Source: Nemertoderma westbladi (Eukaryota; Animalia; Xenacoelomorpha). From it: 64,000 nucleotides of DNA. Position 1 is the first letter of the stretch. Every line of letters starts with the position of its first letter. The stretch lies in contig JAUCBJ010009083.1 in the NCBI GenBank assembly GCA_032718475.1, positions 110,353 through 174,352 of the forward strand, read 5' to 3'. A program made the translations under genes and the position numbers. The notes below the pieces were generated by a model, which was not told where the DNA came from, ran no database searches, and saw nothing but the letters and a program-made list of their open reading frames with translations. Shown here one piece after another: positions 1-64,000 of the stretch.

Positions 1-699
1 TGTAAATACCGTAGATACACTTTAGTGTTATTATATTGCGTTTAAGACGAGTAAAAAATACAAGAATATACTGTAGTTAAGCCATTTTCGGGGTCACATG
101 GGGTCACATTTTCAGACAACTATTCGATTTATCACTCCCAGCGTTTCTAAATTGTTTCGTTTTGGCTATAATTTGGATTATATGTAGGCCTACCTAAGAT
201 GCTGTTCTACATGATAGCTCAGAAAACGTTTATGTTTCGCTATGTATTAGTTAATACTACAGTAAAGAATGAAAAAAACTTGGTTGCGCTTAAAACCCTA
301 AGGCTTTTACAGTTTTAAATCACATGAAAATCACATTTCTATGTGATAGATCAAGGATGGGGGCCACATAACTATCAGATGAAATTTTGTGAAAATGAAC
401 CTGCACCTCTAGGTGGCGCTGCAAATTTATGCGAGTTTTTATATATTATATTACATTTTATTAACTAAAAATTTCAAAAAGTTGTCTCATACTTTTATTC
501 TGGGTTGCTATGTACAGTAGACACCCACAGAAATTTTCGGATAAGTTGCTCAAAAATTGTAGAAGTAATAGGGTCTTAAAGATTTTAATTAGAGAGTTTT
601 AATTAGGTCTCCCTAAATGGAAATTGTTATAACTTGAAAAATGGATGCTGAAAACCAACCTTATAAATGGACCAAGGTCAGACGGCCTATAGCTGTCCT

Positions 700-1620
700 G
701 GGCCAATAGACAGTTGGGAAACTCATTTTCAAACATTGGTATCCAACGGTGATGACCTGTTCTGTGTCCTCCTTTCACAAATTAAGCAACAAAACAACAG
801 TATAGCAACAAAACCAACAGGGAAGTCTAGTGGGCCTGACTCACTATCGCATAAGAGATAATTAAAGCAACCTCTCCCGATCACCTTAAACCTATGGACT
901 ACATTATTCAATATATGCTTAGCTACCGGCAACCTGGTTCAACTATGGAAATCCAGCATCATGGTGGTTATTTTCAGGGGCAAGGGAATCCGACCAATTG
1001 GTCTGCAACGCCTTCAAGATTTTTGCCGCCAGATCGATGGTCGCCTCCGAGGCCTAGTTTTTCAACTGATTCCCAGAGAGCAGTTTGGTTTTATGCCACG
1101 TATATCTACCAGCCAGCCCTTGGCACAGGCAAGCCAATATACGCAGCCTTTATAAACTTCAGGAAGGCATTTGACTCCGTGCCACGCCATAGGATGCTAT
1201 ACAAACTGGAAACTGAGATACAAGTTCAATATTCGTGGGATCCATTACCAATCGATAGTCAATCTTATCCAGAAAGAATCTTCGACGGGTTACGTTATTC
1301 AAAAGTAATCGAACAAATACGCGGCGTTTTACCGGGTGATAGTCTGAGCCCGTTGTTGCTACAGTATACATCTTGTTCATTTACGATATACTGTAGTTCA
1401 GTTCATTAAAGATTCATCAATCCACATTGGAGAGCTCATTGTGCTCCTACTTGCTCTTCTATGGGGTTAGTAAAGACTTCGTACCGACTTAGTACCGGAT
1501 TAAACGGTACTGCGCGAGATGGGCTGCACACGGCCTAGAAGTTAACCTCACCAAATATGCTGTAATTTATAATATTTCACAGAGGTGACAGGCTCAGCGG
1601 ATCAGATAAACTTTTATACA
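700..1620 (+). pseudogene. Degenerate non-LTR retrotransposon (LINE) reverse transcriptase fragment
   Basis: Frameshifted RT motifs: 'EQFGFMP', 'IYAAFINFRKAFDSVPRHRMLYKL' and 'GVLPGDSLSPLL' (cf. LINE DFxKAFD and QGxxLSPxLF). Boundaries are approximate. Confidence 0.8.
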
Positions 1621-1795
1621 ACGTATATTTAGTTGTAAAATAACACAATAATAAGTAAATTGAGGCATATCTTTAAAAAATAAACAGTTTTTATCGATTA
1701 TCTCAGAACTAAAAAAATCGACTTAGGGGGTACTAAGTTTCCTTGAAGGTGACGAAAATGACGAAATCATGTAACCTGTGTGTAGTGTTCATTTG

Positions 1796-1814
1796 GTTTC
1801 CTAGCAACAAACAA
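1796..1814 (+). promoter_or_regulatory. RFX X-box with adjacent forkhead-like site upstream of CFAP300
   Basis: GTTTCCTAGCAAC (1796-1808) fits the X-box consensus and is directly followed by AAACAA. It lies about 245 bp upstream of the ATG of a motile-cilia gene. Confidence 0.65.
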
Positions 1815-2052
1815 TGCAATAATTGTGCATTTCGGAATTCAAATTTTCCGCTAGAGCCATTCAGCAATTAAGTGTGTCGAATCGAATCAGTGCTGCACTG
1901 GATCAGCACTCACTGTATTCTGTGTATCAGTACACTGTCTGCTATCCTGTACACTATCCTGATAGCTGCATAGCGATACCGGTAACAGACTGTCACAGTC
2001 GACAGTGTCAAACAGATACACAATCATCACACACTCCGACTCTGATGTGGTG

Positions 2053-2841
2053 ATGGCGGATGATAGTAACACCCCTGCCTTCCACTTCCAACTGTTGGAT
2101 AAACAGTTCGCAGTAACGTCACAGAAAGACTTCACGGACAGCCTATCCAAATGGGGCCTAGGACCCACAATGCGACTCCAGGCCTACACGTACGATCGAA
2201 TGCTACAACCTTACGAGACGCAACGTTTCGTAAAGGACTTCTTCCGAGACCCCAATGTAACCTCTACACTCCTGGTCGTATCGGGTTCCACCTGGGCTCC
2301 TCTCGGCGTCATGGCAACCAGTGCCACCGCAGAGGAAGTTCCCGCTAGCGTGACGTCACTGGGATTCTTCGATCGCCTAGAGGATGAGGGCGTTGTTCGT
2401 TCCGATAAATCTATACAGAAATGTTTCGACGATTGGGTTGAGGATTTCCAGATTTCTGACGAGTTGCGTAAACTTCTACTGCTCGAGGACTCTGATAATT
2501 TCACATTGTTTTCGCACGAAGATCGTCAAGAATTTATTTTTCGCGTATTCCAACACTTAGTATTAGGGGGCTCCTGTTGCCAATACGAGGATACAATAGA
2601 CGCCTATTACGAGTTGACTAAATCTTTGTACAAAGATCTCGTCGGTGTTGTCAAAGATCCAGAGACTCAGAAACTTCGGGTTGTTTCTCAGGTGTTTAAG
2701 GTGACAGCTTCTGATGACGCATCAGTTTATTATCCCTCATGGAAACCGCATCAACAAACCTTCGCGTATCTGGTGGTGGACCCGTATAAGAGGCAGCTCT
2801 ATACGTGGTACCACCAGTGGGGTAAAGGAATTTGGGGGTAG
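2053..2841 (+). CDS. CFAP300: Cilia- and flagella-associated protein 300 (C11orf70, dynein-arm assembly factor), intronless
   Basis: First ATG at 2053 (MADDSNTP...), 262 aa. Family-typical segments: FVKDFFRDPNV, FFDRL, ISDELRKLLLLEDSD, EFIFRVFQHLVLGGSCCQYED, TKSLYKDLVGV, FAYLVVDP. AATAAA at 2884-2889. Confidence 0.9.
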   Translation: MADDSNTPAFHFQLLDKQFAVTSQKDFTDSLSKWGLGPTMRLQAYTYDRMLQPYETQRFVKDFFRDPNVTSTLLVVSGSTWAPLGVMATSATAEEVPASVTSLGFFDRLEDEGVVRSDKSIQKCFDDWVEDFQISDELRKLLLLEDSDNFTLFSHEDRQEFIFRVFQHLVLGGSCCQYEDTIDAYYELTKSLYKDLVGVVKDPETQKLRVVSQVFKVTASDDASVYYPSWKPHQQTFAYLVVDPYKRQLYTWYHQWGKGIWG

Positions 2842-3375
2842 CGTAATTTATTCTGTTCTCCATTACAGAATTAATAGATTAAAAATAAAACTGATAGCGT
2901 ATATTTTTGTGTAGGTGTCTGAGTCTATGAGTTTTTTGTGTAGGTGTCTGAGTCTATGAGAGTCACATATTGGCAATTTCCTTAATAATAACATATGATT
3001 TGTTTGCTGAGGTTGACCCGCCAACTGGAGAGCAATTTCGAGGTTCAGTTTCATTGTACATATCTCATCTAGAGCTGTAAAGTTTACATTACTTCTTTCT
3101 AACGGCAAAGGCGTTAAGTATTGTTTTGAAATTTGTGGAATAAAACTGTGGAATATGGATCTTTACAATGAAACGCAGCCGTTACCATATGGTAATATTC
3201 CCCCATGCTGCCAAGCCTTTGCATTTTATGGTTGGCCTACTTTCAGTATGTTGTGCCTTGCATGCATCGACCATCAGCACTCAGCAATTCAACAGGGCCT
3301 ATAAAGAAAAATAGTTTATATTTTCTTTATTTATTAAATTGAGTACGACTTAATGACAAAGTTTGTTGGATCTGT

Positions 3376-3450
3376 CTTTATTTATTACCTTGCTCTCTTT
3401 ATTTATTACCTTGCTCTCTTTATTTATTACCTTGCTCACTTTATTTATTT
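3376..3450. repeat. 21-bp tandem repeat (about 3 copies)
   Basis: (TCTTTATTTATTACCTTGCTC)n seen directly. Confidence 0.85.
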
Positions 3451-4376
3451 AATTTGTTATTACTGTATTATGACGCGTCATGTTTTTGTTTACTATATTC
3501 ATATAGGTATTATTTTGTAATTCGTTATTATCATTATTGAAATGTAAATATAATTGTAAAAAAAATGTATTTCGTGTTGCACGTTTTTCTCTAGACGAGG
3601 GAGACAATGTGCATTAATGCTAACCTTGAATTCGCAGAAGCTTTCAAATTGTTTTGGACTTCAATTTGGATAAGAAGCTACATAAATTATCTTATATATT
3701 CTTGGGAAATATTTACTTTGACACACGCCACTACGATTTTTTTCGAAACTGCCCAAAACATTATGTTGGCCAGGAAAGTCTTCGAATATTATTGGAACTG
3801 TTTCAATGCTATAATTCTCCATTACCCAAAGCAATTTCTCGGCGTATAAACGATGGCATCATTTTTTAAATTTAATTCAGTTCAAATCCGGTTTCTACCG
3901 GCAGTTTATTTTTCCGTATTTTAAAAATATTAAAACGTATAAAAAGAACATAAATAAAATGTATAGAAATTACAAATAAAAGGTAAGATAAATTATACAA
4001 CCAAGCATTACTATACATGTATACTGTAGAGTATTCAATATTCAAGTAAAATTAAATACAACCCTGCGAAGGCCGACACAACTATAATAATAAAATAAAC
4101 CGCTAAAATAAAGCTAACTGACTAATTTCCCGGATATATATAAATGGCATAAGAAATATATCATGCCGTGTCTCACTTCAGTGGATTACTGATTCAAATA
4201 GGGTATTTTTATAATTTCGATTTTATGACCCAAATTGATCTCCCACTCCCCTAAATTTATTATTGTTGTGCTGCTTCGGGTGAAAGTTACTTCTGGCCTT
4301 TATTGCGCGAATATTTATTTTCGTTGATCACATCTCATTATGTTGATTATGTAAACAATTATGTGCCTATAGAGAC

Positions 4377-4530
4377 GGGGGGGGGGGGGGGCTGGCACGC
4401 AAATCCCATCTCGGTGAATTAATATCTTGCCTCAATGTTTAATTCTTAATTTAGAGAAAGGAGCAGGTTACAAGGGCTCGTTATTCTAACCAAAACAATA
4501 AACGAAATAAACAAAATGTAAATTTTTCCT
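4377..4530. repeat. Dispersed repeat family copy (other copies near 39200-39300, 43200-43350, 46770-46800, 52541-52700, 59560-59710)
   Basis: Shared core: G-run...ACGCAAATCCCATC...AATTAATATC...GGAGCAGGTTACA...TTATTCTAACCAAAACAATAAAC, found on either strand. Confidence 0.7.
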
Positions 4531-4956
4531 CTCAAAAGGGAATAATATTCCAATGAGCTTTTGTGCTACTGTGCCACGGACGGAAGTACAGTAGTTGTTG
4601 TTGTAGCCTTTCAGTCTGCAGAAGACTTTTATTCAGGACTGCTGGACTGTCAGACTGTGCAATAGCAGTTGCCCGCCGGCAAGTGAACCTAATACTTGAA
4701 TACAGTAATTCAGTAATTAATACTGTAATACAGTGATACCGTTACGGTGTCGTGTGACCTTAAGGTTTATTTCCAGATCGGGCCGTTATATTTCAAATTA
4801 GTTACATTTAAAAATTCATACCGCGGTCTGCCGGTACGGCGGTACCTTAATTACCCATTTATTTATACTGTACGGTACCTGGGTAGGCCTACCGTACTCC
4901 AGTAACTTTAAGGTAGAAATACTGAAATAGTAGAATTGAAATAACAGTCTGCAATA

Positions 4957-5817
4957 ATGTTGACCGCGTCAGCCCGCTGCTGCAACCTAACAATTCCGCT
5001 TCGAAAACTTCCAAATCTCCATGTATCTGCAGTAATTCGTCCGTTGTCCACCTTGACTAAGATAACTATACCTCATGTGAAGTTAACTTGTAGCTACAAA
5101 CTTACCCAAATTCCTCGCGGGTATTTCCTTCGTCAATACAACTCGCTGTACGATGGTGATAATATTGCGGAGGAAACTGAAACTGATAGGCCTACCGGCA
5201 CAGATAACCCGGCTATCCACAAGGGTCACTGTAAGTGGTTCAATACGGTGAAAGGTTGGGGTTTCATAGCGACAGAATCTGGAGAAGACATCTTTGTTCA
5301 TCAGACTAAAATATTGGCTGACGGATTTCGAATGTTAACGGAGGGCGAAGAGGTTGAATTCGAACGCCACCTAAACGCGAAATCGAATAGGCCGGAGGCG
5401 AGAAATGTTACCGGGCCCGGTGGGGTTAGAATAAAGAGTACGCGGCCGGAGCGGAGGATGGGGTTCGGTGGAGGGGACGATTATTGGGGCGGGTCTGGGC
5501 GAGGGGGCGGCCGTTTCGATCGCAGAGATGACGGATACGATCGCTTCAGCGGTGGCTACAGCGATGACCGTGGAGGTGGCGGATACGGCCGCAGAGATGG
5601 TGGATATGATCGTAGAGATGGTGGTTATCAGCGCAGAGATGACGGATATGAACGAAGGGATGACGGATATGAACGAAGGGATGACGGATATGAACGAAGG
5701 GATGACGGATATGAACGAAGGGATGACGGATATGAACGAAGGGATGGTGGATTTGGACAAAGGGGCGGTGAGCGTAGGGGCGGGGAAGGTGGGAGGAATT
5801 CGGGTTATAGCGAGTAA
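4957..5817 (+). CDS. Cold-shock-domain RNA-binding protein with N-terminal mitochondrial-type presequence and Gly/Arg/Asp-rich tail, intronless
   Basis: CSD: KGHCKWFNTVKGWGFI (RNP1), DIFVHQ (RNP2), GFRMLTEGEEVEF...NVTGPGG (Lin28/plant-CSP-like). No CCHC knuckles. RGG and RRDDGYE repeats form the tail. The first 65 aa contain no D/E. Confidence 0.88.
   Translation: MLTASARCCNLTIPLRKLPNLHVSAVIRPLSTLTKITIPHVKLTCSYKLTQIPRGYFLRQYNSLYDGDNIAEETETDRPTGTDNPAIHKGHCKWFNTVKGWGFIATESGEDIFVHQTKILADGFRMLTEGEEVEFERHLNAKSNRPEARNVTGPGGVRIKSTRPERRMGFGGGDDYWGGSGRGGGRFDRRDDGYDRFSGGYSDDRGGGGYGRRDGGYDRRDGGYQRRDDGYERRDDGYERRDDGYERRDDGYERRDDGYERRDGGFGQRGGERRGGEGGRNSGYSE
5638..5745 (+). repeat. Coding 21-bp tandem repeat (DDGYERR x5)
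   Basis: (GATGACGGATATGAACGAAGG)x5 perfect copies, with degenerate copies upstream. Confidence 0.95.
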
Positions 5818-8496
5818 TATTGAGCTTTGCCTTTCATTCGACCGGTAACCCGCTCATTAAATAGAATTAGTGCCCACTAGTTGACTAGGCCTGTATTTGT
5901 ACTGACACTATCTACAAAATCAAATATGATGTCACCTCATTGTGGTCTAGTTTCTACTGTTCTAGAAAATGTAGCTAAAACGTACCATAAATAATCAGTG
6001 TGGTGTTTTTCTACATATTGAGTAAGTGAATATCCTTGTTCCTATATGTCCATTTTTCTGCGGTGCGTGTGGACTGTCACTGTCCTTGCAGCAGATATTT
6101 TCCAGGAGCGGCCTGGCGCCAAAATGCAGGTGTTGTACTAAACAATTAGGATCCTTAATATCTGGACAGGACATAGTATTCAACCTTGGTCTTGTCTTTG
6201 GTTTTATTGGTTTGCGGATTAGCTTTGCACAAAATGCAGTGTTAGAGTTATATTGTGTTTGATTTGTAATTCACAGTTCACACATCCAATATTTGTCATA
6301 TTTGAATTGTTTGTGCAGACGGTGTACATGTACATTAATTATTATTGTACTGACGTCAATTTATGTAGACTGTTGTTTCATATAATTTGCAATGCAATTC
6401 CCCGGCTAATAATAGAAAATTAAAAACACCCATAATAACTAAATTAATTTATGAGCGTTATTTACAACCTCCACTTTACAACAATTTGTAATAACTGTAA
6501 CTGGGAATATATTAACTTATCATACTGTATATCGGCGATATCATAAGCATCTGCATCACAATTCCTCCACAGTTCTCTCAAACAGTCTCAAAAAAAAACA
6601 AATTCATCTACAACCAGACATAATATCGCTATCCCGTTTCATGTGTAATTGGACACCTTTCGTTTGTTTGCGTATTTTGTGGGAACCATATTGTGGCTTT
6701 TGGATGCCACTGCCAAGACAAACGTGTAAAAAATAATAAATTAAAAAATATATTAATATTTAATAAATAAATAAAAGCTATTCACACCATTATTGTCAAA
6801 GACTGCTCATATTACAGGGATGGTCGTAATCCCATAAAATTACAGGAGCCGTTAAAATTACTAGAATCACCTTTTCCTGATTTGTTTTAAACTGGGTACC
6901 TAGCAACGCTATCAGCTGATTTCAAAAGGCCATATTGCTGATATGGCGACAGGAAATAGTGATTTTAGTCATTTTAAGGGCCTTAAAAATACTAGAGTCA
7001 CTATTTCGGAAGCCCTTAAAACAACCAGAGGCACTATCCGGTAACATTGACTAAAACTGAGGGGCGCGCCACGAAAATGAGCGAGCTTAGAATACGGGAA
7101 CCAATCTCCACCTTGCTTCTATCTGTCAGTCTGCCAGGCGGTTGGTCAGTCGGTCCGTCTAATCTTTAAATGCTAATACAGTAATTTCAGCGAATCTTTG
7201 TGATGAAATTAAAACCAAACGAGGTACACAAGTAGTAAGTATATCAAAGTTTAGAACGTTTTCAGAATTTTGGCGTCGTCCATTTAAATGGTCCGCATCT
7301 AGGAGGCGCTAAATATCATTTAGTCTAGGCTTAATAACTTTTGAAAAACCTACTCAATTAATTATTAGGTACGGTCAGAAACCCAAAACATCAGCATCGG
7401 CTGCTAGATGGCGTTAACACATTTACCGCTAGTATTTAAGTTTTGAATTAAGAATATTACATATTAAAATATGATTAAAATAATATTTATTGCTATGACT
7501 TTGTATTAATTTCAAACTTCTGTTTCTAATTTTCAAACTCTGTCATATTATTTAAGTTGACCTCTAAATTTTCTCCTCCATTAGACGTATGGGTATATGC
7601 ACCTTCCCCTTTACATTACATGAATGGTATTTACTATTATGGGTATTCAGTGATCTTTTATTTTTATATTGCTTACCGCAACTAATACATGATTCCATGT
7701 TAATATTATATTTTGACGCCAACTACTCCGCCATTTTGAAACTTCGTTTGTTAACTCTATTAACTCAGTCAGCAGTAACTCCTGCAGTACTCTACACAGT
7801 ACAAAATTGACTAGCTGAAGAGATACTACTGTACTGTAGTACAGGCCTACGTCATACATGCTTGCACAGGGAGGGCAAAAAACGCAATCAAAATTCGTAG
7901 CGAAATGAGATGAGGAGAGTAATTAGATCGTAATTACGAAAAACTGGAAACACTATAAAAGCTAGCTTTCCCTGCCATCCTTAACACGATGCACAAAACT
8001 AATAAAGTTCTACTGCACAGATATTATTTCATTTTAATTGTGTATTCAATTCAATACTGGGTGACGGCCCGGTCCAAAAAATTCCCAAAGCAGTTCGCTA
8101 TCCGATAGATATCGCTATCGCTTTAATTTCCAATTCACATTAAAATATACAACAACTGTACAGTATACAAGTACAGACGATTAGGCATCGTTTTAATACA
8201 ATGAAAGCGAACTACAGTAGCAGTAGCAGTAGGGCTGTAGGTACAGTAGGTTCTGTATCAATAAAATGAAAGCGAATTCCAATCTAAGCGTTATATAAAT
8301 GTAATGTACCGGCTGACCAGTGTTTGAGTACTGTAGGGTTTACTGCATACTGATAACTCTCCATTAAATTTAATAATAGTTAGTAATAGTTGTTTTAAGG
8401 GGCTCCTGAAATAGTGACTCTAGTATTTTTAAGTCCCTTTAAATAGTCCTTAAAATTACTAGAATCACTATTTCCTGTCACCATATCAGCAATATG

Positions 8497-9773
8497 TGTA
8501 CGCGCTTTTGAAGACCTTTAGCAGTTTAACCTGCCAAAATTTATATGTCTTTTGGTTTATAAATATACTTTAGAAGATGACAAATATTTAATACCAATAA
8601 ACACAACATTAGCAGAAGCCAGCCTAGTGCGCGTCCATTCACCCGCTGGATAATCCCGGGAGACTGGATTCTGAGGGCTTAAATTATTATTGCAGTGAAG
8701 CTTACGGTATTGTATTATTCGATTGATCGTTAATAATTAATTTCTGACTAATATTATTTACTTTCGGGAAATATTAACAGTTCCTTTAGGACGTGGCGCT
8801 CTATCTAAGTAAACAGAGATATGACTTATACTAATCACAACGGCAAGTCGGTAAGGCTTATGATTCACGTATGAGGCGCATTCTTTAGGAAATGCTTAGT
8901 TATCCATCACAATCATGCACACTACCGGTAACACACAATAGGCCTACTGCCCACTAATTTGCCGACCGTCAATGATTTTTATCATATATAAAGAGAACAG
9001 CAACGGACCAATGTAGTGCTTATCAAATAGCATTAAATTCACTACAAACCACAACAATATAAGTCGCAATCGCTATATATAACCCGCCTCTCTAACCTGT
9101 AGTGTATCAAGAAAATTGGGAAATTTGGGTTCTTTATATATGTTCTCCAAATAATATTCAACCAAAACACAACAGTAAACAGCATTAAGACGGTAAGCTA
9201 AGATATGATATGACAAGATGTGAACAAAGTATTGTTATGCATTGATATGAATCGTATTGATAACAGTCATACGCTCTATAATTTAAGCCTACTAATGTTT
9301 CTTATAAAAGTATGAAAACGAATTGACTCTAGAGCCGTTGTTCCTGGCCTAGATAGCAATAACAACAAAGTATCAAGTAAAAAAACAGTAAGACTGAACA
9401 CACTCCTTATGATCGACCGAAAAGCTACACGTCGACAGGAAAAATCGCTCTGATTGGCTCAAGCCAAACAAAGAACCATGCGTCCAATGGCTGTTTCCAT
9501 GTCAGCAACCAGCTGTTAGATGTCGTAATATGAATCATCACGGCTAAGCTATGAAAGGTATTTGCCGCATTGCAGGTTTTTTGTCTTACCATGTCCGCTA
9601 AAACACGTATATAGCAGAATGACTTTTATGTCCGTTAAAACACCTGTAACGGTACCTTGAGGGCGAGGGGAATATTTATACAGTTAGAGAACCTTTTTAG
9701 AGTATTCCAGCGCCTGGGGGGAAACTGGATTGCGAAGCAAAGGGCCCAGTTATATCCCACAGAAGCTTTTACA
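8497..9773 (-). repeat. 3' LTR (type I), 1277 bp
   Basis: TGTACGCG...CTTTTACA. By eye it differs from 28101-29378 by only 2 substitutions and one A in a homopolymer. Confidence 0.95.
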
Positions 9774-9783
9774 CCGCTCCCAG
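9774..9783 (-). other. Polypurine-tract-like sequence before the 3' LTR
   Basis: The minus strand reads CTGGGAGCGG|TGTAAAAG at the LTR junction. Confidence 0.5.
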
Positions 9784-9851
9784 AAAATGGGATTTGAGTC
9801 TATAAAATATACAAAATCACAGTTTCTAATATACGTAAATACTCTAAACAG

Positions 9852-11288
9852 TTAGTCTTTCTTGCGCGGACGGCGTTTATGCAGTTTTTTAAAGCTAGCA
9901 AGAGTCCTTTTCTCTTTGGGGCGAGCCACTTTACAAGGAGGGCTATAACTCCTGGGTGAAGGGTGCAATATGATTGCATCAGAGGGTGTAGGATTATGGT
10001 CGGTGTATCCGCCAGTCGAAGTACCGGGTTGATTGACATCAACGTCAGGTGAGAGGGGTCTAACGGCTTTGAGAGCTCGTTTCAAGACAGCCGCTCTTAC
10101 GGGTCCTTTACGAGTGGTCTGAACGAGGGCCGTGGGTGGACCATAGGCAGTTAGAAACTTCCTTGGTTTAATGGTTCTTTCCAACTCGCGTTCGCGGGCT
10201 CGGTATTCGTAAGGCCGTCGATATACTTCCTGTAACTCAGGGTGTGAGTTAACAAACAATTCTCCATGACGGATATGATTGATTAAGTTATAGGAATGAA
10301 GGTCGCTAGGATTAACACTCCTGAGAAATTTGCGTACGAATTTGGTTGAAATACATTCTCCGACGCGCTTCAGTAGCTCGTAACTTGATATGCGTGATTT
10401 CTGTTCAACCGAAGTGAATAGATAAGGATGTAACGCATAAACTCCTTCGTAAGCGCGTCCGGGATAATAGCGATGGCGCGAATCACAATATAAATCAGTG
10501 TTCGCTTCCCAAGCTCTGATGTAACGTAGTGTGATCATTTCATCTACGCTTTCCAAATCGTGATTAAAAGGGCAATCGAAACTGGCATGTCCCTTTAGTT
10601 GACAATGGTGACATTGAGTCATAAATTGAGGGCAAACCGCAAAAATGTGCAAATTATTAAATCTGCAATACGCGCAATAAATTTCCATCGCCGGTTGTTC
10701 GTGGAAATAGGAACAGCGGACGTTTGTGTCCATGGGCGTAACATGGTCTCTCGATGCGCATAACCGACAACGTTGCCGAGAAACATAGTTGGCATGGCGA
10801 TAATCGTACGCAGTGAGACACTGTGGACTTTGATACCATTCTAGGATGTAATCGTTGTCGCTGTTCCGAGCGCGATAGGCTGAATCTCCTCAGATTCTAG
10901 ACATATTGGTTCGTCTTCCCAGTCTGTTACGAATAGAATTTTCGTGATCTATTCTCGGTTTATCGTTACGACGCCGCTGGGTATGATATTTAAATAGAAC
11001 CATTTCCCTTTCGGTGTCTACATCGTCCGTATCATGTAAATCGATAGGATGGCCGGTAGTTAAGAAGTCCATATACGTACCATTACGATGCGTATAGCGA
11101 GCGGTTAATTTTCAATAGTCCAATTCACGCGTAAGTTGCTCTTGGGACATCGGCGGTTCGATATAACGACCATCGTCCTCCGTAATAGTCGGATCGGCTT
11201 CACCGCGTATCAAGCTATCCACAAACGCTTGTAAAGGTAGAGTATATCACTCTCTAATACCAAGGTCATCTTCTATCAATTCCGTCAT
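9852..11288 (-). pseudogene. Accessory ORF of the LTR element (about 478 codons, three in-frame TGA; 9852-10733 still open), zinc-knuckle protein
   Basis: The ATG at 11288 and the ORFs 10890-11072 and 9852-10733 share one frame. Motifs: CRLCASRDH, CAYCRFNNLHIFAVC, CHHCQLKGHASFDC, and a basic C-terminus (KKLHKRRPRKK). Confidence 0.7.
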
Positions 11289-12910
11289 ATCTGCTATCTG
11301 AGTTTATTAATATCAATATAAGTTAATATTTTAGGCAAGCGGGCGTCGCTGCCTACTAGGCTTTTGCCCCCGGACAGTGGGTTTCTCAGCGCCGATGTAC
11401 CGCTGTCGCAGTGTTTACGCCAACATGTAGCAACAGCACGACAACGATAACCGGCACAAGTCCCACCACTGTCCGTCCCAAAGGCTTGAATCCACTTGAG
11501 GTTATCTCGGTAGAATTAGGGCTATTTTACAATTGCGATTAGCTACTGTAAACACACTTTAGTAGTAACATTCACCTATAAACGCACAAATTCCATACAA
11601 TCATTGCTTACTGCACACATGCATGCCATTTGTCCGTTAGTCAGTGTCTTCCAGAATGTCACGTTATTACTATGTATCCTTGGATACTAATAGTGCGCTA
11701 TATATACTCTTATGCTACGCAATGGGGCAAGCCTTTTATTGTTCCTTTAACTTGCTTCTAATTCTAGCGTGGGTGTTGCCATGGTGACATTATGGAAAAC
11801 TAGCGGTAGAATTAGGGTAATTCTCATGCATACAGATCTGGGATGTTATTTAATAGTAATTCTTTAATTGTCAATATCCTCTTTATGCATGATTTTATAA
11901 AATTTATCGGTTATTGACTATATATTGGAGATTCTCGCACTCTAGTACACTCAATATGAATCTCCGCTCCCATGATCTATTAATTACTGGAATTTTGGGA
12001 ATGTTATAAATTGCACAAAATGACAATTTATGAAATTCATTTGAATATGAATTTAATTTATTCCCGTGAATTTTATTATTTGATGTTAAAATTGACACAA
12101 TTTGATTCCAGAGCAGGTCTGGGGACATAGGATCCTTAATTCTATGAAATTTGTCTTTTAAGAGTATCGGTAAGGGCTACGATATCTTAATCGACTAGAA
12201 TTGTTAACGGATCTGAATTTTACAGATTTTAATAAATATTAAATTAATATTTAGGATGGGCACCGATTTATTCCAGAACTTGTCTGGGGACGTTAACCAC
12301 TGATTCTAGAATTTGTCTTTCAAGTATATCGGTGGGTGCCACGATATCTTAATCGACTAGAATTACAGATGGTCAAAAAGTTTAACAGATTTATTTGCGA
12401 ATTACGCTACTGTTAAAGGGACATCACGCTACTATATGTATTATTTGTTATAAGGTAGAAGAGCAATATCGCACGAAGCAATGTCAGTGTGAAGAGGCAA
12501 GTCGTTTCCAAGGTCTACCCAGAGCTTGGTTTAGCCGAGACACGAGGATCTGAACTTTGCATTCCTAATACTCTGCCTACCAATAATACTTGAATATAGT
12601 AGTGGCTTTATTGTACTTTAAGAAGTACGGACATTTCATCTTACTGTAGTCACGTATTTATAATATGATACGGACAGTAAGGGAAGAGAAAATAATTATT
12701 TCTCGCCGTCGCACTAAATATATATTATAAGTAATTATGTACGTAATAAACACTAATATATTGCACTAATTTACTAAATTTTCTAAAATAACATTTTACT
12801 AAATAAAATTAAAGAAAACGATTATAATAAAATTACATAATAATACATACATAAATATAAAATAAAAACAAATATAAAATGATATAGCCACACGCCCACT
12901 CCATATGTTA

Positions 12911-15900
12911 TTACGTTATAGAGTCCCTAGATATTTGTCGGATTAGGGAAGTGGTCGTAGGAAGAGTATCTTGCCTTCCATAGTTTCCGGACAGTTTTCG
13001 GTCTCTTTCCAGTAAACATAAACGACCAGCTGGGCGATTGAGTTGTTGTGTTAGTTTCTCCGCTCCCTTGGCCTGTCTACTCTCTGCCGTGGTAAGATGA
13101 GGAGGCCATTCTTCTTCTTCTTTACTTAAGGAGTCGGATCCACCTAACCAGCCTGGAGTATCTATCAGTTCTTGAGGAGTTGCTCCTCTGGAAGCGATGT
13201 CGGCTGGATTAATCGTCCCAAGGCGATGTCTCCATTGATCTACATTGGCGTTAATATCGTCATTATCTGAGGAGTATGGTGTTACCTCAGTGGGTTCGTC
13301 CACTTCACTGCTCCCCTCTTCCCAATCCTTTACTTGAAGTAGCCGGTCTTGTGGCAATCTTTCTTCAAGAGTTCTGCGGGAAGGGCCAGTAAAGTACCAA
13401 CCTACTCTAGTTCTTACCGCATAAGTTTGTAATGGCTGCGGTTGAGCAGGCCGTTTCTCCAATGTCTCGAGCGCCTCATGCGCGTTTTGGCCGATGAGGA
13501 TTTGCACTCCAGGATAATCGGTTTGGAATCGAGGTATCTCAAGATGTTGGATGCACTCGTCCTCATCCCAGTTATAAAGGTCTGCTTGGGTAGTAGCGAA
13601 GTTCTTTATAGCCACCATTTTTACTGACCTTATACTTTGTGCTCCTAATTTATCCTGGGGGGTGGACAACTCACCTACATAGTAATCTGCCGTTAGGGTA
13701 GATTTCCAAACCTGCATAATTCCTGACATATTCAATTTAGTCCGGAACTTGGGTTGTCCAGCAAAGATATCTTCGGCTAGTTCTTGATCGATGAATGTTC
13801 CTGTGCTGCCGGAGTCAAGTAGGGCGTTCACTATGTAACTCTTGTTGAGACCATGAACTCTCACTTGCACTACAGGAAATTCTCTTATTCCTATGTTGGA
13901 AGTTGGAACTTTCCAAGATGGTTGTTTGTCAAAAGGAGTTGGAGTAAACTCGTCAGTGTCCTTTTCATACGTAAGTGCTCGATACACTGTGGTATTTATT
14001 AGATAACAGGATTCGTTGGCATCGGAGAATTCGTCTGTATAGAATCCTTCCCACTCAGAACCTTGGTCAGTGTCGTTCACATCACTGAATTGGACATGTA
14101 GTTCGGGCTCACTTACCTGACTCGGGTTGTCTCGTTCGAACTCACTGTGTAACAAGATGTGATGTTTCGCGCCACACTTTGCACACTTTACGTCGGAGTA
14201 ACAGGTTCGCCGTTGGTGTCCTGATCTGAGGCAATTATAGCATAACCGCTTATTCCACAGGACTGTACGTCTGTCTACAGGGGATTTCTTTAGAAATTCA
14301 GCACACGCACTCAAACGGTGGGGCCCGTCGCACAGCGCACATTTTGGTTTGATGTTACTCACTTTACCTTGGGTAACGTTATGCACTCTCGTTCTTTCTT
14401 CGGGCTCTCTTCCGTGAATTCTCTTAGGAGACTGAGGAGGGGTCTTGGCAACCTGTTCTCTCCTATCGTTGTTTCGAGCCTTGTATTTACTTACGTCCTT
14501 TGAGGTCTTGTCAACATAATAAGATCGGTCTGTGTCTTTCCCGCTGTCCTCTTCTTGGGAAGCTTGGCTTTCGCCGTCGTCAGTGTAACACACTGGTGTT
14601 ACTCTTCTCCTAGAAGTGGGTTTCTCACTTACCTTATTTTCCGATGTTTTCTCTCTGGACTGCTTGATGAGTTGTAGTTTGACTTCACCATTTAAGAAAG
14701 ACATGAGATCAGCCATGGTAGGGCTTCGTCGTTGTTGTTCATTCATGTACAACACTTTCTTGTCCCAACGTGTACATACTCCACCCTTTGGTAAAGTAGA
14801 GACTACGGCTCCAATAACCATGGAACTCTGATATTCATGCGACTTACCTAACCAGTCCAGTTGTCTACAGATCTCTTGAATTTCATCGGAAAACTCTATA
14901 ATCCCGCTACTAAGGAAGTGTCGGGGGGCTACTAATTTTGCATATAAATACTTAGCTATGTTATCCTTGTTACCATACCTGATGTTTAATGTATCCCAAA
15001 CTTGTCTTAATCCTTCTGGATGTCCGATAAACTTTAACGCCATTAACTTGGGAGGTCCTTCCAAGCACTTGATGAGGAATCTAAGTTTCTCTCCGTTAGA
15101 TAGTACAGAGTTCTGTATGCTATCTTTGTAATATTCGTTGAAAGGTAACCATTTCATCTCATCTCCATTGAATTTGACGATCTCTCCCACTTTGACCGCT
15201 TGGCGGGCTTCTGTTCTAGCCATCTGACGCGTAAAGCTTTCTTGGGCCATCGTGTTATTTAATATCGAATTATCGGTATATAAATTTCTCGGATCATTAT
15301 CAGGTCTATAGGGAATATCATTAATAACAGGTCTATAATCACCCTTAATAGGGTTTGCTATAGGAGTTTCTACTTCACTAGCAGTATAGATGCGTGTAGG
15401 CTCCACACCTTGCGCATGTAATACTTCAGACCTAACAGGTGGACACAATGTTACAGGGGGTATGGGTATGCCCTTTTGAATATTGACTAATTTGTCGCGT
15501 TCTAGTGCGATACTTTGCTGCACTTCTTGCAACTCTGCTCTACTTTCCCTCACTGTTCCCTTAAGTTGGTGGACAGTCTCCTGCATCTGTCCCAGCAGGA
15601 GATTCATCCCCCGCCGTCCCTCTTCCATCCACTCAACCGCCGAAGCGGGAGTCGCCAACATTGTAGCGGGCAGACGCGAGACGACGGGAGACAAATTTTT
15701 GATTTCTCTCTCGGCGTCCAAGACAGGGATATTCTCATGGACTGTTCTACCGGGTACAGGCAGTGTAGTACTGTGTAAAGGGAATTTAGAATTAAGTTCT
15801 GGAAGTACAGGGGTCTCTAGCACAGGAGTGACTTTGGGAACGACAGGCCTAACTATTTCCGGCTCATCTACTATAGTAGGGAGTCTATTTACGGTAATAA

Positions 15901-17062
15901 TTTGGTCTGTGGGTTCTGTACTACCTAAGTCTGTGCTAGCTAGTTGTCTTCTGACAGCTGGGGGCAAATCAGGCAGTTTATGACGGTGAGATGTTTTTCT
16001 ACGCCTGCTTAGACGAGATCTATTTCCTCCGCCTTCAGGATCGGTGGTTTCGCTTTCCTCCGATGATGTGTATCCCTGGCGTTTTGGAGTAGATCGTCTC
16101 ATCCTCTGCATTCGACTAGCAGTTAGATGTTTATTTATGTAGTCTTGCGTCTCTTGCAGATTTTCCAACTCCAGTTGGGCAGTCTCCTCAGACGCTCTCC
16201 GTTCTGCTTCTGCCACTGCCTTTGCCATTGCCGCTGCCGCCTTTCTTTCTGCTTCTGCTACCGCTGCCTTTCCTTTTGCTTCTACATCCGCTGCCTTTCT
16301 TTATGCTTCTACTTCTGCCGCCGCCTTAGCTGCTTCTGCTTCTGCCGCCTTTACTGCTGCTGCCTTTCGGTTCTCTATCTGTTTTTTCTTTATTTGTTCT
16401 TCTTGGACTCTAACGAGGCGAAGTTTTTCATCACATTTAGCTTGTTCTGCAGCTAACATTTCCGCATCGATTGCGTCCAACACAAGCTTGGTTCCTTCAC
16501 TATTAGGGCGAAGTCCAGACAGTCGTCTCCTCAACTCTTCGTCTCCTATGAATCGCTGATAGTCTGACAGATATATGTCAATGGCGTCTCTAGTTCGCAG
16601 CTTCTCTGCGGCCGTTAATTCGCTTTCCACTTCGCTTTCCACTTGAGAAGAAGTGGCGTCGGCTGATTCTTCATAGGTTGGCCGCTCATCATAAACCGTA
16701 TCCGCCTTCTTCGCTCCGCGTTCAGGTGTCCGCTCAGCAGTATCCGAACTACTGGAGCTATCGGGACGCTGAGAACTAGGTTCTTGGCTAGGATGTTGCT
16801 GCGGTTTGACAGCTGCTTCTTGATCCCGCTTGACTTGGGCGCAAGTGCCGATGATAGACCTACGCTGTTCTACTAGCCTAGGGTCTGACACTACTACTGT
16901 AGGGGTGGCCTTTCTTACAATAGTAGGTGACTTAGACTTGGATCTGGGATGTTCTATACTTTGATCTTGGTCACAGATCCTTTTAATACGCTGTCTAAGT
17001 CTAATACTCATTCTAACACTTTCTAAGAGACTATCTGACAGTGATTGGGTTGCGTCTGACAT
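12911..17062 (-). pseudogene. BEL/Pao Gag-protease polyprotein, unit A; RT and integrase deleted; in-frame TAA at 16301-16303 (1105-aa ORF from ATG 16228 remains)
   Basis: DUF1759-like KFNGDEMKWLPF...LSNGEKLRFLIKCLEG; BEL triple knuckle CALCDGPH/CYNCLRSGH/CAKCGAKHHILLH; protease ALLDSGS and ILIGQ; then directly the RNase H tail QWRH..NPADIASRG. Confidence 0.92.
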
Positions 17063-18324
17063 GTTTGTTTACACAGTTGAATGCCTACGGCTATAAATAC
17101 AGTCAAAGTAAGTCTAGTAATTCAGTATCACCGTTAGCCTAACAATTAATTACCGATACTGCTACTCAGTGTAGCGTGATATATATATAATATATTAGAA
17201 TACCGGTATGCTTATAGTATATATATAAGTATTATTACAGACTAGATTTGTCACAGAGTACCGGTATATAATTTTAGCACAAATATATATAAATATATAT
17301 AATAAGCCTATGGTAAGTACCGGTATGTCAATTATTTTTTAGAATAATTGAATTTCTGAATATTTTAGGGTTACTTGGTTACTTTAACTTACTTTATTAC
17401 CGTTATTTAAGCAGTAGTCCAACTGATAGTGAGACCTAGTTGTTGTATGACAGGCCTACTATTTATAAATCGTTTGAGTTGATTTATAATATTTATATAC
17501 CCGTTTAAATGGGTTTTTGTCAATATTTGAAATAAATGTTATTATTTCTGGGGGAGTCACTACACAGAAGCTGTGCGCTCTCAGTGAAGTGCTACCTATG
17601 GGACACTAAAACAGATAATTCTAATTTACCTAAGTTACTTAATACTACAAATTACTTACGATACGGGTGAGATTAAATCTCTAGTTAAACACAACAAAAA
17701 TATTACGTACGAAATTTTTAGGGTAATTTTACAGGAAGTCTACAAACCAGCCCAACAAAGGGTTAGAATTCTGGTTATTACAACGGACAGGGTACTACGG
17801 TATTTGAAAATAATAAGTAGTAGTAAATACACTGCGTTGTCCAGATAGGAAAATACCACCGCCTGACGACCTATAACCGTATCGCTATAGGTACTACGTT
17901 CTGTATCACGGATTGTTCCTACCTAGAAGTTAATTACCGCGGACTACCAGATCCAGCGTGCCTATTAACCACTTTACAACACAAATATACTGCCTACACA
18001 CTAATTACTTCGGAAAGCACTGTACACTAAACCCTAAATTAGGTACAAGTACTGGTATAACAAATAATCAGCAGTTAAATATACTTGAACAGTTAAAAGA
18101 ACCACGGCATCTGCTGGAGTGACCGAAGCACAAAGTCACCAGTCTTTACCTACGCCAAGCTGCCCGTGTAGTACCGGGGTTAATTTAACTATAACGGTAT
18201 GTGTAACAAACACAATTACTGTAGGAATAAACTTGGGGACATGAATGTTGCGAATAATCGCATAAACTCTGAATAATAAATATTACGCTACCCGTACAGA
18301 ATACTCAAACAAAATACAAACCAA

Positions 18325-18845
18325 ACGCTGGCAGACTACTATCAAGCCTAAACAAACTACAGTATGTGCAGATTCTGAAACTGTTAGTTAGTATGCGTTC
18401 TAACACGGTAGTACGACTTACTCTTTAAGAGGGGATTGACCTTACCGCATATGGCTGCCCCAACTTACTAACGGCACTTTATCAGACCAACTCTACACAC
18501 GCAGCAATCCCTTCAGGCCTAAGAATAGTTAGACAACAATCCAGCCTACAAAATATCTGAGTAATAACTATTACGGTACCTGAACAGACCACACAAACAA
18601 ACACAGGCTAAAACACTGGCAGACTACGATCAAGCCTAAATAAACTACAGTATATGCAGACTCTGAAACTGTTAGTTAGTATGCGTTCTAACACGGTAGT
18701 ATGACTTATTCTTTAAGAGGGGATTGACCTTACCGCATATGGCTGCCCCAACTTACTAACGGCACTTTATCAGACAAACTCTACACACGCCGTAATCTCT
18801 CCAAACTCAACAACAGTCAGACAGCAGCTCAGCCTACAATTATCT
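18325..18845. repeat. About 290-bp tandem duplication in the leader of unit A (same duplication at about 27210-27735 in unit B)
   Basis: The block CTGGCAGACTAC...GTATGCGTTCTAACACGGTAG...GGGGATTGACCTTAC...CTCTACAC occurs twice in each unit. Confidence 0.85.
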
Positions 18846-19123
18846 GAACAATCTGAGCAGGGTCACACGCCTTCTGCTCAATATTAGCCTACTAGGAAAT
18901 AAAACTGACAGAAATAGACCTAAGTAAAATCCCAATAAAAACCAGGCGTCCCCGATTTAATATCGAGACCTACCGGTATACAATAATCAAAATCGAATAA
19001 TACTAAATGTATTTGTACAGCAGTACCGGTTAGGACAGTTGGGCCTACAGACCTACAGAAATACCGGTTACTACGGTATTTTGCAACCTTATTGCCTACT
19101 GCAATAAGATCATAAACTGTTAC

Positions 19124-20318
19124 TGTTCGCGCTTTTGAAGACCTTTAGCAGTTTAACCTGCCAAAATTTATATGTCTTTTAGTTAATTAAAACACCTTTA
19201 GCATACGACAATATTTTATGTTAATACGCAAAACATTAGCCGAAGTCAGCCCATGCGCGATCATTCACCCGATGGATCTACACCCGGGAGGCTGAATTCG
19301 GATGCTTAAATTTTATTATTGCAGTGTAAGGTTGCAGCGTAAACTTACTGTATTATTCGATAGATCGTTAATAATTAATTTCTGACAGATATTATTGGCT
19401 TTTCGGGAAATATTAACAGTTCCTTTAGGACGTGGCGCTCTATCTATTTAAACAGAACTAGGACTTATACTAAACGCAACGATACTGCTTATGATTAAAG
19501 TATAAAGCGTATTCTTTAGGAAATACTTTGTTACCAATCACAATCATGCACACTATTCTGCCGACCGTCAGTATATTTGATCACACATAAAGAGAGCAGT
19601 AATTGACTCATGTAGGGTCTGCTAAATAACATTAGATTCAATACACACCACATTAATATAAATCGCAATTGTTATATATAACCTGTCTCTCTAACCTGTA
19701 GTGTATCAAGAAAATTGGGAAATTTGGGTGATTTATCCGTATTATCCAAAGAGTAATATTTCCATCAACAAATAGATACAATTAATAACTGACGGTAAAT
19801 AACAGTACAAACAATATGATTAATAGTGAGTTAAGATTGATTAGTTAGGTGATTTAAGTTAGGTAACAGTTTATACTTTCGATAATTTAAGCAGTTTTAC
19901 TAGAGCTCTTCCCAAAAAGCCGGTGTTATGGCGAAAATGGGAACACAACAACAGAATCATATAAAATCATATGACTACTGCCACTATACGAGTATACCAA
20001 AAACCCTTATTCCACGAAGCCCCGTTCAACACAGAGGATGAGCATAGAGATAGGAAATTCAGTTCAGTAGCGCTGGGATAGGTCGAAATCAACGCCTACG
20101 CAAATTCTATTGGCCGACACGAACAGCAAGGCTAAGGCAACCTCTCTAAGCTAGTTGGCCGATTAAACTGAGCCCAGATATCTCCGTATAGCACATCAGC
20201 CAATAAGCTGGTAGCTTGCACTATTTTAGTTATAAATCCCTTTGAGAGTATTCTAGCGACTGGGGGGGAACTGGCCAGCAAAGGCAAACGTATCAGTTAT
20301 CCCACAAAAGCTTTCACA
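19124..20318 (-). repeat. Middle LTR (type II), diverged from the outer LTRs
   Basis: TGTTCGCGCTTTTGAAGACC...AAGCTTTCACA. Alignable to type I over about the first 600 bp and the last 90 bp; the segment at about 19890-20230 is largely unalignable. Confidence 0.9.
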
Positions 20319-21617
20319 CACACACAGGCCATTTGTCCGTTAGTCAGTGCCTTCCAGAATGTCACTTTATTACTGTGTATCCTTGGATACTAACAGTGTG
20401 CTATGTTCTCTATGCTAGGCAATGGGACAAGCTTTTTATTGTTCTTTTAACTTGCTTCTAATTCTAGCGTGGGTGTTGCTATGGTGACATTATGGAATGC
20501 TAGCGGTAGAATTAGGGTAATTCTCATGCATACAGATCTGGGATGCTATTTAATAATAATTCTTTAATTGTCAATATCCTCTTTATGCATGATTTTGTTA
20601 ATTTTATCGGCTATTGACTATATGTTGGAGATTCTCGCACTCTAATACACTCAATAGGATGAATCTCCGCTCCCATGATCTATTAATTAATGGAATTTTG
20701 GGAATGTTATAAATTGTACAAAATGACAATTTATGAAATTCATTTAAAAATATGAATTTAAATTTATTCCCATGAATTTTATTATTTGATGTTAAAATTG
20801 ACACAATTTGATTCCAGAGCAGGTCTGGGGACATAGGATCCTTAATTCTATGAAATTTGTCTTTTAAGAGTATCGGGAAGTGCTACGATATCTTAATCGA
20901 CTAGAATTGTTAACGGATCTGAATTTTACAGATTTTAATAAATATTAACTTAATATTTATGATGGGCACCGATTTATTCCAGAACTTGTCTGGGGACGTT
21001 AACCATTGATTCTAGAATTTGTCTTTCAAGTATATCGGTGGGTGCCGCGATATCTTAATCGACTAGAATTACAGATGGTCAAAAGGTTTAACAGATTTAT
21101 TTGCGTTTTACGCTACTGCTAGAGGGACATCACGCTACTATATGTATTATTTAATATAAGGTAGAAGAGCAATATCGCACGAAGCAATGTCAGTGTGAAG
21201 AGGCAAGTCGTTTCCAAGGTCTACCCAGAGCTTGGCTTAGCCGAGACACGAGGATCTGAACTTTGCATTCCTAATACTCTGCCTACCAATAATACTTGAA
21301 TATAGTAGTGGCTTTATTGTACTTTACTAAGTACGGACATTTCATCTTACTGTAGTCACGTATTTACAATATGATACGGACAGTAAGGAAAGAGAAAAAA
21401 TAATTATTTCTCGCCGTCGCACTAAATATATTATAAGTAATTACGTACGTAATAAACACTAATATATTGCACTAATCTACTAAATAATCACTAAAATAAC
21501 ATTCTACTAAATAAAATTAAAGAAAACGATTATAATAAAATTACATAATAATACATACATAAATATAAATAAAAACAAATATAAAATGATATAGTCACAC
21601 GCCCACTCCATATGTTA

Positions 21618-24600
21618 TTACGTTATGGAGTCCCTAGATATTTGTCGGATTAGGGAAGTGGTCGTAGGAAGAGTATCTTGCCTTCCATAGTTTCCGGACA
21701 GTTTTCGGTCTCTTTCCAATAAACATAAACGACCAGCTGGGCGATTGAGTTGTTGTGTTACTTTCTCCGCTCCCTTGGCCTGTCTACTCTCCGCCTTGAT
21801 AAGATGAGGAGGCCATTCTTCTTCTTCTTTACTTAAGAAGTCGGATCCACCTAACCAGCCTGGAGTATCTATCAGTTCTTGAGGAGTTGCTCCTCTGGAA
21901 GCGATGTCGGCTGGATTAATCGTCCCAAGACAATGTCTCCATTGATCTACATTGAAGTTAATATCGTCATTATCTGAGGAGTATGGTGTTCCCTCAGTTG
22001 GATCGTCCACATCACTGCTCTCCACTTCCCATTCCTTTACTTGGTATACCTGTTGTTGAGGTAATCTCTCTTTGAGAGTTCTACGGGAAGGGCCAGTGAA
22101 GTACCAACCTACTCTAGTTCTTACCGCAACGGTTTGTAGTGGCTGCGGTTGAGCAGGCCGTTTCTCCAATGTCTCGAGCGCCTCATGCGCGTTTTGGCCG
22201 ATGAGTATTTGCACTCCAGGATAATCTGTCTGGAATCGAGGTATCTTAAGATGTTGGATGCTCTCATCCTCGTCCCAATTATAAAGGTCTGCTTGAGTAG
22301 TAGCGAAGTTCTTTATAGCCACCATTTTTACTGACCTTATACCTTGTGCTCCTAAGTTATCCTGGGGGGTGGACAACACACCTACATAGTAATCTGCCGT
22401 TAGGGTAGATTTCTAAACCTGCATAATTCCTGACATATTCAATTTAGTCCGGAACTTGGGTTGTCCAGCAAAGATATCTTCGGCTAGTTCTTGATCGATG
22501 AATGTTCCTGTGCTGCCGGAGTCCAGAAGGGCGTTCACTATGTAACTTTTGTTAAGACCGTGAACTCTTACCTGCACTACAGGAAATTCTCTGATTCCTA
22601 CATTGGAAGTTGGAGCTTTCCAAGATGGTTGTTTGGCAAAAGTAGTTGGGGGAAACTCATTGTTGGTGTCCTTTTCATAAGTAAGTGCTCGATACACTGC
22701 GGTATTGATTAGATAACAGGATTCGTTGGCGTCGGAGAATTCATCAGTATAGAATCCTTCCATCTCAGATTCTTGATCAGTGTCATTTACATCACTGAAT
22801 TGGACATGTAGTTCGGGCTCACTTACCTGACTCAGTTTGTCTCGTTCGAACTCACTGTGTAACAAGATGTGATGTTTCGCGCCACACTTTGCACACTTTA
22901 TGTCGGAGTAACAGGTTCGCCGTTGGTGTCCTGGTCTGAGGCAATTATAGCATAACCGCTTGTCCCATACGACTGCACGTCTGTCTACAAGGGATTTCTT
23001 TAGAAATTCAGCACACGCACTCAAACGGTGGGTCCCGTCGCACAGCGCACAGTTAGGTTTTATGTTACTCACTTTACCTTGGGTAACTTGATGCACTCTC
23101 GTTTTTTCTTCGGGTTTTCTTCGGTGCATTCTGTTAGGAGACTGAGGAGGGGTCTTGGCAACCTGTTCTCTCCTATCGTTGTTTCGAGCCTTATATTTAC
23201 TTACGTCTTTCGAGGTTTTGTCAACGTAGTAATATCTATCAGTGTCTTTCCCGCTGTCCTCTTCTTGAGAAACTTGGCTTTCGCCGTCGTCAGTGTAACA
23301 CACCGGTGTTATTCTTCTCCTAGAAGCGGGTTTCTCACTTACCTTATTTTCCGATGTTTTCTCTCTGGACTGCTTGATGAGTTGTAGTTTTACTTCACCA
23401 TCTAAGAAGGACATGAGATCAGCCATGGTAGGACTTCGTCGTTGTTGTTCATTCATGTACAACACTTTCTTGTCCCAGCGTGTACATACTCCACCCTTTG
23501 GTAAAGTAGAGACTACGGCCCCAATAACCATTGAACTCTGATATTCATGAGACTTACCTAACCAGTCCAATTGTCTACAGATCTCTTGAATCTCATCGGA
23601 AAACTCTATAATCCCGCTACTAAGGAAGTGTCGGGGGGCTACTAATTTTGCATACAAATACTTAGCTATGTTATCCTTGTTACCATACCTGATGTTTAAT
23701 GTATCCCAGACTTGTCTTAATCCATCTGGATGTCCAATAAACTTTAACGCCATTAACTTGGGAGGTCCTTCCAAGCACTTGATGAGGAACCTAAGTTTCT
23801 CTCCGTTAGATAGTACAGAGTTCTGTATACTGTCTTTGTAATATTCATTGAAAGGTAACCATTTCATCTCATCTCCATTGAATTTGACGATCTCTCCCAC
23901 TTTGACCGCTTGGCGGGCTTCTGTTCTAGCCATCTGACGCGTAAAGCTTTCTTGGGCCATCGTATTATTTAATATCGAATTATCGGTATATAAATTTCTC
24001 GGATCATTATCAGGTCTATAGGGAATATCACTAATAACAGGTCTATAATCACCCTTAATAGGGTTTGCTATAGGAGTTTCAACTTCACTAGCAGTATAGA
24101 TGCGTGTAGGCTCCACACCTTGCGCATGTAATACTTCAGACCTAACAGGTTGACACAATGTTACAGGGGGTATTGGTATTCCCTTTTGAATATTGACTAA
24201 TTTGTCGCGTTCTAGCGCGATACTTTGCTGCACTTCTTGCAATTCGGCCCTACTTTCCCTTACTGTTCCCTTAAATTGATGGACAGTCTCCTGCATCTGT
24301 CCGAGCAGGAGATTCATCCCCCGCCGTCCCTCCTCTACCCACTCGACCGCCGAAGCGGGAGTCGCCAACATTGTAGCGGGCTGACGTGGGACGACGGGAG
24401 ACAAATCTTTAATTTCTCTCTCAGCTTCCAGGACAGGAATATTCTCATGGACTGTTCTACCGGGTACAGGCAGTGTAGTACTGTGTAAAGGGAACCTAGA
24501 GTTAAGCTCTGGAAGTACAGGGGTCTCTAGCACAGGTGTGACTTTTGGAACGACAGGCCTAATTATTTCAGGCTCATCAACTATTGTAGGGAGTCTTTTG

Positions 24601-25844
24601 ACCCGAATAATTTGTTCTGTGGGTTCTGTATTGCCTAAGTCTGCGCTAGTTAGTTGTCTTCTAACAGCTGAGGGCAAATCAGGCAATTTGTGACGGTGAG
24701 ATGTTTTTCTACGCCTGCTTAGACGAGATCTATTTCCTCCGCCTTCAGGATCGGTGGTCTCGCCTTCCTCCGATGATGTGTATCCTTGGCGCTTGGGAGT
24801 AGATCGACTCCTCATCTGCATTTGACTAGCAGTTAACTGTATATTTATGCAGTCTTGCGTCTCTTGATGATTTTCCAACTTCAGTTGTGTGGTCTCTTCA
24901 GACGCTCTCTGTTCTGCTTCTGCCAATACCATTGCTGCTGCTGCTTTGGCTGCTTCCACTGCCGCTGCCGCTTTTGCTTCTGCCTCTTCCACTGCCGCTG
25001 CCGCTTTTGCCGCTGCTACTGCCTTTGCCGCTTCCACTGCCGCTGCCGCTTTTGCCGCTGCTACTGCCTTTGCCGCTTCCACTGCCGCTGCCGCTTTTGC
25101 CTCTTCCACTGCCGCTGCCGCTTTCGCCGCTGCTACTGCCTTTCTGTCCTCTATCCGTTTTTTCTTTACTTGTTCTTCTTGGACTCTAACGAAGCGGAGT
25201 TTTTCATCAAATTCAGCTTGGTTTGCAGCTAACATTTCCGCATCGATTGCGTCCAACACAAGCTTGGTTCCTTCACTATTAGGGCAAAGTCCAGACAGTC
25301 GTCTCCTCAACTCTTCGTCTCCTATGAATCGCTGATAGTCTGACAGATAGATGTCAATGGCGTCTCTCGTTCGCGGCTTCTCTGCTGCTGTTAATTCGCT
25401 TTCCACTTCGCTTTCCACCTCGCTTTCCACTTGAGAAGAAGTGGCGTCGGTTGATTCTTCATAGGTTGGCCGCTCATCATAAACCGTATCCGCCATCTTC
25501 GCTCCGCGTTCGGGCGTCCGCTCAACAGTATCCGAACTACTGGAGCTATCGGGCCGCTGAGAACTAGGTTCTTGGCTAGGAGGTTGCTGCTGTTTTATAG
25601 CTTCTTCTTGATCCCGCTTGACTTGGGCCCGAGTGCCTATGGCAGACCAACGGCGCTTTACTAACTTCGCAAATTGCGAAATCGCTCCTACCAACCTAGG
25701 TTCTGACACAACCACTGCAGGGGTTGCCCTTCTTACAGTATGAGGGGTTTCAGACCTCGGTCTGGGATTCTCTACACTTTGATCTGAGAAACAGGCTGTT
25801 GTTTCTAGGAGACTATCTGACAGAGTTTGCCTTGTGTCAGCCAT
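21618..25844 (-). pseudogene. BEL/Pao Gag-protease polyprotein, unit B; RT and integrase deleted; in-frame TAG at 22413-22415
   Basis: Close paralog of unit A with the same motifs and the same deletion. TGG(W) in unit A corresponds to TAG here, within the protease region. ORFs 22413-25844 and 21618-22379 are in the same frame. Confidence 0.92.
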
Positions 25845-27910
25845 GTTTGATTGTACAGTTGAATGCCTACTGCTATATTACAGTTAAAGCAAGTCTAGTA
25901 ATTCAGTATCACTGTTAGCCTAATAATTAATTACCGATACTGCTACTCAGTGTAGCGTGATATATATATAATATATTAGAATACCGGTATGCTTATAGTA
26001 TATATATAAGTATTATTACAGACTAGATTTGTCACAGAGTACCGGTATATAATTTTAGCACAAATATATATAAATATATAATAGGCCTATCGTGAATACC
26101 GGTATACAGCCTACACTTATAGTATATAAGTATAATTCTGGACTATAATTAATTACAGAGTACCGGTATGATTTCAGCACAAATTTATAGAAATAAATAT
26201 AATAAGCCTATGGTAAATACCGGTATGTCAATTATTTTAAAATAATTGAATTTCTGAATGTTAGGGGTTACTTGGTTACTTTACTTACTTTATTACCGTT
26301 ATTTGAGCAGCAGTCCAACTGATATTAAGACCTAAGTGTTGTATAACAGGCCTACTATTTTATTAATAGATTTAGTGGATTTATATGTACCCGTATGAGG
26401 GGTTTTGTTACAATATTGAAATAGATGTTACTATTTCTGGGAAGTAATCACTACACAAAAGCTGTGCGCTCTCAGTGAAGTGCTACTTATTAGACACTAA
26501 AACAGATAATTCTAATTTACCTAAGTTACTTAATACTACAAATTACTTACGATACGGGTGAGATTAATTCTCTAATTAAACACAACAAAAATATTACGTA
26601 CAAAATTTTAGGGTAATTTTACAGGAAGTCTACAAACCAGCCTAACAAAGGGTTAGATTTCTGGTTATTACAACGGACAGGGTACTACGGTATTTGAAAT
26701 AATAAGTAGTAGTAAATACACTGCGTTGTCCAGATAGGAAAATACCACCGCCTGACGACCTATAACCGTATCGCTATAGGTACTACGTTATGTATCACGG
26801 AGTGTTCCTACCTAGAAGTTAATTACCGCGGACTACCAGATCCAGCGTGCCTATTAACCACTTTACAACACAAATATACTGCCTACACACTAATTACTTC
26901 GGAAAGCACTGTACACTAAACCCTAAATTAGGTACAAGTACTGGTACAACAAATAATCAGTAGTTAAATATACTTGAACAGTTAAAAGAACCACGGCATC
27001 TGCTGGAGTGACCAGAGCACAAAGTCACCAGTCTTGTCCTACGCCAAGCAGCCCGTGTAGTACCGGGGTTAATTTAACTATAACGGTATGTATAACAAAC
27101 ACAATTACTGTAGGAATAAACTTGGGGACATGAATGTTGCGAATAATCGCATAAACTCTGAATAATAAATATTACGCTACCCGTACAGAATACTCAAACA
27201 AAATACAGACCAAACGCTGGCAGACTACCACCAAGCCTAAATAAACTACTGTATGTGCAGATTCCAAAACGGTTAGTTAGTATGCGTTCTAACACGGTAG
27301 TACGACTTATTCTTTAAGAGGGGATTGACCTTACAGTTATGACTGCCCCAACTTACTAACTGGCACTTTATCAGACAAACTCTACACAAGCAGCAATCTC
27401 TTCAGACCTAATAATAGCTAGACAACAATCCAGCCTACAAAATATCTGAGTAATAACTATTACGGTATCTGAACAGACCACACAAACAAACACAAGCCAA
27501 AACGCTGGCAGAATACTGTCAAGCCTAAATAAACTACAGTATGTGCAGATTCCAAAATTGTTAGTTAGTATGCGTTCTAACACGGCAGTACGACTTATTC
27601 TTTAAGAGGGGATTGACCTTACAGCGATGGCTGCCCCAACTTACTAACTGGCACTCTATCGGACAAACTCTACACACGCCGTAATCTCTCCAAACCCAAC
27701 AACAATCCGACAACAGTCCGACCTACAATTATCTGAACAATCTGAGCAGACTTACACGTCTTCAGCTCAATATTAACTTACATGTAAATAAAACCGACAG
27801 AAATGAGTAAAATCTCAATAAAAAACCAGGGCTGCAGTCCCTGATTAAATACTAAGACCTACCAGTATACAATAATCAAAATCGAATAATACTAATGTAC
27901 TTATACTGGA

Positions 27911-28035
27911 AGTACCGGTTAGGACAGTTGGGCCTACGGACCTACAGAAGTACCGGTTCTGGCAGTTGGACCTACGGACCTACAGCAGTACCGGTTCTGG
28001 CAGTTGGGCCTACTGACCTACAGAAGTACCGGTTC
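27911..28035. repeat. 38-bp tandem repeat in the leader of unit B (3+ copies; 1+ copy in unit A near 19020)
   Basis: AGTACCGGTT(AGGA/CTGG)CAGTTGGGCCTACGGACCTACAG(A/C) starting at 27911, 27949 and 27987. Confidence 0.85.
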
Positions 28036-28089
28036 AGGTTTACCGGTTGACCGGTACTTTCAACTTTATTACTTACTGCAATAAAGTCA

Positions 28090-28100
28090 ATGACTGTTAT
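28090..28100 (-). other. Non-tRNA primer-binding site complementary to LTR 28864-28874 (self-priming candidate)
   Basis: Plus-strand ATGACTGTTAT at 28090-28100 is the exact reverse complement of ATAACAGTCAT at 28864-28874. The equivalent pair in unit A is 19112-19123 / 19863-19874. Confidence 0.75.
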
Positions 28101-29378
28101 TGTACGCGCTTTTGAAGACCTTTAGCAGTTTAACCTGCCAAAATTTATATGTCTTTTGGTTTATAAATATACTTTAGAAGATGACAAATATTTAATACCA
28201 ATAAACACAACATTAGCAGAAGCCAGCCTAGTGCGCGTCCATTCACCCGCTGGATAATCCCAGGAGACTGGATTCTGAGGGCTTAAATTATTATTGCAGT
28301 GAAGCTTACGGTATTGTATTATTCGATTGATCGTTAATAATTAATTTCTGACTAATATTATTTACTTTCGGGAAATATTAACAGTTCCTTTAGGACGTGG
28401 CGCTCTATCTAAGTAAACAGAGATATGACTTATACTAATCACAACGGCAAGTCGGTAAGGCTTATGATTCACGTATGAGGCGCATTCTTTAGGAAATGCT
28501 TAGTTATCCATCACAATCATGCACACTACCGGTAACACACAATAGGCCTACTGCCCACTAATTTGCTGACCGTCAATGATTTTTATCATATATAAAGAGA
28601 ACAGCAACGGACCAATGTAGTGCTTATCAAATAGCATTAAATTCACTACAAACCACAACAATATAAGTCGCAATCGCTATATATAACCCGCCTCTCTAAC
28701 CTGTAGTGTATCAAGAAAATTGGGAAATTTGGGTTCTTTATATATGTTCTCCAAATAATATTCAACCAAAACACAACAGTAAACAGCATTAAGACGGTAA
28801 GCTAAGATATGATATGACAAGATGTGAACAAAGTATTGTTATGCATTGATATGAATCGTATTGATAACAGTCATACGCTCTATAATTTAAGCCTACTAAT
28901 GTTTCTTATAAAAGTATGAAAACGAATTGACTCTAGAGCCGTTGTTCCTGGCCTAGATAGCAATAACAACAAAGTATCAAGTAAAAAAAACAGTAAGACT
29001 GAACACACTCCTTATGATCGACCGAAAAGCTACACGTCGACAGGAAAAATCGCTCTGATTGGCTCAAGCCAAACAAAGAACCATGCGTCCAATGGCTGTT
29101 TCCATGTCAGCAACCAGCTGTTAGATGTCGTAATATGAATCATCACGGCTAAGCTATGAAAGGTATTTGCCGCATTGCAGGTTTTTTGTCTTACCATGTC
29201 CGCTAAAACACGTATATAGCAGAATGACTTTTATGTCCGTTAAAACACCTGTAACGGTACCTTGAGGGCGAGGGGAATATTTATACAGTTAGAGAACCTT
29301 TTTAGAGTATTCCAGCGCCTGGGGGGAAACTGGATTGCGAAGCAAAGGGCCCAGTTATATCCCACAGAAGCTTTTACA
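28101..29378 (-). repeat. 5' LTR (type I), 1278 bp
   Basis: Near-identical to 8497-9773. CCAAT boxes at about 29055-29095. TATAAG on the minus strand at 28905-28910. Confidence 0.95.
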
Positions 29379-30039
29379 ATATGGCATTTTGAAACCAGCT
29401 GATGGCGTTGCTTGGTACCCAGTTTAAAACCAATCAGGAAATAGTGATTCTAGTAATTTTAACGGCTCCTTAAAATTACAACCCCTCCCCAAACTATCGT
29501 TCCCTAAAGATTATTGCGGAGAACCCCCCCCCCCCCCCCCCCCCTGATTTCTTACTGCACTCTTACTGTACTTTCTTATGTATTCTTTATTTATATTTCT
29601 TATTAATAAGTTAAGTTAAATCCTTATTGTCAGGAGCTTTCGCCCCCATTCGTTATGCGATTTAACGGACACCATCAAACAAATTATTAAAATCAAAATA
29701 ATAATATTAAGATGAGGAGTATAAGATGTATATAATATAAGATGGGAGTATATTTCAACGAATCACAAAATAATATTGAACTGTAATTTATAATATATAG
29801 TATTCGCTATAAAAAGTGATATGATTGATACACCATGACCATACACCATATAGTCTCATTTTCTGATGACACCGCCCCCCACCCACAATTTGTATACGTA
29901 AATCTTTAACATATAGCTTGGAATATGGATCTGCGCTTGGATCTATGTCCCCATGAAGCCAAACTTTTTGATTTCACCTTTAAACTTTTAAGCGTATTAA
30001 AAAAGTGTATTTTGCGTAATCGAACACTCCGTATCATTG

Positions 30040-30525
30040 TCATTCTTCACATTAGTCGTAATTTGTTTCATACAGTATCATTTGAAACCTTGCGTTGCAA
30101 GAATTCGAAATATGTAACAATGTTTGAATTTCGTTGAGAAACAGCTGAGATATATATATATGGGATATATATACAAGGATTGCAAGAATTATCGTTCGAT
30201 GGAGGCCATTTATTCTATTTAATAAATACCGGTACACAATGTTCTGGAACATTTGTTTATGAAAGAATAGCTACGCAATGGTGATATTGTATTGACATAC
30301 CGCTGTTGCCCACCAACTCAAAAAAAATATAACACGTTCTAGAATTTTGTGTATTTATTAAATAGAATAAATGGCCTTCAGCGAACAATAATTCTTGCAA
30401 TCTTTGAACGCCTATATCTCAGCTGTTTCTCAACGAAATTTAGATATTGTTACATATTTCGAATCCTTCAACGGAAGCTTTTTAATGATATGAAAAAATT
30501 ACGACTAATGTGAAGAATGGCGAGG
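30040..30525. mobile_element. Inverted pair of a dispersed repeat (family also at 63380-64000)
   Basis: 30040-30250 is the reverse complement of 30335-30520. The core TATCTCAGCTGTTTCTCAACGAAATTC...TTGTTACATATTT recurs at about 63450 and 63890. Confidence 0.7.
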
Positions 30526-31379
30526 GAAATAACAAAACGAGGGCCGTAAAACCTTTAAAGTGCTAATTATAACTCTTTAACTATATATATAGAACTAACT
30601 ATATATAACTATAACTCTATAACTCTATTTATACTCATCACATAGGGCTATAGATTGACGCATAAAATATTTAAAGTTGAATAATTATTTAAATATAAGT
30701 TACGGCGTATAATAGAACTAATTAACAAAAAATATTTTCGTTCCCTTATTTAGGATTAGGAGACTTCGTTTTACCAAATTTCTTGACATTTGGTACTTAT
30801 GTATAGAATCTGTGGACATAAAATTTTCAAAAAAAAGTTTTCGAAATTTTTAATTTTTAACCTAATTAACATACTGTAATTTATGCAATTATTTTTTAAA
30901 ATGCAAAGGCTTTTAGAGGGATGGTCATTAAATGGCCAAAATTTCATCATTTCTGCACAATGATATCGTGAATCGATCCTATTACAGTAGGTCAGAATTT
31001 TGCTAAATGCTTCTGTTTAAAAATTATTAAAAAAAACAATTCTTTGCAGGATTTTTGAAAGATTTCGCCATTTTTGGCCAAAAATTTACACATTTTGTTA
31101 AATATTTCAGCTATAACCAAAAAATTAAAATAAAGTGGTAATAGGGGGTGTTAAGCATCACCCAATCATCATTCATGGCAAATTTTACAAGAATTTGTAA
31201 ATTTTTAGAAAAGTCTTTGCCTTTTGAAATTTAAAATTGGCATTCTTCAGAAAAAGCATATAAAGTCTATATGCTTAGGGTAATTATTCTTTCCAATGAA
31301 ATGTTAGAATGCACACAGCCCCGCTGAAAATTTTGTTGCAATGGTTTTCCGGGTCGGTGATTTTATTTACTCATTTGAC

Positions 31380-32000
31380 AGAGTCATGTCTGTCTGTCAT
31401 TGCTGTCTGTCTGTCCGTCAAAATATACCCGACAGCTGAACAGAGAAACAGACAATGTGGATGACATCAAACACGAAAACTGACATCAGAAATGAAATCA
31501 TCAACCATGAAAACCCCTATAACAAAATTTTTAGCTAGTTGGTATGCATTCCTATTACTTTGACAGACAGATAGACATACAGACATATGTAGTAGGTTTT
31601 GTTAAAAGTGAAAACTGACGTCCGAAATGAAATCAGCAACCAGGATAACCCCATAACAAAACTTGTGTCTAGTTAGAATGCTCTCCTTATATTTTTCGGA
31701 GATACAGACAGACCGACAATCAGACATAATAGACTTGACAAAAAATTTAAACTGTCTTCGGAAATGAATTCAGCGACCAAAAAACCACAACAAAGAAGTT
31801 TTAGCTAGGTGGTATGATGTCCTTATAATTTGACAGACAGATCGTCGGACAGACTGACATACAGAACAGACATAGAGAAATAATAGTTTTCATTAAAAGT
31901 GAAAAAAAATGACGTTTGGAATGAAATCAGCGACCAGGAAATCCCCCACTTTTTATTATATTTTGACAGACAAACCGCCAGAAACACAATCCCAGACAGA
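31380..32000. repeat. Degenerate ~140-bp subrepeats with (GACA)n tracts, Helentron/HINE-like non-autonomous element
   Basis: The motif GAAATGAAATCAGCAACCA...ACAAAA...TTAGCTAG...TGACAGACAG recurs 4 times. A reverse-orientation relative lies near 53985-54230. Class assignment is inference. Confidence 0.5.
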
Positions 32001-32270
32001 CAGTTTTCACAGACATTTACGCAGAGTAAGGTTAACATTATCACACATAACTTTAGCTACACTCACTACACTACATTTCCGGATCCATGATCCCAATAAG
32101 TAGCAGAAATCGTCCACCTGATCAAGAAAGCCATCCCTGCAGTTTATATCCTTACGACGAAACATTTCTTGAGGGCTGTCAAAGGATCACTGTCAACATT
32201 TTGGCCTTCTTGGAGTTTATAAAACAACAACACTAGGTTGCAACCTACTCCAATGAGTGACAGAGGAGCC

Positions 32271-33240
32271 TTTAACCCTATTACCACTGGGTTGTTTTGA
32301 CCATTACCACCACTGGGGGGGGGGGGGGGGGGGAGGGGGGCGATTCGGCCCACCCACTATATTTTTGTAATCGTCCAATGAAATCGTACAAAATTCGGGT
32401 CGTTGGTGAAACAAGTATAGATGAACACTACCAAACCTTAAAAAGTTAAAATTTCATATGCAGGGACTCATAATTTTGATGAAAAATAAAAGTAGTCCCA
32501 GGACAAAATTACAAAATTTTTCGTTTTCTAAAAACTAATAGTGTGGCAGTGTTGGCTAGATTTAGATTCCATTTCCAAAAATTGAAGTGGATGCTATTTT
32601 TCGTGCACCTAAGAAGTGGGCGTGGCACTTCAAATTTTGAAAAATTAGATATTCAGAAAATGCCCCTAATTTTGGTGCACCGAAAATTACGTACACCAAA
32701 GATTTGAGGCTTCTATATTACTGTACTTTCAATCGATTCAGCGCTCCAGAAAACCTATAAAAATGATTTGAAATCAAAACTTTAGTGTATTTTCCGAATC
32801 TTGTATTTTTCAAAATTTGAAGTGCCACGCCCTAATTTTGGTGCACCAAATTGGCAAACCATTAAGTCTTCAGGCTTCTTTCTATATTACTTTCAATCGA
32901 TTCAGCGCTCCAGAAAACCAATAAAAATGCTTCGAAATCAAAACTTTAGTAAATTTTCCGAATAAAGTAATTTCGAAATTTTAAAGTGCCACGCCCTAAT
33001 TTTGGTGCTCCAAAAATGACGTACCACTATACTTACATATTTGTATAGAGCATTAGAGTGATCCAAACCAATAAAAATAAATAAAAATAGCCCAAACATA
33101 AATAATTACTAAATCACGAATGACTTTGTAAAATTCGAAAATTTCAAAAAATTTGGTGCTGGAGACCAAATTTTGAGGTGGCACCCACATCGAAAAGTAG
33201 AAATCCAATTGCAACGTCCTTTTTTGCAAAAGATGCGGCA
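32271..33240. mobile_element. Non-autonomous DNA element with internal ~165-bp direct repeats
   Basis: Starts TTAACCCT (piggyBac-like end). AAGTGCCACGCCCTAATTTTGGTGC and TTTCAATCGATTCAGCGCTCCAGAAAACC are repeated. No matching right end was found. Confidence 0.45.
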
Positions 33241-34599
33241 TTAAATTTGGCTAATTCTCAATAAAAATTGGGCCGGTACGTAATGTGGTTGCATAGTTAC
33301 AGCAACTAAAAACTAGCATCCCATTTTTATTAAGATGGTCTAAGGACATGCATAGAATATAATTAACCACAATTTACGAATAAGAATGGTGTAAGTGTGT
33401 CACCCTGGAGGACTCCCAATAAGACTTCGAATGGATCTGTGTCACCGTCAGCAGAAGACACAAATGTGATGGAACCACCGTACAGTGATCTGATAGGTGC
33501 AATAATTTCCTCAGCAGTCCCATATTTATATCATTAGAAGATAAGAACCAGTGTTTGCTACAGTACCTTTACAACATCGAGAGCCTGGAAAACTGAGATT
33601 TCATGGTCAAGTCTCGACAACATTTTGTCACGGGCTTTTATACGGAAATTTAGTATTATGTCCATCAAGTTAAGTTATTAGGGGTCTGCACCCGAACACG
33701 CAGTATACATTTTTGTTACGGCGTATAGTAGGTTTCAATTCTCTTAAAATCACGAACCAACCACGATTATGGGGCATATAGTGTACACTACTCAGAAGAA
33801 AAGATTCAAATACTTGGCGTTAGCAGTTTATTATTTGCACATACAATACTAAATTTACTGGTTGCTTCTTCACATTTATGTAATTGTACTTCACACTTAC
33901 CATTTTCGGGGTGGGGGGATCCTTGCTTTGCGGATCAATTTTACCATTCGATCGAGTTAAATGAAAATAATAAACGAGATTTGATTGGATAACTACTTTA
34001 TTGTCCACACCTTTGGTGGCAATAAAGTGGATATTTTGAAGAAAAACAATTTCTACTCACGCACCGTCACACGAAAAATTAAAATTTGTAACATTTCTAC
34101 GAGAATCTCTAAAATGTAGGCCTAGGCGTACTATATTAGATTTTTTAATATTTATGGACATTTTCCAGTTAAATAGGCAATCTAATAAGAGTTGTACCTA
34201 AGTTTTGTAAACTTCACCGAGTAATACCAAAATACAACACAATCGGCATTACTAGAATAGAGTAGGCCTATACAGTACAAGATCATTAATTTTTACACCA
34301 AGCTTAATAAATTGATAGAAGCCTTGATTTCGTCTATTAAACTATTAAATATATTAAGTTCGAGAAAATAGTGTCACCTTGCCTGACTCCGGTTATGCGT
34401 TTCAAACAAGGTTTGTTCGGTAGTTATTCCCCATAACTGAGGCCAACTTCCAAGTATACACGTTCGTGGGGCTGAGTTATGAGATACAAATTAAAACGAC
34501 ACACCGCACCGATTGAGTTAGTGGTACCCGTATGCTAACCTCGCTTACTTTCGTGGCTCGCCCCACATTGCTTTAATACACCTGTAAATATTCCCCCCG

Positions 34600-35390
34600 A
34601 TTACATTTGATAGTAAATCATAAAGTAACAAATCCCTGTCTACTCAGTCGAATGCTTTAGAAAAGTCAACGAAAAGCTGCAAAAGTAGGTTTACCACTAT
34701 CTAAACTAGTTTTTAAAATTGAATGTAGCAAGTAAATTGTGGTCTTCACAAGAACGACCCCCTTTTTTTTTTTTTTTATAGCTACACCCCGTGTCGGGGT
34801 AAAAGTTTTATTTCATAATTAATTGATAAAATATAAATAAAAAATAAGAATTAATATAACTCAATAAAAGTAATTTATAATAGCGTATCCCAGTAATATA
34901 TGTCACATCTTGGCCAGGTCGGATAGTGAAGGGCAGAGTTGACATGCTAAAGCGTGGTAGAACGACCCCCTTTACACCCATTCACAAGATTCAGGGACCA
35001 ACCAAACTGATAAAAATTGCCAACAAATCGACTAGCAGATTTAATAAAGCCTCCTGTTTCAAAACTTCATTGGGGATTCTTCATTGTCCGGTCTGATGGC
35101 TTTGTTGGATTTTAACTGATCGCTTTTATCACTTCGTCCTCGGCACTCATTCAAGTTGTTCCGGTCTGTATCATCAGTGTGACTAACTTCCGTATTAATA
35201 TCACGGCTGGGGTGGTTATCAGGTTTTTGATCTCTTCTTTCTCGGTGTTTAGAACTCCACCGTATTAAATACGGTTAAATTTTGGTTTCCAGGTCCTCTA
35301 CGCATTTTCTAGAATGCCATTTGTAATGTTGTTTTTTTCGCCAAGTACGATTAAATTTATCTGAAGTTTCGCACCCAAGAAGGTCAGCGT
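34600..35390 (-). pseudogene. Degenerate LINE reverse transcriptase fragment
   Basis: The minus strand at about 34640-34680 translates LFVDFSKAFD*VDR. Upstream is the pre-RT-like 'EDEVIKAI'. Heavily disrupted. Confidence 0.6.
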
Positions 35391-35454
35391 GCGATTTCTC
35401 GGGGGTTATAAACACTGAAATTTCAAATTCAAATTTCTTTCAAATTTCAAATTA

Positions 35455-36645
35455 CTTTCAAATTGACAGTTTAACATGTCATTTTGTCAAAATGTCACTT
35501 TCAAATTGACATTTTGACATGTCATTTTGCCAAAATGTCATTTTCAAGTTGACATTTTGACATGCTATTTTGTCAAAATATAATTTTCAAATTGACATTT
35601 TGACATGTCATTTTGCCAAAATGTCATTTTCAAGTTGACATTTCGACATGCCATTTTGTCAAAATGTCATTTTCAAATTGACATGTCATTTTGCTAAAAT
35701 GTCACTTTCGAATTGACATTTTGTCATGTCATTTTGTCAAAATGTCACTTTCGAATAGACATTTTGACATGTCATTTTGTCAAAATGACATTTTCAAATT
35801 GACATTTTGACATGTCATTTTGCCAAAATGTCACTCTCAAATTGACATTTTGACATGTCATTTTGCCAAAATGTCACTTTCGAATTGACATTTTGTCATG
35901 TCATTTTGTCAAAATGTCACTTTCGAATTGACATTTTGACATGTCATTTTGACAAAATGTCATTTTCAAATTTACATTTTCTCATGTCATTTTGCCAAAT
36001 GTCACTTTCGAATTGGCATTTTGACATGTCATTGTGTCAAAATGTCACTTTCGAATTGACACTTTGACATGTCATTTTGTCAAAATGTCACTTTAAAATT
36101 GACACTTTGACATGTCTTTTTGTGAAAGTGTCACTTTCAAATTGACATTTTGACATGTTATTTTGACAAAATCTCACTTTCAAATTGACATTTTGACATG
36201 TCATTTTGCCAAAATGTTACTTTCGAATTGACATTTTCTCATGTCATTTCGCCAAAATGTCACTTTCGAAGTGACATTTTGACATGTCATTTTGCCAAAA
36301 TTTCACTTTCGAACTGACATTTTGACATGTCATTTTGCCAAAATGTCATTGTGTCAATATGTCACTTTAAAATTGACAGTTTAACATGTCATTTTGTCAA
36401 AATGTCACTTTCAAATTGACATTTTGACATGTCATTTTGACAAAATGTCATTTTCAAATTGACATTTTGACATGTCATTCTGCCAAAATGTCACTTTCGA
36501 ATTGACATTTTGTAATGTCATTTTGCCAAATGTCACTTTCGAATTGACATGTCATTTTGCCAAAATGTCAATATGTCGCTTTCAAATTGACAGTTTAACA
36601 TGTCATTTTGTGAAATGTCACTTTCGAATTGACATTTTGACATGT
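35455..36645. repeat. 43-bp palindromic minisatellite, about 28 copies
   Basis: Unit approximately TTCAAATTGACATTTTGACATGTCATTTTGCCAAAATGTCACT. Period 43 (35502, 35545, 35588). Confidence 0.95.
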
Positions 36646-36826
36646 GACGATCTCCAGGCAGTTTAGTACTTTAATGTTGCGATTCCCAGGCAGTTTAGTA
36701 TTTTAATTTTGCGATTCCCAGGCAGTTTAGTACTTTAATGTTGCGATTCCCAGGGAGTTTAGTACTTTAATGTTGCGATTCCCAGGCAGTTTAGTACTTT
36801 AATGTTGCGATTCCATTTAGTACTTT
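36646..36826. repeat. 32-bp tandem repeat, about 5.5 copies
   Basis: (GCGATTCCCAGGCAGTTTAGTACTTTAATGTT)n directly abutting the 43-bp array. Confidence 0.92.
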
Positions 36827-38464
36827 GCACAATTCCGGACAGTAATTTGGACAGTTTGACCGGACATACAGACATTTTGGTCGGATCTATGGACGTTTGG
36901 GCATCCTGGTGCCGGACATCCGGACAATATCGATATAATTATATTATTATTTTTATTATTATTACAACCGGACGTCCGGGAAGTCTTTGACATGAATTGA
37001 ACAATGAGTTGAAAAAAATTAGTTATATAACTTAGATAAGAATTATTAATTAATTATTGGTAAATGTCAACTGATATTAACAAAATATTATAAACACACA
37101 AAGTTAAGCATGAATGTATTTGAATATAAGTTCAGGAAATAAGCAGCTTTACATCACCATTATTATGTCCATAATTAATCTTTAAAGTTGCGTTTCCCCG
37201 GCAGAAAGTCGTTGGCAGTGTGTGTGGCAGTATAGCTGCATTGTGTAGAGATTCTTCAATGTCGACTCAGCTAAAAATATAAATAATAACTATAAGTTTA
37301 CATATAGATCAATAATTATTAGTGCAAATAAATACAAATACTAATATTGTAACTTATAAATTGTTTCACGTTGAACGGATTTTAATATTTATTACAAGAA
37401 ACTGTAATATGAATAAGAAACAGTTTAATAATATTCCTTGGTTATTCTACGCAAATCAACGATTAGCTTTGACCTTAACATCTCCGTTCTAATTGGCCGC
37501 TTTTCCTTTTTTCAACAGAGATCACATTTACTCTACCATATAATTATTTTAATACTCAGTTACTGTTATAATTAACTAAATCTCTTGTAATAACAATACC
37601 AATTAATTGGTCGCTAGTAATATAATTATTTATCCCCATGTATAAAAATAGCGGAGTGAAATAGAAATACGGAGTCCAATGGATTTACGTTCATGTCAGT
37701 CAGGAACTAAAATATGGATAGAAAATTCAGATGGACGGGGAAAAGGAAAGCCATGTGTTTTCATATTTTCGCAGGTAAATTAAAAATCATGGAAATATAT
37801 TGTTTAAACATCTGTGTGTATTTTATATGAATCACAATTTACAAATATAGGGTAAATTAAAATTTACTGCTCAGCCTCCATATAAAATACTTATAGCAGA
37901 AAAAATATAATCTAAAGATAAATAATATCAATAATAACTGTACAGTACATAACTAACAGTTGGGTTCCATAGTGAAAAAAATATTAAGGAAACTAACTAG
38001 TCCGCAAAGGAAACAACCCATAAAACATCCAACAGCCAAAACACTAAATTAAAACTTGATCAACAACTCAAACTGAAATAACAACTGTGTTTCGTCCGGC
38101 CTCAGGACTTTTCAATGGTGTTGCCTTACACCAGACACCGCTACAAATTGTCCTCAACTAATTAAAATTGAAAATAAGCCATTGAGCTGTTGGTTGATTA
38201 TGAGTTGGTTCTACAGTAGGAGACGTAGTTAATTACCATTATAAAAGTCAATAATTATATGGCCTAAACTGTAATTTAAAGAAAGCACTCCAATGCATCG
38301 CTCGCATTAATCGTATGTACATCAATTAAAACAATAACGAATTCCACTTAATAACTCATTTATATAAAAAAAACTTGTAAGTAGAACACAAAGCCCTACC
38401 AGCAAATATCAATTGAATTTTATCTCGAATTTCTCATAATTATTATTAATAGTTGAATAAATCT

Positions 38465-39151
38465 CTACTCTAATAAATTATCATTACTCCGCCTTTCTGA
38501 CGAGTCCCTACTCTGCAGACTCATTCCCTCTACCTGTCCACTCAGTTCGCTCATTCTACCCAGACCCGAATCATGGGACTCCGTCGCCGTGGTGACGCCG
38601 CTAGGCACCACGTGGTCTTTGTCCGCGGTGTGACCAGGGACCAGCGTTGCTAAGGTAAACAAAGAGGCCTGGCAACCAGCGCCACGCAGCGCGTCGTACA
38701 ACGTCCCCATGGTTACTGAGAGTTCGATTAAATTCTGGAAAAAGTAAAGGAAGTGAGACCGAGTGGCGCCGTCCACTCTGATACCCAGTTGCTTAGCAAC
38801 CGAGTCCCAGTTCTCGGACGCCATGACGACGGCTAACTGTCGCAGGGTCTCGTCCCTCAGACAGGATATCGGGCTGCTCGCCGCGTCCATATGGACCCCC
38901 TCGTCCACGTCCCCTCGTAGCGTCGCCAGGGTTCTAGCGGCGTTCGCGAACCCCAACTGATTGGCCAGTTGGTAGGCGGTGACCCCCCCGTAGGTCTCCA
39001 CCGTGAGGTCTGCGTGGCCCTCCACTGCTAGAGCGTGGAGCAGCTGCGAGTTGTTGGTCTCTACCGCGATGTGCAGGGAAGTCTTACCGGACTTGAGTTC
39101 GCGTTGATCGACTTCCGCACCGATCTGTATGAGTGCGTAAACAGCTGAAAT
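38465..39151 (-). CDS. IkB / NF-kB p105-C-terminus-like gene, last coding exon (ankyrin repeats, death-domain-like region, DSG degron)
   Basis: Acceptor TTTTCTGTCTCTTGTAG|ATT at 39152/39151, phase 0. Reads ISAVYALIQIGAEVDQRELKSGKTSLHIAVE...ETYGGVTAYQLA, then NWDSVAKQLG and LYDALRGAG (death-domain-like), then HDSGLGRMS. Confidence 0.85.
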   Translation of the reverse strand: MSAVYALIQIGAEVDQRELKSGKTSLHIAVETNNSQLLHALAVEGHADLTVETYGGVTAYQLANQLGFANAARTLATLRGDVDEGVHMDAASSPISCLRDETLRQLAVVMASENWDSVAKQLGIRVDGATRSHFLYFFQNLIELSVTMGTLYDALRGAGCQASLFTLATLVPGHTADKDHVVPSGVTTATESHDSGLGRMSELSGQVEGMSLQSRDSSERRSNDNLLE

Positions 39152-40523
39152 CTACAAGAGACAGAAAAGTAAATAACAGCTGATTACTCGCAAAAATAAA
39201 ACTGTAAACTATAAAATTAACTTTCGTTTATTGTTTTGGTTAGAATAAAATGCCACTGTAACCTGCTCCCTTCTCTTCATTGTTGGTTCACCGAACCAAC
39301 CGGGATTAATACGCCAAGACAATATAAATATTCGCCGAGAAGATATTTGCTTCAAATCTACCTCCCACTCCCCATTCTCAAATATTACAAAGGCATGCGG
39401 ATATCCGCATGAATATCCGATGGATATCCGCAAAAATCATGCGGATATCCGCGGATGCGGGTGCGGACATTCGCCACATCCCTATTACAAAGGCATATCT
39501 TTCATTATTGAACTCTTATAATATTGGCAGGTAATGCAATTGTATAGAACAGCCAGACACAATACTGCACAGTACATGATATGGAATGCAGTAAAAGTTC
39601 GCCAAATCCTTTAAAATTCGAATAAAGTCAAACGAGTTCGCGTAATACACGTGTCTAGCTTATATACTCAACATTACGGTTCGGTCATGGTTGGTAGGGT
39701 TTACACAAAAGATAATTTCTGTAAACTAAGACTCTATTGCACTATAGATATAGAGCTAGGTAGTTGCCAAAGTGTTGAAATCGTAAATATAACACAATTT
39801 AAATTATAAGAATTCCCTTTGTTATGAAATCTGGCGCAGTATATAAGAAATTCAGCGGAAACTGGATGTACCGTACCACACCGTACCGTACAATCCGTAC
39901 ATGCGATAATATACCAATACCGGTTCACATGGTTATGATTTGTCGGCGGGTGGTCCCTTTATGAAACACCACCACCCACACAGTTCGAGATCAGCCATGT
40001 AAATCTCGAACCCGTTCATCTGCATTATTTATCAAGACCAGTCACCAGTGTATTCATTTATGTTAGCAGATATTTCAGGAAGTCAATTCATGACAATCAG
40101 ACACTGCCATTGCATTAGTAGGCCTACCATAAACAAGATCACGCAAGGGTTGATCAGTTCATAGATCAGTTGTAGATAACAGAGACCAGCAGAACTCATC
40201 CGTCGTTTATGCAGGGTGGTTAAGGCTTTTTAGCAATGTAACAATGTCACACACCGTATTTGATTATTCAGCAATATACAGTCAGACAGTTATTATAATA
40301 CTGCGTATCGCATACAAAAGCCCAACACGATTCCATATCAATAGCAGTTATTGTATGATTGCATGGCACGCCAGGAGAAAATAAACACAGATTCTCAAAC
40401 AAAAGCAAAAATTCGACTCTGACTGTCGAAATTATACAAGCTGCCTGTAACACTAAAAAGAGTCTGCTATAATAATAATACAGTAATATGTCAGAAATGT
40501 ATAAAAAATAAAATTGTACTTAC

Positions 40524-41456
40524 TTTCCCCAACCTTGTAGCAACATGAATAGGCGCCTCCCCGTCGCTATTTGGCGCGCTCAACTTAATATCTTTACCGA
40601 AGTGCTTGTGTAACTGGTCGATGCATTCGGTTCGGTCTGCCATGGCGGATACATGTAGCGCGGTGTTCCCAGCCACGTCGTACACGTTGGGGTCGACGCC
40701 TGTGGAGCGGAGGAATCGTATTATTTGATGGAGGCCCTGGAGGCAGACGATGTGCAGCGGTCGCTGTCCGCTCAGATTTGCCTGGTTCACGGTCTGCGCG
40801 CAGTCTGGTTCGTAGAGTAGCACCGACAGTAGATTGTGTAGAACCAGGGACTGTCCGTGTCTGGCCGCCACGTGCAGAAGATTATCGCCGTCGTTATTCT
40901 GCACGCCAATCAGGGAGCGTTGCGCGTTCAGTACGTATTTGACGTCGCCGGAAGATGCGTAGTTGGAGAGCGCAAGGTAACTCTGTCGAGCCAACATGTA
41001 CGTCTCGTGGTTGTGTTCCAACGTGTGTTGGGAAGGTCCGAGTTCGGGAGATCTTTCAGGCTTCGGTTGGGCCGCGTTATCTGGAGTAAAAGTCCGAGGT
41101 ACTGTTTGTACCGGTACTGTAGTAGGAGGATCTAACGGTCGTTTCCCCGTATCTTGGACGGGTTTTTCAGTTACATCGGGCTCCTTTTTTACTTCTACCG
41201 AAGAATTATCCCAAAACCCCGCAACTAAGGACTGCGCATTCGGGTTGACCTTAAACTTTGGATTTTCAGCGGCGGGTAATTTAGTGAGTCGAGTGCGTAC
41301 GTTAGGCGCTCCGTCTTTATGCGGTAGAGGTAAAAAACCAGCAGTTACGGCGTGAGAATCGGTGGAAGTTCGAGGGACGTTGTCCGACTGCGATCTTGGA
41401 ATCCCAGGTCGTCCGCTAGAGGTGGGAGATTGTTGGCGTCTGGTTCTGTCTGACAT
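40524..41456 (-). CDS. IkB / NF-kB p105-C-terminus-like gene, first coding exon (spliced product about 539 aa)
   Basis: ATG at 41456; donor AAA|GTAAGT at 40524/40523, phase 0. ALSNYASSGDVKYVLNAQRSLIGVQNNDGDNLLHVA resembles the p105 pre-ankyrin segment. Ankyrin repeats follow: GQRPLHI, GNTALHV, GEAPIHV. Confidence 0.85.
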
Positions 41457-43592
41457 GTTGGTATGGTACCGGAACTCTGAATAAGTTGGATTCAAACGTA
41501 AACTATTTGCAAATTACAATTGCAGATTAGTTCCTGACTCCCTGCCGGACTTCGATAATAAAACAAATCAGGAAAAATCGAATATTGTGATTGTTTTAGG
41601 CCTATCGATTGTTCTTCAGATTTGGACTGTTATAAAACACTGAAATAATTGTTAATTGTATAATAATTAAAATTATTGAAATAATATGAAAAAAATATAT
41701 TTATATAGTAACATCCAGGCCTACGCAATAAATTCCCTACCATAAACGCAAGACTCAAGTCCTAAAACTGTAAAATAAACAGTCATACATTAGGCCTACA
41801 ATACATGTACACGTACAAACGAAATCTCCCTTTTGAGTGAGTTGAACTTTCTGGTAAAGTCCCACATAGCAGATAAGCCAATGTGAGCCGTCGTCCGGCC
41901 TTAGGTAAATACCTCAATACTGGGAGACCAGGCCTGAGAGGGGAACCCCACACCCAGGCTCCTAATGTAGAAACTAAACCATTGGTTCCACTTAAAGGCC
42001 AATGACAGCCTGGTGATTGTGTTCTTGTAATTAATGTATTAGGATTTGACACGTGAATGGGTAGTTTTGTTTTAGGTTGATGCTGCTACCCAGTACTGTA
42101 TATAGAGCTATTATGATTAATAATTAAATTTCTATACAATATAAACTACTATTATTGGCAACAACTGTACAGTAGGAACTTTACCTAAACCTCGCCAAGG
42201 TTATTTTTTATAAAGACTGCAATTAATAGTTGTGATTCCAGACCTTCTGTACATTTCCATTATGATTAATAGTGAGCAATGGAAGGAATGGGGAAATGTT
42301 CCGCACGCGGCGCTTTAAGCAAGGTTTTTGCTTTGTGACTTATTGTTTAATCATAATGATTAATTATAAGTGAATGTAATCACTTAATAAGATGTAACGC
42401 AGCAATTTCCTTGTTGAGGGAAACTTATGTACTAAATTAGATAAGATTATATGTTCGTAAATGTAAATATTATATATATACCAGGATTTATACAGTATTA
42501 TGAATAAGCTTATTCGAAGGGTTACTTTATGGGACGAGTAAGATTGGATTATTGATTGATTTAATTACCATAAATTTAAAAGTACAACGGATAAAAATAG
42601 TTACAGGTTAAAAGCACGACGTATGCGAGTTTAAAATTAAGGTAATGGGATAGCTTCTTGAGGCAAAGCCTCGTTTTCAAGAAGGTCCCTCCCTATAAGT
42701 GAAGTAAAAATAAATTAATTAGAGTTAAAACGTTCCTTATTAAAATTATAATCTAAAATGAATTTTGTCAGGATAAAAACTGTGCGCGTTCATTTTTAGC
42801 GAGGCCGTCAAAGAGGCTCTTTTTCAGATTACGTTGCGGGGCAGGCTGTTCCAGTGACGTGGTTATATGACGGACGGCTGTCGGCTGTCATAGCTCAACT
42901 ACAAGATAGTGTAACCAGGGTTATACAGCTGAAAAGCAGATTGCAAAATAAAGAATTTCAAAAAAAAATCATAAAATAATTAATCGCATTAAATATAAAT
43001 TTATAAGGTTAATAAAATTAAATCTATTGCGCTTGTAAATATTTATAACCAAAATAATAAATGAGATAAAGATAATTTTGTTGAAAAAAAAGAAGTCAAA
43101 AATTTTGCTAATCTCTTATAGTTAGAATGAATACCTTAATATCAACACAATAAATATTCATCCCTCTCCAGGGGAAAATCGACGCAAATAATAGCTGATT
43201 AAATAAAAAATAAAACTGTGTTGTTTTGGTTAGAATAACGTGCCACTGTAACCTGCTCCTTTCCACAATTGATAATTTAACTTTGATGCGAGATGTTAAT
43301 TATCCGGGATGTGATTTGCATCCAGACCCCCCCCCCCCCCCCCCCCCCCCTGATCCCCCACCCCGTCTCATGTATGGAGGCAAAGGATGAATGGACTGTT
43401 GGATATGCCTTATTTGTTGTAAATCCCAACTGTTATTATTTGGCTGTAAAAGTCGCCTTGATGGGAACAAACGGAAACGCCAAATTACTTTAGTTTAACA
43501 AAATAAGAGAGATAAAGTAATATAGCGGTAGCAAAGGGCGTGGGGAGGGGGATATTATTTTATTGCAAGAAGAAACTGACACGCACGCGTTT

Positions 43593-43762
43593 GGGGAATT
43601 CCAAAAATACCTTTCCCCATCTACATTTAGGATTTAGACAATGAATGTCTAGCCAGATAACAATTTATCAAAAGATTTGTGTGTACTGTAGGTACATGGA
43701 AATGACGTGATTGGATGGAGGAGGGGGAAGTCCTAGGGAGTGGCTGCCTGATTGACCAATAA
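43593..43762. promoter_or_regulatory. Candidate promoter/enhancer of the IkB-like gene (kB, CRE-like and CCAAT motifs)
   Basis: GGGGAATTCC at 43593-43602, GGAAATGACGTGATTGG at about 43698-43714, GGGGAAGTCC at 43724-43733, CCAAT at about 43756. Confidence 0.45.
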
Positions 43763-44994
43763 GCGCATTACGACTGTAGTGCAGCAGGCCTACATTACTG
43801 CTGTAAGGGTGTGTCATTGGGCTCAAGGTCAACCAACCCCTTCTGCAGAAATCTTGGTACAGTAATGACAATCTGTCAAACTTCCCACACAAAAAACGAT
43901 TTTATGAATAAAATGAATGAAGTACAGTATTACTTAGTAAATCTTCAGAGAAATACGACTTTAATTATTGGCGATAAGATTAACAGAATCGTATTGTATA
44001 ATATTATACTCCAGTACTGATGCATTAGAGCGATATGGTAAACAACCTCTTCGATTGGCAATCCTACAACTGGATGATATATATACATTACATTCAGTAC
44101 TAACTCCTACTGTGGGGCGAGACACGTAGTCTGCGAGCCTTGGCTCACGGTTCATATAGGGCAAATTGGGCATGTCTGTCTGCCTGTCTGTCTGGTAACT
44201 GGTTGAACACGAATTTCTCGGCATCGCTGGTTCGGAATTGAACCAAACTTAGTAGGTAACTAGTAGAACAGATTGTGCTTTTTAGAAAATGTTAGATTTC
44301 TCGGAAACGCCTCATTTTGCAGAGCTAAAATTTTGGTTGCTTGTAGAGAATCATGAAGTCTATCTTTTACAAAATTATAACAGTTAAGACAATTACTTGG
44401 TGTTGGACCAGAAATCCAATGGGATCTTTCCGATTGGGTTGGAATCTTAGCCGTGGCAATTATTATTTTGAATGTTTTTAATTAATTCTTGAAAGCCAAC
44501 AATCATTAAGAAGTCTAACCGCTAAATTTTTTATGGTAACAGCGAACATTCACAGGCCAGGCTGAACACTAAATGATTGGTTAGGTAAACGTTTAATTTG
44601 AAATGCGGAAGACACACAGAGGTTAATTAATATGACAGTGACAATAATTAATTGCTACACATGTTTTTTATACTTATCTATTATACTGTAATTTCCAATA
44701 CTAAATAATAAATTACCTAATAGATCAATAGTGTCTGAAAATATAATCAGTAGGCTATATTATAGGATTATAAATGAAATATAAATACAGTATTTTATAG
44801 ATATAGACTTACAGTATATATAATATTACAGTATATAAGTTGATTGTGCACGAGATGGCGTATTACTAATGGCAGAGCAAATTCCAGAAAATTAATTGCG
44901 TTCCCTGGCAGAAGCGTAGCGCGCCCTTCTGGCGCCCAGTGGAATGAAGCTGAGATAGCCCCCACACCCTTCAATCATTTTTAATTTATGATAT

Positions 44995-45487
44995 GTGGGG
45001 CGAGCCACGAAGTTGGCGGAGCCTTAGCGAATTGACACTGTTAGGGGGTGGGTCAATTTATGCAAATAGTTGTCGTCGTCGTCGTTGTCGTTGTCGTCGT
45101 CGTCGTCGTTACGATTTTGACATGCTAATAACTTTGTCAGATTTAAAGCTGCCAAGTTGAAAATTTGTAGGTATCAATATGAGCAAAAGTTGAGATTTTT
45201 GAGAGACTTTCAGACACCATCAGTGCAATGGTCTCCCGCTAGAGGGCCACATGTCTAAACATTAAATGCCCTCCCATTTCTTTGCTTTTAATCCGTTTAA
45301 GCTGAAACTTGGCAGATATGTATTAGACCATTAGCTGTGACTTTCAAAGGAGGCGAATCCATCTGCAGTTCTCCAGTCTGCCGCTAGAGGGCCAACGTGA
45401 CTATTTGCATAAATTGACCTACCCCCTAACAGTGTCAATTCGCTAAGGCTCTGCCAACTTCGTGCTGCGCGAAGTCCCCACTTCGTG
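44995..45487. mobile_element. Non-autonomous DNA element with ~65-bp inverted repeats and (GTC)n tract (MITE or Helentron/HINE-like)
   Basis: 45006-45070 is the reverse complement of 45400-45464. A related end motif (TGTGGGGCGAGCCACG-like) also occurs at about 7060, 34550 (reverse) and 44111. Confidence 0.75.
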
Positions 45488-45946
45488 TATGTATATACAG
45501 TAGCTATGTCAAATCTATTATACAGTAGTTTGATTTAGTGCACTTATAATACTGTACTGTATTGAATGGCGTGCGAAGCGAGTAGAGACAATTTTTCCAC
45601 ATGTTCGCTCATGATACAGGTCCTGTATATATCCTAATCATTGAATTTTCAGGTTTTCACTGATTTGTCATTTTTCAGGTTGTCACTGATTTGTTCTTTT
45701 TCAGGTTTTCACTGATTTGTCCTATTTTTACACGAATTCCCTGACACTAGACGTATTTTACTTATTAAAGATTCTACAAACCAGGGACAAGATACGGTAA
45801 TAAATCAAATTTCCGCACAGCGATAATTTCTCGTATAACAGAAATTTGCTTCATACAGTCGGTATACAGTAATATATATGCGTACCAATAATTATTTTCA
45901 TATCAACATCTTTTCCTACATTTAATGAGGCAGTCTAATCATACTA

Positions 45947-46278
45947 TTTTAGTATTTTTAAACACACTCAATTCTTGTAAAATATCTATACTTTAATTAA
46001 TACAATTTTAGTATTTTTAAACACACTCAATTCTTGTAAAATATCTATACTTTAATTAATACAATTTTAGTATTTTTAAACACACTCAATTCTTGTAAAA
46101 TATCTATACTTTAATTAATACAATTTTAGTATTTTTAAACACACTCAATTCTTGTAAAATATCTATACTTTAATTAATACAATTTTATTATTTTTAAACA
46201 CACTCAATTCTTGTAAAAAATCTATAGGCCTACTTTAATAATAATACAATATTAGTATTTTTAAACACACTCAATTAT
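45947..46278. repeat. 59-bp tandem repeat, about 5.5 copies, resuming at about 47195-47258 after an insertion
   Basis: (TTTTAGTATTTTTAAACACACTCAATTCTTGTAAAATATCTATACTTTAATTAATACAA)n. Confidence 0.92.
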
Positions 46279-46673
46279 GTAATAACTATTTACATACTTG
46301 TGTGTAAAGTAGCACTTTACAGTGTGATGATCCGAGTGGCTTTGTTTCACGAACGAACGTTAGTGAGTGAGTGAAAATAAAGCCACGAGGGTCAGAACAC
46401 TGTAAAGTACTTTGCAACAAGTATGTATGTAGTTTTATTCCAAAATTTTAACATTACGAAGTGATTGTACATATACATTATAAGTGATAGAAACTGCACA
46501 AATTATATTAGTTGCTGTATAAATAAATGTAAAAATAACATAAATTATGTTATAAATAAGTTAGCTTATATTTATGGTGGCGTTTGGAGCCATGTTATAA
46601 TAATATAGCTAGGCCGTACTGGTTATTAATAGCTACCCCGCCTACCGGTAGGCAATGCAGTAGGCCTATCTGG

Positions 46674-46948
46674 GCCCATGTGAAGAATACCAGACATTCT
46701 GCCGTTATATTTCACTTTGCAGTTACCCCCTTGTGAAGAATACCAGGTTTTCACCAAAAGCACAGGTTACAGAAGGGCTGAATCTAACCAAAACAATAAA
46801 CTAATTAGTATATCTACAGGTTATAAGACAGAAACAACCGCTATAAAACACCTAATAAAGATAAATTTATAAAAATAAAAAATTTCATATATAAAATACC
46901 AATAAAAAGTCGAACGAATAGAAAAATCCTGGTATTCTTCACATGGGC
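46674..46948. mobile_element. 275-bp MITE, Mutator-like
   Basis: 20-bp TIR GCCCATGTGAAGAATACCAG / CTGGTATTCTTCACATGGGC. 10-bp flanking direct repeat GCCTATCTGG (46664-46673 and 46949-46958). Confidence 0.85.
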
Positions 46949-47899
46949 GCCTATCTGGCTGTCACGCAAATTTCCACATATTGCTTACGTGGTATCCAAT
47001 GACGGCGTTAAGTAATATCCCCTTAGTGGACATTACTTAACGCCGTCATGGGATACCACGTAAACAATAACACCAAATACAATACTAAATGTACAGGCCA
47101 ATACAATGCTGTAATGTCCTTTAAAGTAAAGTGCTAAATTACAACTCGCTGATAATACTAACGGCGTTGAGTAATGTTACAATTTTGGAATTAAATATCT
47201 ATACTTTAATTAATACAATTTTATTATTTTTAAACACACTCAATTCTTGTAAAATATCAATCCATTATAATTATGACTATAATAATCTTATCAGTGTTTT
47301 AACTGCAGGCCAATTGTCGGAGTTTTAAGTGTTGGTAAAAAGTTTTTACCTTATAGCCATAATTACTTTGTAGCCTGTTGTTAAATAATAAATACATGTT
47401 ACTAATAATAATTAAATTTAATAAAAATAAACTAATATTTTTGATTTAGGACACAGTAGTAGAAACTAAACGACTGTATGTAATTACTTAGAAAAAATAC
47501 GATACGAATCTTTTTGCGTATCGTATCTCGTAAATATCTTTCGCTTTATTCTTAAAAACAGTTTCGTATCGTATCAAAGAAATTGGTTCAAACTGGGCTA
47601 TTTCATCTGGGCTATTTAAGAATAGCCAAACCAAATATTTTTAAAATTGGCCCCAAAATGGCTCTGTAATGGCCAAAAGTGTCTCTTTGCGCCAAAGGCT
47701 ATTTCTCCACTAATTTTTGATAAAATTTGTCGAAATTTAGAATATAAGTTCAGAAGACCTTTGCATCCCATTCTTCTGAACATTTTTCGCTGAAATGGAT
47801 TTGGGTCATTTTAGAACTAAAAGGCCCAAAATGGCTATTTATGGGCCTCTTTCGAGCATTTTCAGCCAAAGTCGTTCAAAATAATTATGGACAAAGGTA

Positions 47900-48760
47900 T
47901 TCTCAAAAAGTGGACCAAATTTTAACTCATTTCAGTTAAAATTAGCGGAGATATGAACTTTATTTCATGGAAAAATGTCATTCTGAGATACGCAGTCGGT
48001 AGTGAGGCAGTGGAAATGAGCAGAGTTTTGACATATTTTAAAGTGGAAGCCGTGGGCGGTTGTACGTATGACAATATGACGGTTAGTTTGGCCGTGGCGC
48101 TTCCAGATAGATGACTGGGCCCCTGGAGTACCCCTCGGTGGTAAAGTTGGAATCGCGCACTGTGCGGTCGGTGTGCCAGATAGTCGCGGATTCCGCCTGG
48201 GTTGAATACGTAGGAGAAGCAGTCGAGAAGAGTTTGTATAAACGAATTTAGTCCAGCCAGTTTTAACACGAGGGTGGAAGATGCGGATTGGTGGAAAGAA
48301 AACTTTATTTTGAGGTGCCAATTGAGGTTGTTTTTACTTTATCCATATCTTTGAGATTTTTAAGAGAGAGATATGGTGAGATATCTCGTAGGGCATAAGT
48401 TAGATTGGATGCATTTTTGAGTTGAAAATTTTGATTGCGGTTTCTAGAGATAGAAGATGGTTTCGAGAACAAATGACGCTAAAAGCTTTATCTTTTTTCC
48501 GTTTGAAATGAAGTGATAACGATAGCGATGACTGAACGTTTTGGGTTGCGAGTTGAACAGCGCGCTGGTTTTTTCCATCCCATTTGCAGTGCACAAGGTT
48601 TGGAGAGAGTTAAGAGCTGTTTGGATGTCTCTTTGGATTGCTGGAGTAAAATACTAGGACGTCTGCATAAAATATGAATTTAAGGAGGGAGACAGCGCTA
48701 CGGGGGGCGGAGACTACGTAGCAACGTAGGCGATGAATAAAATGAAGTTCAAAGTTGGTT
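47900..48760 (-). pseudogene. Degenerate LINE 3' RT fragment
   Basis: The minus strand at about 48645-48695 reads LKFIFYADVLVFYS (YADD-like motif). Fragmented ORFs follow downstream. Confidence 0.55.
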
Positions 48761-49703
48761 TTAAAGTTTAAGGAACAATTCAAACCTTCCCGCTATTTTA
48801 GATAATGCCATTTTTCTTTGTTCAACAATAACTTTGTCAAAAATGAATGAAATTCAACGAAATTTTTCATCTTTGCTAAAAATATTACAACTAATAAAAC
48901 AACTTTTTACCAATTTAACTGTACTGTGAGAGCCTTTCTTTATTTAAAGGATCTTATTCAATTGTAAAATATCGTGCTGCTCGAAGGTGTTTCAAACAAC
49001 AGACTAGTTCTTTTACTTTGGTTAATAAGTTGAGAGTTTGAGAAAATATATGAGAAAACTGCATGCAGATTTGAAATCTCCATTAAATTCGGCATAATAA
49101 TAGGATCAAATATTTTTACCATTTCCAAAATAGGGGGGTGATAGGCTAGTGTTGAGAACTGAATCAATTTTGATTAATTCCAGCTACAGTATTACAAAAT
49201 ATTGCCCAGTGTTATTCATTTATTAAACTATACTATTACAATACTGTTTCAAATGCTCATTCATCTTAGTTGTGGCTGAGAACTGAATAGATTTTCAGTA
49301 ATTCCAGTTTCAGTTACAGTATTCAAAATCCGTAATTACAGTTTCAGTTACAGTTCTCAACACTAGGTGCTACCCCCGACCACCCCCCCCCCCCCCCCCC
49401 CCCCCCCCACCTACCCCCTTAATAATTTGCAGTAAATTATTTGTTGAGCAATAAAAACATTTCTAAAAATGGTTCTAATTACTGATAAATAATTGATAAA
49501 TTAAGGAAATTAATATTGAAAATAAATAATTAATAAAATTTGTCTTAAATTACATATTTGTAATGCATTGCACTAGGCCTACATCAATATAATTGGAAAG
49601 CTTAAATGATAAATAAAGACCGTTGCACCAAAAGATTATAAATTAAATTAACATCTTACATGTCATACCGTTTATAACCACCGGTAGGACTACGGTAGGG
49701 TAC

Positions 49704-50768
49704 CTAGTCGACTCCAGTGGTCGGGACCTCCCTGGAGGGTTCCCTTAGCAACCATCGCCTAAGAGAATCCACCAACACTCCCCCCAACAATATTTGAGTT
49801 GGGTGGTAAATGAGCAAAGGAATTGACAGCAAAGACAATTCCGGCAAACCGTGGTAGATAATTCCCAACATCGGAACTCCAAGAGTCAAGGACTTGTGTG
49901 TGGAACAGAATAGAACCGCTATAATGTCAGAACGGGAGAAGGACAGTAAACCCGATATATAGGACTTATTGCACGCGTAGAAGGCTATTAACATAAAACC
50001 GAGTTGTAAACAAATAATAAGAAGGCACATAGATAGCAAATCGAGATGAGTGATATCGATCTCCGTGGCAAACGTTTGGCAAAAAGTTGTGAAGATAATT
50101 AAGTGCAACATGAGTCTACCGATTACCGATAGGGCCACTCGTTGTTGGTCTATTCGCTCGCGAAAAAATACCCTCAGCAACTGGCCGACTGCAACGGGTA
50201 ACACGACGGTGAGGGACAACTGCACCATAACGCTGATCACCGGTACAGGTGCCGAGGATCCTACGAACACGAGTAATAGAGTAGGAGTTACGAAGATCCC
50301 CAGGAAACTTCCGAGAGCCGAGTTGAATATCGCGGCGGCTTCATTTCCACCGGTGGCTTTGGTTAGAATAACGGCGCTGGACACGGGGGGCGGCATACAC
50401 CCGACAACCTGTAGGCCCTGCAGCAATCCGGGGTGTAAGTAATGGGTCGCGGATAGAACTCGCACAACGCACCAAACGCACGCCGGGAAGAACGCGAGTG
50501 TAAACGCTTGGATAAAAACGTGGAGTTTAACGTTGAGGAAGGCGGCCGTTAATTCGTCACTCTTTAGCGACATTCCGCTGTTTAGGAATATCGTAAAAAC
50601 TGCGATATATTTCACGGTATACTCGGGGCGCAACGGGCCCTCTTTCACGCCGATGTGAGGGAAGAGTTTCGCCAACGATATGACGGTAATAATCCCTACT
50701 AGAAACCATTCCTGCCGTATTGTATCCAATAGCTTCCTCAACTTTATACCGATATATGCCAAAACCAT
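49704..50768 (-). CDS. SLC10A7: Sodium/bile acid cotransporter 7 (SLC10A7-like), intronless, 354 aa
   Basis: First ATG at 50768. Motifs: WFLVGI, GPLRPEYTVKYIAV, HVFIQAFTLAFFP, GCMPPPVSSAVILTKATGGNEAAAIFNSALGSFLGIFVTP, FCSTHKSLTLGVPML, PLLIYHPTQILLG. Confidence 0.95.
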   Translation of the reverse strand: MVLAYIGIKLRKLLDTIRQEWFLVGIITVISLAKLFPHIGVKEGPLRPEYTVKYIAVFTIFLNSGMSLKSDELTAAFLNVKLHVFIQAFTLAFFPACVWCVVRVLSATHYLHPGLLQGLQVVGCMPPPVSSAVILTKATGGNEAAAIFNSALGSFLGIFVTPTLLLVFVGSSAPVPVISVMVQLSLTVVLPVAVGQLLRVFFRERIDQQRVALSVIGRLMLHLIIFTTFCQTFATEIDITHLDLLSMCLLIICLQLGFMLIAFYACNKSYISGLLSFSRSDIIAVLFCSTHKSLTLGVPMLGIIYHGLPELSLLSIPLLIYHPTQILLGGVLVDSLRRWLLREPSREVPTTGVD

Positions 50769-51776
50769 TGTTTTTATTTTTTGTACGTCGGTCGGTATGC
50801 CTGTGGCTGTGGCGTGGCTGTATGTACCGGTAGCACAATAGGGTGCGTTCCTGTCAGACTGCAAGACAACCTGACAACAAAGAGACCCAATTGTCTTAGC
50901 CTCAGCCAATGTCCAATCAGACTGCAGACAAAGTGTTTCAGGACCCTTCACTTATTCGGCTGAACTCTCAGACTGTGTACAGTACTTGTCAGCTTGTATT
51001 AATACCTGAATACAGTACACAGTAACCTGATTACCAGACGGTCTGCCTAGCTGTACCGTAGGCCTATAACAGGGACTATTACTATACTGTGGCTTGTCAG
51101 CTTGTGTGATAGTGGATAGGCCTAGGCTATTTGGTTTGTTTTATGGTTAGGCTGTTAGGGTTAGTTGGAATGACCTCAACCACCGTGTAAACCTGTAGTC
51201 GTGTAAACAACCCTAAGTCATAAGCTAATCTAATCTAACGAATTTAAATTTGAAAGTATTTCCATTTACAGATCTAGGCCTAATAACAGAATAACAAGCA
51301 GACAAGGTTTGTACTATTCTACTGGCTGACTTGTAATTGTAAGTACAACGTATCGGTCAGGTACCAAAATGTTCAGATGTCCGTATACCGGTAGCCTGGT
51401 AGCTAGCGGTACCGTACCGTACTTCATATTGATGAGACCCTACGATATACTGATATAGTGACAAATAATGTGAGTTCATATGGAATTGACGGCAACCTTA
51501 CTACCTGACAATTCATAATATATTATGGCGAAATACAAAATAAACATAATTACGGTTACTGGTATAAGCTAATAACTGCCTAATCATATACCAGTATACC
51601 GGTAATCTGTCAGTCTGTAATCAAGTACCCGTACCGTACCGGTAATGTGTAATGCAATGCCGGCATCTCACAATAAGCAGGTGTTGTTTGTTCTGCAGTT
51701 TGAATTTCCCTCCACGAATACGAGAACACCTTATGTCTGTATATAAATTGGCGTTATATTCTAATATTAAATTATA

Positions 51777-53170
51777 AGTGTGGCTAAGTCACACGAATAG
51801 TTCCCAAAAGGCACTTTGGCATTTTTGCATTTTTTCCAGGTACCTAACAGCCTAAATAATTGCAACCAGCGTAAATGCCAAAATGCCAGAGTGCTTTTGG
51901 GGAACTGTAGTATAAATCCTTAAGAGTTACTTTGGCATACTGGCATTTAATTGTAAATCATTATTAGCTAGATTAGTGATGATATTACTACATTATACAG
52001 TACGCTTAAGTGTCTGAGTGTGCATAGCATAGTAAGCATAGTTTAGTTCCCCATCTCGGTAGGTGTACGATTAAATTAAATTAAAGCATACTACCTAGTA
52101 TTAGCTTTGATTGAACATGCTTAAATATGAAATGAATTACTGCGTACACCGCGCAATTGTAGGTCATACCTATTTAATGTAAATCTTTTATAAAAAAGTT
52201 TTTATAAAACGTTCCAGATTATAATTTGAAACTGTCAATACGGTATTACATTTGTATTATATACAATAATATTGCCGCTCCATTCAATTAAATTATGTTT
52301 ATTCCTTTATATTATGTCACGTGAACGTGAAGTAAACAAAATTGCACCCTAACACCACGTATGAGTAATTTCAATGAAATGAAATGTAATATAGGTAGAT
52401 TTTGAGAGTCAGGATCAGGGAAGGGAAACGGAAAGGCAGGTTAGCTAATTAGCAGAGCTGGAAGACGCTAGTGCTATCCACCGTATTCCGCATGATGTGG
52501 GGGAGGCATTAATCAGACAGAGACTCAGTCAATGAGACAGGGGGGGGGGGGGGGGGGGGGGACTGAACGCAAATCCCATCTTGGCGAATTAATATCCCGC
52601 CTCAATGTTAAATTCTCAATTTATAGGGAAAGGAGCAGGAGCAGGTTACAGTGGCACGTTATTCTAACCAAAACAATAAACTAAACACAATAGAACAGGT
52701 TACAGTTTTATCAGCTGTTAAGTCTTTTATCAGCTGAGTAATCAGCTGTTATTCACATCGAATTTCCCCTGGAGAGGGATTAATTTGTATTGCGTCGAAA
52801 GTCCCCCCTATCTGCAGTAAATACTGCGAGTGAATATATTAATACTATGTTGAACTACAATAACTAAGTAATACTTTATCAATTAAATATTATTGTATGT
52901 TATGTATGTTATGGAGTACATTATAGGTTCTACACACAGTAAAGTGTTCTTAAGGATAAAGTTCTTTAGGCCTACCCGGATCTCAGCGAATAATGAATTT
53001 CAACTAAGTGCCAGAATGCCAAAGTGCCTTTAGGGAACTCTTAAGGATTTATACTACAGTTCCCCAAAAGCACTCTGGCATTTACGCTGGTTGCAATTAT
53101 TTAGGTACCTGGAAAATGACAAAATGCCAAAGTGCCTTTTGGGAACTATTCGTGTGACTTAGCCACACAT
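51777..53170. mobile_element. Mutator-like non-autonomous element with ~170-bp TIRs
   Basis: GTGTGGCTAAGTCACACGAATAGTTCCCAAAAGGCACTTTGGC... at 51778-51950 is inverted at about 53005-53168. Flanking direct repeat TTAAATTATA (51767-51776 and 53171-53180). Confidence 0.85.
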
Positions 53171-54112
53171 TTAAATTATACGCATTTAATCTGGGACGAC
53201 AATATCTGCTTACCCTCAAGAGCAAACAAATGTTAATTACCTCGACCCAAAATTTATGTTTTATTAACATAAAATTTGTTTAATTATTTGAAAATCGCAC
53301 TTTTGGAATGGAGCTTTGCTTCCAGTGACGCTGGTGGCAAAGTAGTTGTGCAGGGATACAAGTTGGACAGAGTCACACACTTCGCAAGCTGCTGTAATCT
53401 ATTCCTCCAAACTTACAGGAATACTACCTTCTGATGTGATTCCTTTCTTTATCAAACACCACATTTCTTAACTTCATAATTTCATCACTTCGGCAATGAC
53501 GTCCAGATGGGATCGAACTGGTAAAACTCCAGATTGTAAGTCAGATGTTAACCATTCCGGTATCGCCTCAGGTAAATGTAGACCTAGAAATACTACTGTA
53601 CAGTACCTGATAACTTGTATGTCCGCAATTTGCGTCCTCATGACCTCCCATTTGTCAATTCCATTATCTGCTGCCACTGTGCTCACTGCTCAATGCCACT
53701 GTGCTCACTGCTCAATGCCATTGTACTCAAACGTCTTTTCTTGACCACGCTCTGACCATTTTTCGTGGTACAGTAGCTGTTTCTCAAATTTTCTATTAAT
53801 ATTCGTAAGCCTACTGAATGGATGACTTTGTTGAGACGCCTCTTAAAGAACGCTGGCCTTGAAGATGCGCGTATAATCTCGCGAAAGAAAGTTGAGATGT
53901 GACGGCGCAATTTTGCCGATAAGCCGGCTAACTGCATTGATGTAGTACTGCATTTCTAGTGGCAATTTTTATGTATAATGGAATCTAGGCTGTCTGTCTG
54001 CTATTGTCCGTCCAATTACAATAAATCACACCGCCTAGCTAAAATTTCAGTTTTGGGGTTTTTTACTGGGTCAGAGATTTCATTTAGGGTAATTTTTTTG
54101 TGTTTAGCGGAA

Positions 54113-54230
54113 TCTAGACTTTGTGTCTGTCTGTCTGTTTATCTAGACTTTGTGTCTGTCTGTCTGTTTATCTAGACTTTGTGTCTGTCTGTCTGTTTAT
54201 CTAGACTTTGTGTCTGTCTGTCTGTTTATC
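54113..54230. repeat. 29-bp tandem repeat, 4 copies
   Basis: (TCTAGACTTTGTGTCTGTCTGTCTGTTTA)n. Confidence 0.9.
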
Positions 54231-55235
54231 CATCAGTTTGAAATTTTGTTATAGAACGAAAAGTGCAAGTAGTGTATAAAAAACAGTCAAGACATGGTCA
54301 GATTTTTTAAAAATGTTACCATCTGAATCACCTACCTCAAAAACCTCACAAGAATGAAAATTACGTAATTAGACAAATCGATTTTTGAAATATTGTTATG
54401 GTACGAAAAGTGAAAGTAGTGAAAAAGCCCAATATCTCGTAAACGAAAACTGATATTGCAAAACCGCGCAAATATTTGAAATCCAAATACAATTTCGGTC
54501 TTAATGAAACAATAAAAAAACTATTTTTTTTCACCAAATTCGACTACCTCCCCCTCCCTTTAATTCGATACATGTTGTTATTGCATATTAATGCATTCCA
54601 TATACTGTAATATAGGCCTGTTACTCGTTTCGTTCCGATGAAATAAACGTGCGATACGGCATAGCGAGATAATACAGCTTGTTCAAAAAAATGAATACTT
54701 TCTAATTGTAGGGCTACATGAGTTTCATGTAATTCGACGTTTTTTTGTACTACTGTACAGTACTGTAATATTGTTTGTTATATGTTATAAAATTAGTAAT
54801 ATATTTATTTTACTATTAGTACTAAAATAAAATAGATACTGTATTAAGCAATTCTTGTGGTTGCAATAAGTGTGTAAAGTAGTCCTAAACAACTTAACCA
54901 CTTATGCATGGAATATGGCCGGGAAATCCGACAAGTAACAAAATTGCTATAACGTTTATAAGAAGCATCTATAGCACAGTATGACCTTCTTATACTGTAC
55001 ATTAGATATATATATATCTCCGGAGCACGTTATGGAGTCCAATAACATTATTACTTGCGCGGTCAAACTATTCTGCGAAAAGACACAAATCATAGACTAC
55101 TGTTGCCAAAACTATTTACTACCTTTTTTTTGTACTACCGTTTATTATATATAAAATTAAATTTTTTTACTACAGTTTTTCATGAATTGTAACCCTTCTA
55201 TTAAAGTAGGCCTACTGAAATTATTATTATTATTC

Positions 55236-55800
55236 CGGTGGTGAATCGGCCAATTTCCTTTTGTAGTATTTTTCATTAACTTTTTTATCATTTTTAATTC
55301 ACTACCTTTTTTATCATTTTCATAGTTTCATTACCTTTTTTAAATCAGTACCGGTAGCTATCTGACTGCGACTGTACAGTATTGTTGTTTCAGTTCAGTA
55401 GCACTACCTTGAGATGATTCGAAATGACTACCGGTAATCAGTTTGTGTCTGGCGAGGTAAAACGTTATGTCTCTCTTGGTTACACTTATAAACAAATACT
55501 AGTCTACTTATTCCAACAACATCATGATGTTCTGGTTTCTCAGAGAACTGTGCGACGATATTTACAAGAAATGGGTTTTCAAAAGAAATGAAGTAAAAAT
55601 GATAAAAAAGGTAATGAATGACTTACACAGTCCAGCAGTCAGACAGTAGGTTAGGCCTTGATATGCACCCTACCGGTACCGGTATAAAAAAGGAAATTAA
55701 AGTAAAAATGATAAAAAAAGGTAATGAAACTATGGAAATGATAAAAAAGATAACGAAGAATGCTACTGTACAAAAGGAAATTGGCCGATTCTCACCACCG
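55236..55800. mobile_element. MITE with imperfect ~100-bp TIRs (Tc1/mariner-like ends)
   Basis: CGGTGGTGAATCGGCCAATTTCCTTTTGTA... versus ...ACAAAAGGAAATTGGCCGATTCTCACCACCG|TA. Confidence 0.75.
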
Positions 55801-56280
55801 TAGATCTAAGTTTAGACTTTTGTCTTTTGATTTGGTAATATGATCTTCAGAAAAAAACAAACCATGTGTAACATCTGTAGTACCTCGTCCATCGACGGTT
55901 TATTTTTCTTCAGGTGTAGGGCCTACGGTACTGTATCGAAACCGTTAGTTCTACCGTAACACTCTACTAAAACATTAAATAATAAATACATTCTATCAGT
56001 TTTGTGCTGTATTCTGTATGCAAGTAATCCTGTATCTACTCATCTAGGCTTACTTAGAATCAAATAATTAAGTAACAATTAATTGCTATTAATAATAATT
56101 AACAAAACTAAATAAATAATACAGTACTGTAATAAGGACTTTCTTAAAAAAAAATAAAAAAAGTAATTTTGCGGCTATCCTTTTAAAGGACAATAAATAG
56201 GACAATTAATACTGAGTTTGTCAAGAACTACAGGTAGTAAGTAATCCACAACTCATCATCCCCATTCAAATTCTAAAAGC

Positions 56281-59046
56281 TTATATTAAAAGTTTGCGAA
56301 ATTGACTCCGGGATATAATGGGAGAAAACCCGTGAATTTTACAGACTTTGCAGTCACAACGCAGGCGGTTTACCGAGATTATAGAGTGAGTTTGCGACGG
56401 GACCACATGGGTCTGACGTCTGTTAGTCGATGGAGTGGATGGAGTCGATCTGCAAACCCGTTCATTCGGGACACTAATTAACATCGGTGTCGTTAAGTCG
56501 CTTGGCGTGTACCCGGTTACCGTTGTTATAGGGACTGCTTGACCAACGGAATTTGTCGCACAACGTAAGTTGTTGAATCCCTTTGCTCGATGACCTTTAT
56601 ATAAATTAGCAAACACGTAAATATTCCTTAGAATCTGTTCCCAAGAGGCGACGTTTCTCCTTTGTGACTGAACCAAAGACATTATCACAAATTCAAAACA
56701 GCTAACAAGTAACCCGAGAACTATTCCGCCAACCAAAATGTAGAAAACGCCCTTGACTTCGTCGAATGGCAGCGCCGCATCACCGTCATCGAGTTCTCCT
56801 TCGTTCTCGCATGTCGACCTATTTGTCCACCACTTCTCTCGCATGTGCTTCACCATGCCCGTAGCAACGAGGTTGAGGACGGCCAGATTGACGGGGTTGG
56901 ACAGTTTGGAGTTGATTCGTGTCGCGATCCCATAACTGTTGTGGTTGAGCGGGGTCCCAACCATAACTGTGTTACACCCGTCTTGCGTGTTATCATATTC
57001 GTTCATCGTTTTCTCGAGTAAAAATGCGAATTGTTTAGCTCCGCGAGGCTTAGGTTTTCTCACTTTATTTATGCCCTCTTGCGTGGTCTTTGTGAATGTA
57101 CCTCGGTGCTTCATGTAACTCCACATGGCTTGGAATGTAGGATCATCTGAATTGCGAAAGAAACTTTTTGATGCTCCACTGTCGATGATCCCATATTCGT
57201 ATTCGCCGCGGGCTGTTTTTTGTACGAGATCCTTGGCGTCGGCAATGGGAGTTTTCATTCTCTGACTCGTCAAAAAAGCCGCGAGATTCGCGGTGTATGA
57301 ACTGACGATTATGAGACAGAAGAACCACCATGCCCCGCCTGCGACACGTGCCGGTGCCGACCTCGGGATTCGTTCAACCCCCTGGTGCATAAACGATGCC
57401 ACAGTGAACCACAAACTTGTAGACATTGAAAACCGACGACTAACACCCCTAACACTTACATCTGTTACAGGGCACATTTGGGAGACGATGACCAACACTA
57501 CAGAGACGCTCACCACTGCCAACACAATGCACAACCAGATTTCGTATTGGAGTGGAGACCAGCAGGCCCACCATTTCTTAGCACCTGATTCTTTGTTCTT
57601 CTGAATCATAATGGTGATACCGGCGTCATCAATGAAAGGTTTAGAGAAGTCAACAACGCTCTGCCGCTCTGCTGTAACTGTCAGGGGAGCCACCGCCATA
57701 TCCGCCTCTCCCATAATCAACTCCCCAATCATGCCACTCCATTTTCCGGTATCGTCCATCGCTCCATACGTGTTGTCCCTCACCTGATGGATCCTGATTT
57801 TCTTTCCGATTGCCTCTCCGATTTTCTCGGCCAATTCCACGCAAAAACCGATAAAGTCATTGTGGACTATATCTTCCACTGGAATGTTCGAATCAACAGA
57901 CATGGCGAACGGAGGATAAAGGAACGTGACAACATCGATGACATCGTCATTCAACTTTCGATTAAGCAGTGGAGCCTCTATCAGCCCTCCATTGTGGCTC
58001 CATTTGTAAGAAATAGTTTGCGAGGACCCATGGTTATATACCAACACAATATAACGAACGTTGCCAAAAGACGTATTAAATAATTCCCACACCGATTCAT
58101 TAAATTTGGTAAAATTGCAATTCAATTTTGGCGAATTAACTCTATAAATATTACCATCATGTGCGGAAAACTTGCGGATAATTTCTAAGATATTTTGAAT
58201 AATATCAAAGGTTATTTTTGAAATCGGGTTGAAATTGTTTTGTATTTGGCCCGAGTTACGGAAAGCTTCTACTGATAAACACGTAACGTTGGAAGTTCCT
58301 TTCATCTTAAAAGATTGACAATCCGTTCGCAGGTCTCCAATAATGTAATGAAAATCCGCAGTGAGCATATGGTGGGCACCCGCAACCTCAATATACCGCT
58401 TAAGATTCTCAGGTGATAGGAATAAGACAATTTGCCTCACATTGGTATCGCGGAATAGTATTGGATACAATTTGATTGAGCGTAACGGTCTCAATATTAC
58501 TTCGAAGTTCTTTGAGAATATTGATGGATTTGATGCGTTTCTAGATATGGTAGATGAGTTACCCGATATGTAGGATAAATTGGCAGCTAATTTCATTGTT
58601 GCCATAGAGTCGTAAACCACGGCAACGCGTTCCCAATTCCACAGAATAAACAGGTCGTTAATCACCAAATTGAAATAAGTTTGAAACTGAAAGCAAAATG
58701 TATAGTTTGTGTTTGGTGGCAGTATAGTATTCGGCAGTATCACATTTGGTATCTTAAAAGTATTCGCAAATGTTTGAACTATATCCATGACAACAGGATG
58801 CGTAGTTAGTGTGCAAACTGCTACGACATCCTGATTGGCCCAGTCGCACAGACGTTCTCTCAAGGCCAACACGTAGCCATAGCTACTGGTATCTACGGTG
58901 TAGGAAACGTTTGTCTTGATCGCAGATTTAAATGCAGCCGAAATGTAATCGTCGTCAACAGAATTCAAAATAAACCCGACGTTAATATTGTTTGATTCTG
59001 GAAATATCGTGATGATCAGCGTTACTACAAAAGGCACAAAATTCAT
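56281..59046 (-). CDS. Ionotropic glutamate receptor, AMPA-type, intronless, 921 aa
   Basis: Signal peptide and divergent ATD. S1: GFCVELAE, WSGMIGEL, APLTVTAERQSVVDFSKPF. M2: SLWFTVASFMHQG. M3: SSYTANLAAFLT. S2: YGIIDSGASKSFF, FLLEKTMNEY, YGIAT..VNLAVLNL. M4: GVFYILVGG. Confidence 0.95.
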   Translation of the reverse strand: MNFVPFVVTLIITIFPESNNINVGFILNSVDDDYISAAFKSAIKTNVSYTVDTSSYGYVLALRERLCDWANQDVVAVCTLTTHPVVMDIVQTFANTFKIPNVILPNTILPPNTNYTFCFQFQTYFNLVINDLFILWNWERVAVVYDSMATMKLAANLSYISGNSSTISRNASNPSIFSKNFEVILRPLRSIKLYPILFRDTNVRQIVLFLSPENLKRYIEVAGAHHMLTADFHYIIGDLRTDCQSFKMKGTSNVTCLSVEAFRNSGQIQNNFNPISKITFDIIQNILEIIRKFSAHDGNIYRVNSPKLNCNFTKFNESVWELFNTSFGNVRYIVLVYNHGSSQTISYKWSHNGGLIEAPLLNRKLNDDVIDVVTFLYPPFAMSVDSNIPVEDIVHNDFIGFCVELAEKIGEAIGKKIRIHQVRDNTYGAMDDTGKWSGMIGELIMGEADMAVAPLTVTAERQSVVDFSKPFIDDAGITIMIQKNKESGAKKWWACWSPLQYEIWLCIVLAVVSVSVVLVIVSQMCPVTDVSVRGVSRRFSMSTSLWFTVASFMHQGVERIPRSAPARVAGGAWWFFCLIIVSSYTANLAAFLTSQRMKTPIADAKDLVQKTARGEYEYGIIDSGASKSFFRNSDDPTFQAMWSYMKHRGTFTKTTQEGINKVRKPKPRGAKQFAFLLEKTMNEYDNTQDGCNTVMVGTPLNHNSYGIATRINSKLSNPVNLAVLNLVATGMVKHMREKWWTNRSTCENEGELDDGDAALPFDEVKGVFYILVGGIVLGLLVSCFEFVIMSLVQSQRRNVASWEQILRNIYVFANLYKGHRAKGFNNLRCATNSVGQAVPITTVTGYTPSDLTTPMLISVPNERVCRSTPSTPSTNRRQTHVVPSQTHSIISVNRLRCDCKVCKIHGFSPIISRSQFRKLLI

Positions 59047-59714
59047 TATATTACAATTCGTTCATCCGTTTTACATAATGATATAAATGATATCTGCAGC
59101 CACTAATATTCCAACTTATCTATTAAATGTACAAAAAACTCGACTAAGCATGATAAACAGGCGATGTCATATATAATGGACAACAGTACGGTAGAGAGCA
59201 AGATGTAACTGAATCCACACCATAAATGCATTCAATGCGCGCATCTCAAGTTCCTTTGGGTTCTGTTTATGGATCTCTCAGGTATAAACTAATTTCGGCG
59301 TAAAGGAAAACTTAAAAGGCGAAGGTTTTATTATATTATTAAGAATTATATAAATTGCTATGAACTATCTACTAAAATGAATTAATATTACCCTTATTTT
59401 TAGCGGTGCTAAATATATAATTTAGAATATAATGTCTAAATATTGACGGTAAAAACGTTATATTTCTGAGAGTTTATTAGCGCAATCTTTATAGCTATGT
59501 ACAGTATTACTTACACGTACGGGGGATTCTTCACTCGATCAATATGTTAATATGTATCCCTCTCCCTCTCGTATGTTTTGGTTTGAATAACGTGTGATTG
59601 CAACTTGTTCCTTCCCCTTATATTAGGCCTATTAAGCCCTAATTGATAATTTAATATTGAAACGATATATTAATTCGCTTGATTAGGTTCGTTTGTATTT
59701 GCGTCAACCCCCCT

Positions 59715-59965
59715 TTAAAAGTAAAAAAAAGTGAATTTTCTTCGGCCATTAGGCCAGGGATTACGGACAAACTCTGACGACTTATTTTCCAGTGAGGTCC
59801 CCCCAGAACTATACTCCCCAGAGGAAACTCCAGTACTCATTTAACGCCCTAGCTGGTCCCTTCAAAGCATTGGTACCGAAACGGAAACTGCCCTGGCCAA
59901 TGCGAGGATCGAACTCACGACCTACAAGAGATGTGAATTCACTGCAACCACTACACCTAGGTGGA
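59715..59965 (-). mobile_element. tRNA-derived SINE copy
   Basis: The minus strand has A-box-like TAGGTGTAGTGG, then AGGTCGTGAGTTCGATCCTCGCATTGGCCAG (B box in a tRNA-like 3' half), a GC-rich body and a simple-repeat tail. No complete cloverleaf. Confidence 0.6.
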
Positions 59966-62900
59966 ACCTCCCCTATGCCTCTTCATTACTAATAGTAAGT
60001 AAGGTATGACGCTCTAACTGTACCCGCCCTAATTATCAACACACATGTATTAATTTGTTATTAGTATGTCGCATGTTTTATACTTTACTAGCAATAAAAG
60101 TACTACCGGTAGGGTAGGCCTACTAACAAATTTAATAAAAGTGAAGAAAAGCCGTGTTTTCGCTTACTTATTTTTATCGAATAATAGTCCTTTCCCATAA
60201 TCTGGAATAATTTCCGTCGCTTATTAGTGAAGAAAAGGAAACTTCCATTCTTTACTTTATTTTAGTAAGTATTTTAATAAGATCCTCGGCTGGATGTCAG
60301 CATATAAATTATTGTAGACTATGCTATTTATATAGGCCAAGTTTATATTTATTAGGTTATTTTGTAATTAAATTATTATTAAGAAATGTAGTTAATTTAA
60401 ATTACACATCAATGATACAGTATTAGACGTACGTACGCGATTTCCAGTTAAAAATGTACCTTTTTGCTTTTTGCAGTCCAAAGTGTAGGGCCTACTGTAA
60501 TTAAAAGTAATATTATTCGATAAGCATTATTCTGTCTGAGTGTATTGGTTTTTGCCACGAGTTCGCAGGTTTTAAAATTCCATCGAGTGCAAACCTCAAT
60601 ACATGAGGGCAGAACTCCGAACATCTGGATTTCGGTCGCCTGGAATTATTTACAAGGAGTTCGTTCCCAAGAGTACAAGGAGTTGTTTTATCAAATATTC
60701 AGCGAATGTTACAACAAATACATAGTATCTCGTTATCTGTTATTATATGAGATCCAATATTATATTAATCCGTTTTAAAGTTTTGAAATTTTGCTGCCCC
60801 TCGAACCCAGAAGATAATAACACAACTCCTGCGTTCTGTCAAATGAGATAAATTTCGCACTTTTTATCACTAAATTTGTGATAGAAAGACTCTCGTCACA
60901 AAATTAGTGATATAAAGACATTCTGTCACTAATTTAGTGATATAAAGTAATAAACGTGTGCGAAAGAAGTACTTTCTTACACCTTTTTCTACAAATTCTA
61001 GTGAGAAAGTGTATTTTTCAGATAAATAAAGTTATTCTCAATTTCCTATAATTATTTTTTAGTTATTAGGCCTAATTAAGTTATAAACTCCTAATTATAA
61101 AACAATAGACTAACTATTATAGAAGTATTAATTAGAACTATGTGTCTGTGGTCGATAATTAAACAATGACAGCAAAAGTAGAAAAGAATATTACAGTATT
61201 TGGGAGTCTTGTTCTAAAGAAACCTTTTAATTTGTACAAATTGAACAGATGGAAATGCATCCACAAAGAATATGTAGTAGGCCTATTTATTTAGTCCATC
61301 TGAATGCGAGGCCTAATATCATTAAAAATCGATTTTTCCGTTATCCTATGTAATAGTTAGCTGTATAATGTTAATTCACAAATAATTCAACCGAAACATA
61401 ATTATCCCGCAGTCTTTTGCGTCTGATCATATGTTATGATCAGACCAATCACAAACTGTGTGCGAAATTACTATTATTCGAAATTGGCCGAAAGTTTTTA
61501 GTAACAATTTTTATATATGTGGATAGGAAGGAAAAAGTAATTATATAAAAATAAACTAGTAATAGAGTACTAAGATATTCTAAATGACTCGAACGGACGG
61601 AATGGTTTACATTTTTATATGGCATTTAGAAATAACTAAATATCGAATCACTTATAAAGGACAACAGGTGGGATGTTACCCATCCTTCATTTATTATACC
61701 GTTGGAACGTAAATTATTCCACCCCAGTTTACATAGAATAGGTACGTGCATTCTTATTGAAACCTTCCATCCTGTCTCATTTAACAACATAAACATAATA
61801 TATGACATACATAATACATTACATAGACATTCATGGAAGCAAAATAAATATAATTTTGGCACCGCCATATGAATAAACTCCCCAATGCGATGCCTAAAAC
61901 ACAGCTATCCGTTACTACTGTACAAGGGTTACAGTGACATTAAAGGCAAATACGGTAGAAATAGTTTGGCAACATTGGAAATAAAACAACAGCAGAATTA
62001 AGGGGAAGTTGGGTAGGAATGGAATGGAGAGAGTTTTTCTGGGGGGATAAGAAAACTGCAAAGAAATACATTTTAATGTATTAGTGAGATACTTCTAGTA
62101 TAGCTAATAAGTGGGGTACAGTATAGCGTAATAATATTAATTTTGTATGACTTTTGGGCCAATAATAATAATTTTCGCATATAGTACTCACTCATCCAAT
62201 CATTTATTGATAACATTTTTCGTTGCTTAACATTTGGTGACTATCAGGAGCCTTCGATACCACGTTATGGAACACATAATATCATGCCAATTGTTGTGAA
62301 TCTAAATTAGATTTATAATTATTAGGCCACAAAAACTGATGCAAATTTATTTTCAACACCAAACAGCAAACACACGTTCGTGTTTACTAGACAAATTAGT
62401 ATCGTTAACTCGAAGTATCGAACCACGGATTTTCAATGATAGTTGGTAGATCAATAATAGTTTCAATGATGTCGTTCGTAAAAGGTTAATATTTCTTCCC
62501 ATCTTTTTATTCGCGATCCAACAATAGAGAAAGTGAGCACATTGACTGAAAGAAAAAAAGTGATGATTTTCCCGGTTATATTTCAGCGTTTTTATTCACT
62601 CGGCGTTAGACTTTCTTTTCCTCGCCATTTTAGTGCAATTTTTCAACTTTTCTTTCAAAATGTTTTCTTTTTAAGTATCATTTAACATTTTGAAAAAACA
62701 ACGCACTAAAAAAAGACTTAAATCACGGCGGAAAAAAAGCAGTGCGAAAATAGGTCTCTGTCTTGGTGATTATTTTGATTATTTTTCTGTATGTTCTAGT
62801 TTGGTATTCATGTCTAACTCTAAAGCGCCATTTATTCGTTAACAAAAGTTCTATAAAAATTAGTAAAAGTTATATAAAAATTCCTAAAGAATATTTCCCA

Positions 62901-64000
62901 ACTAAATACTGTAAATATTGAACATTTAACAAATTTTTTATTTGTAACTTGTAACGAATTTTTAGATAACTTCTGGATTTTTATGCAGCTTTTAATACAA
63001 GTTTTGGAAATGCTTATATAACTTTTGAGAATTTTAATGCTGAAAGAGCTTCGAAGTCGAAAAGGTTTCACGTAATTTGAGCAAAATTAATGCACACACT
63101 CAAAAGTGTCACTGGTGTCCATGGGGCGTATTCCAAAACAGAACTCAATTAATATCAAATATATTGGTTTGTAGTTGAGCTGCCCTCTACTTAAATTAAT
63201 AAATATTTCAAAACATTAAATTATTTAACATTGAGAAAGACAGCATCAGGAGTTAAAGAGTAAAAACTTGGAATTGCTGTAATTACTAAATTAATGTTGT
63301 TTCGTTTAATATATTTTGTAACACTACTTGTTCTATCTTTTATAAAAGAATTAAGGGTGGTAATATGGCTAATATTCCAGATTATGATGTATTTATTAAA
63401 TATAATAAAATAGCCTCGCGCCGGTGCATAACCATGCAACATTTGAACGCCCATATCTCAGCTATTTTTCAACGAAATTCAAATTGTGTTACATATTTGG
63501 AATCCTTGCATGGCCAGCTTTCCATTGGTACCAACAAACAGCTATAAGGTAGAAGAATAACTGCGGTGTAACTGGTGTAATATCGCTGGAGACACTTTTT
63601 TTAAACGCTTGTAGCTAAAGATTGAAAGCAAAAATAAAAATTCTGGCTCACCCAGTCAGTGGTCGGGAGGTGAAACTATCTCTGTTTCAAATTTCATGCA
63701 ATCTCATTAAGATTTGTAGAAAAATTAGGGGGGGGGGGGGGGGGTGTCACTGAATTACGACACTATATTCTGGGACATGGTGTATTGCGTAGCTAATCAT
63801 ACATAAACAAATTGTTCCAGAATATTGTGAATTTATTAAATAGAATAATTGGCCTGCAGCGAACGATAATTCTTGCATCTTTGAACGCCTATATCTCACA
63901 GCTGTTTCTCAACGAAATTCAAACATTGTTACATATTTGGAATACTTGGAACGGAAGCTTTTAAATAATATCTATAAAGCAAGGTTAATGTGAAGAATGA

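What the first reader, a model, noticed from the sequence alone, without database searches (positions are those of the whole stretch)
28090..28910. Self-priming (tRNA-independent) signature in a BEL/Pao LTR element, with covariation between two LTR types
Seen: no TGG-starting tRNA PBS follows either 5' LTR. In unit B the element strand reads LTR...CA|ATAACAGTCAT, exactly complementary over 11 nt to ATGACTGTTAT inside its own LTR (28874-28864). In unit A it reads CA|GTAACAGTTTAT, exactly complementary over 12 nt to the homologous position of its diverged LTR (19874-19863). The two PBSs differ by substitutions plus an indel, and each LTR carries the compensating change although flanking LTR sequence has diverged. 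Both LTR sites start at a T|A initiator-like step, and TATAAG lies 31-36 nt upstream in type I. Established: in the Ty3/gypsy Tf1/sushi group the first 11 nt of the transcript anneal to the PBS and are cleaved by RNase H to form the primer, whereas BEL/Pao elements are generally described as tRNA-primed. Inference: this BEL/Pao family uses self-priming, gained convergently or by acquiring LTRs from a self-priming lineage. I know of no such report but could not search.
Basis: partly seen in the sequence, partly recalled or inferred. Interest (0 to 1): 0.92.

Follow-up and report, generated by a model that had tools for sequence, protein, structure and literature searches.

The report
Self-priming signature in BEL/Pao retrotransposon
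A young, cut-down jumping gene of the BEL/Pao group lacks the usual tRNA-type start site; instead the 11-12 bases right after its terminal repeat are complementary to a stretch of that repeat, two versions of the repeat keep this match through matched changes, and so it likely starts copying itself with its own RNA.

Summary
Observation confirmed. A 20.9-kb compound, non-autonomous BEL/Pao derivative (gag, protease, RNase H tail; no RT or integrase; 5-bp TSD confirmed by an empty-site paralogue) has no TGG-type PBS. The 11 and 12 nt directly after the two 5' LTR ends are perfectly complementary to one site in their own LTR, ending exactly at the LTR boundary (shuffle P 0.0005 and 0.00015), with three matched changes between LTR types. 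New here: both flanking duplexes of the Tf1 'pretzel' can form, one with a matched change. Among 80 distant BEL/Pao loci, four lack a tRNA-type PBS, lie in one pol clade and pair 9-10 nt with a predicted splice junction in their own LTR; ten tRNA-type controls pair 3-5 nt. Self-priming is likely (about 0.78) but no RNA was seen. The predicted TSS at the primer is weakly supported: the TATA-like word is absent in type II, and a conserved helix starts 18 nt upstream. The window element could not be placed in that clade. I found no paper on self-priming in BEL/Pao (eight searches); ICTV lists tRNA priming. This scan has noted the same signature before in other genomes.

The parts
28101..29378 (-). 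5' LTR, type I (1278 nt, TG...CA)
   Evidence: 3 differences to the 3' LTR
28864..28874 (-). Predicted self-primer, type I (11 nt)
   Evidence: exact complement of 28100-28090
28090..28100 (-). PBS of unit B, starts at the first base after the LTR
28882..28893 (-). Segment -18..-7 upstream of the primer, complementary to 28291-28280 (12 bp; 11 of 12 in type II, one matched change)
   Evidence: (P 0.01 type I, 0.23 type II)
28233..28241 (-). LTR partner of the last 9 LTR bases (pretzel duplex 5' of the PBS; 8 of 9 paired, A-T in type I, T-A in type II)
28291..28300 (-). LTR partner of 28084-28075 (pretzel duplex 3' of the PBS; 10 bp, identical in both types)
28121..28142 (-). Hairpin just before the LTR end, identical in both types (U5-IR-like, inferred)
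   Evidence: pair probability 0.95-0.96
28063..28087 (-). Hairpin directly after the PBS, alternative to the 3' pretzel duplex; one double and two single-sided changes keep it paired
28316..28327 (-). LTR arm of a 12-bp LTR:leader helix (partner 27892-27881), identical in both units
28690..28740 (-). Conserved block with a splice-acceptor-like site about 175 nt after the primer start (function untested)
20319..28100 (-). Unit B internal region: 2.26-kb leader, gag-protease ORF 25844..22413 ending in a stop, then ORF 22412..21618 with the RNase H tail; cut off at the middle LTR
19124..20318 (-). Middle LTR, type II (1195 nt), 5' LTR of unit A
19863..19874 (-). Predicted self-primer, type II (12 nt)
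19112..19123 (-). PBS of unit A
9774..19123 (-). Unit A internal region: gag in two consecutive ORFs (17068..16301, 16300..12911) with DUF1759, three zinc knuckles, protease and RNase H tail in frame; RT, most of RNase H and integrase absent; extra 3' ORF 10889..9852
9774..9782 (-). Short polypurine-tract-like stretch abutting the 3' LTR
8497..9773 (-). 3' LTR, type I (99.77% identical to the 5' LTR)
29379..29383 (-). Target-site duplication CATAT (second copy 8496-8492)
   Evidence: empty-site paralogue at 6844-7025 holds one copy

Best explanation
This is a young BEL/Pao-derived element lacking RT and integrase whose PBS is complementary to a site in its own LTR, and it likely primes minus-strand DNA synthesis with its own RNA, as fission-yeast Tf1 does. 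Shown: LTR ends, TSD, missing pol domains, the 11/12-nt match in register with the LTR end, matched changes between LTR types, and flanking complementary segments. Inferred: in the genomic RNA the LTR segment anneals to the PBS inside a loop closed by two LTR:PBS-adjacent duplexes; RT and RNase H supplied in trans by an autonomous relative cut the RNA 3' of the duplex, and the freed 3'-OH is extended through about 750 nt of LTR sequence, then transferred to the 3' LTR. Open: whether the primer is the capped 5' end (Tf1-like; my odds about half), lies inside a longer 5' segment (about a third), or comes from the 3' LTR copy.
For: Exact, unique, in-register match in both LTR types, P 0.0005 and 0.00015. 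Three matched changes: T-A to C-G at the primer's 3' end, G-C to A-T, and one added A-T pair, where the LTRs are otherwise 38-57% identical per 40 nt. No TGG near either LTR end; any one primer could pair at most 9 nt with both PBSs, G-U allowed. Pretzel duplexes present at homologous places in both types, one with a matched change (definition from bioRxiv 2022.12.06.519325). Interior primer:PBS pairs have probability 0.84-1.0 when folded to 60 nt past the LTR. In DNA contigs of the family, none of the 40 listed variants (of 49) lies in the type II primer, while 15 lie in the 25 nt after it; 3 of 15 listed joints end at 28861-28863, just 3' of the type I primer. Four other BEL/Pao elements without a tRNA-type PBS pair 9-10 nt in register with their own LTR (P 0.0005-0.0045) against 3-5 nt in 10 of 10 tRNA-type controls, and lie in one pol clade.
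Against: No RNA, TSS, cleavage or cDNA evidence. Covariation shows pairing, not priming. Only two LTR types could be read in full. With 150 nt of leader the nested fold lowers primer pairing to about 0.66 (unit B) and 0 (unit A), because it competes with, or needs a pseudoknot against, the LTR:leader helices. Each flanking duplex alone is not significant against shuffles (P 0.08-0.18). The variant at 19127 (about 30% of depth) and at 19123 (12-20%) have no listed partner change (type I contigs probably do not lay there; 9 rows hidden). The loop (about 750 nt) is far longer than in the four relatives (52-128 nt). The window element is a long branch that does not group with those four; joining them is merely not rejected (p-AU 0.385). 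Host tRNAs could not be screened.
Confidence: 0.78

Rival explanations
1. The pairing is real but structural: it masks or positions the PBS (an RNA switch for packaging, dimerisation or translation), and priming uses another host RNA.
For: The leader is rich in conserved helices, some mutually exclusive; nested folding of the longer leader drops the primer duplex in unit A; covariation cannot tell pairing from priming.
Against: The duplex ends exactly at the LTR boundary in both types and in four distant relatives, which a mere structure need not do; no alternative primer site is visible, and a common external primer could pair at most 9 nt.
Confidence: 0.13
2. Priming by a tRNA half cut in the anticodon loop (as copia, Ty5 and some plant copia lineages do); the shared PBS core TAACAG complements an Asn (GUU) anticodon loop (recalled), and the LTR match is secondary.
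For: The invariant PBS core is the complement of CUGUUA; half-tRNA priming is described (PMC6317226; PMC3592414), though in plants only for copia lineages.
Against: One tRNA could pair only 8 nt from position +2 with both PBSs; the PBS differences, including +1, are matched in the LTR, which a tRNA primer would not require; three of the four relatives have other PBS cores.
Confidence: 0.05
3. Chance or relic: a small inverted duplication in the ancestor produced the match, which has no present role.
For: Each unit holds several other perfect inverted repeats of 9-13 nt; the two LTR types share ancestry.
Against: Three matched changes amid unalignable flanks; exact register with the LTR end; the element inserted recently (3 differences between LTRs), so this PBS was in use.
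Confidence: 0.04

Closest known systems
Tf1, Tf2, Tj1 and the Tf1/sushi group (Ty3/gypsy chromoviruses)
   Same: No tRNA-type PBS; PBS directly after the LTR's CA complementary to an 11-nt LTR segment; two flanking duplexes ('pretzel') can form (PMC7175516 passages; bioRxiv 2022.12.06.519325 passages).
   Different: BEL/Pao gag (DUF1759) and RNase H tail, no chromodomain integrase; LTR about 1.2-1.3 kb with about 750 nt between primer and PBS; an extra conserved helix from -18..-7; TSS not shown to be at the primer.
BEL/Pao elements (Belpaoviridae, Semotivirus)
   Same: Gag with DUF1759 and three zinc knuckles, protease, NPAD-type RNase H tail, TG...CA LTRs, short PPT, 5-bp TSD.
   Different: ICTV describes an 18-nt PBS for a tRNA 3' end (PMC8742986, whole text); here there is none. 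RT, most of RNase H and integrase are absent.
TAR lineage (Houba, Osr-1) of plant Ty1/copia and Tcn1 chromoviruses
   Same: Self-priming predicted from PBS:LTR complementarity alone (PMC6317226 passages); shows the trait has been proposed outside gypsy before.
   Different: Other superfamily and kingdom; no report for BEL/Pao in that paper.
Ty1 CYC5/CYC3 genome cyclization
   Same: A possible model for the -18..-7 helix if its upstream arm comes from the 3' LTR copy (PMC3592414 passages).
   Different: Ty1 is tRNA-primed; here the pairing is untested and its 5' partner lies in the LTR.
BEL/Pao clade of L030, L044, L047, L072
   Same: No tRNA-type PBS; in-register self-complementarity; long LTRs (533-863 nt); L044's PBS begins with the same six bases as unit A's.
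   Different: Their match is best across, or at, a predicted GT-AG junction in the LTR and lies 52-128 nt from the LTR end; the window's is contiguous and far upstream; kinship not shown.

Membership tests
BEL/Pao (Belpaoviridae) | LTRs with TG...CA ends, target-site duplication, PPT before the 3' LTR | tested here: met
BEL/Pao (Belpaoviridae) | BEL-type gag (DUF1759, three zinc knuckles) and aspartic protease | tested here: met
   DUF1759 E 3e-12 and 6e-12; best protein hits carry Peptidase_A17 and DUF5641; motifs align
BEL/Pao (Belpaoviridae) | pol with RT, RNase H and integrase in that order | tested here: not met
   tblastn of six full-length relatives hits only gag, protease and a 40-90 residue RNase H tail: a non-autonomous derivative, not a full member
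BEL/Pao (Belpaoviridae) | 18-nt PBS complementary to a host tRNA 3' end | tested here: not met
   no TGG within 40 nt of either LTR end; ICTV text
BEL/Pao (Belpaoviridae) | RT phylogeny within the family | not testable with these tools
   no RT in the window and no host genome; gag-protease tree leaves it unplaced
Tf1/sushi group (membership) | Ty3/gypsy chromovirus proteins (RT clade, chromodomain integrase) | tested here: not met
   proteins are BEL/Pao-type; not a member
Tf1-like self-priming (works like) | PBS abutting the LTR and complementary to about 11 nt of the own LTR | tested here: met
Tf1-like self-priming (works like) | Two further duplexes between PBS-adjacent sequence and LTR sequence downstream of the primer | tested here: met
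   present at homologous places in both types, one matched change; individually not significant, P 0.08-0.18
Tf1-like self-priming (works like) | Primer is the first nucleotides of the transcript | not testable with these tools
   no raw RNA reads listed; sequence hints are mixed
Tf1-like self-priming (works like) | RNase H cleavage after the duplex frees the primer | not testable with these tools
   needs biochemistry
Half-tRNA priming (copia, Ty5 type) | PBS complementary to the 5' half of a host tRNA up to the anticodon loop | tested here: inconclusive
   common pairing limited to 8-9 nt; no host tRNA genes at hand
Splice-junction self-primer (scan notes; L044, L047, L072) | PBS pairs best with a GT-AG exon-exon junction in the LTR | tested here: not met
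   contiguous match 11/12 nt; consensus-type junctions give 3 and 0 nt; a junction from a non-consensus GT inside the primer gives 10/11 nt but loses the +1 pair

The most novel reading that the evidence does not exclude
A whole lineage of animal BEL/Pao retrotransposons has dropped tRNA priming and primes with LTR-derived RNA that is not simply the transcript's first bases: in some members host splicing builds the primer, and in this family the primer sits in a four-helix junction, anchored by a second pairing 18 nt upstream, inside a segment that splicing can remove, so RNA processing would decide whether a transcript becomes mRNA or a replicating genome.
Probability: 0.3. Interest if true: 0.88.

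Novelty: new variant of a known kind. Interest (0 to 1): 0.72.

Why it matters
BEL/Pao is the third large LTR superfamily of animals and is defined in the ICTV profile as tRNA-primed, with replication 'poorly understood'. Self-priming is proven only for Tf1 and predicted for its relatives and one plant copia lineage. A self-priming BEL/Pao lineage would be a further origin (or an old retained state) of the mechanism, bears on whether tRNA priming or hairpin priming came first, implies that BEL RNase H can cut an RNA:RNA junction, and would free these elements from host control through tRNA fragments. It also means PBS-dependent LTR finders would miss or misjudge such elements. The two LTR types give ready natural compensatory variants for a test.

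Tried and rejected
Whole host genome: none held, so no family census, autonomous partner or tRNA set. Exact searches with the conserved LTR end found nothing in viral or metagenome contigs; the BEL pol alignment found no confirmed locus in viral contigs. No close protein relative: best hits 24-42% identity, none under E 1e-30 among 1.84 billion representatives; six window proteins are not in the collection; our LTRs give no blastn hit to the 80 loci. No RNA holder listed; the one run guessed as RNA gave contigs only and did not cover 28778-28885: no evidence either way. No tRNA gene in the window; no Rfam match at gathering level in 8000-30000. Protein atlas for the extra 3' ORF was unreachable. 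The sigma-70 scan is irrelevant to a eukaryote. Splice-built primer for this element: rejected. A poly(A)-site reading of the primer: no AATAAA anywhere in LTR I and none conserved near the site; not excluded. LTR capture from a gypsy lineage: unnecessary, not excluded. Host group was not identified beyond an animal with GT-AG introns and several intronless genes. Primary Tf1 papers were not held.

Full report
ANATOMY. On the minus strand lies LTR-I (29378..28101), unit B internal sequence to 20319, LTR-II (20318..19124), unit A internal sequence to 9774, and a second LTR-I (9773..8497). The two LTR-I copies differ at 3 places. CATAT flanks both ends, and a paralogous empty site at 6844-7025 holds it once, so the LTR ends are fixed independently of the PBS argument. 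Both units encode BEL/Pao gag (DUF1759, E 3e-12 and 6e-12), three zinc knuckles and a protease, followed by a short RNase H tail; six full-length relatives hit nothing else, so RT, most of RNase H and integrase are absent. It is a young non-autonomous derivative that needs these enzymes in trans (inferred). The family is abundant and diverse in DNA runs of the same organism label.

THE OBSERVATION. The 11 nt after LTR-I and the 12 nt after LTR-II are exact complements of 28874-28864 and 19874-19863; each site is unique, and pairing ends exactly at the first base after the LTR's CA. 10 of 20000 and 3 of 20000 LTR shuffles reach this (where LTR-II was taken 2 nt short at its start); a PBS-shuffle test gives P 0.002 and 0.0015. 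The types differ by three matched changes: the terminal pair T-A to C-G, a G-C to A-T, and one added A-T pair, in a part of the LTR that is 38-57% identical per 40 nt. No TGG follows within 40 nt. Any single outside primer could pair at most 9 nt with both PBSs.

STRUCTURE AROUND IT. Tf1 self-priming needs a three-duplex 'pretzel' (bioRxiv 2022.12.06.519325, passages). Both side duplexes can form here at homologous places: the last 9 LTR bases with 28241-28233 (8 of 9 paired; A-T in type I is T-A in type II), and 28084-28075 with 28300-28291 (10 bp, identical). Each alone is not significant against shuffles (P 0.08-0.18). A hairpin just before the LTR end (probability 0.95-0.96) and a 12-bp LTR:leader helix are identical in both units. 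Primer:PBS pairing is near 1 in folds that end 12 or 60 nt after the LTR, but falls to about 0.66 and 0 with 150 nt, since the nested model cannot hold the pseudoknot. A fourth helix joins -18..-7 upstream of the primer to 28291-28280, between the two pretzel partners (12 bp; 11 of 12 in type II, one matched change; P 0.01 and 0.23).

FAMILY VARIATION. Only short DNA contigs could be laid. On type II, none of 40 listed variants (49 in all) falls in the primer, one falls in the PBS (+1, 20% and 12% of depth, the type I letter), and 15 fall in the 25 nt after the primer, where depth also drops. On type I, 3 of 15 listed joints end at 28861-28863, just after the primer. Partner changes for the variants at 19123 and 19127 were not listed, so family-wide covariation is not shown.

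WHERE DOES THE TRANSCRIPT START? Unknown. TATAAG is at -36 in type I only. The fourth helix needs either a start upstream of -18 or the 3' LTR copy (compare Ty1 CYC5/CYC3, PMC3592414 passages). GT precedes the primer in both types, and a conserved acceptor-like site lies 175-180 nt downstream, with an indel-prone stretch between; the donors are weak, above all in type II. LTR I has no AATAAA.

RELATIVES. A scan of metagenome contigs gave 80 distant BEL/Pao loci (about 25% protein identity). 26 were dropped for under 400 nt upstream; of 54, 36 show a CA...TGG start by a motif list that I recalled (several are near-copies), 14 were unresolved, and 4 lack it (L030, L044, L047, L072). In these four the PBS pairs 9-10 nt, in register, with sequence at or across a predicted splice junction in their own LTR (P 0.0005-0.0045); 10 of 10 tRNA-type controls pair 3-5 nt. 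The LTR end came from a repeat boundary in L030 and a terminal inverted repeat in L072, but was set by eye in L044 and L047, so those two P values are optimistic. The junction test was prompted by earlier scan notes. The four fall in one pol clade with L024 and L055, whose PBS is not on the contig (SH-aLRT 100, quick tree of 38 rows). The window element, on 604 gag-protease columns, is an unplaced long branch; grouping it with that clade is not rejected (p-AU 0.385), which does not show kinship. Its own primer is contiguous, not junction-built.

MECHANISM. Best reading (0.78): self-priming, with cleavage after the duplex by trans-acting RNase H, by analogy to Tf1, whose first 11 bases pair with the PBS and are cut off between bases 11 and 12 (PMC7175516 passages). 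Rivals: a structural switch with an outside primer (0.13), half-tRNA priming (0.05), chance or relic (0.04).

WHAT IS KNOWN. The ICTV profile gives Belpaoviridae an 18-nt tRNA PBS (PMC8742986, whole text). Self-priming is described for Tf1/sushi and predicted for Tcn1 and the copia TAR lineage (PMC6317226 passages; PMC4600332 and PMC5341516 passages; PMC3601003 passages). Term searches in two BEL/Pao surveys found no mention of PBS, tRNA or priming (PMC554778, PMC3118150). Eight library searches (listings only, apart from the papers named) showed no report of self-priming in BEL/Pao. The library lacks most subscription journals, GyDB and Repbase; the primary Tf1 papers were seen only as citations; no supplements were read, and those of PMC6317226 concern plants only. 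Earlier notes of this scan describe the same signature in other genomes; they are unchecked leads and were not counted as support.

VERDICT. Real feature; works like Tf1 self-priming; not a Tf1/sushi member; a non-autonomous BEL/Pao derivative that fails the tRNA-PBS criterion of its family. New variant of a known kind; interest 0.72.

Noticed in passing
L030, L044, L047, L072: Four BEL/Pao elements without a tRNA-type PBS; the PBS pairs 9-10 nt with sequence at or across a predicted 167-221 nt GT-AG intron junction in their own LTR; they lie in one pol clade with L024 and L055.
   Followed up: partly
window 9852-10889 (-): Extra 3' ORF (293 aa from ATG) with Cys/His clusters and a basic tail; only a weak zinc-knuckle Pfam hit, E 0.03. 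Role unknown.
   Followed up: partly
window 8497-29378: Compound element: unit B is cut off at 20319 by a type II LTR; internal regions are 84-98% identical per 500 nt. Likely a nested insertion followed by recombination that removed the second type II LTR (inferred).
   Followed up: partly
window 6844-7025: Intact paralogue of the small repeat into which the element inserted; it holds one copy of the 5-bp target site.
   Followed up: yes
window 25845-28874 (-): Predicted 5' leader of about 3 kb with 14 upstream ATGs in unit B, so gag translation likely needs splicing, an internal start or another promoter.
   Followed up: no
window 2053-2841, 4957-5817, 49704-50768, 56281-59046: Host genes for CFAP300, a cold-shock-domain protein, an SBF-like transporter and an ionotropic glutamate receptor read as single uninterrupted ORFs, suggesting an intron-poor animal genome; the ankyrin gene at 38465-41456 has a GT-AG intron.
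   Followed up: no
window 35333-36814, 45882-46294, 54083-54256: Tandem arrays with 43-, 32-, 59- and 29-nt units.
   Followed up: no
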